Assembly: GCA_900234795.1 (NCBI GenBank)
Contig: LT962688.1
Coordinates: 420,001 to 452,000, forward strand
Direction of reading: 5' to 3'
Length of the DNA stretch: 32,000 nt
Source of the DNA: Methylorubrum extorquens
Lineage (GTDB): Bacteria > Pseudomonadota > Alphaproteobacteria > Rhizobiales > Beijerinckiaceae
Part shown: piece by piece, positions 1-32,000 of the stretch
Layout: the number at the start of each line of letters is the position of its first letter
Position numbering within the stretch: position 1 is the first letter of the stretch
Notes under the pieces: model-generated
Databases searched by the model: none
Told to the model about the DNA's origin: nothing
The model's input: the letters and a program-made list of their open reading frames with translations, nothing else
Made by a program: the position numbers and the translations under genes

Positions 1-1253
1 CCGTAGGATTGCTTCAGGCCCTTCTTTGAGGTGTCGCCCAGGAAGTTCATCCGCTCCAGCCGGGCGCCGTTGCCGAGATGGAAGCGGGCCACCGGATCGA
101 GCGGGCGGCCCTTCTCGTTCTTGGCGCGCAGGAAATAGGCCGCCGCCGCGGGCAGGATGGCGCGCCGCACCGCCTCGCACTTCGTCTTGTCGCTGCGCCA
201 ATCCTCGGTATCGAGCAGGCGCAGCGCCTCGACATCCTCCCGCGTCAGGCCCTGCGGCGCGTCGGCACCACGCTCCCGGTCGAGCCAGGTACGGAAGCCG
301 GGCACCGGCGAGAGGGTGACGAAAGTCTTCAGCGAGGGAATTTCACGAGCGAGATCCTCGACCACCTGCTTGATGAGGAAGTTGCCGAAGGTGACGCCGG
401 CCAAGCCCTTCTGGCAGTTCGAGATCGAGTAGAAGATCGCGGTCGTGGCGCTGCGCGCGGGCACCGGTTCGCGTCCATCGGCCAGGATCGGCTGGATCGC
501 CGGAGCAACGGCGTTGGTGAGCGCCACCTCGACGAAAATCAGCGGCTCGTCGAGCAGGGCCGGGTGGAAGAAGGCGAAGCAGCGCCGGTCCGTCGGCTGG
601 ATGCGGCGGCGCAATTCGTCCCAATCGGCGATCTCGTGGACTGCCTCGTAGCGGATGATCTTCTCGAGGATGTCGGCCGGAGTCGACCAGTCGATCGGGC
701 GCAAAACGAGGAAGCCCCGGTTGAACCAAGAGGCGAACAGGTGCTCGAAATCGCTGTCGAGGCTCACCGCCGCGTCGATCGTCTCCGGGGCGGCCTCCCG
801 GTCCTTCAGGCGCTTGCGCAGCGTGAACAGATCCTCGCGCATCCGCACCAGCGCCAGGGTGCCGCCGCGGGCGAGGTTGAGCCGCCGAATCAGCTCCTGC
901 GAGCGCGGCTCGGCCGCCACGTGCAACAGGCCGAGACGGGCCCGCGTCGGATCGGCACGGTAAGCGGCGATCGCAGCATCGACCGCGTCATGGTCGGCAC
1001 CGAATTCGGTGGCGACGAGTTCGAGGAAGGCAAGCCGGTCCTCAAGGGGAAAGGCGGCGTAGCGATCAAGGATTAAGCGCGCGAGCGCGACGCCCGAGGC
1101 TTCGCCGCGCCGGGAAATCAGGTCTTCGCAGAACCGGGCGAGGTCGGCCGCGCTCGCCGTCCGCGCCAGATCGGAGCGGGCCAAGCCGATAAGGTCCCGG
1201 CCCCGGTCGCTGATGGTCTGGATGAGATCGCCGAGGAACGAGATCGCCGCCAT
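1..1253 (-). CDS. malonyl-CoA decarboxylase, partial (C-terminus lies left of the window)
   Basis: Absent from the ORF track because it has no stop inside the window. Hand translation of the reverse strand from ATG 1253-1251 is open down to position 3: MAAISFLGDLIQTISDRGRDLIGLARSDL... It contains ...TTAIFYSISNCQKGLAGVTFGNFLIKQVVEDLAREIPSLKTFVTLSPVPGFRTWL..., the conserved core block of the malonyl-CoA decarboxylase (MCD/MatA) family. Track ORF 78..1076 (+) is its antisense shadow. Confidence 0.85.
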   Translation of the reverse strand, partial: MAAISFLGDLIQTISDRGRDLIGLARSDLARTASAADLARFCEDLISRRGEASGVALARLILDRYAAFPLEDRLAFLELVATEFGADHDAVDAAIAAYRADPTRARLGLLHVAAEPRSQELIRRLNLARGGTLALVRMREDLFTLRKRLKDREAAPETIDAAVSLDSDFEHLFASWFNRGFLVLRPIDWSTPADILEKIIRYEAVHEIADWDELRRRIQPTDRRCFAFFHPALLDEPLIFVEVALTNAVAPAIQPILADGREPVPARSATTAIFYSISNCQKGLAGVTFGNFLIKQVVEDLAREIPSLKTFVTLSPVPGFRTWLDRERGADAPQGLTREDVEALRLLDTEDWRSDKTKCEAVRRAILPAAAAYFLRAKNEKGRPLDPVARFHLGNGARLERMNFLGDTSKKGLKQSY

Positions 1254-1454
1254 GACCGAACAAGCCCTTGGATCCGCCGAGCCGACGCAGACAAGGCTCG
1301 GCCGTTACCGGAACCTAAAGCCTACGCCGCCTCGGCGCCAGATATGGGAAGTATGCGGGAGCCCTGCCGGGCGCCTCCGGCAACACGATCCCGCTGCGCG
1401 AATCACCGTGTCGCGGCAGGCGGTGATCGGCCGAGGCCGAGCCGTCGGCGGCTC

Positions 1455-1658
1455 TCAGAACTCGGCCTCCGCATGCGGCGCGAGATCCACCGTGTCGGCG
1501 CGTTCGCGCCAATCGTTCACGCCGCGGGAGCGGGCAAAGCGGATCTCTGCGGCCTTCAGCGCGCGCTCCGGATCGCGGGCGCGCGAAATCTCGACGAAGC
1601 CGACCGTGAAGGGCACCCCGAGGATCTGCTTCGCGAAGTGGACGCGGTAATTCGACAT
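1455..1658 (-). CDS. small hypothetical protein (67 aa)
   Basis: Internal ATG of track ORF 1455..1724 gives MSNYRVHFAKQILGVPFTVGFVEISRARDPERALKAAEIRFARSRGVNDWRERADTVDLAPHAEAEF. GAGGAG (ctcctc on + at 1665-1670) lies 6 nt upstream of this ATG. No family recognised. Confidence 0.6.
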   Translation of the reverse strand: MSNYRVHFAKQILGVPFTVGFVEISRARDPERALKAAEIRFARSRGVNDWRERADTVDLAPHAEAEF

Positions 1659-2064
1659 ACACGACTCCTCATCTTGAAGCGGCGGCCGGCCACTTGGAGA
1701 AAATGTGCGCCATCGCGCGCCCATCTGTAAATGGTTACCCGGCCAAGCTGCTGCGAAGGCTGTGCGTTTTTCTTACAATTGATCATATAGGCGCTCTTTT
1801 GAGGGATGCTACCACCGCGCGTCCGGGTGTCGCCGGTGCGACGTGCGCTCCCCATTCGCACTTGGCGAGGACACGGTCTTTGACCGCGCGTTTCGTCGGG
1901 CATTCGGAGCAAAATCGGACATTCTGCCGCGCGAAGGCTGCGCCTCACCGTGTCGCCGGGGCTGGCGGTCCGGCGGTGGCCTGCCGTATGGGGCGGTCCA
2001 TGCCGTTTTCCCCAACCCTCAATGCCCCTCCGTCCCAACCCTGCGAGATGCGGGCGGCGCAGCG

Positions 2065-3249
2065 ATGAGCCGTGATGCGGGGGGCGACCGCGCCCTTTCT
2101 CCGACGACGCGCATCGGGCTCACCCTGATCGCGGGCGGGGCCGTCGCCAACATCTACTACAATCAGCCTCTGCTCGCGGTCCTCGTCGCCGAGTTCGGCG
2201 AGCGGGCGGCCCTGCTCGTGCCCACGGCCAGCCTCGTCGGCTACGGCCTGGGCATCCTGTTCCTCGTGCCCCTGGGCGATGCCCTGCCGCGGCGCGATCT
2301 CATCGTGTGGCAGTTGCTGGGGCTCGCCGTCGCCCTGGTCGTCGCCGCGCTCAGCCCGAACCTTGCCGTGCTCGCGGCGGCGAGTCTCGTCATCGGCGTG
2401 CTCGCTTGCGCCGCGCAGCAGGCGGTGCCCTTCGCCGCCGAGCTTGCGCCCGATGCGAGCCGGGGGCGAATCGTCGGCGGCGTGATGACCGGCCTGCTTT
2501 CCGGCATCCTGCTCGCCCGCACCGCGAGTGGTTTCGTCGGCGCGCAGTTCGGCTGGCGCGCGGTGTTCTTTGCTGCGGCCGGCCTCGCCGTCGCCATGGC
2601 GGGGGTCGCATGGCGCACGCTGCCGCGCAGCGCACCGAAGCAGCGCCTGCGCTATCGCGCGCTGATGATCTCGCTGCTGCATCTCGTGCGCAGCCAGCCG
2701 ATCCTGCGCAACGCTAGCCTGTCGCAGGCCCTGCTGTTTGCCAGCTTCAACGCGTTCTGGGCGACGCTGGCCCTCCTCGTCGAAGCGCCGCCGTTCGACC
2801 TCACCGCGGCGGGCGCGGGCCTGTTCGGCGTCATCGGCGTGGCCGGCGCGCTGATCGCCCCCTATTCCGGCCGCTACAGCGACCGGCGCGGCGCCCGGCC
2901 GGTGGTGATCGTCGGCAGCGTCCTGGTCGCGGCGGCCTTCGCGGTGCTGGCACTGGCCGGTGAGGTGTCGCTCCTCGCTATCGCGGCAGGCGTGCTGCTC
3001 CTCGACATTGGCATCAACGGCGCGCTGATCGCCAACCAGACCCGCGCCTACGCCCTCGCGCCGGGCGCCCGCGGGCGCATCAACACCGTGCTGTTCACCG
3101 CGGTCTTCATCGGCGGGGCGGCCGGCGCCTTCCTCGGCTCGCGCGCCTTCCTCCTCGCGGGCTGGCCCGGCGTCTGCGCCGTCGGCGGCGCCTTTGCGCT
3201 TGCCGCGCTGGCCGTGTCCTGGCTCGGCGGTAGAACCCAGCCTACTTGA
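2065..3249 (+). CDS. MFS transporter
   Basis: Track ORF 1843..3249; likely start is ATG 2065 (MSRDAGGDRALSPTTRIGLTLIAGGAVANIYYNQPLL...). About 12 hydrophobic segments. The loop VPLGDALPRRDLIV resembles MFS motif A between TM2 and TM3. The upstream 74 codons of the ORF are Arg/Pro-rich and non-membrane. Confidence 0.8.
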   Translation: MSRDAGGDRALSPTTRIGLTLIAGGAVANIYYNQPLLAVLVAEFGERAALLVPTASLVGYGLGILFLVPLGDALPRRDLIVWQLLGLAVALVVAALSPNLAVLAAASLVIGVLACAAQQAVPFAAELAPDASRGRIVGGVMTGLLSGILLARTASGFVGAQFGWRAVFFAAAGLAVAMAGVAWRTLPRSAPKQRLRYRALMISLLHLVRSQPILRNASLSQALLFASFNAFWATLALLVEAPPFDLTAAGAGLFGVIGVAGALIAPYSGRYSDRRGARPVVIVGSVLVAAAFAVLALAGEVSLLAIAAGVLLLDIGINGALIANQTRAYALAPGARGRINTVLFTAVFIGGAAGAFLGSRAFLLAGWPGVCAVGGAFALAALAVSWLGGRTQPT

Positions 3250-4237
3250 GCACCCGCGAGAGGCGGCACCACGCCGCCTTGTCCGGAGGCAGGCCGAAGC
3301 GCAGCCGCGCCGGCGTCTCGACAAAGCGCCGCACGTAGATCCCGGCCTCACCGAGTGCCCGAAACAGGCCGGGACCGTCCGGGAAATCCGCCGTGCGGAA
3401 CAGGGCTGTCCCGCCGATGACGCGTCCGCCGGCCCGCTCGCTCATCCGGTCGAGGCGGCCCGCATCCTTCGCCCGAGCAGCGGCGGCCTCACGGCGCCAC
3501 GCGGCATCCGGCAGCGCCGCGCAGCCCGCGGCGATGGCGGGGCCCGAGACCGCCCAGGGTCCGAGGGCGGATTCGATACGTCGCGCCAGTGCCGGCTCAG
3601 CAAGCGCGAAGCCGAGTCGGAGGCCCGCGAGCCCGTAGGTCTTGCCGAACGAGCGCAGGATCACGAGGCCGGGCCCCGGCCGCGCCGCCTCCACGGGCTC
3701 AAGGTCGGCGAAGGCCTGATCGAGCACGACGAGGCCTCCCCCCGCGACGCGCGCCAGCGCCTCGGCCGAGAACACGCGCCCGTCGGGATTGTTGGGGCTG
3801 ACCGCCACCACGATTTCGGCGCCCTCCGCCTCGCGCGGATCGGTCACCATCCGCACCGTATGGCCGGAGCGGGTCCAGGCGGCGGCGTGCTCGGCATAGG
3901 TCGGGCCGACCACCGCGACGCGGGACGGCGGCAGGAGCCGCGGCAGGGTTTCGATCAGGATCTGCGTGCCTGGCGCGGCGACGACATGGTCCGGCCCCGG
4001 TGCGCCGTAGGCCTCCGCCGCCGCGGATTTGAGCCGGGCAAGGTCGGCGGGGGAGGGCAGGCGGTAAAGGGCACTGGCTATGAGGGGCGGCAGCGGATAG
4101 GGCACCGGGTTGATACCGGTCGAAAGGTCGATCCACGGCTCGGGCGCGCCCGGAAACAGCCGGCGGGCCGCGTCGAGATCGCCGCCATGCGCGATACCGT
4201 CGCGCGAATCGTCCGTCAGCACCTCGCGTCCGCCCAT
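3242..4237 (-). CDS. cobD: threonine-phosphate decarboxylase (CobD in Salmonella naming; CobC in P. denitrificans naming), PLP-dependent
   Basis: Track ORF 3242..4261, whose first codon is TTG; ATG at 4237 gives MGGREVLTDDSRDGIAHGGDLDAARRLFPGAPEPWIDLSTGINP... Also has VAVSPNNPDGRVF and SFGKTYGLAGLRLGF (PLP-lysine context), as in the aminotransferase class I/II-like cobalamin decarboxylases. The 3-prime end overlaps the convergent MFS gene by 8 nt. Confidence 0.85.
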   Translation of the reverse strand: MGGREVLTDDSRDGIAHGGDLDAARRLFPGAPEPWIDLSTGINPVPYPLPPLIASALYRLPSPADLARLKSAAAEAYGAPGPDHVVAAPGTQILIETLPRLLPPSRVAVVGPTYAEHAAAWTRSGHTVRMVTDPREAEGAEIVVAVSPNNPDGRVFSAEALARVAGGGLVVLDQAFADLEPVEAARPGPGLVILRSFGKTYGLAGLRLGFALAEPALARRIESALGPWAVSGPAIAAGCAALPDAAWRREAAAARAKDAGRLDRMSERAGGRVIGGTALFRTADFPDGPGLFRALGEAGIYVRRFVETPARLRFGLPPDKAAWCRLSRVLK

Positions 4238-4263
4238 CCCGCCCCGCACCGACCCTGCCAACG

Positions 4264-5265
4264 ATGTCCTGGATCGCCCTGACCCATCCGCCCGACACCC
4301 TCGGCATCCTGGCCCTCGCCCTGCTGATCGAGGCCATGGCGGGTTATCCGGACCGCCTCTACAGGGCGCTCGGCCATCCTGTCACCTGGATCGGCCGACT
4401 GCTCGCCGCGCTCGAACGCGGGCTCAACCGGGGCACGCCGCGAACGCGCCGGCTCGGTGGCATCCTGGCGCTCACCGGGCTGCTCGCCACGGTGGCCGCC
4501 ATCACCCTGGGGCTGACAGCGCTCGCCGCGCTCACCGGCCATGGGTTCGGCCTCGTCGTCCTCGCGATTCTCGCCGCGAGCCTGCCGGCGCAGCGCAGCC
4601 TGTTCGTCCATGTCCGGCGCGTCTCCGCCGCCCTGCGGACGGAAGGGCTGGCCGGGGGCCGCACCGCCGTCTCGATGATCGTCGGCCGAAACCCGGAAAG
4701 CCTCGACGAAGCGGCCGTGTGCCGGGCCGCGATCGAGAGCCTCGCCGAGAACTTTTCCGACGGCATCGTCGCGCCGGCCTTCTGGATCGGCGCGGGCGGG
4801 CTCACCGGCGGCGCGCTCTACAAGGCGATCAACACCGCCGACAGCATGATCGGCCACCGGACCCCCCGCTACGAGGCGTTCGGCTGGGCCTCGGCCCGTC
4901 TCGACGACCTCGTGAACCTGCCGGCCTCGCGGCTCACCGCCCTCCTGCTGATCGCGGCGGCGGCCCTGAGCCGGGATGTCTCCGCGGCGGGCGCGTGGCG
5001 GGCGATCCGCCGCGACGCCGGCCGCCACCGCTCGCCCAATGCCGGCTGGCCCGAGGCGGCCATGGCCGGCGCACTGGGCTTACGGCTCGCCGGCCCGCGC
5101 ATCTACGGCGACACCCGCGTCGAGGATGCCTGGATGGGCGACGGGCGGGCCGAGGCCAACCCCGACGACATCGTGCGCGCGCTGAAGCTCTACCGGACGG
5201 CCTGCGCGCTGCAATTCACGCTGGTCGCGGCCGGGACCGGCCTCTGGCTCACCTTCGGCCGCTAA
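4264..5265 (+). CDS. cbiB: adenosylcobinamide-phosphate synthase CbiB (CobD/CbiB membrane family)
   Basis: MSWIALTHPPDTLGILALALLIEAMAGYPDRLYRALGHPVTWIGRLL..., NFSDGIVAPAFW, YKAINTADSMIGH, SPNAGWPEAAMAGALGLRLAGPR: characteristic CbiB blocks. Multiple TM segments. Confidence 0.88.
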   Translation: MSWIALTHPPDTLGILALALLIEAMAGYPDRLYRALGHPVTWIGRLLAALERGLNRGTPRTRRLGGILALTGLLATVAAITLGLTALAALTGHGFGLVVLAILAASLPAQRSLFVHVRRVSAALRTEGLAGGRTAVSMIVGRNPESLDEAAVCRAAIESLAENFSDGIVAPAFWIGAGGLTGGALYKAINTADSMIGHRTPRYEAFGWASARLDDLVNLPASRLTALLLIAAAALSRDVSAAGAWRAIRRDAGRHRSPNAGWPEAAMAGALGLRLAGPRIYGDTRVEDAWMGDGRAEANPDDIVRALKLYRTACALQFTLVAAGTGLWLTFGR

Positions 5266-5278
5266 GGTTCTTGTCTTT

Positions 5279-5324
5279 GCATCATCTTTTTCCGAAAGCC
5301 GGCAACCGCCTTTCGGAATGATGC
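5279..5324. terminator. hairpin between convergent cbiB and cobQ (probable bidirectional terminator)
   Basis: gcatcatc-ttttTCCGAAAGccggcaaccgcCTTTCGGAa-tgatgc: an 8-bp inner stem plus a 7-bp outer stem (gcatcat/atgatgc), T-run on the + side. It occupies most of the 70-nt gap between the two stop codons. Confidence 0.6.
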
Positions 5325-5335
5325 TCTCGCGTCCC

Positions 5336-6793
5336 TCAGCGCAGGCGCAGCAGCCCGTCGCAGTCGAGATGCGCTTCGAGGTGGTCGGCAAAGCGGTCGA
5401 GCACCTCTTCGATGCCGGCCTCGTAGCGGGTGAGGCCCGGCGCGGCGCCGAGCCGGGCGAGCCAAGCCGCGCGTTGGCGATCGTCGGCGAACAGGCCGTG
5501 GACATAGGTGCCGGTCACGAGCCCGTCGCCGGAGACGGCGCCGTCGACCCGGCCGTCGGCGAAGCGCAGCAGCGGTCGGGCGGTGTCCGGCCCCGTCGTG
5601 TCGCCGATATGCATCTCGTAGCCGAAGAACGGCGCGCCATCGCCAAGCGTCGTGCCGGTGGCGGCGGCGAGGCGCTTCTCGCCCGTCATCACCGTCTCCA
5701 CGTCGAGGAGGCCGAGACCCGGCAGGTCACGCGGCGCGCCCTCGATCCCCTGCGGATCGGCGATGGAGTGCCCGAGCATCTGGTAGCCGCCGCACAGCCC
5801 GAGCACGCGACGGCCGCGGCGCAGATGCGCGCGGATATCGATGTCCCATCCTTCCGCGCGCAGACATTCGAGATCGTCGATCGTGGTCTTCGAACCCGGC
5901 AGGATAATGAGGTCGGCTTCCGCCGGGACGGGCTCGCCGGGCCCCACGAAGGTCACCGCGACGCCGGGCTCCTGCCGCAGCGGGTCGAGGTCGTCGAAAT
6001 TGGCGATGTGGGGAAAGCGCAGCACCGCGATCAGCGGCACGGCGCCGTCACGGCGCGCTTGCGGGGCATCGAGCGCCACCGCGTCCTCCGGCGGCAGCCG
6101 GCCGGCATCGGGAAAGAACGGCACGAGGCCGAACGGCGACCAGCCGGTGCGCGCGGCGATCAGGGCCATGCCATCGGCAAACAGCGTCGGGTCGCCGCGG
6201 AAGCGGTTGACGATGAAGCCGCGGATCATCGCCGCATCGTCGGGCTCCAGCACCGCCTGCGTGCCAACGAGGCTGGCGATGACACCGCCCCGGTCGATGT
6301 CGCCGACGAGCACCACCGGCGTGCCCGTCGCCCGGGCAAAACCCATATTGGCGATGTCGCCCTGCCGCAGGTTCACCTCGGCCGGCGATCCCGCGCCCTC
6401 CACGAGCACGATGTCCGCCTCGCCGCGCAGCCGCTCGAAGCTGTCGAGCACGGAGGCCATCAGGCGCGGCTTCCAGGCCTGGTACTCCCGCGCCCGCGCC
6501 GTGCCGATCATCCGCCCCTGCACCACCACCTGTGCGCCGACCTCGCTCTGCGGCTTCAGGAGCACCGGGTTCATGTGGACCGAGGGCGCGACCCGCGCGG
6601 CGCGAGCCTGGAGCGCCTGAGCCCGGCCGATCTCGCCGCCATCGGCGGTGACGGCAGCGTTGTTCGACATGTTCTGCGGCTTGAACGGACGCACCGTCAG
6701 GCCGCGCCGGGTGAAGGCACGGGCGAGGCCGGCCACCAGCAGCGACTTGCCGACATCGGATCCGGTCCCCTGGATCATCAGGGCGCGGGTCAT
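5336..6793 (-). CDS. cobQ: cobyric acid synthase
   Basis: Track ORF 5336..6838; likely start ATG 6793: [49 protein letters not shown]... (dethiobiotin-synthetase-like N domain). C-terminal glutamine amidotransferase part with [10 protein letters not shown] and YEMHIG. Confidence 0.9.
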
Positions 6794-6863
6794 CGGCGGT
6801 TCTTTGGTCGAGGCGCGGGCATCACGCTGCCATGGCATCGGGGCCGGGCGGCGTCGAGCCGAT

Positions 6864-7709
6864 TTACGGCGTTCTGCGTTCGCTGCGCCGTGCCATCAGC
6901 CAGGAAAGCGCGCCCACGGCATCGGGGATGGCGAGCACATCCGGCATGGCAGGGCGGTCGACGATCACCACGGGAAGCCCGAGCCGACGTGCGGCCTGGA
7001 TCTTCGGATAGGTCGCCGCGCCGCCGGAATTCTTCGTCACCAGCACCTCGATTCGCGCCTCGCGCATGAAGCGGATCTCATCCGCGAGCGTGAAGGGGCC
7101 GCGGGCGCTGACGGTGACGAGGTTCGGCACCGGCAACGCGTCGCCGATCGGCTCGATCGTGCGCACGACATAAGCGTGCTGCGGCGCGCGGGCGAAGGCG
7201 GCCAGTTCCTGTCGGCCGATGGTGAGGAACACCGTTCTCGGTGCTGGTCCGAGTGCGTCGAGACAGGCCGGCACGTTCGCCGCCGCGATCCAGTCGTCGC
7301 CGGGCTCGCGCCCCCAGGCCGGGCGGCGCACCGCGAGGAGCGGCACCGCGACAGCCTTGCACGCTTCGGCCGCATTGGCCGAAATCCGCGCGGCGAACGG
7401 GTGGGTCGCATCGATCATTGCTTCGATGCTGTTCTCCGAAAGCCACCGCGCCAGCCCCTGCGCACCGCCGAACCCGCCGATGCGGGTCGGCACCGGTTCG
7501 GGCCGCGGCGCGGCGGTGCGGCCAGCCAGCGACAGCGTCACCGAGACATCCGGCTCGCGCGCCAGAAGGGCGACGAGCGCGCTGGCCTCGGTGGTCCCGC
7601 CGAGGACGAGGATCCGCAGGGGCGGTGCATCGGGATTCGGCGTGGGATGGAAGGCGGGAGAACCCTGGTCGGCGGCTCCGGACATTCGTACAACCTGTCT
7701 CGCCCGCAT
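6864..7709 (-). CDS. cobK: precorrin-6A / cobalt-precorrin-6A reductase
   Basis: ...[37 protein letters not shown]...[19 protein letters not shown]...[28 protein letters not shown]: CobK/CbiJ pattern. Two in-frame ATGs (7709 and 7685); start unresolved. Confidence 0.85.
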
Positions 7710-7711
7710 CA

Positions 7712-7729
7712 GCCCGGCAAAGGCCGGGC
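7712..7729 (+). promoter_or_regulatory. GC hairpin immediately upstream of the dinB ribosome-binding site
   Basis: GCCCGGC-aaag-GCCGGGC (perfect 7-bp stem, 4-nt loop) followed by GAGGTTTTCGAC-GTG. The GAGG is the likely SD for the dinB GTG at 7742. Function unknown. Confidence 0.35.
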
Positions 7730-7741
7730 GAGGTTTTCGAC

Positions 7742-9019
7742 GTGAGACCCTTCTGCCGCGATTGCCTGACGATGCAAGCCGACGGCGCCCTGCGCTGCCG
7801 GGGATGCGGCTCGCCGCGCCTGCTCTCGCACCCGGCCCGCGACGCCTTGAGCATCGCCCATGTCGATTGCGACGCCTTCTACGCAGCGATCGAGAAGCGC
7901 GACGACCCGTCCTTGCGCGACAAGCCGCTCATCATCGGCGGGGGTAAGCGCGGTGTCGTCTCCACCGCCTGCTATCTCGCCCGGATCTCCGGCGTGCGCT
8001 CGGCGATGCCGATGTTCGAGGCGTTGAAGCGCTGCCCCGATGCCACGGTGCTGCGGCCGGATATGGAGAAATACGCCCGCGTCGGGCGCGAGGTGCGGGC
8101 GATGATGCTGGCGCTGACGCCGCTGGTCGAGCCGGTCTCCATCGACGAGGCGTTTCTCGACCTCTCCGGCACCGAGCGCCTGCACGGGACGAGCCCGGCG
8201 CTCACGCTCGCCCGCTTCGCCGCACGGGTCGAGGCGGAGGTCGGCATCACCGTGTCGGTGGGACTGTCCGACAACAAGTTCCTGGCCAAGATCGCCTCGG
8301 ATCTCGACAAGCCGCGCGGCTTCTCGATCATCGCGGGTGCGGACGCCGCGACCTTCCTCGCCGACAAGCCGGTCGGCATCCTGCCCGGTATCGGCGAGAG
8401 CGCGCGAAACCGCCTCGCTTCCCTCAACATCCACCGCGTCGGCGACATTGCGCGGGTCGATCCGACGCGTCTCCAGGCATCCCTCGGGCGGGATGCGCTG
8501 CGTCTCATCGATCTCGCCGCCGGCCGGGACCGGCGGCCGGTGCGCCCGACCCGGGAGGCCAAGAGCGTCTCGTCCGAGACGACCTTCTCAACCGATCTCA
8601 CCCGGTTCGAGGATCTGCGGCCGATCCTTTGGCAGCTCTGCGAAAAGGTGTCGGCACGGCTCAAGCGGGCGGAACTCGCCGCTGGCAGCGTCACGCTGAA
8701 GCTGAAGGATGCCCGATTCCGGCTGCGCACCCGCACCCGCGGCGGACTGAAACCCACCCAGCTCGCCGACCGGCTCTTCCGCGAGGGCGAGCCGATGCTG
8801 CGGGCGGCCTGCGACGGCACGGCCTTCCGGCTGATCGGCATCGGCGGCGGCGATCTCTGCGGCGCGATCCATGCCGACCGCGGCGATCTCGCCGATCAGG
8901 GTATCGAGCGCGTCGCCCGCCGCGAGGCGGCGCTTGACCGGCTGCGGGAAAAGTTCGGCAGCGCCGCGATTCAGCGCGGGCTCGTCTTCACCGGCGAGCC
9001 GGAGCGGCGGCGCACCTGA
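7742..9019 (+). CDS. dinB: DNA polymerase IV (Y-family) with N-terminal CxxC...CxxC extension
   Basis: Track ORF 7241..9019 is over-extended: its first 167 codons are antisense to cobK. GTG 7742 preceded by GAGG (7730-7733, 8-nt spacer) gives (M)RPFCRDCLTMQADGALRCRGCGSPRLLSHPARDALSIAHVDCDAFYAAIEKRDDPSLRDKPLIIGGGKRGVVSTACYLARISGVRSAMP..., with SIDEAFLDLSG and SVGLSDNKFLAKIASDLDKPRGF. Confidence 0.88.
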   Translation: MRPFCRDCLTMQADGALRCRGCGSPRLLSHPARDALSIAHVDCDAFYAAIEKRDDPSLRDKPLIIGGGKRGVVSTACYLARISGVRSAMPMFEALKRCPDATVLRPDMEKYARVGREVRAMMLALTPLVEPVSIDEAFLDLSGTERLHGTSPALTLARFAARVEAEVGITVSVGLSDNKFLAKIASDLDKPRGFSIIAGADAATFLADKPVGILPGIGESARNRLASLNIHRVGDIARVDPTRLQASLGRDALRLIDLAAGRDRRPVRPTREAKSVSSETTFSTDLTRFEDLRPILWQLCEKVSARLKRAELAAGSVTLKLKDARFRLRTRTRGGLKPTQLADRLFREGEPMLRAACDGTAFRLIGIGGGDLCGAIHADRGDLADQGIERVARREAALDRLREKFGSAAIQRGLVFTGEPERRRT

Positions 9020-9029
9020 CGCGCGGCGG

Positions 9030-9896
9030 CTACTTCTTGCAGGTGGGATCGGCCTTCGGGTCGGCTTTGGCGAGGTCGAGCCGCGTCAGATTCCCGTCGA
9101 TGGCGAAATCCCCGTAATCGAGGTGCAGCCGACCGCTGACGCCGTCCTCATACAGGTCGAAGGTGAGGGTGTAGATCGGCGTGCGCTCACCCGCTCCGGC
9201 GGTGAAGTAGCTCAGCGTCACCGGCCACCGGCGCATGCCGCCGTGGTCGCCCTCGCGCAGCGGCTTGTCGCGCTCGGTGTCGGCAGCGGGCGCCGCGTTC
9301 GGGCGGCCGATGATGGCGAGCGTATCGTAGACCTTGCGCCCGTCATCCGAACCGTCGAACACCTTGGCCGAGACCGTCGTCTCGCCCGCCTTGGCCGCCT
9401 CGATCAGGCGGATCATGTGGTGGATCGGAAACAGGACCGCGCCCTCGGCCTGGAACTGGTCGCGCTTGGGCTCCTTGAGCTTTACCTTGAGCGCGTCCGC
9501 CGCCTCCGCCGTCCCGTCGACGGCCGGGGAGGGCGTGTTGTTGAGAACGGTCGTGGTGCGGAAGCGGAAGCTCTTGCCGTCGCCGTTCTCGAAGGTGGTG
9601 CTGCGCAGATCCGAGGTGCGGTCGCCGGACTCGCCGGAATTGAGCATCGTCACCTGACGCGTCTGCATGGTGTAGCCGCGGCAGGCGTCGCCCGAGAAAT
9701 CGATGACGATGCGCCCGCGCACGCCCTCGACCGCCCGCGTCCCTTCGGAGCGCGCCAGCGACAGGTCGTAGACCGCGCGGTGGTTGGCCAGCCGGATCGC
9801 GGCCTCGTTCGGAACCGGTGCGGCCGGCCCCGCGGCCATCGCGCTTCCCGGCATCGCGGCAAGGAGGAAAAGGGCCGGCGCGAGGCGCAGTCGCAT
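9030..9896 (-). CDS. eipB: periplasmic cell-envelope integrity protein, EipB/DUF1849 family
   Basis: ATG 9896 preceded by GGGAGA. MRLRLAPALFLLAAMPGSAMAAG signal peptide. ...HRAVYDLSLARSEG...IDFSGDACRGYTM... and C-terminal ...DPTCKK: size, signal peptide and the N-proximal plus C-terminal Cys pair match DUF1849 proteins. Confidence 0.7.
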   Translation of the reverse strand: MRLRLAPALFLLAAMPGSAMAAGPAAPVPNEAAIRLANHRAVYDLSLARSEGTRAVEGVRGRIVIDFSGDACRGYTMQTRQVTMLNSGESGDRTSDLRSTTFENGDGKSFRFRTTTVLNNTPSPAVDGTAEAADALKVKLKEPKRDQFQAEGAVLFPIHHMIRLIEAAKAGETTVSAKVFDGSDDGRKVYDTLAIIGRPNAAPAADTERDKPLREGDHGGMRRWPVTLSYFTAGAGERTPIYTLTFDLYEDGVSGRLHLDYGDFAIDGNLTRLDLAKADPKADPTCKK

Positions 9897-10407
9897 GCGA
9901 TCTCCCAAAGTCCGCTTGAGGTGGGTTGTCCACAGGCAGCAGGCCGGCGGACGACGTCCGTCACATAGTCATCCCGTCCGTCCGGACAATCTTTTTCGAT
10001 CGCGCTTCCGACGCGACCGCGGACATCTCGGCGAAAGGCGCAGCCGCCCAGCACCCCGGCAGGCCGGCCCTCGCCCGATCCGGATGCTCGGAAAAGATCA
10101 AGTTTACGCAACGCGTTAACGGATGGCGGAGGATTCGCTGGCTCCACCACGGAAACCGATCCGTCTCACCGTCCGACAGGTCCGATTGCCGGGGGAAACC
10201 GGACCGTGAGACGCGCGGACCCTTGCTCCGCGGCCGAGCTGTCCTGTAGTCTCCACACCGTCGCCAACGGCATCTTTGGCGTCTGTTAACCGACATGTGC
10301 AGGGCCGGATCGCGGGCCCTGGCCATGCCTGCTGTCGCCATGCGCGCCAGCAGCGCCGCGCTGCCGGCCGGTCTCACGTTCAAGGATGTTTCGACGTGGA
10401 GGGGACA

Positions 10408-10947
10408 ATGACGGAAGCGGTCCCGAGCTGGACGGATGAGCGCGTCGAGCTGCTTCGTCGCCTGTGGGACGACGGCCTGAGCGCCAGCCAGATCGCCCTG
10501 CAGATCGGTGGCGTCTCGCGCAATGCCGTCATCGGAAAGGTGCATCGCCTCGGGCTCTCCGGCCGCGTCAAATCGATGGGTGCGGCGTCGCAGGGACGTC
10601 GCCGGGAGGGCTTGGCCGCCGAGGTCGAGATGGAGGTTGTGGTCGTCGAAGAGCCGACGCTGCCGGAGCCGCCCGCGATCGTCGCGCACAGGCCCGCACC
10701 GGACTTCCCGCTGCCGCAGAAGCCTGCCCCGGAGCCGGTGGCCCTCGCGGTTTCCGAGCGGGTCACCATCATGGACCTGCGCGAATCGATGTGCCGCTGG
10801 CCGATGGGCGACCCGACCTCGCCGGACTTCCGCTTCTGCGGCGGCCGCGCGATCACGGGCCTTCCGTACTGCACCCAGCACGCGCAGATCGCCTATCAGC
10901 CGGCCGCCGAGCGCAAGCGCGACCGCCGCGTCGCCGGTTTCCGCTAA
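10408..10947 (+). CDS. gcrA: cell-cycle transcriptional regulator GcrA
   Basis: ATG 10408 preceded by GGAGGGG: MTEAVPSWTDERVELLRRLWDDGLSASQIALQIGGVSRNAVIGKVHRLGLSGRVK..., then a low-complexity linker, then ...CRWPMGDPTSPDFRFCGGRAITGLPYCTQHAQIAYQP. Textbook GcrA architecture. Confidence 0.92.
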   Translation: MTEAVPSWTDERVELLRRLWDDGLSASQIALQIGGVSRNAVIGKVHRLGLSGRVKSMGAASQGRRREGLAAEVEMEVVVVEEPTLPEPPAIVAHRPAPDFPLPQKPAPEPVALAVSERVTIMDLRESMCRWPMGDPTSPDFRFCGGRAITGLPYCTQHAQIAYQPAAERKRDRRVAGFR

Positions 10948-11175
10948 AGGCTCCAAGAGAAGACAGCTGGGCACGCCCGCGATGACGGGCGATTGCCGAC
11001 GTGCGCCGAGTGGGGACGGGCTTTGCCCGACCCGCAGGACCGCCCCCTAGACCAAATCCCATTGACTCCTTCGAGCCAAATCCGGTCGATCCGTTCAGAC
11101 GGCGGATTTGGACTCGGCTCAAGCGCCGCGCGGGCTGAGCGAGACAGTTCCCCCTTCGATCAGGCGGAGACCGTA

Positions 11176-11880
11176 TCACTCCGCTCCGGCGAACATCTCG
11201 TCGAACGAGTAGCCGGAGCCGCGCACGGTGCGGATCGGGTCGCTCTGGCGCGGGCGGTTAATCGCCTTGCGCAGGCGGCCGACATGAACATCGACCGTGC
11301 GCTCGTCGATGTAGACGTCGTGGCCCCACACACCGTCGAGCAGCTGCTCCCGCGAAAAGACCCGGCCGGGGCTCTGCATCAGGTATTCGAGCAGCTTGAA
11401 CTCGGTCGGCCCGAGATGAATCTCGCGGCCCTGCCGGCGGATGCGATGGCTGACGCGGTCGAGCTCGATGTCGCCGGCCACGAGCATGTCGGAGACGTGG
11501 GTGGGCTTGGCGCGGCGCAGGAGCGCACGGACGCGGGCGAGCAGCTCCGGCACGGAGAACGGCTTGACGACGTAGTCGTCGGCGCCGGTCGAGAGGCCGC
11601 GCACGCGGTCGGTCTCTTCGCCTCGGGCGGTCAGCATGATGACCGGCAGGCGTTCGGTCTCACGGCGGGCACGGATGCGCCGGCAGAGCTCGATCCCCGA
11701 GAGCCCCGGCACCATCCAGTCGAGGAGTACGAGGTCGGGCGTGGTCTCGTGCAGGCGAAGGTCGGCCTCGTCGCCGCGCACCGCGACATCGACTTGGAAC
11801 CCCTCCGCTTCGAGATTGTAGCGCAGCAGGGTCGTCAGCGATTCCTCGTCCTCGACGATCAGAATGTGCGCACTCGTCAT
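11176..11880 (-). CDS. phoB: phosphate regulon response regulator PhoB (OmpR family)
   Basis: MTSAHILIVEDEESLTTLLRYNLEAEGFQV...LLDWMVPGLSGIELC...GADDYVVKPFSVPELLARV... plus winged-helix part LGPTEFKLLEYLMQSPGRVFSREQLLDGVWGHDVYIDERTVDVHVGRLRKA. Last gene of the pst-phoU-phoB string. An alternative ATG exists at 11895. Confidence 0.92.
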   Translation of the reverse strand: MTSAHILIVEDEESLTTLLRYNLEAEGFQVDVAVRGDEADLRLHETTPDLVLLDWMVPGLSGIELCRRIRARRETERLPVIMLTARGEETDRVRGLSTGADDYVVKPFSVPELLARVRALLRRAKPTHVSDMLVAGDIELDRVSHRIRRQGREIHLGPTEFKLLEYLMQSPGRVFSREQLLDGVWGHDVYIDERTVDVHVGRLRKAINRPRQSDPIRTVRGSGYSFDEMFAGAE

Positions 11881-11962
11881 CGCCCGTCTTTCCATCCGTC
11901 ACGCCCGGCCCTCGAAAGAGGAGCCGGGGGCGTCTCTTGATCGCCGCGCCTGCCCCGAAACC

Positions 11963-12676
11963 CTAGCTGCTCGGCGTAATCGTCGCGTAGTTCGAAGCGT
12001 CGTTCTTGGGCCGCTCGGCTGTCGGCGTCTCGCCGGTGACGAGGTATTCGATGGTTTCGGCGACGTTGGTGGTGTGATCGCCGATCCGCTCGACGTTCTT
12101 GGCGCAGAACAGCAGGTGCGTACAGAACGAGATGTTGCGCGGATCCTCCATCATGTAAGTCAGGAGTTCCCGGAACAGTGAATTGTAGAGCGCGTCGATG
12201 GCGCTGTCCCGCTCCCACACCTCGCGGGCGGCGGTCACGTCGCGGCTCGCATAGGCATCGAGCACGTCCTTGAGCTGTTCCTGCACGAGGTCGCTCATGT
12301 GCTGGACGCCGAGCACGATCTTCTGCGGCTGCGCCTGATCGCTGATCGCGACGACGCGCTTGGCGATGTTCTTGGCGAGATCGCCGATCCGTTCCAAGTC
12401 GCCCGAGACGCGGATGCCGGAGATCGTCTCGCGCAGGTCGATGGCCAACGGCTGACGGCGGGCGATGAGGAGAACCGAACGCTCCTCGATCTCCCGCTGC
12501 AGCAGGTCGAGGCGCTTGTCGGCGACGATCACCGCCTGGGCGAGGGTGGTATCCCGGCGCACCAGCGCGTCGGTGGCATCCGTCATCATCTTCTCGGCCA
12601 CGCCGCCCATCTCGGCGATGGAGCGGCGCAGGTTCTCGAGGTCGGTGTCGTAGGAGGAGACGATATGGTCGGCCAT
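11963..12676 (-). CDS. phoU: phosphate signalling accessory protein PhoU
   Basis: Real start is ATG 12676 inside track ORF 11963..13165: MADHIVSSYDTDLENLRRSIAEMGGVAEKMM... It has the two PhoU repeats (DLERIGDLAKNIAKR and NVERIGDHTTNVAETI). Confidence 0.92.
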   Translation of the reverse strand: MADHIVSSYDTDLENLRRSIAEMGGVAEKMMTDATDALVRRDTTLAQAVIVADKRLDLLQREIEERSVLLIARRQPLAIDLRETISGIRVSGDLERIGDLAKNIAKRVVAISDQAQPQKIVLGVQHMSDLVQEQLKDVLDAYASRDVTAAREVWERDSAIDALYNSLFRELLTYMMEDPRNISFCTHLLFCAKNVERIGDHTTNVAETIEYLVTGETPTAERPKNDASNYATITPSS

Positions 12677-12807
12677 GTCGCGAATTTCCCGATCAGGCGG
12701 TCGGACGAGGGCGCTCTCAAGCTGCGATGGACACGGGTCCGGCGGAAGAGGGCGCGTCTCAACGAGGGCGCAAGGGGGCTGCGACTGTCGTGCAGTCGCG
12801 GCCGATC

Positions 12808-13623
12808 TCAGCCGAAGCGGCCGGTGATGTAGTCCTGGGTCTGCCGTTTGGCCGGGTTCATGAAGATCTTCGTGGTCGCGTCGAACTCGATCAGCTCGCC
12901 GAGATACATGAACGCCGTGAACTGCGAGATGCGGGCGGCCTGCTGCATGTTGTGCGTCACGATGACGATCGTGAACTCGGTCCGCAACTGCTCGATCAGT
13001 TCCTCGATGCGGCCGGTGGAGATCGGGTCGAGGGCCGAGGTCGGCTCGTCGAACAGGATCACCTCGGGGCGCTGTGCCACGGTGCGGGCGATGCACAGGC
13101 GCTGCTGCTGGCCGCCGGAGAGGCCGGTGCCGGACTGCTTGAGCTTGTCCTTCACCTCGTCCCACAACGCGGCCTTGCGCAGGGATTCCTCCACGCGCAC
13201 GTCGAGTTCCGCTTTCGGGAGCTTCTCGTAGAGACGCAGGCCGAAAGCGACGTTGTCGTAGATCGACATCGGGAAGGGGGTCGGCTTCTGGAACACCATG
13301 CCGACGCGCGAGCGCAGTTCGTTGAGGTCGATCTTCGGGTCCAAAACGTTCTGCCCGTCGAGCAGGATCTCACCTTCCGCGCGCTGCTCCGGATAGAGGC
13401 TGTAGATGCGGTTGAAGGTGCGCAGCAGCGTCGACTTTCCGCAGCCCGAAGGCCCGATCAGCGCGGTCACCTGCCTGTCGCGGAAATCGAGGTTGATGTC
13501 CTTCAGGCCATGGAAGCTGCCATAGTAGAAGTTGAGATCCTTGCAGGCGATGCGCACCGGAGCCTTGACGTCGGCCGGGCTTCGACCTTCGAACTGGCTG
13601 CGGATCGCGGGGGAGGCGCTCAT
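12808..13623 (-). CDS. pstB: phosphate ABC transporter ATP-binding protein PstB
   Basis: Walker [10 protein letters not shown], signature [13 protein letters not shown], Walker [12 protein letters not shown], and the PstB-specific C-terminus ...[18 protein letters not shown]. Confidence 0.95.
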
Positions 13624-13664
13624 CGGATTGTCTCGCAGGTAGGAGGTCTGTCCGGGGGGCGGCC

Positions 13665-14558
13665 TCAGCGCGCCCGCTGGTCCTTGATCACAAGGCGGGC
13701 CACCACCGACAGGGCCAGGATGGTGACGGTGATGAGAAGGGCGCCCGCCCAGGCCAGGCTCTGCCAGTTCGGATAGGGCGACAGCGCGAACTGGTAGATC
13801 ATCACCGGCAGGTTAGGCACGCCGCCGAGCAGGTTCGCGTTGAACCAGCTGTTGTTGTTGAGTGCCGTGAACAGCAGCGGCGCGGTCTCGCCGGCGATGC
13901 GGGCGAGCGCCAGAATGATGCCGGTGACGACACCCGCACTCGCCGCCCGCCACGTGATCGCGCGGATGACCAGGGAGCGGGGCGCGCCGAGCGCGGCGCC
14001 GGCCTCACGCATCTGGCTGGGCACGAGGCGCAGCATGTCCTCGGTGGTGCGCACGATCACGGGGGTGGCGATGATGGCCAGCGCCACCGCGCCGGCCCAG
14101 CCGGAATAGGTCCCCATCGGCCGCACCATCAGCGTGTAGACGAACAGGCCGATCAGGATCGAGGGGGCGGAGAGCAGCACGTCGTTGAGGAAGCGGATGA
14201 TGTCCGCGATCTTCGAGGTGCGGCCGTATTCCGCGAGGAAGGTGCCGGCCATCAGTCCGATCGGCGTGGCGATGACGATGCCGATGAACGTCATCACGAG
14301 GCTGCCGAGGATGGCGTTGGCGATGCCGCCGCCTACGGAGCCCGGCCCCGGCGTCGGCTCGGTAAGCAGGGCGGGGGTGAAGCCCTTCACGCCCTCGACG
14401 ATCAGCATCAGCAGGATCGAGCCGAGCACCACGATGCCGAGCAGCGTGGCGAAGGTGCTCGCCAGGATCAGGACGCGGTCGGCGATCCGGCGGCCGGAGC
14501 GCACACGGCTCGCCCTCCGGGGGCGTTCGGCCGTTGCGAGGGGAGTGCTGGCATCCAT
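13665..14558 (-). CDS. pstA: phosphate ABC transporter permease PstA
   Basis: C-terminal 297 codons of the artefactual 890-aa track ORF 13665..16337. ATG 14558: [15 protein letters not shown]...; multi-TM; ...[23 protein letters not shown]...[14 protein letters not shown] (ABC permease EAA-type loop). Confidence 0.9.
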
Positions 14559-14602
14559 GGCGCGTCGTTTTCCGAGGCTGGCGGCGTTGCGGACGTTTCG
14601 GT

Positions 14603-15577
14603 TCAGGCGACCTTGGTGCGCCGCACCAGCAGGCGCGCGATGATCAGCACGACGAAGGTGATGATGAAGAGCAGGCAGCCGAGCGCCATCAGCGAGGAGA
14701 GCTGGAGCCCGTCGGCTTCGTTGAACTCGTTGGCGATGCGCGAGGCGATGGTCGAACCCGGATCGAAGATCGAGGCGGAGAGGCGGTTGGCGTTGCCGAT
14801 CACGAAGGTGACCGCCATGGTCTCGCCGAGCGCGCGGCCGAGGCCGAGCATGATCGCGCCGATGATCGAGACCGAGGCCTGCGGCACGAGGACGTGGCGG
14901 ACGACCTCCCAGGTGGTGCAGCCGATGCCGTAGGCGCTCTCGCGCAGCACGGTCGGGATCTGGTCGAGCATGTCGCGGGTGATCGAGGCGACGAACGGCA
15001 CGATCATGATCGCGAGGATGATGCCGGCGGTGAGCACGCCGACGCCGGAGGGAATGCGCGCGTAGAGGATCGTGCCGACGATCGGGAGCCCCTCGACGAG
15101 GTTCGAGACCGGCACCTGCACGAAGCGGGCGAACAGCGGCGCGAACACGAACAGGCCCCACATGCCGTAGATGATGCTCGGCACCGACGCGAGCAGCTCG
15201 ATGGTCATGGCGACGGGCTTGCGCGCCCAGCCGGGGCAGAGCTGCGTCAGGTAGATCGCGATGCCGAGCGAAACCGGCACGCCGATGACGAGCGCCAGCA
15301 GGGCGGCGGCGACGGTGCCGATCACGGCGGGCAGCGCGCCGAACTGCTCGGTGCCGATGTTCCAGGCGCTGGAGGTGAGGAAGCCGAAGCCGAACTCCCT
15401 GAACGCGGGCATCGCCCCGTAGATGATCGATCCGAGGATGCCCGCGAGCACCAGCAGCACGAGCAGAGCCGAGCCGTAGGCCGCGCCCTTGAACAGGCGG
15501 TCGGCGGTCTTGCTCGGGGCGGTGCGGGGTACGCCGCTCTCGCTGGCCAGGGCGATGGACTGGGTCAAGGCGGTCAT
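14603..15577 (-). CDS. pstC: phosphate ABC transporter permease PstC
   Basis: MTALTQSIALASESG...; multi-TM; ...LRESAYGIGCTTWEVVRHVLVPQA...LGRALGETMAVTFVIGN. Lies between pstS and pstA. Confidence 0.9.
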   Translation of the reverse strand: MTALTQSIALASESGVPRTAPSKTADRLFKGAAYGSALLVLLVLAGILGSIIYGAMPAFREFGFGFLTSSAWNIGTEQFGALPAVIGTVAAALLALVIGVPVSLGIAIYLTQLCPGWARKPVAMTIELLASVPSIIYGMWGLFVFAPLFARFVQVPVSNLVEGLPIVGTILYARIPSGVGVLTAGIILAIMIVPFVASITRDMLDQIPTVLRESAYGIGCTTWEVVRHVLVPQASVSIIGAIMLGLGRALGETMAVTFVIGNANRLSASIFDPGSTIASRIANEFNEADGLQLSSLMALGCLLFIITFVVLIIARLLVRRTKVA

Positions 15578-15650
15578 CCGCGGAAGGGCTCTTCGAATGG
15601 AGGGCGTTTAGCGCGCCGTGGCTCGTGAGGCGAGCCGGACACTCGGAGAA

Positions 15651-15680
15651 AGACCCTCTCCCGGGTGCGGGAGAGGGTCT
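15651..15680 (-). terminator. perfect 12-bp hairpin in the pstS-pstC spacer (intra-operon attenuator or mRNA stabiliser)
   Basis: AGACCCTCTCCC-gggtgc-GGGAGAGGGTCT, located 12 nt downstream of the pstS stop and followed on the sense strand by TTCT. Confidence 0.55.
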
Positions 15681-15691
15681 GAGACGGTTGC

Positions 15692-16738
15692 TTACATGCC
15701 GAAGACGGGTTTGCCGTCCTTGCCCTTGATGCCCTTCCACTCCTCGTGGATCAGGCCGACGACGTTGTCCGGCAGCGGCACATAGTCGAGTTCGGTCGCG
15801 AGCTTGTCGCCGTTCTTGTAGGCCCAGTCGAAGAACTTCAGTACGTCGCCGGCCTTGGCGGCGTCCGCGGCCTCCTTGTGGACCAGGATGAAGGTGGCGG
15901 CGGTGATCGGCCACGCTTCCTCGCCGGCCTGGTTGGTCAGCGTGATGCCGAAGCCGGGGGTCGACTTCCAGTCGGCGCTGGCGGCGGCGGCCTGGAACGC
16001 CTTGTCGTCGGGCTGCGGGTACTTGCCGGCTTTGTTCTGGATCAGCGTGTAGGCGAGCTTGTTCTGTTTGGCATAGGCCGACTCGACGTAGCCGATCGAG
16101 TTCGGAACCTGCTTCACGGTGGCGGTCACGCCCTCGTTGCCCTTGCCGCCCTGGCCGACCGGCCAGCTCACCGTGGTGGCGGCACCGAATTCCTTCTTCC
16201 ACGGCTCGGAGACCGAGGAGAGATAGGTGGTGAAGATGTTGGTCGTGCCGGAAGCGTCCGAGCGGTAGACCGGGGTGATGTTCGCGTCGGGCAGCTTCAC
16301 GCCGTCGTTGAGCTTGACGATCTTCGGGTCGGACCACTTCAGGATCTTGCCGGCGTAGATGTCGGCCAGGAGTTCACCGGTCAGCTTGACCGTGCCGGCC
16401 TCGATGCCCGGGACGTTGATCACCGGGACGACGCCGCCCATGACGGTCGGGAACTGGACGAGGCCGTCCTTCTCGAGCTGGGCGGGCTTCAGCGGCGCGT
16501 CGGTGGCGCCGAAATCGACCGTCTTGGCCTGGATCTGCTTGATGCCACCGCCCGAGCCGATCGACTGGTAGTTCAGGCCCGTGCCGGTATCCTTGCGGTA
16601 GGCCTCGGCCCATTTCGAGTAGACGGGGAAGGGGAAGGTGGCACCGGCGCCGGTGATGTCGGCGGCCAGGGCTGAAGTCGCGAGCTGGGCGGCCGCGAGG
16701 CCGACGGCCAGAGCGTAAGTGAAGGGTTTCACGAGCAT
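15692..16738 (-). CDS. pstS: periplasmic phosphate-binding protein PstS
   Basis: MLVKPFTYALAVGLAAAQLATSALA signal peptide, then ADITGAGATFPFPVYSKWAEAYRKDTGTGLNYQSIGSGGGIKQI...ASGTT...: canonical PstS blocks. Confidence 0.95.
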   Translation of the reverse strand: MLVKPFTYALAVGLAAAQLATSALAADITGAGATFPFPVYSKWAEAYRKDTGTGLNYQSIGSGGGIKQIQAKTVDFGATDAPLKPAQLEKDGLVQFPTVMGGVVPVINVPGIEAGTVKLTGELLADIYAGKILKWSDPKIVKLNDGVKLPDANITPVYRSDASGTTNIFTTYLSSVSEPWKKEFGAATTVSWPVGQGGKGNEGVTATVKQVPNSIGYVESAYAKQNKLAYTLIQNKAGKYPQPDDKAFQAAAASADWKSTPGFGITLTNQAGEEAWPITAATFILVHKEAADAAKAGDVLKFFDWAYKNGDKLATELDYVPLPDNVVGLIHEEWKGIKGKDGKPVFGM

Positions 16739-16833
16739 CTCCGTAGGGTGTCGGGCGCATTGTCGGGGCCGGTCCTGACTTGAAACCGGTCTCGCTGCGA
16801 CGCTGCTGCCATCTAGTGCACCGACGCGCCGCC

Positions 16834-16866
16834 TCTATGACGGCGACATGACGGTGACATGACAGC
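16834..16866 (-). promoter_or_regulatory. Pho box array (three tandem 11-bp units) in the pstS promoter
   Basis: On the pstS-sense strand: CTGTCATgtca CCGTCATgtcg CCGTCATagag, 96-128 nt upstream of the pstS ATG. It matches the 7-bp CTGTCAT direct repeat with 4-bp spacer (11-bp period) bound by PhoB. Confidence 0.8.
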
Positions 16867-17152
16867 CCCTGGAAAGCTCCCGGAAAGCCCTGGGGGAAGA
16901 CGAAATTTCACGGAGGATGGGATCGCGACGGGACCACTCGTCCCCCGGGAGCGTTACCGGAGCAGGTGCGCGGGTCAGTTTCTCTGACAATATGTCCGCC
17001 GCACCATCGCGGCCGATGCAACGATGGTCAGCGCCCGGAAGTTTCGTGAGGCACGCTCAGTCGTTCCACGACAGTGATCTTCACGAGATCTCGCTCTTGA
17101 GATCCTGAGTGGGACCGGGTCTGCGCTTGAAACGTCCGAGGAGACCGTCATC

Positions 17153-17428
17153 GTGACGGAGCCACATTCACCCCGCGAGGAAGAGCCCCTCCTCGATCCG
17201 GCCGATCCTCAGGACGCGGCCTACCTCGCGCTCCATGCGGAGCGGGCGGCCCTCGAGGACGAGCTGACGCTGCAGCAACAGCGTCAGCGCTTCGGCAGCG
17301 ATGACCAGGAGATCGCCTCGGCACGCGCAACCGAGTCGTCTTTGCTCAAGGATCTCGATCGAGTGCTGACCATGATCCGGGCCGCCGAGGTCCGGCGCCA
17401 GCAGCCGAAGGCCCGGCGCTGGCAGTAA
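17153..17428 (+). CDS. hypothetical acidic/coiled-coil protein (91 aa)
   Basis: GTG 17153 with GAGGAG 9 nt upstream. (M)TEPHSPREEEPLLDPADPQDAAYLALHAERAALEDELTLQQQRQRF...; no family recognised. Confidence 0.45.
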   Translation: MTEPHSPREEEPLLDPADPQDAAYLALHAERAALEDELTLQQQRQRFGSDDQEIASARATESSLLKDLDRVLTMIRAAEVRRQQPKARRWQ

Positions 17429-17468
17429 TCGTCAAGCCATCGCCTCTAGAGACGGGGAGACCCGTTCC

Positions 17469-17624
17469 TCAGGCGCTGCGGCGGCGATCGCGCTCTTTCT
17501 GCCGGAGTTGCAGCAGCAGTTCGACTTGCGCGTCGGTGATCGGCTGCGCGTCGCAGCGCTCGACATAGGCCTCACGCAGGCCCTGTCCGATCCGATCGCG
17601 ACTCTCGCCATTTAGAGCGGGCAT
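17469..17624 (-). CDS. possible NepR-like anti-sigma factor (51 aa)
   Basis: Internal ATG 17624 of track ORF 17469..17720: MPALNGESRDRIGQGLREAYVERCDAQPITDAQVELLLQLRQKERDRRRSA. The RIGQGLREAY...QPITD..VELLLQL pattern resembles the NepR signature (IGxQLRxxY...EP[IV]PDRFxxLLxxL). No EcfG sigma factor or PhyR gene is adjacent. Confidence 0.35.
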   Translation of the reverse strand: MPALNGESRDRIGQGLREAYVERCDAQPITDAQVELLLQLRQKERDRRRSA

Positions 17625-17767
17625 GGCGGCTTCGACGATCAATCCGCTGGGGCAGTCCGTCGCGAGATGTACCATGAATCGACCAGGCCGAATCTGAAGG
17701 AACTGTGTCGCAACCGGCAAGGGGGAGCGACGGTCACGAGGATTGCATCGAGATGGTTAATAAGAAC

Positions 17768-18202
17768 TTACCGTTGACGACGAGGCCGGAAGTTCGTCGG
17801 CAATAATTCAAGATGCCGGACATGAACGTTGGCGGGACGAAGGTTGCCCACGCTTCGGTCGAACCCATCGATGTAAAGCCGGAATATCCGAGCGACTCCG
17901 TGCCCTTTTAAGGAAACGCCTTCTTCCGCAGCCCTGGTCACGAAGAGCAAACTTCGTGTGCTAGCGCACATGATGGAGATAAAATTCTCCCGTTCCGCGG
18001 CGATTTGGCTGAAAAAACACTGGTGTGACAACGATTTGGTGGCCGCACCGAAGTTTCCCCGATCGTTACGGTTTGGGATGATCTGCTGCACTGGGTCCGT
18101 TTGAATCACTGTCGTTGGGCTGCCAGCCCCCCAATGCGGTACGCAGGCGACAGGCGGGTCGGTCTTCTCCTGAGAAGCCGGCCCGTCACGCCCCGACGTC
18201 AA
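17768..18202 (-). CDS. hypothetical protein in a lower-GC patch
   Basis: Track ORF only; the sequence 17760-18110 is visibly less GC-rich than its flanks; no motif recognised; start uncertain. Confidence 0.3.
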   Translation of the reverse strand: MTSGRDGPASQEKTDPPVACVPHWGAGSPTTVIQTDPVQQIIPNRNDRGNFGAATKSLSHQCFFSQIAAERENFISIMCASTRSLLFVTRAAEEGVSLKGHGVARIFRLYIDGFDRSVGNLRPANVHVRHLELLPTNFRPRRQR

Positions 18203-18248
18203 GGGAACACGCGAAGCACCCCGTTTCAGGCGAACTTCGCTTCAGCGC

Positions 18249-18416
18249 TTACGGCTCGCGCCGTTCGCCTTCCGCCTTGTCGCTTTGACCCTGCTTCGCG
18301 CCGCCTTGGGGATCGGTGCTGTCCTCCCCGGAAGCTGTGCCGCTGCTATGGCCCTGAGGCGTCAGGCGCGGTCGATCCGGGGCTTCGACTTTGTCCGTCT
18401 GTTTGGTCTCGGCCAT
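18249..18416 (-). CDS. small hydrophilic protein (55 aa), not in ORF track
   Basis: Hand-translated: GGAGGTG, 5-nt spacer, ATG 18416, then MAETKQTDKVEAPDRPRLTPQGHSSGTASGEDSTDPQGGAKQGQSDKAEGERREP, stop TAA at 18251-18249. Strong SD and a low-complexity hydrophilic composition like small stress-induced proteins. Confidence 0.4.
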   Translation of the reverse strand: MAETKQTDKVEAPDRPRLTPQGHSSGTASGEDSTDPQGGAKQGQSDKAEGERREP

Positions 18417-18558
18417 GAGGCACCTCCGGCTCGATCAACCCGGCAACGGCCTGCGCGGTTCGTTGCACACGGATCGACACGCTTTCCGAAGCGATGTCCG
18501 AAGCCGCCCTTATCGTACCGCTGTGTCGAAAGCCCGCGGCCATTGTCAGGACGACGCC

Positions 18559-18888
18559 CTAGAGATGCCGTGCGCCGATCATCTCGTCGGTTCGCCACAG
18601 GGTGCGGCACACCTTGATGGATTCCTGGGCCGACGATGTCAGCAGGAATACGTCCGGGACGAGGGAGGCGTCGGGAACGACGATCTCGACGTCCTGCGCG
18701 GAGATGTCGTGGACCCAGCACCCGATCGAGGTGTGCTCATCGACCGCGATCAACCCAGGTTCACCGGGCGTCGGAGGGGCGTCGACCGGAAATCCTGCAT
18801 GATTGGACATCGATGTCCCCGCGTGAGCATCGAAGCGTGGCAGGCGCCCGATAAGATGCCGTTGCACCATCGCGTAAAGTTGGAACAA
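18559..18888 (-). CDS. small PilZ-domain-like protein (degenerate c-di-GMP motifs)
   Basis: ...IGCWVHDISAQDVEIVVPDASLVPDVFLLTSSAQESIKVCRTLWRTDEMIGARHL follows the PilZ beta-barrel pattern (C.V.D.S..G......P..F.L.......C.V.WR....G..F), but DxSxxG reads DISAQD and the N-terminal RxxxR is not canonical. An alternative start exists at ATG 18810. Confidence 0.5.
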   Translation of the reverse strand: MFQLYAMVQRHLIGRLPRFDAHAGTSMSNHAGFPVDAPPTPGEPGLIAVDEHTSIGCWVHDISAQDVEIVVPDASLVPDVFLLTSSAQESIKVCRTLWRTDEMIGARHL

Positions 18889-18988
18889 TCGTGCATCGAC
18901 ACGCGCCGGCAGGGCGTCCGAAGTAGGCCGACCGGATCACGCCGCCGGGGTAATGGCCGGGATCGCCCGATCGCAGCGTTCCCTTAGG

Positions 18989-19351
18989 TCAGCGCAGCAG
19001 CCACACGACGAGTCCGACCGCTAGGGCCGCCACCACGATGGCCCCGTAATAGGCCGGCATGACCCAACGGTTGGCACCGTGCCCGGTCTGCATTCGGCTG
19101 GCCCTCTGGCGGCGCGGCCGGGTCTCCTCTTCGCGTGCCAGCGCGACGCGGGACGCATCCGCGGGCGTCCCGGCCGCTTCGTCATCGGTCCCGAGGGGCG
19201 ACAAGCCGGGATCGTGAGCGGGGATCTTATCGCCGGTGCGGCCGGAATCGATTTCGGCTTTCAGCTGCGCGCTGGTCGGACGCTCCGACGGAGCGGGTGC
19301 GTCCGGCACATGGTCGGCCGGAGGGGGCGGGGTCTCGGAACGGAGTGCCAT
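18989..19351 (-). CDS. hypothetical tail-anchored membrane protein (120 aa)
   Basis: Pro/Asp-rich N-terminal part (…IDSGRTGDKIPAHDPGLSPLGTDDEAAGTP…) and a single C-terminal TM helix WVMPAYYGAIVVAALAVGLVVWLL. Confidence 0.55.
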   Translation of the reverse strand: MALRSETPPPPADHVPDAPAPSERPTSAQLKAEIDSGRTGDKIPAHDPGLSPLGTDDEAAGTPADASRVALAREEETRPRRQRASRMQTGHGANRWVMPAYYGAIVVAALAVGLVVWLLR

Positions 19352-19423
19352 CGATCACACACTTTCTTCGCATCGATTGTCGTCGTGATCGCCGCCCGCG
19401 CCGTTCACCGACGCCGAGTGGCG

Positions 19424-19714
19424 TCACTGCGCGCCGGCGCCACCGCTTCCACCGCCACCGCTCCCCTGCGGGACCGCACGCTCGGGCTGATTGGCATTGC
19501 CGCCCGCTGCGGAGTTTCGGCTGATGGTGCTGGCTCCCGTGGCGCCGCGGGAGATCGTTTGGCCCCGGCTGCGTCCGCCGGTCACGCTGCCGTCGCTCGT
19601 CACGATCCCACGGCTCTTGTGACGGGAGCGGGCATCGGCCGATGTCGCTGTCAGGGGGACGAGGCTCGCAGCCATGAGGCCGGCCGCGCTTGCGAGAATG
19701 AGAAAGTTTTTCAT
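19424..19714 (-). CDS. small secreted Gly/Ser/Arg-rich protein (96 aa)
   Basis: ATG 19714 inside track ORF 19424..19777: MKNFLILASAAGLMAASLVPLTATSADA signal peptide, then a low-complexity tail ending GSGGGGSGGAGAQ. Confidence 0.5.
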   Translation of the reverse strand: MKNFLILASAAGLMAASLVPLTATSADARSRHKSRGIVTSDGSVTGGRSRGQTISRGATGASTISRNSAAGGNANQPERAVPQGSGGGGSGGAGAQ

Positions 19715-19942
19715 GGCGGTTCCCGATGATCTGTCCATCGGGGAACCCGAGGCCGCGATTTTGTATCCAATCGCCAATTGGAGCCAGTGACGCGTTCGAA
19801 GCGGATAAATTGAACGAGGTCCCTCGCACGCTGCAGGGATACGGACGCCTCGTCCGGCGCTTTACCGTCCGGCGCCATCCTCGGACCTGCAAAGGATGAC
19901 GCCGCGACGTTGGACCGATCCGGACGCACACGCAGCCGCCCG

Positions 19943-20839
19943 ATGAAGGTAAACCACCTCAGACTCGACCGCCTTCGGGAGTTGCCCCTGCCGATCCCCG
20001 ACGAGGGCAGCAAGGAGCAGCGCGGCACGGTCCTCGTAGTCGGTGGACCCGCCGAAGTTCCGGGCGCCGCCTTTCTGGCGGGCGTCGCCACGCTCCGGGC
20101 CGGGGCCGGTCGCCTCCGCATCGCGACCGTGGAGAGCGCCGCATCGGCGATGGCTCTCGCGGTGCCCGAGGCGCGGGTCATCGGCTTTACCGAGACGGAG
20201 GAGGGCGGGATCGACCCGGCCTCGGCCGCGGCACGCCTGCCGGCCTTGGCGGAGCGCTGCAACGCGATCCTGATCGGCCCGGGGCTGAGCGCCGGCGCCA
20301 CGGCCGACGCACTGGTCCACTCGCTTCTTCCGGCTGGAGCCTCCTCGGCGCTCGTGCTCGATGCCGGCGTCATCGCCGGCCTCGGCGCGCAGGCCGGCGC
20401 GGTTCGATCCTGCGATGGCCGCGCGGTGATCACGCCGCATGCCGGCGAGATGGCCCGGCTCCTGGGCATCGACAGAAGCGAGGTTGAAGCCAATCCTCTG
20501 GCGGCAGCTCAGCGCGCTGCCGAAAAGCTCGGATGCGTCGTGATCATGAAGGGCGCGCAGAGCTGGATCGTGCCCCCCTCGGGTGAGCCGTGGCTCTACA
20601 GCGGCGGCGGTGTCGGGCTGGCGACCTCCGGCTCCGGTGATGTCTTGGCGGGCATTGTTGCAGGGCTGCTCGCACGCGGCACGGAGACGACGACAGCGGC
20701 GGCATGGGGGGTCTATCTGCACGGGCAAGCCGGGCAACGACTCGCCGAGCGCATCGGACCAGTCGGCTTCCTGGCACGCGAGATCATCGACGAGGTACCC
20801 GCCATCCTGCGTGACGTCGATGCGGGCCACTCGTCGTAA
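19943..20839 (+). CDS. nnrD: ADP-dependent NAD(P)H-hydrate dehydratase (YjeF C-terminal type)
   Basis: Track ORF starts at TTG 19910; ATG 19943 gives MKVNHLRLDRLRELPLPIPDEGSKEQRGTVLVVGGPAEVPGAAFLAGVATLRAGAG... It has ...AILIGPGL...VITPHAGEMARLLG...VVIMKGAQSWI...LATSGSGDVLAGIVAGLLARG, the carbohydrate-kinase-fold NnrD signature. Confidence 0.85.
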   Translation: MKVNHLRLDRLRELPLPIPDEGSKEQRGTVLVVGGPAEVPGAAFLAGVATLRAGAGRLRIATVESAASAMALAVPEARVIGFTETEEGGIDPASAAARLPALAERCNAILIGPGLSAGATADALVHSLLPAGASSALVLDAGVIAGLGAQAGAVRSCDGRAVITPHAGEMARLLGIDRSEVEANPLAAAQRAAEKLGCVVIMKGAQSWIVPPSGEPWLYSGGGVGLATSGSGDVLAGIVAGLLARGTETTTAAAWGVYLHGQAGQRLAERIGPVGFLAREIIDEVPAILRDVDAGHSS

Positions 20840-20907
20840 ACGTCGGCGCCGGGAACATGGCTAAAACGGCGCGGGTTCTCCCTGACCTCAGATGAGGGAG
20901 CGTAATT

Positions 20908-21075
20908 ATGACGCAATCGGAGCCCGCGAAACCCGGCGATGAAGCACCGCCCGGAACACCCGGAACGGGTGAGAACCTGTGTCCCCGCTGTAGCGGAAGT
21001 GGCCAGATCGAAGCCAAAGCTTGCCCGGACTGCAACGGCACCGGCAAAGTGATCGCCGGCATCGGTGGCGGCTGA
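20908..21075 (+). CDS. 55-aa zinc-ribbon protein with two DnaJ-type CxxCxGxG motifs (not in ORF track)
   Basis: GAGGGAG (20894-20900), 7-nt spacer, ATG 20908: MTQSEPAKPGDEAPPGTPGTGENLCPRCSGSGQIEAKACPDCNGTGKVIAGIGGG, stop TGA 21073-21075. CPRCSGSG and CPDCNGTG are exact CxxCxGxG repeats. Confidence 0.6.
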   Translation: MTQSEPAKPGDEAPPGTPGTGENLCPRCSGSGQIEAKACPDCNGTGKVIAGIGGG

Positions 21076-21154
21076 TCGCGAACGCTGCAAACAGCCGCCC
21101 GCCAAGCGTGTCGGCGCTGCAAAACAGGCTCACGCAGCGCCATCTTTCGTGCTA

Positions 21155-21169
21155 GAACGAAAATAGAAC
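21155..21169. promoter_or_regulatory. alphaproteobacterial LexA (SOS) box, copy 1
   Basis: GAACgaaaataGAAC, an exact GAAC-N7-GAAC direct repeat (complement GTTC-N7-GTTC). Flanks GCTA...AA are identical to those of the box at 27884-27898. It lies 100 nt upstream of the 84-aa gene start at 21269. Confidence 0.7.
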
Positions 21170-21268
21170 AAGCGGGCGGCCGATTTCCGGCTCGGGCTTC
21201 CGTGACCGCTTCGGCCTGCCCGACGCGTGAATGGCGGCCGGCTCGGTCCTGGTGCGGGAGAACCGACG

Positions 21269-21523
21269 GTGACGATGCGGACGACCTACCTCGTGCAGAC
21301 CTTCATTCTGAAGCGCAAACGTCTGTGCCCCGGCGACCAGCAAGTGTCGCCGACGGTGAACGGTGCACTGAAGCGGGCCGAGGCGATGGCCACACGGCTG
21401 CCAGGCACCGCCGCGATCCAGATCGTGGCCGACGACGAAACGGGGGAGTTGGAAAGCGCGACGATTCTCGGCCGGTTCGGCGAGGTGCCGGAAGACTTCG
21501 CCGAGACGCTGCAGGCCGCCTGA
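21269..21523 (+). CDS. 84-aa protein of unrecognised family, paralogue 1 (SOS-box linked)
   Basis: GGGAG (21255-21259), 9-nt spacer, GTG 21269: (M)TMRTTYLVQTFILKRKRLCPGDQQVSPTVNGALKRAEAMATRLPGTAAIQIVADDETGELESATILGRFGEVPEDFAETLQAA. Same length as 28265..28519 and 67/84 identical by hand count. The shared GAGAACC just upstream supports this start over track start 21227. Confidence 0.75.
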   Translation: MTMRTTYLVQTFILKRKRLCPGDQQVSPTVNGALKRAEAMATRLPGTAAIQIVADDETGELESATILGRFGEVPEDFAETLQAA

Positions 21524-21550
21524 CGAAAGTATCGAGAGAAGAGGGATCAC

Positions 21551-21826
21551 ATGGCTTTCAAGCCGAAATCGGCCGCAGAGACGAAAGCGCGCGACCTGGG
21601 TTTGGCGCTCGCACGCATCGCCGAGAACGAGGGCATGCCGGCCCATGTCGGCGTGGATGCTCTGCGTCGCTCCAGCCCGCGCCTGACGCCGCTGGCGATC
21701 GGGCAGATGGTGCGCAAGCACCGCGACATCCTCGAAGAGACGCTGATCGAGCGCGGGCTGACGCTCGTGGATTATGCCGACCAGGGACCGGGACGCGGCA
21801 TGGAGTTCGAGGTCGCCAGCGCCTGA
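21551..21826 (+). CDS. hypothetical protein (91 aa) downstream of paralogue 1
   Basis: AGAGGGA SD-like, then ATG 21551: MAFKPKSAAETKARDLGLALARIAENEGMPAHVGVDALRRSSPRLTPLAIGQMVRKHRDILEETLIERGLTLVDYADQGPGRGMEFEVASA. It starts 27 nt after the preceding stop. Confidence 0.55.
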   Translation: MAFKPKSAAETKARDLGLALARIAENEGMPAHVGVDALRRSSPRLTPLAIGQMVRKHRDILEETLIERGLTLVDYADQGPGRGMEFEVASA

Positions 21827-22001
21827 GGGCGCTGGCGGAACAGGCTGACGTGAAGCTCGCCGGCTTCTTGGCGAGGATGAGAGTTTTTACCGGTCCGATG
21901 CCGGCAGGGCGACGCACGCGACCATCAGGGCGGGTGCACTCCAGGAACGATCACCGCGCGCAGGTCTTGTCCCGGCACTTCGACAGCCTGAGGAGGACCC
22001 C

Positions 22002-22376
22002 GTGGACGATGATCGTGTTTGGTCGTTCGAAAAGAGCCTTTGGACCGGTGACCCGGATCATTACCGCGAACTCGTCGATGACGAGTGCCTGATGGCCTTG
22101 CCGCAGCCGCCCTACGTCTTCGGCGGCGCTCAAGCGATCGAAGCCGTCGCGAACACACCCCGTTGGTCCGGCGTCGAATTCGACGATGGCCGGATCGCGC
22201 GTCCCCAGGAAGGCCTGATCGTCATCGCCTACTCCGTGAAAGCCTCACGGGGCGAAGAGACCTACGAGGCCCATTGCACCTCGACCTACCGCCGGCTGTC
22301 GCACGAGGAATGGCGGGTGGTCCAGCACCAGCAGACCCCGCGCATTCTCGCGCCCGTCGTTGACGAGAAGCGCTGA
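22002..22376 (+). CDS. SnoaL/NTF2-like (DUF4440-type) protein
   Basis: GAGGAGG, then GTG 22002: (M)DDDRVWSFEKSLWTGDPDHYRELVDDECLMALPQPPYVFGGAQAIEAVANTPRWSGVEFDDGRIARPQEGLIVIAYSVKASRGEETYEAHCTSTYRRLSHEEWRVVQHQQTP. Size and pattern are typical of NTF2-like small proteins. Confidence 0.6.
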   Translation: MDDDRVWSFEKSLWTGDPDHYRELVDDECLMALPQPPYVFGGAQAIEAVANTPRWSGVEFDDGRIARPQEGLIVIAYSVKASRGEETYEAHCTSTYRRLSHEEWRVVQHQQTPRILAPVVDEKR

Positions 22377-22449
22377 CGCAGCGGTCACGTGAGAGCGGTC
22401 GCCGACGACAACTCGCGTCGCGATCAACGGCCGAGCACATCGTGAAAGG

Positions 22450-22476
22450 GAGCCGCCTCGGAAGACCGGGCGGCTC
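22450..22476 (+). terminator. possible terminator hairpin after the SnoaL-like gene
   Basis: GAGCCGCC-tcggaagaccg-GGCGGCTC; weak T tract (tcgctctta). Confidence 0.3.
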
Positions 22477-22671
22477 TCGCTCTTATCGAGGCGGTGCAAG
22501 GCCGATGCGCAGAACGCCCTTCAAGCGCGCGCACGTGCGATGCGGGGGCAATTCAGCAAATTCCGTCGGGCGGATCACACACGAACAGCCCTGCGCAGCC
22601 GTCGCTCTCGCGGTCATTCCAGCGCACCTAAGAGTTCGGAAACCGCAGGCTTCCGAGAGCTTGGAAAAGTT

Positions 22672-22720
22672 TGGCTCCCAGAGCCGACCTTGAACCTGCA
22701 ACAAAGCGATGAACAGTCGG
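22672..22720 (-). repeat. decayed tRNA-Asn 3-prime fragment (outer att-type repeat)
   Basis: In tRNA sense: CGACTGTTCATCGCTTTGTTGCAGGTTCAAGGTCGGCTCTGGGAGCCA. It aligns to the copy at 24378-24427 with about 9 substitutions that break the T-arm and the anticodon loop. No D-arm or 5-prime acceptor strand follows. Confidence 0.6.
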
Positions 22721-22895
22721 GTGGAGTGGCTGACTTTTTTGAGAGACGGCAACACGGAGAGGGTGATTCGCTGAGGCGAGATTCACCCTGCGGTAACATC
22801 CTGTCTCGCTTGCGCGCGATCGCCGGGATAGGCTGGCGGCAAGGTTGAACTCCAACGCCTCGCACTCCGCCAAGCCCTCCTGCCTCAGCATGACC

Positions 22896-23198
22896 TCAAT
22901 GCAAATATTGGGGGCTTGGCGCGTTGAGATGGGCGCTGATCGTCACTTCCAAGATGCTGAGCTTCAAGCGCAGCTGAAGAATGGTCGGCGCGACTAACTC
23001 TAGATCAACGCCATCGATCGCCACCTCATGAAGCTCGGTGAGCAATCGATAGATCTCGACCAAATCGTCATCGGATATCAGGTGAAAACCGTCCTGCCTC
23101 AACGCATTGTGCGCTCTCACCAGCGCAAGCACCCGTTCAACGAGAAGGTCCAAATCGGCGAAAACGATCAGTGTTTCTGTTGCTTTTTTGAGATCCAT
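22896..23198 (-). CDS. hypothetical protein (100 aa), island remnant cargo
   Basis: Track ORF; MDLKKATETLIVFADLDLLVERVLALVRAHNALRQDGFHLISDDDLVEIYRLLTELHEVAIDGVDLELV...; helical, leucine-rich, GC far below the genome average; no family recognised. Confidence 0.4.
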   Translation of the reverse strand: MDLKKATETLIVFADLDLLVERVLALVRAHNALRQDGFHLISDDDLVEIYRLLTELHEVAIDGVDLELVAPTILQLRLKLSILEVTISAHLNAPSPQYLH

Positions 23199-23310
23199 AA
23201 TTCCACGGCTGGCGACGCATTTCTGCGAGGCACAACCGTCGTCAACGCGGGTTACGAAGAGTTATGGAAGGCCGCAGGCGCCGTTAAATATAATTTCAGG
23301 ATGTATCATT

Positions 23311-23556
23311 CTATAAAATCAACATAGATCCGTCCGTGCGATGACGCACCTCAGAGAAATTGGGCAAATACAAACTCAAATTGAGTAGTTGCCCGCGCCA
23401 ATATTCAATCAAAGACTCAAAAATCACTTCAAATAACTTGATCCTACCAGATTTCAAAACATACTCGGCATTCTCCGCTACGCGTTTATCGAACTGGCCC
23501 ACCGACTCGTTCGGACCCGTCGAGCGCTCACGACTGCACGTCTTGCCGACGAGCAC
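23311..23556 (-). CDS. doubtful ORF in AT-rich DNA (81 aa)
   Basis: Track ORF only. The C-terminal half lies in DNA of about 30-45% GC. No SD or motif recognised. It may be a gene fragment. Confidence 0.2.
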   Translation of the reverse strand: MLVGKTCSRERSTGPNESVGQFDKRVAENAEYVLKSGRIKLFEVIFESLIEYWRGQLLNLSLYLPNFSEVRHRTDGSMLIL

Positions 23557-23739
23557 GCGACCGGCGATCCCCGCACTCGATCAGAGCCTCACGCAGGAGA
23601 GAATGACCCTGTCCGTCGTTGTTCGACTTGGACGGGTCCTTGGCCCCCACCGAGCACCGGGCGCAGGTCCTGAATCGTCTCGGCAAGGAGAAGGACTGGC
23701 GCGGATCTTACGCGGCTTGCGACCGGGACGAGCCCTGCG

Positions 23740-24242
23740 CCCGATCGTTCGCACGTTGCTGGCGCTCCACCACACCGGCGCCAACATTGAAATTTGGTCC
23801 GGCTGATCCGACGAGGTGAAGGACAAGACGACGGCTTAGCTTGCTGATCATGGGCTGGGACCCATCCCGATTCGGATGCGCCCGCGCGGGCGACCGCCAG
23901 CCCTGGTGTTCGAGGATCGCGCATCCATGGTGGCCCGGCCAATGCCAGAAACGAACGGCCACGAGGTCGCCGAGCATGACCTCAGCCACGACCCTGAACG
24001 GCTCGCCGAGATGCCGCTGGCGTCGGCCCCTCGTCATCGACGAACGCACCGGCCTCCCATGGCGGCGCTCGCACTTCAGCCGCACGTACCGCGAGTTCGC
24101 GCGTGCCTCCGGCTGGCCGGACGGCATCTGGAACATGAACAGCAGGGCAGGGGCGATGAGTGAGGCTTGCGAGGCTGGGGCGGTGCCGGACAACGTGATG
24201 CGCACCGCGACGCCCACACCGATATCGACAACGATGCTCTAA
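23740..24242 (+). pseudogene. tyrosine-recombinase (integrase) pseudogene, C-terminal part, frameshifted
   Basis: Integrase-like pieces are split over at least three frames: ...TLLALHHTGANIEIWSG* (compare LLALxTGxRxGExxxLxWSD), ...PPALVFEDR..., and RPLVIDERTGLPWRRSHFSRTYREFARASGWPDGIWNMNSRAGAMSEACEAGAVPDNVMRTA... (second catalytic Arg region). The His and Tyr segments are missing or out of frame. It ends 135 nt from the tRNA-Asn fragment. This is a motif-level call only. Confidence 0.4.
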
Positions 24243-24377
24243 AACCGCGGACCGATGGTTCCGTCGGGCCGCGCTACGAACGGCGTGGCGAAAAGCGAAG
24301 CTCGGCGGCTAAAAACGGCCGAGGAACAACGGCGGCAACACGCCTCTGCCGTAGATCCGCTATGTGATTGAGAGATT

Positions 24378-24427
24378 TGGCTCCCCGAGCAGGACTCGAA
24401 CCTGCGACAAAGCGATTAACAGTCGGG
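24378..24427 (-). repeat. tRNA-Asn(GTT) 3-prime fragment (att-type repeat), not an intact tRNA
   Basis: In tRNA sense: CGA-CTGTTAA-TCGCT-TTGTC-GCAGG-TTCGAGT-CCTGC-TCGGGGAG-CCA. That is an anticodon loop with GTT, a variable loop, a perfect T-arm with the GGTTCGAGTCC box, a 3-prime acceptor strand and CCA. Upstream sequence (caatcacatcaccc) cannot form the D-arm, the 5-prime acceptor strand or the full anticodon stem. Confidence 0.7.
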
Positions 24428-24457
24428 GTGATGTGATTGATTTCATTGGATGACGTT

Positions 24458-24501
24458 ACCGCGGGGAGGGGCTTACGCTCTTACGGAAATCTCCCCGCGG
24501 T
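24458..24501. other. perfect 11-bp hairpin 30 nt inside the element B end
   Basis: ACCGCGGGGAG-gggcttacgctcttacggaaat-CTCCCCGCGGT. A weaker hairpin (AGGGTGA...TCACCCT, 22760-22789) sits at the equivalent offset from the decayed fragment of remnant A. Confidence 0.6.
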
Positions 24502-24547
24502 GACCGGCAGGCTCGCCCGATCCGGCGCCACGGGATAGGCTCGGGAA

Positions 24548-24814
24548 ATGGCTGATTTCTCCCCCACCGTCGGCGAACTCTTCAAGGCCAACGTCGTCAC
24601 CCATGACGATCTGAACGCGCTGATTGATGCCGTTCTCGCGGGCCGGATGAATGTGCAGGAGGAACTCGCCGAGGGCTACACGCTCGACGTGGCAGCCGCC
24701 GTGAAGGCAAACGCCTTCGCTACCGCTGTTTTGCGCGACAAGACGAGCACGACTGGTGCTAGGCGCACCGCCACCCGCACAGCGATCCTGCTGGCGCGTG
24801 CGCAGAAGGCGTGA
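24548..24814 (+). CDS. hypothetical protein (88 aa)
   Basis: Track ORF; MADFSPTVGELFKANVVTHDDLNALIDAVLAGRMNVQEELAEGYTLDVAAAVKANAFATAVLRDK...; weak SD; no family recognised. Confidence 0.4.
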   Translation: MADFSPTVGELFKANVVTHDDLNALIDAVLAGRMNVQEELAEGYTLDVAAAVKANAFATAVLRDKTSTTGARRTATRTAILLARAQKA

Positions 24815-24854
24815 GGAAGACCGACCGGTAAGCCTGAAGCAACTCAGCCACCCT

Positions 24855-25280
24855 ATGCCGTCGGCCCGTTCTCAGCCGGCAGCCGTGATGCTACTTCCCG
24901 AACTTGCGCCCGATCATCTCCCGCCTGAGGCCGCCGAGTGGCGGAAAGCCTTCGGTGCCCTGCGCCCAACCTCCTCACCGTGCCGCTACCTCGGCGTCAC
25001 CGCCTGGGCGAACATCTACGAGGCCTGCACCGATTTCATCGAGCGCTTCGGCGACGAGGCTGTACGCCTGGGCTGGAGCGCGCCGCAGATCTTCGGTGTC
25101 CACCCCCAGCATGGCACGCTGCGCATAGACTGGTGCGGGGTGATGATCACCGGCGGGAACAAGGCGATCGGCATCGAGCCCAACCGGATCCTGTTCGGCA
25201 ATGTCAGCGGCTACCGGGACACGCCCGGCGCGCCGACCGGCATTCCGATCTGGGAGTTCGCGGCGCGACAGAAAGGATGA
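24855..25280 (+). CDS. hypothetical protein (141 aa)
   Basis: ATG 24855 within track ORF 24756..25280: MPSARSQPAAVMLLPELAPDHLPPEAAEWRKAFGALRPTSSPCRYLGVTAWANIYEACTDFIERFGDEAVRLGWSAPQIFGVHPQHGTLRIDWCGVMITGGNKAIGIEPNRILFGN... Coding-like composition; no clear SD, so the start is uncertain. Confidence 0.45.
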   Translation: MPSARSQPAAVMLLPELAPDHLPPEAAEWRKAFGALRPTSSPCRYLGVTAWANIYEACTDFIERFGDEAVRLGWSAPQIFGVHPQHGTLRIDWCGVMITGGNKAIGIEPNRILFGNVSGYRDTPGAPTGIPIWEFAARQKG

Positions 25281-25730
25281 TGCTCCACGACCGCAAAGAC
25301 ACGGCCGCTACACAGATTGAGCAACGTCTCGCATCGGGCGAGGTAGACCCGAGCTAGCAGCCGATCGCGGCGCTTTGGTATCTGTCTATCCAGATGCGAC
25401 GCCTGCCAGACGAGGCATGATCTCACTGCGTGACCTCAATGCAATCCGAATGAACCTGCGCATTAAAACACGACCGACGATGGCCGGGCGAATTATAAGG
25501 TATCTATATAAATCTTTGAACTTCTCTCAAAATATCTTTGTTACCCACCTTACGCATAGCTCATGGATTAGCCGATGGCTGATATACCTACAGGTTCTGC
25601 ATAATATCGAGCAACGCTGTTCCGTACCGCATTATGGTGCGTTGCACCCAGAGATTACCGCGTCGCACAAATTCCGTGGTTCAATCTCTCATCGGTCGCC
25701 GTCACTGGCCGGCCACCCCGGAGACGATCC

Positions 25731-25961
25731 ATGCGTACGATGCAGCTTCTTTCCCTCGCCGCTCTCGCATCTGTCACCGTGGCGAGTTCCGCCATGGCCG
25801 ACGAGAGCATCCACCTGACGCCGCCGCTGTTCCGTGAACAGGCCCGCGCCACCGCGTCTGTCCGCCCGGCGTCCGAGCTGACGACCACACCTCACATCAC
25901 GGCTGTGGCCCCCGCCAGCCGCAAGATCGTGGCCGACGCCGCCGCGGCCTCTGCTCGCTAA
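25731..25961 (+). CDS. small secreted protein (76 aa)
   Basis: GGAGA, 6-nt spacer, ATG 25731: MRTMQLLSLAALASVTVASSAMA signal peptide, then DESIHLTPPLFREQARATASVRPASELTTTPHITAVAPASRKIV... Confidence 0.5.
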   Translation: MRTMQLLSLAALASVTVASSAMADESIHLTPPLFREQARATASVRPASELTTTPHITAVAPASRKIVADAAAASAR

Positions 25962-25973
25962 GTCCTCGGTGAT

Positions 25974-26006
25974 GGGGCCGTCGCCGGATTTGGCACCGAT
26001 GGCCCC
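25974..26006. terminator. imperfect hairpin between convergent 25731 gene and umuC
   Basis: GGGGCCGTCGCC-ggattt-GGCaCCGAtGGCCCC followed by TTCCCTC. Confidence 0.3.
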
Positions 26007-26070
26007 TTCCCTCAGCATTGACTATCAATCTTCGGACTATGCGCTTCCCCCGATACCGTCGGCACGGTCT

Positions 26071-27411
26071 TCACCTCAAAGCAGCGTAAGCCACGGGTAG
26101 CTCGTCGACCTGCGTCGTGTAGCGCGGCGTGCGCATTTCGAACTTCGTCGACCAGGTGCGCCGCTGCTGCGCCAGACCGGCGCGCGCCGGTACCACGCTG
26201 CCGCGGCCGAAGCGGGCATTGCAGGCGTCCAGCGCACCCATGAGCCGCGTCGAGCGCTCGCGGTCGAGCCGGCCGATCAGCGCCCGCTGCGAGGCCGCCA
26301 GCGGCACGAGATCGACCGTGACTACCCCGGCCTTCGAGTAGCGCCAGGGCGGGCTGCCCTGCTCGCGCCAGGTGCGGGCCACGCCATGCATTGCCGCCGA
26401 GATCAGCGCCAGCGTGTCGTTGGTCGCCTCCGGCAGCGTCACCACCGTCGAGACCGAGCGCATCGGCTCGCCTCGGTCGTGTTCGCTCGTGTGGTAGAAG
26501 ACGGTGATGTGGTCGGTACCGAGGCCTTCACGCCGCAGCTTTTCGCCGAGGCGCGTTGCATGGGCAGCCACTGCTTGCTCCAGCTCGGCCCGTTCCGTCA
26601 CCCGGCCGGAGAATGAGCGCGTCACCGCACACCCCTTACGGCGAGCCGGCACGAGTTCGAGCCCGAGGCAGGACACGCCTCGCAGCTCGTGGATCATACG
26701 CTCACCCACCACCGTCAGCGCCTTGCGCACCGGGCGCGGGTCGATGTCGCGCAGGTCCGCCACTGTATCGATGCCCATGGCCTCGAGCTTCGGCAACGAG
26801 GCTCGGCCGACGCCCCACAGCTCGCCGACATGGATGCGGCAGAGCCAGTGCTCGTAGGCGGCGGGCTCGGTCAGGTCGCAGACGCCGTCGAGCTCAGGCA
26901 CCGTCTTGGCGATGTGGTTGGCGAGCTTGGCCAGCGTCTTGGTCGGGCCGATGCCGACGCAGGTCGGGATGCCCGTCCAGGCCCGCACGGTAGCGCGGAT
27001 ATCGCGGGCCAGCGCCACGCGATCCCGGCGCACGAAGCCGGTCAGGTCGAGGAAACTCTCGTCGATCGAGTAGATTTCCACGTCCGGCGTGGCGTCGCGA
27101 TAGATCGCGTTGATGCGCGCCGACATGTCCCCGTAGAGCGTGTAATTCGACGAGAATACGCGAACGCCCTGTGCCTCGCAGAACCCGCGGATCTTGAAAT
27201 AGGGGTCGCCCATCTTGATCCCGAGCGCCTTGGCCTCGGGCGTGCGGGCGATGGCGCAGCCATCGTTATTGCTCAGCACGATCACCGGCACGCGGGCGAG
27301 CTTGGCGTCGAACACGCGCTCGCACGAGCAGTAGAAGCTGTTGCCGTCGATGAGCGCGAGGGCGCGGCCGCCGCCGATCCGGTCGCGCTGACGGGCCTCG
27401 GCGTTGCTCAT
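26071..27411 (-). CDS. umuC: translesion DNA polymerase V catalytic subunit UmuC (Y-family)
   Basis: [74 protein letters not shown]...[12 protein letters not shown]...[17 protein letters not shown]. The start overlaps the umuD stop (ATGA at 27408-27411). Confidence 0.9.
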
Positions 27412-27875
27412 CGGCCCTGTCCGCCGCGGGCGACGTGCCAGCGGATGGTGAAGCGGACCACGCCCCAGACATCGACCTCGGCTAGTTCCTCGAGCGCGTA
27501 GGCGGGCAGGTCGGCATTGTCGAAGGAGAGGTGCGCGCGGTTGCCCTCGACGACCATGCGCTTGATCGACATCTCACCGTCGACCGCCGCCACGACGACG
27601 CTGCCGTGCGCAGGTTTGAGGCTGCGATCGACGCAGGCGAGATCCCCGTCGAAGATCCCAGCATCGCGCATCGAATCGCCAGCGATGCGCCAGAGGAAGG
27701 TGGCCGGCGGGTTCGGCACGAGCCAGCGCGGCAGTTCCAGTGCGCCTTCTAGAAAGTCGTCGGCGGGAGAGGGGAAGCCCGCGCAGAGCGCTTGGCCCAT
27801 CAGCGGCACACGAACTGTGGAAAAGCCCTCCTGCGGTAGCTCTGCGACCGTGTGCAGCCTCACTCGAGTCCCCAT
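27408..27875 (-). CDS. umuD: UmuD-like S24 peptidase (LexA C-terminal-domain type)
   Basis: ...[33 protein letters not shown]...[49 protein letters not shown]: an AG-type cleavage region, then catalytic Ser (GDSM) and Lys (SIKR). The start is either ATG 27875 or GTG 27863, which has GGGGA 5 nt upstream. Confidence 0.88.
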
Positions 27876-27883
27876 CTGAGCTA

Positions 27884-27898
27884 GAACAGAAAGAGAAC
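27884..27898. promoter_or_regulatory. alphaproteobacterial LexA (SOS) box, copy 2, in the umuD / small-gene-operon divergent spacer
   Basis: GAACagaaagaGAAC, an exact GAAC-N7-GAAC. Flanks GCTA...AA are identical to copy 1. It lies 8 nt from the umuD ATG codon and 95 nt from ATG 27994 on the other strand. Confidence 0.8.
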
Positions 27899-27993
27899 AA
27901 ACAGCAGGCGCGTGGCGGGTTCAATCGGCTCTGTGCGCCAAGCGCAAACGGCTGTGTGCGCCTGTGGATAACGGGGACAGAGGGGTGATGACG

Positions 27994-28254
27994 ATGTCGC
28001 AGGAGCGCTGCCACTTCCACTGCACGGACGGCCGGGATGTCGTCTTCGACCTGCAGGGGCGGGCCGTCGCAGAGCACGACCTGCGTCCGGTCTGCGCCAG
28101 CGTGGCGGCCGAGGTGATGCAGGGCTGCGCTGCTCCGGTCGACTGGTCAGCCTGGATCGTCGAAGTGCATGACGCCTACGGTCAGCACGTGATGACGTTC
28201 AGCTTCGACGAGATCGCGAACGAGGTCGGCATCCGGCCGGCGCTGGCAGCTTGA
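27994..28254 (+). CDS. DUF6894-like small protein (86 aa)
   Basis: GAGGGG, 8-nt spacer, ATG 27994: MSQERCHFHCTDGRDVVFDLQGRAVAEHDLRPVCASVAAEVMQGCAAPVDWSAWIVEVHDAYGQHVMTFSFDEI... This matches my recollection of the DUF6894 pattern (xxYxFHLxDGxxxxxDxxGxE...WxxxVxDxxGxxVxxxxF). The track ORF begins at GTG 27964. Confidence 0.5.
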   Translation: MSQERCHFHCTDGRDVVFDLQGRAVAEHDLRPVCASVAAEVMQGCAAPVDWSAWIVEVHDAYGQHVMTFSFDEIANEVGIRPALAA

Positions 28255-28264
28255 GGAGAGAACC

Positions 28265-28519
28265 ATGGCCATGAAGACGACGTTCCTGGTCCAAACCTTC
28301 GTGCTCAAGCGGAAGCGGCTCGTCCCCGGAGACCGGCAGATCTCGACGACGAGCAGCGCAGCGTTGAAACGGGCCGAGGCGATGGCTGCGCGCATGCCAG
28401 GCACGGCCGCCCTGCAGATCGTGGCCGACGACGAGACGGGCGAACTGGAGAGCGCGACGATCCTCGGGCAATTCGGTGAGGTGCCGGACGATTTCGCCGA
28501 GAGCTTGCAGGCGGCCTGA
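28265..28519 (+). CDS. 84-aa protein of unrecognised family, paralogue 2 (SOS-box linked)
   Basis: GAGGAGAG, then ATG 28265: MAMKTTFLVQTFVLKRKRLVPGDRQISTTSSAALKRAEAMAARMPGTAALQIVADDETGELESATILGQFGEVPDDFAESLQAA. 67/84 identical to 21269..21523. Confidence 0.8.
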   Translation: MAMKTTFLVQTFVLKRKRLVPGDRQISTTSSAALKRAEAMAARMPGTAALQIVADDETGELESATILGQFGEVPDDFAESLQAA

Positions 28520-28521
28520 CC

Positions 28522-28734
28522 ATGCGGACCATCGTCGAACTCGACAACGGCAGCGCCGCGGCCATCAGCGACGGCGGCAAGGATCTCGCGGACCTCCTGG
28601 CCCGCGCGCTCATGACGGGAAGCGACGCCGCGTGGGACAAGTTGCGGCCGTATGGGATCAGCCGAATCGTTGAGCGTCACCCGACCGAGCCAGCGAAGGT
28701 TGTTGTCGGCGAACGCGCGATCGCGGTCCGGTAG
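28522..28734 (+). CDS. hypothetical protein (70 aa)
   Basis: ATG 2 nt after the preceding stop (tgaccATG): MRTIVELDNGSAAAISDGGKDLADLLARALMTGSDAAWDKLRPYGISRIVERHPTEPAKVVVGERAIAVR. Confidence 0.55.
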   Translation: MRTIVELDNGSAAAISDGGKDLADLLARALMTGSDAAWDKLRPYGISRIVERHPTEPAKVVVGERAIAVR

Positions 28735-28738
28735 GCCT

Positions 28739-28936
28739 ATGACCGACGACCAAACCGCCGCCGAGCTGCGCGGCCTGCTCCGGTTCGCGCAGGGCCTCGG
28801 TCTGGACGAGGCGACCGTGCGGGAGATCTACGAGGCCGTCGGGCGTGAGGCCATGGCGACAGGCGCCAGCGACGACACCCGCATGGCCGAGTTGCGGAAG
28901 CGGATGCTCGCGGCGGCGAGAGGAGGCTGGGACTAG
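28739..28936 (+). CDS. hypothetical protein (65 aa)
   Basis: ATG 28739, 4 nt after the preceding stop, inside track ORF 28652..28936: MTDDQTAAELRGLLRFAQGLGLDEATVREIYEAVGREAMATGASDDTRMAELRKRMLAAARGGWD. Confidence 0.5.
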   Translation: MTDDQTAAELRGLLRFAQGLGLDEATVREIYEAVGREAMATGASDDTRMAELRKRMLAAARGGWD

Positions 28937-28984
28937 AAAAACCTGCTGCGGCTGAGATGGGCGGGGCCGCCTCACGGCGAGGAG

Positions 28985-30550
28985 CTAGCGCCCCATGCAG
29001 ACGTAGCTGATCGATTGCGGTGCGTTTGATGCCGCAATCGTCATGGCAATGCCTTGGCGAGAAGTCTCGTAAGCAGGTGCATGCATTCCTCCGAGCGAGG
29101 AAGATACAACACAGTCGGGGATATCATTGTAGGTCGCTGCAAAGCGGATAGTGCAGCCAGCTTCGCCGGATTGCATTGAAATGGTCCCGTGAAGATCATT
29201 GGCTGACTTGGATAGCTTCGACGCTCCACAGCCGCTTATGGATAGTTTTGGCCCCGGCCGGGCCGAGAGGTGCCTTCCCACATCCACATCACCCGAGTTG
29301 TATGCGGCCAGAGAATAGCTTGACCCGGAATTTGTCGCGCCAAGCGTAAAAGCCTGTATTGCGCCATTCCATCCGAACGACGCTCGTCCGCTCCAACTCA
29401 GAAATGTCGTCTGAGGTAGAACTGCGAAGTTGCCGCTTGCGAGAGTCGCTCGACTGAAATCCAGTCCACTGTCGTGCTTTCCGTCTGCGCGTAGAACGGC
29501 AAACGAGTCGCTTTGATCGTACAAGAAGGCGATGGAGTGCCGCCTCTGAGCAGCACTCTTGAGCGTTACGTCTGCATTCGTGCTGTCGAAAATCACAGCA
29601 TCCTTGACCACGGAGCCGACATCGGTCGACGGCCCGCCGCTCCAGTAGTCACCGTAATGTGCGCCATACGGATTGGCGCCGCCACTGTTGACTGCGCCCG
29701 AGCCAACATACCGATAGGCGAGCATAGGGAACGTGCCAGGCCCTTGGCCGCCGATGAACGAGCACGCCATGAAGTACGGCGAGCCGATATCGCTGTCCTT
29801 GTTCCCATTGCTGCAGTCGCGCTCCTCGCCGAAAATCGTCACGTCGCCTACTCCGGGCAGCACGGTCGTGTTGGTGACGAAGCCCCACCCCGCACCCGTT
29901 CCAGGCTCGAAGTTGGCGGCGATCGAAAAGGCACTCTTCCCGTTGTTCGCGCCTGGGCCGAGATAGGCCCACACGATGGAGCCATCTCGAAGGTTGGTAC
30001 CGTTTCCGGTCGGGCCCTCCCCACGGGGCGCTGAAGTGCCGGCCGACTGCGCGCGGTAAAGACAGCCGGGCACGGTCTGCGTTGCGCCTCCATCGACTGT
30101 CACAGAGCACTTGGAATTGAGGACAGCGACCGTCTCGCCAGCTTCGTAGCGAGTGCCTGGCTTCCAGTATACAACCTTGCCTTTATCGCTTGTGAAGTTG
30201 AGGTGAAATCCGACCTCCTGTGCAGTTGCATCCTTCTGCGTTCGGACATTGACAAGGATTGGTGTCAGCAAATGCGGGCCATCGAAACACCCGCCGACTG
30301 AGCAGAAGTCGATCATAGGCCCATTCGGATGTACGAAAATCCCAAGCGGCTGCTCCCTGCTCTTCTCGCCATGGACACGCATCAGCGAAGGGGCGCCCAG
30401 GGGGAGGATCGATATCGCTCGATCGACTTGTCCTGATGGCGCGCTTGCCGGGTCCGAAGCGTTCTGCAGTGGCTGAGCGGAAATCGTCCCTGCCGTGGAG
30501 GCGACGGCGAGCAGGCTGTAAAGCCCTACCTGTGCGGGGCGAGTGAGCAT
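28985..30550 (-). CDS. secreted 521-aa protein of unknown function (Gly/Ser/Asn/Thr-rich, probably beta-rich)
   Basis: MLTRPAQVGLYSLLAVASTAGTISA-QP Sec-type signal peptide. No motif recognised; 13 Cys in total. GC is clearly below its surroundings (64/120 = 53% hand-counted at 29041-29160). It has its own upstream region after a strong terminator. Confidence 0.7.
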   Translation of the reverse strand: MLTRPAQVGLYSLLAVASTAGTISAQPLQNASDPASAPSGQVDRAISILPLGAPSLMRVHGEKSREQPLGIFVHPNGPMIDFCSVGGCFDGPHLLTPILVNVRTQKDATAQEVGFHLNFTSDKGKVVYWKPGTRYEAGETVAVLNSKCSVTVDGGATQTVPGCLYRAQSAGTSAPRGEGPTGNGTNLRDGSIVWAYLGPGANNGKSAFSIAANFEPGTGAGWGFVTNTTVLPGVGDVTIFGEERDCSNGNKDSDIGSPYFMACSFIGGQGPGTFPMLAYRYVGSGAVNSGGANPYGAHYGDYWSGGPSTDVGSVVKDAVIFDSTNADVTLKSAAQRRHSIAFLYDQSDSFAVLRADGKHDSGLDFSRATLASGNFAVLPQTTFLSWSGRASFGWNGAIQAFTLGATNSGSSYSLAAYNSGDVDVGRHLSARPGPKLSISGCGASKLSKSANDLHGTISMQSGEAGCTIRFAATYNDIPDCVVSSSLGGMHAPAYETSRQGIAMTIAASNAPQSISYVCMGR

Positions 30551-30650
30551 CGTGACGCTTTCGACGGTTCCGGGACCAAATTCAGGCGCAAGACATCTCC
30601 TAGAGAGAGCCGGCAGGGCAAGGCGTCCAGCCCGCTAAAGCGTCGGCACG

Positions 30651-30681
30651 AAAAAAAGCCCCGAGGCCGAAGCCCCGGGGC
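30651..30681 (-). terminator. rho-independent terminator ending the phage-type membrane-protein cassette
   Basis: Sense strand: GCCCCGGGGCttcgGCCTCGGGGC followed by TTTTTTT; 30 nt downstream of the stop of 30711..31067. Confidence 0.8.
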
Positions 30682-30710
30682 GGTATGTGGACGGATGTGG
30701 CTAGCGGGGA

Positions 30711-31067
30711 TCAGTCGGCCCGGCGCCCCGTGATCGCCTGGAGCATTTCCCGGCGGGTCGCGGCCATTTCCTCTCGCATCGAGGTCACGAGGTCGTCGAT
30801 GCGGCGCTCCATCCGGGTGATGACGTCGCCGGTCACGTAGGTTCGGGCAACTTCGACCTTGAAGTTGTGCAGGGCCTCGTTCTGTGCCGCGATCTGGATC
30901 TTCACGGCCGCCATGTCGATCGTCAGGGGGGACACCGCGTCCTTCGTGCCGGCTCGCAGCTTGCCGATGACCCAATCCGCCCCCTTGCCGAGGGCGAAGA
31001 GGAAGGCAGCGAGCGCCACGATCTGCGCCCAGGTAATCGGGCCGGGCGAGAGGAACGAGGTGTCCAT
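30711..31067 (-). CDS. phage-type membrane protein: N-terminal TM plus coiled coil (DUF2730-like architecture)
   Basis: MDTSFLSPGPITWAQIVALAAFLFALGKGADWVIGKL... then heptad-like ...IAAQNEALHNFKVEVARTYVTGDVITRMERRIDDLVTSMREEMAATRREMLQAI. It starts 4 nt after the upstream stop. Confidence 0.45.
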   Translation of the reverse strand: MDTSFLSPGPITWAQIVALAAFLFALGKGADWVIGKLRAGTKDAVSPLTIDMAAVKIQIAAQNEALHNFKVEVARTYVTGDVITRMERRIDDLVTSMREEMAATRREMLQAITGRRAD

Positions 31068-31071
31068 AGGA

Positions 31072-31488
31072 TCAGGCCTTCAGCAGGCGGGCGGCGCCGG
31101 CGCGGGCCAGCGTCGTGAGTGGCGAGGAGATGAAGAAGGCCGTCAGGATCGTGGCCTCGATCGGCACGTACTCAGGCGGGAGCGGCTGAACGTTCCAGCC
31201 GAGATCGAACGTCTTCGTCAGGCAAGCCGCCCCGAAGTGGATCGCGGGCGGGATGCCAATGCCGTAGATCAGGCCCTTGAAGGCCGGCGCGATCGCCGCC
31301 TTCGCCTGATTGGCCGCCATCTCAGCCTGGACGACCTGCACCGCGACGTCGCGCTGCGTGTTCTGGCCGTTCTCCATCCCCTTGAGGATGGGCTGCAGCA
31401 CCGAGTTGCCGAACACCTTGATCAGGCCGGAGCCGACGGCGCCGAGCGCAGAGCCGATCGGGTTCGAGAGCCAGCCGAGGAGGCTCAT
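31072..31488 (-). CDS. putative holin-like membrane protein (138 aa)
   Basis: ATG 31488 overlaps the upstream stop (ATGA): MSLLGWLSNPIGSALGAVGSGLIKVFGNSVLQPILKGMENGQ...GLIYGIGIPPAIHFGAACL...IEATILTAFFISSPL. A glycine-rich N-terminus plus hydrophobic segments resembles the 3-TM holins of alphaproteobacterial phages and GTAs. Architecture-level call only. Confidence 0.35.
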   Translation of the reverse strand: MSLLGWLSNPIGSALGAVGSGLIKVFGNSVLQPILKGMENGQNTQRDVAVQVVQAEMAANQAKAAIAPAFKGLIYGIGIPPAIHFGAACLTKTFDLGWNVQPLPPEYVPIEATILTAFFISSPLTTLARAGAARLLKA

Positions 31489-31751
31489 CGCGGCGGCTCC
31501 CGTGCCGGCAGGGTGGCGAGCTTCGTCGCGTAGGCACGCGCCGCGAGCCGAGCCACCGCGAGGAAGGTCGCCACCTTCGCGCCCGGCAGCCACTCCGGCA
31601 GCAGCGGCGTGAGATCGACGCCCGGCAGCGCATCGAGGACGTCGGGCAGCGCCATGACGCCCGCGAGCAGGTAGACGCGCTTGCCCGAGGCCGCGCGCCA
31701 GCAGCGGCGCAGGCCGAGGCGGGCCCGTGCGAGGAAGGGACGGGGCGCCAT
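31485..31751 (-). CDS. hypothetical protein (88 aa) in the phage-type cassette
   Basis: ATG 31751 inside track ORF 31485..31970, 3 nt after the upstream stop: MAPRPFLARARLGLRRCWRAASGKRVYLLAGVMALPDVLDALPGVDLTPLLPEWLPGAKVATFLAVARLAARAYATKL... Confidence 0.4.
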   Translation of the reverse strand: MAPRPFLARARLGLRRCWRAASGKRVYLLAGVMALPDVLDALPGVDLTPLLPEWLPGAKVATFLAVARLAARAYATKLATLPAREPPR

Positions 31752-31754
31752 GGT

Positions 31755-32000
31755 CAGCCTTTCCGGAACGCGGTGTGGATCAGGTCGTAGAGCCCGGTGA
31801 GACCCAAGCGGACCGCGCCGCCGGTGGCCTGGACCCCGGAACGAACAAGCCCGCCGGTGGGGGCGGGCTGCGGAGCAGGTGAGGGCGGTGGGGCTGTCAT
31901 CGGCGCCAGCGGATCCGGCGCCGGCTCGCCCATGCCCGGCGACCAGGGCGTGTCCTTGATCTTCGACCACTTGGCGAAGGCCGCGGCGAGCTTGGTGTGG
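31755..32000 (-). CDS. C-terminal end of a gene whose start lies right of the window
   Basis: Not in the ORF track (no start in the window). Hand translation: ...HTKLAAAFAKWSKIKDTPWSPGMGEPAPDPLAPMTAPPPSPAPQPAPTGGLVRSGVQATGGAVRLGLTGLYDLIHTAFRKG, stop TGA at 31757-31755. Confidence 0.4.

Follow-up and report, generated by a model that had tools for sequence, protein, structure and literature searches.

A putative LexA operator upstream of p84a, a member of an undescribed family of small proteins, in Methylorubrum extorquens

The published LexA (SOS) box of the Alphaproteobacteria is a direct repeat, GTTC-N7-GTTC, that is, GAAC-N7-GAAC. In the LexA regulons of Caulobacter, Rhizobium, Sinorhizobium and Rhodobacter the operator lies in or adjoins the core promoter, and the motif is also found at lexA and umuDC. 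Repression by LexA through GAAC-N7-GAAC is known, and its targets are poorly mapped beyond a few model alphaproteobacteria. Methylobacterium and Methylorubrum are abundant, UV-exposed bacteria of leaf surfaces, and our search of the literature for an SOS regulon or SOS transcriptome of either genus found nothing relevant.

Several small proteins are known from such responses. DinI/ImpC is an 81-aa, acidic, LexA-regulated modulator of RecA, and on plasmids impC precedes the umuDC-like genes impAB. In Acinetobacter, a gene for the 78-81-aa protein DdrR is divergent from the gene of a UmuD homologue, the two share one operator, and DdrR is a co-repressor that aids the binding of UmuDAb (PMC7273328, PMC11332147). 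DdrR has been reported as unique to Acinetobacter, which is without LexA and in which UmuDAb is itself the repressor (PMC7273328, PMC11332147). Caulobacter SidA shows that small proteins specific to one lineage can belong to alphaproteobacterial SOS regulons (PMC4211646).

We analysed a stretch of 32,000 nt from M. extorquens (the window), in which a motif scan located two GAAC-N7-GAAC sites. Our best reading, which we consider likely, is that the site at 21155-21169 is a LexA operator on the core promoter of a p84a-p91 operon, and that this operon encodes an undescribed small SOS effector. The features concerned are the following.

20908-21075, forward strand: zinc-ribbon gene, a real gene encoding a conserved CXXC protein
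21121-21133, forward strand: conserved block AAAACAGGCTCAC, 5' of the box, in the class A orthologues and the umuD-linked L010
21150-21158, forward strand: putative extended -10-like element TGCTAGAAC, overlapping half-site 1 of the box
21155-21169, forward strand: putative LexA operator 1, direct repeat GAAC-N7-GAAC, GAACGAAAATAGAAC
21170-21268, forward strand: p84a 5' leader, with little conservation apart from the Shine-Dalgarno sequence (GGGAGAA, 21256-21262)
21269-21523, forward strand: p84a, 84 aa, GTG start, GGGAGAA 6 nt upstream
21551-21826, forward strand: p91, 91 aa, AGAGGGA before the ATG, 27-nt gap after p84a
22880/22881, no strand: backbone/island junction, with conserved chromosome carrying p84a to the left and a strain-variable island carrying umuDC-p84b to the right
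26071-27411, reverse strand: umuC, divergent from box 2
27408-27875, reverse strand: umuD, divergent from box 2
27884-27898, forward strand: putative LexA operator 2, GAACAGAAAGAGAAC, between the divergent umuDC and the DUF6894-p84b operon
27964-28254, forward strand: DUF6894 gene, first of a tightly packed operon (27964-28936)
28265-28519, forward strand: p84b, second gene of that operon
28522-28734, forward strand: 70-aa ORF, third gene of that operon
28739-28936, forward strand: 65-aa ORF, fourth gene of that operon

An earlier, sequence-only reading of this DNA had described most of this layout, and its description stands. It had placed a second copy of the umuD box 6.7 kb away (the measured spacing is 6729 nt) with the same flanks (both boxes are GCTAGAAC-N7-GAACAA), downstream of a co-directional gene (20908-21075, forward strand) and followed after about 100 nt (99 nt as measured) by an 84-aa ORF and then by a 91-aa ORF. 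It had also called the 84-aa ORF paralogous to 28265-28519, and the two proteins, p84a and p84b, share 80% identity and 93% similarity across their full 84 residues (E 1e-51).

Both sites in the window have the half-sites and spacing of the alphaproteobacterial regulons described above. What sets this case apart from them is that the p84 family is without a name, a Pfam or NCBIfam model or any literature that we found, and that its sites show an extended consensus, TAGAAC...GAACAA(A)CAG. The likeness to ddrR-umuDAb is one of arrangement, since at p84b and 24 other loci a single damage-response operator separates a umuD-family gene from a divergent gene for a protein of about 80 aa, and since ddrR and, by prediction, p84 both belong to a damage regulon. 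The two systems differ in that the box here is a normal LexA box and in that p84 is also found away from umuD, p84a itself having no umuD neighbour. p84 is acidic (pI 5.0) and resembles DinI/ImpC in size, acidity, LexA control (predicted for p84) and linkage to umuDC-type genes, whereas its topology is β-β-α-β-β-α against β-α-β-β-α in DinI. Membership of the DinI family (PF06183) was rejected, as none of 38 p84 members matched Pfam at E<=0.05 and hhalign gave 0.3% probability against an E. coli DinI sequence; a DinI fold was rejected as well, with no DinI entry among the top 50 Foldseek matches in the PDB (best E 0.36). With SulA and Caulobacter SidA, which inhibit cell division on SOS induction, the family shares the character of a small LexA-controlled effector, the control being predicted for p84. 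SidA, however, is a 29-aa membrane protein, whereas the prediction for p84 is a soluble globular domain.

As a control for the identity of the motif we took lexA of Methylobacterium bullatum, the product of which shares 83% identity with S. meliloti LexA in its N-terminal DNA-binding domain. Upstream of this gene lies GAACCCTTGCAGAACACTTCCAGAAC, which reads GAAC-N7-GAAC-N7-GAAC and contains two perfect boxes, at -97 and -86, that overlap. The window box at 21155-21169 is a perfect alphaproteobacterial direct repeat like the one before M. bullatum lexA. Two further controls, both on secondary replicons, are weak: recA on the M. aquaticum megaplasmid has a 1-mismatch site only, and a plasmid-borne recA of Bosea has no box. 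TAGAAC was found at nearly all of 50 aligned sites, and this near-universality probably reflects either an extended operator or a -10-like element that overlaps the site. From its resemblance to an extended -10 promoter element, TGCTAGAAC is putatively assigned as one. A scan of 20800-22500 for promoters and terminators of the E. coli sigma-70 type found none, and an Rfam scan of the window gave no match at gathering thresholds. Ahead of the p84a Shine-Dalgarno sequence there is a weak hairpin, for which the covariation term is only -0.43 kcal/mol in the consensus fold of eight orthologues.

By itself, the presence of two boxes in the window is at chance level and not significant (0.74 expected; at least two sites in 21 of 100 shuffles), so that significance comes only through comparative analysis. 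For this we used 80 genomic p84 loci of Methylobacterium and Methylorubrum, seeking a box within 400 nt upstream and counting exact half-sites only. A perfect box was present in 45 of the 80 loci, always in the orientation of the gene and never in the opposite one. The background was 8 same-orientation boxes in the remaining 573 kb of flanking sequence, giving a binomial P of about 1e-79, a value that overstates independence as the loci are phylogenetically related. All 24 copies divergent from umuC-umuD have the box, which lies in between, with or without an intervening DUF6894 gene; in the 8 loci with the DUF6894-p84 arrangement it stands at -343 to -381. The umuD-free p84-p91 loci, the class to which p84a belongs, have it in 20 of 23 cases. 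With neither umuD nor p91 nearby, a box was found in 1 of 33 copies; the other 32 show no box within 4 kb and no 1-mismatch site within 1 kb, and these box-less paralogues keep TTTCGTGCTAGG at the position of TGCTAGAAC.

The syntenic Methylorubrum orthologues (L001-L008) share the gene order nnrD, zinc ribbon, box, p84, p91, DUF4440, with a perfect box at -104 to -125. Alignment of their whole upstream regions with MAFFT revealed an invariant TG.TAGAAC..A....GAAC; the spacer, the leader and the upstream flank vary. The test that the sequence-only reading had set for itself, namely whether orthologues are generally box-less, did not refute it, all eight syntenic orthologues having kept the box.

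The association extends beyond the genus. Clusters from the profile search include Bosea, Aurantimonas and Neisseria bacilliformis, and copies on Rhizobium chromids were found by tblastn. Each of the 13 non-Methylobacterium loci examined (Bosea, Rhizobium and other alphaproteobacterial contigs) has one perfect box in the same orientation: 7 of 7 in Bosea, at -36 to -41, 2 of 2 in Rhizobium gallicum and R. sullae, where it stands at -33 and TTGACT lies 13 nt ahead of it, and 4 of 4 in the other contigs. In two contigs with a homologue of the Aurantimonas cluster the box lies 29 nt before an S24-peptidase gene in an operon with the p84 homologue, and in two metagenomic contigs it lies at -65 and -193. 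Since the box is present even though these non-Methylobacterium proteins are just 33-45% identical to p84a, the association of box and gene is old. The neighbourhoods are also of one kind, in that p84 repeatedly adjoins DNA-damage genes: umuDC, with which it shares one operator, the S24 peptidase, SRAP (SOS-response-associated peptidase), whose operon diverges from p84 in Bosea, and an ATP-dependent DNA ligase gene near the p84 homologue in two loci. At one p84-homologue locus there is an S24 repressor in a phage-like region.

These counts bear on the proposal that LexA control is part of the function of the family and not an accident of sitting next to umuDC. The latter half is upheld, since the box is kept where no umuDC is nearby (20/23 p84-p91 loci, 7/7 Bosea, 2/2 Rhizobium and 4/4 other contigs). 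The former half has to be narrowed: control recurs, also away from umuDC, but 32 of the 33 Methylobacterium copies with neither umuD nor p91 as a neighbour are box-less, and LexA control is therefore not universal in the family. On the sequences compared here, the LexA wiring of p84 is recurrent, and the 32 box-less paralogues show that p84 is also used outside LexA/SOS control.

With regard to chromosomal setting, positions 11269-22880 of the window match CP021054.1 at 99.9% identity, and more than 20 complete genomes encode exactly the p84a protein. The gene order here is pst-phoU ... nnrD, zinc ribbon, p84a, p91, DUF4440, and from nnrD to DUF4440 it is common to the M. extorquens group. This identity and common gene order indicate that the p84a locus is core chromosome, which settles in favour of 'chromosomal' the two alternatives that had been offered for this copy. 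In comparison with three M. extorquens-group genomes, synteny ends at 22880/22881 (blastn against L094-L096 and L006); the p84a locus is about 1 kb from this variable hotspot, the umuDC-DUF6894-p84b module lies inside the strain-variable island, and M. rhodesianum has umuDC at the same hotspot. A tRNA-Asn fragment formerly placed at 22672 was not recovered, as ARAGORN found no tRNA and there was no Rfam tRNA match at E<=1 in 21000-32000. The synteny break does fall near that position.

The two paralogues in the window are old, with a dS of about 1.0 between p84a and p84b. The ungapped similarity of this internal repeat is limited to the 255-nt coding region and does not extend upstream. Since TAGAAC is nearly universal among the sites, the GCTA flank shared by the two boxes does not speak for a recent duplication. 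The upstream region of the Methylorubrum p84a type aligns with that of the umuD-linked L010 type, including GGCTCAC, which forms the first umuD codons there, and from this alignment the p84a locus may descend from a divergent umuD-p84 module that has lost umuDC. In L010 the AAAACAGGCTCAC block is the start of umuD (V-S-L-F), and there is no conservation further upstream. In the p84a locus the block may serve the p84 promoter as a -35-like region, or may be what is left of the initial codons of a divergent umuD that has been lost (GTGAGCC, reverse strand).

In silico, p84a and p91 are real coding genes. The GC3 of both ORFs is 0.81-0.83, and p84 is under strong purifying selection, the dN/dS of p84a being 0.05-0.10 in comparisons with orthologues and 0.13 in that with p84b. 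A confident AlphaFold2 model of p84 (pLDDT 90) shows a β-β-α-β-β fold with a C-terminal helix, consistent with a soluble globular domain. The 176 close homologues are all annotated 'hypothetical', those with a named source all come from Methylobacterium or Methylorubrum, and the gene is often present in several copies per genome. When 1.84 billion representative proteins were searched with a profile, the wider family came to 201 representative clusters at 50% identity. p84 belongs to a widespread, uncharacterised family of acidic α/β proteins of about 80 aa in the Hyphomicrobiales. No match to p84 was found in Pfam, NCBIfam, PHROG, PADLOC or PDB sequence profiles. A Foldseek search of the model against the PDB returned nothing significant (best E 0.36); Rubisco small-subunit-like domains, at a TM of about 0.4 and E 0.36, were considered as fold relatives and treated as noise. 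Against viral structures Foldseek gave only weak matches to uncharacterised phage proteins, and tblastn against 50,697 phage genomes gave none. A relationship with DUF6894 (PF21834) was also rejected: hhalign of alignment A1 against 9 DUF6894 sequences yielded 0.06% probability and there was no Pfam match. A literature search for DUF6894 found nothing relevant.

The downstream partners of p84 are small and variable and differ between genera, which suggests that p84 works on its own. p91 lies directly 3' of p84 in 25 of the 80 loci and, given the 27-nt gap, is best read as co-transcribed with p84a in a putative two-gene operon. Its AlphaFold2 model (pLDDT 89) has a winged-helix-like topology, and winged-helix domains top the Foldseek list, none of them significant (E>0.1). 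Pfam, NCBIfam, PHROGs and PADLOC gave no match, and PDB sequence profiles gave chance-level matches only (E about 1). There are 198 homologues of p91; among the 120 listed, all those with a named source are from Methylobacterium or Methylorubrum, and the homologues carry a mistaken NCBI label, 'adenylosuccinate synthase'. We rejected a type II toxin-antitoxin pair as an explanation of p84/p91, there being no Pfam, NCBIfam or PADLOC match, p91 accompanying p84 in just 25 of 80 loci, and the partners varying between genera.

Alternative explanations of the box have to be weighed against a LexA operator in use. The box at 21155 could be a non-functional relic, umuDC having been lost, the umuD operator persisting by inertia and p84a being expressed constitutively. 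The class A upstream region does align with the L010-type intergenic region down to the GGCTCAC umuD codons, and umuDC is found at the same hotspot in M. rhodesianum. Inertia nevertheless fits poorly with half-sites that are invariant in 8/8 orthologues despite a coding dS of 0.45-0.70 and diverged leaders and flanks, or with boxes kept in 20/23 umuD-free p84-p91 loci and in the Bosea and Rhizobium loci without umuDC, and we regard a relic as very unlikely. We find it highly improbable, too, that the motif is mainly a promoter element (the -10-like GCTAGAAC) conserved through promoter constraint and not through LexA. A -10 element would account for the conservation of TG.TAGAAC and for TTTCGTGCTAGG being kept at the same place in the box-less paralogues, but it leaves unexplained the second GAAC, kept in all 58 sites at a spacing of exactly 7 nt, the triplicate motif before lexA and the presence of the motif at umuDC in 24 of 24 cases. 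A promoter element at this place is moreover compatible with a LexA operator, since overlap of operator and promoter is the usual LexA arrangement.

The remaining alternative concerns the genes more than the box: p84, with p91 or other small partners, could be a module of mobile elements, such as an SOS-triggered antirepressor or a toxin-antitoxin-like pair of islands or prophages. Its multiple copies per genome, the place of p84b in a strain-variable island, the small, variable partners and the winged-helix-like topology of p91 would all suit such a module, as would the phage- or element-like character of two loci (L091 and L088), where an S24 repressor, ParB_N and a P22-like gene are found. 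The p84a-p91 locus, however, is core chromosomal with conserved synteny, neither 50,697 phage genomes nor PHROGs nor PADLOC gave a match, no toxin or antitoxin family was matched, and p84 occurs without any conserved partner. We therefore consider a mobile-element module unlikely.

Returning to a LexA operator in use, the motif, its conservation and orientation, its genomic contexts and the coding status of the genes were all observed in silico. They lend regulation by LexA good support at that level, and from them a mechanism can be proposed. In undamaged cells LexA would sit on the direct repeat and block RNA polymerase. On DNA damage, RecA would stimulate the self-cleavage of LexA, the promoter would become free, and p84a and p91 would be made. 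LexA binding, induction by damage and the exact promoter are predictions of this scheme. p84 would then act as a stand-alone SOS effector by binding a damage-tolerance partner of the UmuD, UmuC or RecA type. Such an effector role is the most likely one that we can infer for p84, in view of its repeated association with umuDC and with genes for an S24 peptidase, SRAP and a ligase, and of its analogy to ddrR-umuDAb and DinI/ImpC. As a more specific and tentative proposal, p84 may represent a new class of small SOS effectors of the Hyphomicrobiales, with a fold without solved relative, that binds UmuD/UmuD', UmuC or RecA and tunes translesion synthesis or SOS shut-off. It might thus be an independent counterpart of DinI and DdrR, with the box-less paralogues providing a basal, damage-independent pool.

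The regulatory logic of this locus is known, and the p84 family that it regulates is undescribed. The analysis adds a strongly conserved, unnamed family of small proteins that is repeatedly LexA-wired and has neither a Pfam model nor a solved structural relative. It also adds a tight physical link of p84 to umuDC through one common operator, and it provides paralogues with and without LexA wiring as a natural set for comparison. If p84 does not modulate Pol V or RecA, the annotation would still be useful, as it provides a candidate SOS gene and corrects the 'adenylosuccinate synthase' label of p91. If it does, p84 would be an independent invention of DinI/DdrR-type control, and would bear on stress-induced mutagenesis in plant-associated bacteria.

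The first putative LexA operator of the window (GAAC-N7-GAAC, 21155-21169), which lies upstream of the 84-aa ORF p84a (21269-21523), is immediately preceded and overlapped by a sequence of the type (C)TTTCGTG(C/G/A)TA(G/A)G (21144-21154). The same motif is retained about 60-70 nt upstream of p84 in paralogues that have no such box (loci L014, L023, L029, L032, L033, L039, L042, L046 and L048). Judged by their sequences, these box-less paralogues look like the same promoter minus the LexA half-sites, with TAGGTGCGCTCCG in place of TAGAACGAAAATAGAAC. Upstream of the box, AAAACAGGCTCAC (21121-21133) is kept in orthologues free of umuD, and in umuD-linked loci it is the reverse complement of the first umuD codons. 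It could be what remains of a umuD that has been lost, or else a -35-like element.

At the second box (27884-27898), TTGAAC was observed on the - strand (27919-27924), and its counterparts in the class B loci are GGTCAA(G) or GTTCAAT. Read on the umuD strand, a TTTGTT overlapping the box has a conserved TTGAC(C)/TTGAAC at a distance of 17 nt. These two elements plausibly constitute the umuD promoter, the -10 element of which would be covered by the LexA box.

Synteny with other genomes of the M. extorquens group ends at 22880/22881; to the right of this junction (22881-26070) the GC content is lower, at 0.56-0.65, and the sequence is mosaic among strains. Of the 10 kb retrieved downstream of p84a in CP021054.1, the nearest genome, no part aligned with umuDC. 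A stretch between DUF4440 and the junction (22446-22543, - strand) weakly matched the Rfam model of the rhizobial sRNA RcsR1 (27 bits, where the gathering score is 60; E 0.036); this match is probably due to chance.

Many NCBI and UniRef records give the label 'adenylosuccinate synthase' to the 91-aa family encoded directly 3' of p84a (21551-21826; homologues P0121-P0240). The protein had no match in NCBIfam or Pfam, and a winged-helix-like topology is predicted for it; the label looks like a propagated mis-annotation.

Boxes were also observed beside other genes at p84 loci. In four box-less loci the next gene downstream of p84 encodes an unannotated protein of about 150 aa (N-terminus MTDLCMDA..VLFANDDWQLLPEGLEHRATGYFI), for which searches of Pfam and PHROG returned no match. 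It is preceded by paired boxes about 49 nt apart, GAAC-N7-GAAC and then GTTC-N7-GTTC, and may be a further candidate SOS gene. In Bosea, a set of small unknown genes forms an operon with SRAP (PF02586) as its last gene, and this operon is divergent from the p84 homologue.

Box pairs and SRAP operons at p84 loci
L024, 4264-4327, box pair before the gene of about 150 aa
L034, 4264-4327, box pair before the same gene
L040, 4283-4345, box pair before the same gene
L045, 4288-4351, box pair before the same gene
L081/L082 (Bosea), 269-1793, SRAP operon divergent from the p84 homologue
L087 (Bosea), 1430-2927, SRAP operon divergent from the p84 homologue

One single LexA box lies between the Bosea p84 homologue and the divergent operon, and this arrangement suggests that SRAP shares its SOS operator with p84.

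M. aquaticum plasmid pMaq22A_1p carries a LexA-like ORF (L098, 1501-1830) that is truncated, with a length of about 108 aa. It comprises the N-terminal DNA-binding domain only, with 56% identity to the N-terminus of S. meliloti LexA, and the S24 domain is absent. If expressed, this protein would be a LexA-box binder that is non-cleavable.

Follow-up and report, generated by a model that had tools for sequence, protein, structure and literature searches.

A conserved LexA operator between umuDC and a divergent, previously undescribed small-protein gene family in Methylorubrum extorquens

A single LexA operator of the alphaproteobacterial type lies between the genes for DNA polymerase V (umuDC) and a divergent unit of four small genes in Methylorubrum extorquens, and it is the second of these genes, ORF2, that recurs with such operators across related bacteria and their prophages. 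ORF2 is very likely an unrecognised gene of the DNA-damage response, and its control by LexA and induction by DNA damage are probable on comparative sequence grounds. The full reading preferred here, in which one operator serves both umuDC and the small-gene unit, with ORF2 as the core of that unit and an accessory of RecA* and S24 proteins, has in our judgement somewhat the better chance of being right. All coordinates refer to the window, the whole stretch of 32,000 nucleotides that was analysed.

The umuDC operon and its operator

26071–27411, minus strand: umuC, Y-family polymerase, catalytic subunit of polymerase V, 446 aa (Pfam IMS 2e-36, IMS_C 6.8e-18, DUF4113 2.9e-17)
27408–27875, minus strand: umuD, 155 aa (Pfam Peptidase_S24 1.2e-21)
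27884–27898, GTTC-N7-GTTC on the umuD strand: LexA operator GAACagaaagaGAAC, a perfect GAAC-N7-GAAC

The leftward pair is umuDC (DNA polymerase V): an S24-type UmuD is followed by a Y-family UmuC, the two genes overlap by 4 nt, and M. radiotolerans pMRAD01 carries an annotated umuDC with 80% DNA identity to them. In the UmuD translation the Ala-Gly site (LCAGFPSP), the Ser motif (GDSM), and the Lys motif (SIKRM) can be recognised by comparison with E. coli UmuD.

The GAAC-N7-GAAC box that the initial annotation had placed beside umuDC can be read directly from the sequence, 8 nt away from the start of umuD and 95 nt from that of ORF1; it is the only box in the 118-nt spacer between the umuD ATG (27875, minus strand) and the ORF1 ATG (27994). 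The motif by itself is not rare (two are present in the window against 0.74 expected, and at least two occurred in 21 of 100 shuffles), so the significance of this box rests on its conservation at homologous umuD-adjacent loci. A survey of gene neighbourhoods, of the kind that the initial annotation had suggested, covered 80 genome loci, among them 26 umuD-adjacent, 12 P91-type (described below), and 41 standalone ones, and a perfect box was found at the equivalent position in all 26 umuD-adjacent loci of the ORF2 family, as well as in pMRAD01 and in locus L005. Across these umuD-linked boxes the half-sites are invariant and the N7 is variable; on the leftward side the box lies 3–10 nt from the first gene, or, at loci with an extra small gene ahead of umuD, about 18 nt from that gene, and it lies mostly 101–119 nt (range 77–178 nt) from the first rightward gene. 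The long-spacer loci with such an extra gene (L035, L038, L053, L074, and L083) were considered as a discriminating natural experiment and set aside, because at these loci as well the box stands ahead of both operons.

The box at 27884–27898 is a conserved alphaproteobacterial LexA operator, to which LexA would be expected to bind. The textbook mutagenesis cassette of Alphaproteobacteria is imuA-imuB-dnaE2, whereas the box here heads umuDC and an unnamed family of small proteins. The motif is identical to the SOS box of Caulobacter (GTTCN7GTTC), where a mutagenesis operon likewise has the box over its promoter (PMC9578287).

The divergent small genes

27994–28254, plus strand: ORF1, DUF6894 protein, 86 aa (Pfam PF21834, 28.9 bits against a cut-off of 24.1 bits)
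28265–28519, plus strand: ORF2, the conserved core, 84 aa, unnamed family, predicted beta-beta-alpha-beta-beta-alpha fold
28522–28734, plus strand: ORF3, lineage-restricted, 70 aa, 2 nt after ORF2
28739–28936, plus strand: ORF4, small acidic helical protein, 65 aa, co-directional, not obligate in the module

The initial annotation had described four packed plus-strand ORFs with Shine-Dalgarno-like motifs before the first two, had likened the first to DUF6894 and had been unable to place the others, and this anatomy is borne out: the ORFs (86, 84, 70, and 65 aa) are separated by gaps of 10, 2, and 4 nt; GAGGGG and GAGGAGAG precede ORF1 and ORF2, respectively; residues 5–71 of ORF1 match positions 1–68 of the 69-position PF21834 profile above the gathering cut-off; and ORF2, ORF3, and ORF4 have no Pfam or NCBIfam match. 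GC3 values of 0.84–0.88 in ORF1–ORF4 are the coding signature of a genome of about 68% GC, and the genes look real. The further proposal of the initial annotation, a four-gene module that travels with polymerase V, was not upheld as stated: ORF2 alone is universal, about half of the umuD-linked loci have a homologue of DUF6894, an uncharacterised family, between the box and ORF2, the Methylorubrum lineage alone has ORF3 and ORF4, and members of the ORF2 family are also found in prophage immunity regions and, without a box, elsewhere on chromosomes.

ORF3 has 75 homologues, none of them named, which come without exception from Methylorubrum or from closely related Methylobacterium strains, and its AF2 model (pLDDT 69) found no match in a structure search. 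The order ORF1-2-3-4 is repeated in four Methylorubrum provirus loci (L106–L109), and ORF2-3-4 occurs without ORF1 in L111; a homologue of ORF4 in strain Leaf123 (L062, 6133–6324) follows a different 88-aa gene, with neither umuDC nor ORF1–3. ORF3 and ORF4 are lineage-specific passengers and are probably co-transcribed. Literature searches found no paper mentioning DUF6894 and nothing useful on Methylobacterium SOS or the DM4 locus tags. Compared with Leaf123 the region is an indel, and umuCD of strain DM4 lies within an 8.2-kb island (PMC2680597).

The ORF2 family comprises soluble acidic proteins of Hyphomicrobiales and their prophages and is previously undescribed, no description having been found in the literature searched. 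ORF2 has 353 close homologues, and 193 clusters at E ≤ 1e-3, and is 75–100% identical across the genus; the family, with roughly 1,945 members, ranges over Methylobacteriaceae, Bosea, Aurantimonas, and Allorhizobium. The family (about 84 residues) has no match in Pfam, NCBIfam, PHROG, PDB, or Foldseek, and structure searches with the AF2 model of ORF2 (pLDDT 82) gave nothing significant (best E 0.31 in PDB, and 0.015 in BFVD, to uncharacterised phage proteins). The protein carries a basic N-terminal hairpin (KRKR) and is acidic overall (pI about 5). Identity with DUF2188 was rejected, a weak match (E = 0.0047) in one of 38 family members being too thin, as was distant paralogy of ORF1 and ORF2, which both look beta-beta-alpha-beta-beta, yet hhalign found nothing. 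The ORF2 gene often stands alone, also in ordinary chromosomal settings. The gene downstream of its homologues varies, and the downstream partners (ORF3, P91, an 80-aa protein in Bosea, and others) are mutually unrelated, except for a tandem duplicate in one prophage.

Association of the operator with the ORF2 family

21155–21169, no strand assigned: second box GAACgaaaataGAAC, the only other match in the window, with umuDC absent beside it
21269–21523, plus strand: ORF2b, a paralogue of ORF2 (79–80% identity), start GTG 21269 or ATG 21275
21551–21826, plus strand: P91, 91 aa, no known family, after ORF2b

The second box lies about 100 nt upstream of ORF2b and can serve ORF2b-P91 alone, because the 55-aa gene upstream of it is co-directional and ends at 21075. 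P91 and ORF2b occur together in 12 genome loci, and P91 is also found in one umuD-linked locus (L090). At these P91-type loci, which lack umuDC, a perfect box lies 73–125 nt upstream in 10 of 12 cases (binomial P about 3e-19 on a background of 0.093 boxes per kb). The loci retain the first umuD codons upstream of the box; they therefore descend from umuD-linked copies and do not count as wholly independent samples. Boxes were found in none of the 41 standalone copies, and the ORF2-family protein is therefore not used solely after DNA damage. IMG/VR proviruses have a box in 39 of 39 assessable loci, some of which overlap the genome loci. Two P91-type loci and the distant loci L105, L150, and L151 lack a box. 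A neighbour-joining tree of ORF2 genes does not date the association with the box, because the copies group partly by lineage and not by context.

Boxes also occur 37–64 nt from the start codons of distant relatives in Bosea, Allorhizobium, and prophages. The Bosea relative, with its box 37 nt upstream, is divergent from an SRAP operon; Mu-like prophages have the order box, S24 gene, ORF2 homologue; in a Mu-like prophage of Allorhizobium the homologue follows a CI-S24 gene and has its own TTGACT...TAGAACaaaatgaGAAC promoter; and in lambdoid and P22-like prophages the homologue adjoins cI, with a box present. The S24 proteins encoded beside the family include UmuD and prophage repressors of the CI and Mu types.

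Putative promoters and leader of the shared spacer

27896–27924, minus strand: putative umuD promoter, −35 TTGAAC (27919–27924), 17-nt spacer, −10-like TTTGTT (27896–27901)
27859–27887, plus strand: putative small-gene promoter, −35-like CTCACT (27859–27864), 17-nt spacer, −10 TAGAAC (27882–27887)
27927–27978, plus strand: unexplained conserved leader elements, a direct repeat and a following block

Both putative promoters overlap the box: the −10-like TTTGTT of umuD overlaps its right half-site, and the last four bases of the rightward TAGAAC are its left half-site. On the umuD side, GGTTCAA or GGTCAAG (minus strand TTGAAC or TTGACC) and AAACAG are kept in umuD-linked loci and lost at loci without umuD. 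On the other side, GCTCAC and TG(c/a)TAGAAC are invariant in the P91-type loci, which lack umuD, and the 16–17 nt between them are variable; in Allorhizobium, TTGACT-N13-TAGAAC overlaps the box. The sequence GCTAGAAC fits the −10 consensus of Caulobacter sigma-73, GCTANAWC. A scan of 27700–29100 for promoters and terminators of the E. coli type, which does not model alphaproteobacterial promoters, found none.

Within the 95-nt leader, a direct repeat (GGCTcTGTGCGCC, 27927–27939, and GGCTgTGTGCGCC, 27950–27962) is followed by the block CCTGTGGATAACGGGGAC (27961–27978), which includes TGTGGATAA. A search for a riboswitch or attenuator gave no Rfam match anywhere in the window, and the leader folds no more stably than its shuffles (z = 0.56).

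Proposed regulation and comparison with known systems

One LexA operator would lie between, and overlap, two divergent promoters in the spacer, so that a single LexA dimer would repress umuDC leftward and the small genes rightward; DNA damage would then induce both units alike. Of the earlier claim that one operator gates both units, control of the plus-strand unit has gained strong comparative support, and the element conserved under that control is ORF2, not the four-gene operon. The ORF2 family would be a recurrent member of the LexA regulon, with ORF1 (DUF6894) as a frequent companion. Because the family repeatedly adjoins S24 proteins or an SRAP operon, a role as a damage-induced accessory of the RecA*/S24 axis (UmuD, CI, and LexA) is put forward tentatively as the most likely one; ORF2 could tune the processing of UmuD to UmuD′, the use of polymerase V, and the cleavage of repressors in prophages. 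It is equally speculative that the family forms a new class of SOS effectors, in Hyphomicrobiales and temperate phages, that binds RecA* or S24 proteins (UmuD, LexA, and CI-type repressors). If so, it would set the threshold for polymerase V activation and prophage induction, as DinI, Tum, and DdrR do in their own systems, without being homologous to them, and its box-less housekeeping paralogues would give a basal level.

This RecA*/S24-accessory niche is occupied by DinI and ImpC in enterobacteria and by DdrR in Acinetobacter. ImpC, DinI, and Tum are homologous, and DinI and ImpC serve as accessory factors in the RecA*/UmuD pathway. ORF2 had no Pfam match to DinI at E ≤ 1, nor did any of 38 family members, and hhalign of the family against DinI gave a probability of 0.3%. 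Unlike DinI, ORF2 has a predicted topology of two beta-hairpins around one helix. LexA-gated switches of prophage induction are also known, such as Tum of coliphage 186, an antirepressor behind its own LexA box. Like Tum-type antirepressors, the distant relatives of ORF2 sit in immunity regions by cI or Mu-type repressor genes with a box of their own; in contrast, most members of the family are found outside immunity regions, next to umuDC or in unremarkable parts of the chromosome, and an antirepressor would be superfluous for several of the neighbouring repressors, which carry an S24 cleavage domain themselves. A divergent layout of umuD and a small gene with one common operator has, to our knowledge, been described previously only for Acinetobacter, and the present result suggests that it arose more than once.

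In Acinetobacter, ddrR (78–81 aa, of no known family) and umuDAb are divergent, share one operator overlapping both promoters, and are both damage-inducible (PMC7273328). ORF2 (84 aa, divergent from umuD, one box in the spacer) resembles this system in layout only: the repressor there is UmuDAb and LexA is absent, whereas here the box is a canonical LexA box and umuD encodes an ordinary UmuD of 155 aa and is followed by umuC. In the impCAB operon, too, an accessory protein is encoded beside umuDC homologues. Proteins of the DinI/ImpC kind are about 80 residues long and under SOS control, which is probable for ORF2 as well, and like the ORF2 family they are encoded both next to umuDC-type operons and elsewhere, in prophages or the chromosome (PMC7092418); unlike impC, the ORF2 gene is divergent from umuDC and not upstream of it in one operon. 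SOS regulons outside enterobacteria still consist mostly of unnamed genes, and little has been established about what restrains or licenses error-prone polymerases in Alphaproteobacteria. The ORF2 family is compact and very strongly conserved, and in several families of Hyphomicrobiales it is positionally tied to LexA boxes, to umuDC or SRAP genes, and to prophage repressors; it is therefore a concrete candidate for the control of mutagenesis and prophage induction in methylotrophs and plant-associated bacteria.

Alternative explanations

The likeness to DdrR could extend to function, with ORF2-family proteins as co-regulators that aid repression by binding a DNA-bound S24 protein (UmuD, LexA, or a phage repressor), and with no modulation of RecA*-driven cleavage, unlike the accessory model. 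Such a role, which we consider unlikely, would suit a protein of about 80 aa encoded divergently from a umuD homologue at one common operator, as in ddrR-umuDAb (PMC7273328; PMC11332147), the homologue of Mu-like prophages, which occupies the repressor position after the S24 gene, and the basic KRKR hairpin; it fits poorly with the canonical LexA boxes, a UmuD without an N-terminal DNA-binding extension, the overall acidity of ORF2, and the report that DdrR is confined to Acinetobacter and without homologues (PMC7273328). Slightly less probable is that the box regulates umuDC only, and that the small genes lie outside the SOS response with a promoter of their own near the conserved CTGTG...TGTGGATAAC block, their nearness to the box being a by-product of adjoining umuD. 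The box is indeed far closer to umuD than to ORF1 (8 against 95 nt), the conserved leader motifs at 27927–27978 could be an independent promoter or the site of another regulator, and in 41 family members expression evidently proceeds with no LexA box. However, boxes are kept upstream of ORF2b-P91 in 10 of 12 loci that have no umuDC, the umuD −35 decays in P91-type loci and the box does not, and the boxes of distant homologues lie 37–64 nt from start codons, one with a clear −35.

On a further reading, the small genes would be cargo of a mobile element (a phage moron, or a pair of the toxin-antitoxin or addiction type) with no role in the physiology of DNA damage, their box just timing expression with induction of the element. 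The indel relative to Leaf123, the DM4 island (PMC2680597), the many ORF2-family copies in predicted proviruses, and the varying downstream gene are all compatible with cargo, which we nevertheless hold to be quite improbable: the small genes have no relevant toxin, antitoxin, or defence match in Pfam, NCBIfam, PADLOC, or PHROGs (the sole defence-type match is that of ORF4 to PDC-S48, at E = 0.006 and 13 bits), ORF2 is often a single gene and also occurs in ordinary chromosomal settings, and its 75–100% identity across the genus is unusual for addiction modules. SOS regulons usually have a cell-division inhibitor of the SulA, SidA, or YneA kind, and those known are small and lineage-specific (PMC4211646). 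That one of the small proteins has this role is highly improbable, since ORF1–4 contain no membrane-spanning stretch (maximum 19-residue hydropathy 0.28–0.97) and no Pfam match to SulA, and the genes with which they co-occur are those for S24 proteins and translesion synthesis (TLS), not those for division.

Results

Layout of the umuD spacer and of a second boxed locus

The initial annotation placed a LexA operator, the "box" (GAAC-N7-GAAC, or GTTC-N7-GTTC on the other strand), between umuD and four divergent small genes, ORF1–ORF4. Sequence reading and the ORF list bear out the positions of the box, umuD and the four ORFs, the intergenic gaps (10, 2 and 4 nt), and the motifs upstream of ORF1 (GAGGGG) and ORF2 (GAGGAGAG); GC3 is 0.84–0.88 in ORF1–ORF4, typical of genuine genes in this ~68% GC genome. 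Among public sequences the closest come from Methylorubrum extorquens.

Features of the window
20908–21075, same direction as ORF2b: 55-aa zinc-ribbon protein gene, just upstream of the second box
21155–21169: second perfect box, the sole other one in the window, ~100 nt upstream of ORF2b
21269/21275–21523: ORF2b, an ORF2 paralogue (79–80% identical)
21551–21826: P91, a 91-aa gene after ORF2b, of no known family
26071–27411, minus: umuC, 4-nt overlap with umuD; expected Pfam domains
27875, minus: ATG of umuD; expected Pfam domain
27884–27898: LexA box GAACagaaagaGAAC in the umuD/ORF1 spacer (read directly in 27300–29300)
27994–28254, plus: ORF1, scoring above the DUF6894 gathering cut-off
28265–28519, plus: ORF2 (ORF listing)
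28522–28734, plus: ORF3 (ORF listing)
28739–28936, plus: ORF4 (ORF listing)

As had been claimed, only ORF1 resembles a named family; ORF2, ORF3 and ORF4 have no match in Pfam, NCBIfam, PHROGs or PADLOC. The window holds two GAAC-N7-GAAC matches against 0.74 expected, and at least two occur in 21 of 100 shuffles; the bare pattern is thus not rare, and the case depends on position and conservation. No umuDC lies in the vicinity of the second box, which can serve only ORF2b-P91 since the 55-aa gene is co-directional and ends at 21075. Nearly all of the 55-aa protein consists of two CxxCxGxG zinc-finger motifs, with weak matches to DnaJ_CXXCXGXG and Anti-TRAP.

Boxed and unboxed members of the ORF2 family

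Close homologues of ORF2 number 353, all in Methylobacterium or Methylorubrum (75–100% identical, several per genome). One genome per species yielded 80 loci, whose contexts were sorted by tblastn before the box search. This neighbourhood survey, proposed in the initial annotation as a check on co-occurrence with umuDC and boxes, found a perfect box in 26 of 26 loci where the family gene diverges from umuD (whether or not DUF6894 intervenes), in 10 of the 12 with an ORF2b-P91 pair and no umuDC (73–125 nt upstream), and in none of 41 standalone copies, which sort into several conserved, ordinary chromosomal settings; the context of the remaining locus (L022) is unclassifiable, its contig starting inside DUF6894. 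The surveyed loci, 604 kb in all, have a background of 0.093 boxes per kb, at which the chance of 10/12 is ~3e-19. M. radiotolerans pMRAD01 and locus L005 are also umuD-adjacent, with one perfect box in each spacer, and one further ORF2b-P91 pair (L090) is umuD-linked. P91-type loci retain the first codons of umuD (aaaacaggCTCAC) and are therefore derived from umuD-linked copies. IMG/VR proviruses add 42 loci, boxed in 39 of 39 assessable, some on contigs identical to genome loci. Many short-read assemblies (L002–L009) end exactly at the DUF6894 gene start, as would fit a multi-copy umuDC repeat in the genomes concerned.

The constant member of the unit is ORF2. The four genes proposed as a module travelling with polymerase V do not form a conserved unit: ORF1 sits between box and ORF2 in 14 of 26 genome loci linked to umuD, the 75 homologues of ORF3 are confined to Methylorubrum and close strains, and in Leaf123 a homologue of ORF4 comes after a different 88-aa gene, without umuDC. 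Still, the order ORF1-2-3-4 recurs in four Methylorubrum provirus loci (a fifth has ORF2-3-4 without ORF1). Genes downstream of ORF2 homologues, compared mutually, show no relation, and profile comparison found no relation between ORF1 and ORF2.

The proposed island location agrees with the DM4 genome, where umuCD lies within an 8.2-kb island (PMC2680597); window 22.7–28.74 kb is an indel relative to Leaf123, where the stretch is absent. Segments 22400–26000 and 28985–30550 are low in GC (0.56–0.61) with few convincing genes, and Pfam, PHROGs and PADLOC offer no family for a 521-aa minus-strand ORF in them. Two minus-strand genes at 30711–31593 (118 and 173 aa) weakly match PHROG phage families of unknown function, suggesting that remains of a prophage lie right of the small genes. 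A second, DinB-like Y-family polymerase (~7850–9019, within ORF 7241–9019; IMS, 7e-47) lies in the window's core part amid cobalamin-biosynthesis genes, with no perfect LexA box ahead.

Distant relatives and protein structure

Searching 1.84 billion representatives with the family profile returned 193 clusters at E <= 1e-3, mainly of 78–87 residues; the named members are from Bosea, Aurantimonas and Allorhizobium, each of them annotated as hypothetical. Family members have no convincing match in Pfam, nor has the family profile any among PDB sequences. Of nine independent distant contexts, six are boxed, and a gene of the S24 family (UmuD, LexA, CI-type repressors) lies within 2 kb in six.

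Contexts of distant homologues, scored for perfect boxes
L098/L099, Bosea: diverges from an operon of small genes with SRAP last; box 37 nt upstream
L100, L146, L147, Mu-like prophages: box, 152-aa S24 gene, homologue 12 nt on
L148/L149, Allorhizobium Mu-like prophage: homologue with its own boxed promoter, after the CI-S24 repressor; box 43 nt upstream
L103, lambdoid prophage: tandem pair of homologues, convergent with cI; box 284 nt upstream
L152, P22-like prophage: convergent with cI; box 43 nt upstream
L102: adjoins an ATP-dependent DNA ligase gene; box 64 nt upstream
L105: S24 gene at 1.6 kb; no box
L150: two DUF6894 genes close by; no box
L151: umuDC 1.6 kb upstream; no box

The tandem genes of the lambdoid prophage (L103 3501–3978; L104 49–544) are convergent with a CI (HTH + S24) gene, so that transcription starting at the LexA-boxed promoter would enter cI in antisense orientation.

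The AlphaFold2 model of ORF2 (pLDDT 82) predicts a confident small fold, in which a helix is flanked by two beta-hairpins and followed by a short C-terminal helix; the protein is acidic (pI ~5) and soluble, with a basic N-terminal hairpin. The structure check that the initial annotation had proposed, run on the ORF2 and ORF3 models, gave no significant match for either (ORF2 by Foldseek against PDB and BFVD); the ORF3 model is poor (pLDDT 69). None of the ORF1–ORF4 proteins has a membrane segment.

Candidate promoters around the box

Promoter positions were inferred from locus alignments, in which the box half-sites are invariant and N7 variable, within conserved surroundings tA-GAAC-N7-GAAC-AAACAG. 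The umuD-linked loci keep GGTTCAA or GGTCAAG ~13 nt right of the box, read on the minus strand as TTGAAC or TTGACC; at a distance of 17 nt, and overlapping the right half-site, is a −10-like TTTGTT, and together these form a candidate umuD promoter. The GGTTCAA/GGTCAAG element is gone from loci without umuD, as expected of a umuD promoter. Those loci conserve, left of the box, GCTCAC and TG(c/a)TAGAAC with 16–17 variable nt between, a putative −35/−10 signature for the plus strand; in the window TAGAAC spans 27882–27887, its end being the left half-site. Since both candidate promoters straddle the box, a single LexA dimer would block both. The same box-over-promoter design is explicit in Allorhizobium, with TTGACT-N13-TAGAACaaaatgaGAAC 43 nt ahead of the homologue's ATG. 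Long-spacer loci (337–347 nt) were rejected as a natural experiment: an extra 75-aa gene precedes umuD and the box still heads both operons.

The leader between box and ORF1 carries further conserved motifs at 27927–27978; it matches no Rfam family and does not fold unusually. A 13-nt direct repeat, GGCTnTGTGCGCC, recurs there with a 23-nt period and is followed by CCTGTGGATAACGGGGAC, containing TGTGGATAA, the complement of the DnaA-box consensus TTATCCACA; P91-type loci have a related motif, CGTGAATGGCGG, at the equivalent position.

Discussion

Sequence comparison thus points to a conserved LexA operator common to umuDC and an undescribed small-protein family. Operator sequence and conservation are established, and the box persists with ORF2-family genes where umuDC is absent. 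The observation in the initial annotation stands; its interpretation does so in part and is best restated around ORF2, whose family, in Hyphomicrobiales and their prophages alike, appears to behave as part of the SOS regulon. LexA would bind at 27884–27898 and repress both divergent units, and control of the plus-strand unit by LexA is, on this comparative evidence, probable.

The family is repeatedly placed next to S24 proteins, to Y-family polymerase or SRAP genes, and to prophage repressors. Its most likely role, proposed tentatively and with low confidence, would be that of a damage-induced accessory of the pathway of S24 proteins and RecA*. ImpC and DinI, accessories of the RecA*/UmuD pathway, are one parallel. 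Their genes adjoin umuDC-type operons (PMC7092418); ORF2 as a DinI homologue was rejected on sequence and profile comparison. By layout alone, the arrangement resembles that of DdrR (78–81 aa), whose gene diverges from the umuD homologue umuDAb and shares with it a single operator that overlaps the two promoters (PMC7273328). LexA-gated prophage antirepressors provide a third parallel.

A third small-protein family (72–75 aa), ending in ...R(D)R.VSRG(Y/F), links L035 3388–3615 (−) and L098 1575–1793 (−) (blastp E = 4e-4). Its genes come first in the leftward operon, before umuD in some Methylobacterium and before the SRAP operon in Bosea, and in every case directly adjoin the LexA box.

Follow-up and report, generated by a model that had tools for sequence, protein, structure and literature searches.

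Small accessory proteins of the SOS response, such as DinI, RecX, DdrR, the antirepressors, and the division inhibitors, decide when damaged cells mutate and when prophages fire, and to our knowledge such proteins have been described in only a few model groups. DinI has a beta-alpha-beta-beta-alpha topology, and the DinI-type protein ImpC is encoded on some plasmids together with umuDC homologues (impCAB). DinI, LexA (D150/D151/E152), UmuD, and lambda CI place an acidic patch onto RecA K232/R243/K245 (PMC9926225). Gifsy prophages carry LexA-controlled operons of dinI plus a small antirepressor, and the induction of antirepressors of this type couples the host SOS response to the phage switch (PMC3121763). 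DdrR, a protein of 78–81 amino acids (aa), is always encoded divergently from umuDAb (PMC7273328, PMC11332147).

The locus compared here with these systems lies on the Methylorubrum extorquens chromosome, in a window of 32 kb, which is the whole stretch of DNA that was analysed. The window contains two genes of an 84-aa family, copy 1 and copy 2, the latter being the reported feature, together with umuDC and two putative LexA boxes. The features were as follows.

21155–21169, minus strand: putative LexA box 1, GTTCTATTTTCGTTC on the minus strand, GAAC-N7-GAAC on the coding strand
21269–21523, plus strand: copy 1 (84-aa family), starting with GTG, paralogue in context type B
21551–21826, plus strand: 91-aa gene, 27 nt past copy 1, no Pfam, PDB, or NCBIfam match
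22002–22376, plus strand: DUF4440 (SnoaL-like) gene, PF14534, E=3.8e-6, conserved downstream in type B loci
26071–27411, minus strand: umuC, Y-family polymerase V catalytic subunit, best NCBIfam match UmuC
27408–27875, minus strand: umuD, S24 self-cleaving subunit, Peptidase_S24, UmuD model 124 bits (cut-off 110)
27884–27898, minus strand: putative LexA box 2, GTTCTCTTTCTGTTC on the minus strand, between umuD and the operon leading from DUF6894 to copy 2
27988–28254, plus strand: DUF6894 gene, 88 aa, PF21834, 28.8 bits (cut-off 24.1), heading the rightward operon
28265–28519, plus strand: copy 2 (84-aa family), starting with ATG, with a GGAG 6 nt before it
28522–28734, plus strand: 70-aa ORF, 2 nt past the copy 2 stop, no family match

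The original prediction had described copies 1 and 2 as a paralogous pair of real proteins under purifying selection, and both ORFs were found at these positions with 84 aa each. The proposed identity of 67/84 residues was reproduced with the GTG of copy 1 read as Met, and literal translation gave 66/84. BLASTP aligned the two proteins without gaps (E=1e-51, 93% positives). At the DNA level, 193 of 252 bases were identical, and the pair formed the sole long repeat in the window (255 nt, 77%, spacing 6996). The nucleotide differences were distributed as 14, 9, and 36 over codon positions 1, 2, and 3, and the synonymous codon examples given for LVQTF and KRKR were correct. The block described as invariant exists, with its sequence corrected to QIVADDETGELESATILG (18 residues). 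The motif GAGAACC does precede both starts, 0 nt from the ATG of copy 2 and 4 nt from the GTG of copy 1; however, the claim that homology extends into the ribosome-binding region held only in part, because the start offsets differ and the ungapped upstream identity was 27%, which is chance level. GAGAACC is thus a shared Shine-Dalgarno-like motif and not in-register homology. The GTG start assigned to copy 1 was upheld by the arrangement GGGAGA(A/G)C-N4-GTG-ACG-ATG, which was kept in 8/8 orthologues examined, and further support came from nearly all homologues having 84 aa with an equivalent N-terminus. In a neighbour-joining tree copy 1 clustered with Methylorubrum copies that have a near box, while copy 2, which begins 10 nt past the DUF6894 stop, matched, at 100% identity, a Methylorubrum extorquens protein whose annotation is "unknown function".

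Nei-Gojobori analysis of the pair gave dN=0.129, dS=1.06, and an omega of 0.12. Among 74 homologous genes from other genomes the median omega was 0.16 with a maximum of 0.43 (2636 pairs), hence dN/dS was not near 1. At the sequence level, both ORFs could be confirmed as real, selected paralogous genes, as originally proposed.

Perfect matches to GTTC-N7-GTTC, the LexA motif listed for Caulobacter (PMC9578287), occurred only twice in the window, one upstream of each copy. Box 1 was located 100 nt upstream of copy 1 within GCTAGAAC, which resembles the alphaproteobacterial -10 element, and its counterpart in orthologues was located at about -105. Box 2 was common to the copy 2 operon and the divergent umuDC, the umuD start codon being 9 nt from it. 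A perfect box was present within 600 nt upstream of 39/80 Methylobacteriaceae copies (background 0.05 per 600 nt), in 8/10 distant contexts (Rhizobium, Sinorhizobium, Bosea, and prophage-like loci, with members of 28–40% identity), and within 300 nt in 29/44 IMG/VR viral contigs (mostly at -17 to -78; expected 0.036), the expectation over these sets being about 0.04–0.05; the raw fractions overstate the independent observations because the loci are phylogenetically non-independent and amount to roughly ten independent contexts. In Methylobacteriaceae the orientation of the boxes was always the same, and two stereotyped distances could be observed, about -105 and about -365. The distant boxes were positioned at -35 in R. 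leguminosarum, -245 in Sinorhizobium, -38 in Bosea, -62 to -66 in prophage-like loci, -188 in locus L088, and -63 in locus L093. The spacer sequences varied and the GAAC/GTTC tetramers were kept; an extended consensus GYTA-GAAC-N7-GAAC-AAAC was obtained from 40 boxes. Judging from these operators, both window copies are very probably SOS genes behind putative LexA boxes overlapping the -10-like element GCTAGAAC, and the most important new finding is this predicted link of the 84-aa family with the SOS response across many lineages, to which the original prediction had alluded solely through the experiments it suggested. Roughly half of the Methylobacteriaceae copies had no LexA box, even with one mismatch allowed, and were found in unrelated housekeeping neighbourhoods, so the family as a whole is, by its predicted operators, not exclusively SOS-regulated. 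A scan of the window for E. coli-type promoters and terminators found nothing, as expected at its GC content, and scans of the window for Rfam families and tRNAs gave no match either.

The 84-aa family consisted of 353–691 clusters at 90% identity; at 50% identity, 183 representatives were found in a set of 1.84 billion proteins. It was found in Methylobacterium/Methylorubrum, Bosea, Rhizobium, Sinorhizobium, Allorhizobium, and Aurantimonas, with 2–4 copies per genome, and in temperate phages. The named members looked up all belonged to Hyphomicrobiales, bar one metagenome bin labelled Stutzerimonas, and the plasmid or chromid matches were limited to Rhizobium, Sinorhizobium, and Methylobacterium replicons; the PLSDB records of the Methylobacterium matches were unannotated. 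The family had not been recognised in the original prediction, and the library searches agreed, with 0 matches in Pfam, NCBIfam, PHROGs, PADLOC, and PDB sequences. Neither copy matched Pfam or NCBIfam; Pfam searches, first with 48 and next with 10 diverse members, yielded isolated matches, all of them below threshold (DUF2188, DUF6894, DUF4288); PHROGs and PADLOC gave nothing meaningful; the PDB sequence-profile search gave nothing under E=0.2; and none of 50,697 deposited phage genomes was matched by tblastn. In the literature searches, neither the family nor a Methylobacterium LexA regulon was found described, and no measurements of its expression, induction, or binding turned up. It is therefore well supported that the family represents uncatalogued stand-alone proteins of about 80–90 aa from Hyphomicrobiales and their phages. 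The JGI name 'YbjQ (UPF0145)' on one cluster was rejected, having no supporting Pfam match, and longer proteins containing the 84-aa domain were rejected as fusions, as they look like mis-called or extended ORFs. A type II toxin-antitoxin module was also rejected, since the neighbours vary by context and no toxin-antitoxin family was matched.

The gene was carried in the immunity region of 45 IMG/VR contigs, between the leftward early operon and cI. A convergent CI-type repressor gene was present within 4.5 kb in 29 of the 45, and in 14 of these the 3' end of the CI gene was within about 40 nt of the family gene stop. The three CI proteins inspected (L084, L085, L087) look self-cleaving, because the Ser/Lys dyad (a G-x-S-(M/L) serine and a downstream lysine) and the Ala-Gly site were retained.

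An AlphaFold model built from a diverse alignment (pLDDT 89, pTM 0.73) confidently predicted a compact beta-beta-alpha-beta-beta-alpha domain, with the elements b1 3–15, b2 18–27, a1 30–41, b3 46–55, b4 61–71, and a2 77–83. A run with a shallow alignment was unusable (pLDDT 56). The model bears out the earlier suggestion of a small alpha/beta domain with an acidic tail. Foldseek gave no match at E<=0.001 against PDB and BFVD; the top PDB matches were RbcS-like domains with TM <0.5 and E >0.2, and among the viral (BFVD) entries uncharacterised phage proteins ranked highest, their TM reaching 0.63. The most conserved surface feature was the acidic beta3-beta4 hairpin D-x-E-T-G-E, which reads DDETGELE here; D55, E57, T58, G59, and E60 were kept in the consensus of alignments with 34–36% mean column identity. 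E38 and an acidic C-terminal helix past an invariant G-x-V-P were also conserved.

Among the described systems, DinI/ImpC (PF06183) shares several traits with the 84-aa family. Both are stand-alone small alpha/beta proteins of similar length (81 vs 84 aa) that carry acidic residues on their surface and an acidic helix at the C-terminus, the helix being taken from the model in the case of the family, and both are found on chromosomes and prophages under LexA control, which is predicted for the family (PMC3121763). However, no Pfam match to PF06183 was obtained with either copy or with 48 diverse members, hhalign with the E. coli DinI sequence, which was confirmed to belong to PF06183, gave a probability of 0.3%, and DinI chains were absent from the top 50 Foldseek PDB matches of the AlphaFold model, which has an extra N-terminal strand compared to DinI. 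The taxonomic ranges look complementary, as the 130 records of DinI homologues on plasmids and chromids were all gammaproteobacterial, with 0 from Hyphomicrobiales.

The order umuD, box, DUF6894, copy 2, with umuD facing away, reproduces the geometry of DdrR, and DdrR (78–81 aa) is likewise lineage-restricted and damage-inducible, the latter being predicted for the family. Such divergence from umuD across a shared operator (umuC, umuD, box, an optional DUF6894 gene, family gene) applied to copy 2 and to 27/80 Methylobacteriaceae copies, but not to copy 1 and many others. DdrR, compared with the family by description, is confined to a genus without LexA and partners the UmuDAb repressor, whereas the copy 2 operator is a canonical LexA box and the adjacent umuD encodes an ordinary UmuD. 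The antirepressors GfoA/GftA of Gifsy, Tum of 186, and AntC of N15 are, like the family, small prophage proteins behind a LexA box. In contrast to the family, they serve uncleaved repressors, while the three CI proteins beside the family gene look self-cleaving; many family members are host genes on chromosomes, where their synteny is conserved, and no PHROGs or Pfam match to known antirepressor families was found. DUF6894 and DUF2188 proteins resemble the family in being small, of similar size, and abundant in the same bacteria. Their matches to the family were all below gathering thresholds and concerned 1–2 of about 58 members, the best DUF6894 (PF21834) match being to a single member (E=0.021, 15.4 bits, cut-off 24.1), and hhalign against the neighbouring DUF6894 clade gave a probability of 0.15%.

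Since most members are located behind a predicted LexA operator, often beside UmuD or a phage CI, the family appears to be an SOS accessory not described before. A UvrD-like helicase in Bosea and a PD-(D/E)XK-type gene in Rhizobium are further neighbours linked with DNA damage. LexA would hold both copies off until RecA* triggers LexA cleavage, because the operators overlap the -10-like GCTAGAAC. Once induced, the protein would bind within the RecA*-dependent self-cleavage axis of the S24 proteins LexA, UmuD, and phage CI, with the acidic D-x-E-T-G-E hairpin, E38, and the acidic C-terminal helix docking on a basic surface. In one variant, the timing or extent of UmuD to UmuD' processing, LexA cleavage, and prophage induction would be tuned; in the other, the protein would bind directly to the S24 protein, in the way that DdrR binds UmuDAb or small antirepressors bind their repressors. 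Action on this axis, as a functional analogue and not a homologue of DinI/ImpC or DdrR, is given a probability of about 0.35, and it is suggested by gene context and surface chemistry, since sequence and profile similarity to DinI was absent and no DinI chain appeared among the top Foldseek matches. The broader proposal, a new class of SOS modulator with its own fold that controls RecA*-dependent S24 self-cleavage in Hyphomicrobiales hosts and temperate phages as an independent counterpart of DinI, is a little more doubtful. It is equally conceivable that the acidic hairpin binds metal or mimics DNA for another target, and many of the copies with a box (context type B, Rhizobium, Bosea) do not adjoin any S24 gene.

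Several other explanations were weighed against an action on S24 self-cleavage. The gene may be a phage moron with a non-SOS function, such as superinfection exclusion, anti-defence, or host takeover, or may provide SOS-induced convergent transcription into cI, in which case the chromosomal copies would be remnants, either domesticated or hitch-hiking, and the LexA box would do no more than time expression to induction. The immunity-region position in the 45 IMG/VR contigs is in line with this, as are the low-GC stretch flanked by the window copies and the frequent mobility of umuDC, which has plasmid homologues; the family gene is always convergent with cI, and therefore transcriptional interference is geometrically possible. 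The strong purifying selection on the protein in all lineages nevertheless makes this reading rather unlikely, together with the boxless paralogues in housekeeping contexts, the lack of any PHROGs, PADLOC, or deposited phage genome match, and the chromosomal synteny, which indicates a host function and was seen in Methylorubrum context types A and B and in R. leguminosarum pSK03, where the family gene is positioned after anthranilate synthase. An SOS checkpoint effector, that is, a protein induced by damage that would block cell division or the start of replication as SulA, SidA/DidA, or YneA do, with prophages using it to arrest the host, was also considered. We know of no SOS division inhibitor described for Hyphomicrobiales, and prophage carriage would fit a kil-like arrest of the host. 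Predicted LexA control, small size, and lineage restriction recall SidA and YneA; however, SidA is a small inner-membrane protein (PMC9578287), and the predicted model is compact with no long hydrophobic helix, which speaks against a SidA/DidA-type protein. A growth inhibitor is also awkward to reconcile with about half of the Methylobacteriaceae paralogues being boxless in housekeeping contexts, 2–4 copies per genome would be unusual, and the adjacency to umuD and cI would be left unexplained, so that this role is judged unlikely.

A nucleic-acid binder, in which the basic beta1-beta2 hairpin (KRKRL) would contact damaged or single-stranded DNA or RNA as a translesion or repair accessory, is quite improbable: this hairpin is conserved far below the acidic one across the family, copy 2 has about 11 acidic vs 9 basic residues by residue count, and no known nucleic-acid-binding fold or family was matched. 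The points in its favour are R16-K17-R18, invariant across Methylobacteriaceae, with a basic residue followed by L usual in distant members; the neighbouring umuDC, UvrD-like helicase (in Bosea), and PD-(D/E)XK-type gene (16 nt downstream in Rhizobium); and a weak Foldseek similarity to RNase PH and exosome subdomains, within matches of TM <0.5 and E >0.2. Finally, GAAC-N7-GAAC may be a chance match, a promoter part, or an operator of umuDC or leftward phage operons only, leaving the family unrelated to SOS. Two or more box matches were indeed obtained in 16 of 100 shuffles of the window, and the umuDC-linked and prophage boxes lie in divergent regions, so they could serve the other operon; where umuDC is linked, the box could be chiefly an operator of umuDC. 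Against this, three independent data sets showed an excess of boxes over background of about 10-fold or more, the distances were stereotyped, the tetramers were kept while the spacers varied, and boxes also occurred where there was no divergent SOS gene (context type B, R. leguminosarum), which makes a non-operator very improbable.

If an action on S24 self-cleavage holds true, the new modulator class would determine when the mutagenic polymerase V becomes active and when prophages are induced. The family would also extend the core SOS regulon of Hyphomicrobiales. It is multi-copy, conserved, and strongly selected, and occurs in Hyphomicrobiales of soil and plants (Methylobacterium, Rhizobium, Bosea) as well as in their prophages. 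A soluble protein of ~84 aa with the candidate motif D-x-E-T-G-E would be a cheap target for the tuning of polymerase V and prophages in alphaproteobacteria.

The genes accompanying the two copies were also compared among relatives. The umuC product scored 389 bits with its NCBIfam model, under the subfamily cut-off of 431, and the homologous region of Methylobacterium plasmids is annotated as a Y-family polymerase plus umuD. The DUF6894 ORF opens at GTG 27964, its 88 aa being counted from ATG 27988, and its place ahead of the family gene was conserved in loci with a far box. A low-GC stretch without recognisable genes lies between the window copies. In context type B the order was box, family gene, 91-aa gene (p91), and DUF4440. 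The 91-aa gene is probably co-transcribed with copy 1, and in 16 loci, the umuDC-linked L071 and L072 among them, a homologue immediately follows the family gene. The 70-aa ORF is possibly part of the copy 2 operon, and its homologues (80–87%) occupied the same position in L001 and L003.

The two 84-residue ORFs of the original prediction were both present in the following setting.

21155–21169, minus strand: LexA box 1
21269–21523, plus strand: copy 1, GTG start
26071–27411, minus strand: umuC
27408–27875, minus strand: umuD
27884–27898, minus strand: LexA box 2
27988–28254, plus strand: DUF6894 gene
28265–28519, plus strand: copy 2, ATG start

BLASTP aligned the two proteins without gaps at 67/84 identities, the value proposed earlier, with 78/84 positives (E = 1e-51). 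Literal translation gave 66 identities because copy 1 begins with GTG, and this predicted start codon was kept in 8 orthologues. The DNA was identical at 193 of 252 positions, forming the sole long repeat within the window, with 14, 9 and 36 differences at codon positions 1, 2 and 3. The purifying selection claimed for the pair was borne out by Nei-Gojobori estimates (dN = 0.129, dS = 1.06, omega = 0.12) and by 74 full-length homologues from other genomes (median pairwise omega 0.16, maximum 0.43). The likeness ended at the ORF borders, with 27% ungapped identity upstream. The shared GAGAACC ahead of both starts could be found, but the claim that homology reaches into the ribosome-binding region held only in part, as the spacing to the start differs; it is a Shine-Dalgarno-like motif and not in-register homology. 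In a neighbour-joining tree, each copy clustered with Methylorubrum copies of its own context type, which together with a dS of about 1 suggests an old duplication.

Copy 2 was 100% identical to a function-unassigned Methylorubrum extorquens protein encoded on a 5.7-Mb contig. The family is modest in size, with 353 (single-sequence query) or 691 (profile query) clusters at 90% identity, and a search of 1.84 billion proteins gave 183 representatives at 50% identity. Nearly all members were stand-alone proteins of 79–91 aa, and longer ones look like mis-called ORFs. Named members came from Methylobacterium/Methylorubrum, Bosea, Rhizobium, Sinorhizobium, Allorhizobium and Aurantimonas, all Hyphomicrobiales, with one extra member from a metagenome bin labelled Stutzerimonas stutzeri. 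In keeping with a family not recognised at the outset, no match was obtained in Pfam, NCBIfam, PHROGs, PADLOC or the PDB sequences, and a literature search found no paper describing it.

AlphaFold, run on a diverse alignment, gave a confident prediction (pLDDT 89, pTM 0.73) of a beta1-beta2-alpha1-beta3-beta4-alpha2 order, the small alpha/beta domain that had been anticipated; Foldseek with this predicted model revealed no match in PDB or BFVD at E ≤ 0.001. Alignments at 34–36% mean column identity placed the best conserved positions at F12, A33, A37 and G46, in a hairpin D55-x-E57-T58-G59-E60, and in G71-x-V-P74 followed by an acidic helix. Residues 55–60 of copy 2 (window 28427–28444) read D-D-E-T-G-E, the family hallmark. 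The hairpin by which eukaryotic Nrf2 docks into an arginine-rich pocket of Keap1 reads almost identically, DEETGE. The likeness is surely convergent, and by analogy it illustrates how D-D-E-T-G-E could act as an acidic beta-hairpin docking into a basic pocket.

Perfect alphaproteobacterial SOS boxes (GTTC-N7-GTTC), a motif listed for Caulobacter (PMC9578287), occurred exactly twice in the window. Box 1 lay 100 nt upstream of copy 1, and box 2 separated the umuD start codon from the operon of DUF6894 and copy 2. At least two perfect boxes occurred in 16/100 shuffled windows, so that two matches alone are not significant; the case for LexA control is carried by comparative data. When 600 nt upstream of 80 family copies from 79 Methylobacteriaceae loci were scanned, a perfect box was found in 39 (background 0.05 per 600 nt), invariably in the same orientation and at stereotyped distances of about -105 or -365. 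The extended consensus of 40 boxes was GYTA-GAAC-N7-GAAC-AAAC. Its left part, GCTAGAAC, resembles the alphaproteobacterial -10 element, so the operator would overlie the promoter. Perfect boxes were also seen in distant members with 28–40% identity and very different neighbourhoods, apart from two loci with no perfect box.

Positions of perfect LexA boxes in distant family members
R. leguminosarum pSK03: -35
Sinorhizobium sp. B11: -245
Bosea sp. 685: -38
Three prophage-like metagenome loci: -62 to -66
Two further contigs: -188 and -63

An IMG/VR scan with the prophage-type subfamily yielded 45 contigs of predicted viruses; with start codons picked by alignment, a scan of the 300 nt upstream revealed a perfect box in 29/44, for the most part between -17 and -78 (expected 0.036). 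Box spacers varied among lineages while the tetramers were kept; predicted LexA control is thus regarded as well supported for most of the family, the two window copies among them. These regulatory claims all rest on sequence, and the loci are phylogenetically related, representing roughly ten independent contexts, not 160. About half of the Methylobacteriaceae paralogues were boxless, sat in unrelated housekeeping contexts and showed one-mismatch sites only at background rate; these copies have genuinely lost the box or lacked it from the start. A common motif, TTTCGTGCTAGGTGCGCTC, was observed about -75 from the start in boxless Methylobacterium paralogues (loci L015, L025, L032, L033, L037, L046, L047 and L058), and copy 1 has TTTCGTGCTAGAACGAAAATAGAAC at the matching position. 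The same promoter seems to come in two forms, one carrying a LexA operator and one lacking it.

Three arrangements could be distinguished in Methylobacteriaceae.

Arrangements of family loci in Methylobacteriaceae
Type A: umuC <- umuD <- box -> (DUF6894) -> family gene; 27/80 copies, including copy 2
Type B: box -> family gene -> 91-aa gene -> DUF4440; includes copy 1
Type C: boxless

In Bosea, the gene divergent from the family gene was small and preceded one for a UvrD-like helicase; the Rhizobium family gene had a PD-(D/E)XK-type gene 16 nt downstream. The 91-aa gene (21551–21826, plus strand; no assigned family) followed the 84-aa gene by about 27 nt in 16 loci, some umuDC-linked (besides the window, L013, L017, L029, L067, L068, L071, L072 and L074), and its product may work together with the 84-aa protein. 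The 55-aa product of 20908–21075 (plus strand) carries two CxxC pairs (DnaJ-type zinc finger); its similarity to the anti-TRAP model was sub-threshold (32 bits, cut-off 65). In Methylorubrum type B loci its conserved gene sits between an NAD(P)HX dehydratase gene (19910–20839) and the box, close to the latter. The umuD start codon (complement of 27873–27875) was 9 nt from box 2, leaving no space for a Shine-Dalgarno; the umuD mRNA may be leaderless or nearly so, with the promoter overlapping the box.

Prophage-like loci and viral contigs displayed the order early leftward operon <- box -> family gene ->|<- cI, then cro. A convergent CI-type gene was present within 4.5 kb in 29/45 viral contigs, and in 14 of those 29 its 3' end was within about 40 nt of the family-gene stop. 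Three inspected CI proteins kept the S24 Ser and Lys dyad and the Ala-Gly site and therefore look self-cleaving. Thus, two unrelated settings, type A loci with umuD and prophage loci with cI, share a recurrent neighbour, the gene of an S24 protein with RecA*-dependent self-cleavage. In prophage-like loci (L084, L085 at 2850–3000, L087) and L098–L130, the box occupied the 150–220 nt that separate the family gene from divergently transcribed, leftward small unassigned genes, whose operon may also be LexA-controlled.

The results directly support a small protein under selection, with a confidently predicted alpha/beta structure, whose operators and gene neighbours are conserved. Beyond this, we infer that the protein would be induced by DNA damage and, with a probability of about 0.35, would act by binding on the axis of activated RecA (RecA*) and S24 proteins. 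The conserved acidic hairpin, helped by E38 and the acidic C-terminal helix, would form the binding epitope for a basic surface. There is a structural precedent: in the filament groove, DinI, LexA (D150/D151/E152), UmuD and lambda CI each contact RecA K232/R243/K245 through an acidic patch (PMC9926225). In a variant, the protein could bind an S24 protein directly, as DdrR does with UmuDAb.

Transcription of the family gene in prophage loci runs convergently into cI. A phage moron, or a transcript-level effect on cI, is an unlikely alternative; a checkpoint protein that inhibits division or replication appears somewhat less probable, and a nucleic-acid binder slightly less again. Complete absence of an SOS link is highly improbable. 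The remaining probability falls to something outside these explanations.

The family would act like small SOS accessory proteins, yet matches none of the described families searched; it is rated a new protein family, with an apparently new predicted fold, within a well-known regulatory system. DinI-like genes occur on plasmids with umuDC homologues (impCAB). In the plasmid collection, DinI homologues were found only in Gammaproteobacteria, whereas the 84-aa family matched only Hyphomicrobiales replicons, and profile and profile-profile tests for DinI membership failed. DinI-like genes are LexA-controlled and lie on chromosomes, and on prophages beside small antirepressors (PMC3121763). DdrR (78–81 aa), compared by description only, is likewise a small protein divergent from a umuD-type gene; it is always divergent from umuDAb and binds UmuDAb directly (PMC7273328, PMC11332147). 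The antirepressor class, which involves a non-cleavable repressor, did not fit the inspected CI proteins. The AlphaFold model argues against a SidA-like membrane protein, no fixed partner gene of a toxin-antitoxin module was found across loci, and similarities to DUF6894 and DUF2188 were sub-threshold only.

Elsewhere in the window, a second Y-family polymerase gene (7241–9019, plus strand) scored 665 bits against the Pol IV (DinB) equivalog, with the match beginning at residue 169, so its true start is probably downstream of 7241; no perfect LexA box was near it. Between the copies, 22400–26000 had low GC (0.56–0.65 against about 0.68–0.70 around) and no Pfam-recognisable ORFs. The paralogues were 5.0 kb apart in M. 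rhodesianum (L022) compared to 7.0 kb here, so about 2 kb of this region appears to be foreign DNA, either an insertion or a remnant. A 521-aa ORF (28985–30550, minus strand) comes immediately after the copy 2 operon, on the other strand; it lies in a lower-GC segment (0.58) and had no match in Pfam or NCBIfam. At 10276–16738, the GcrA cell-cycle regulator was followed by PhoB, PhoU and PstBACS on the minus strand, an ordinary housekeeping context which confirms that the window is chromosome, not plasmid or phage.
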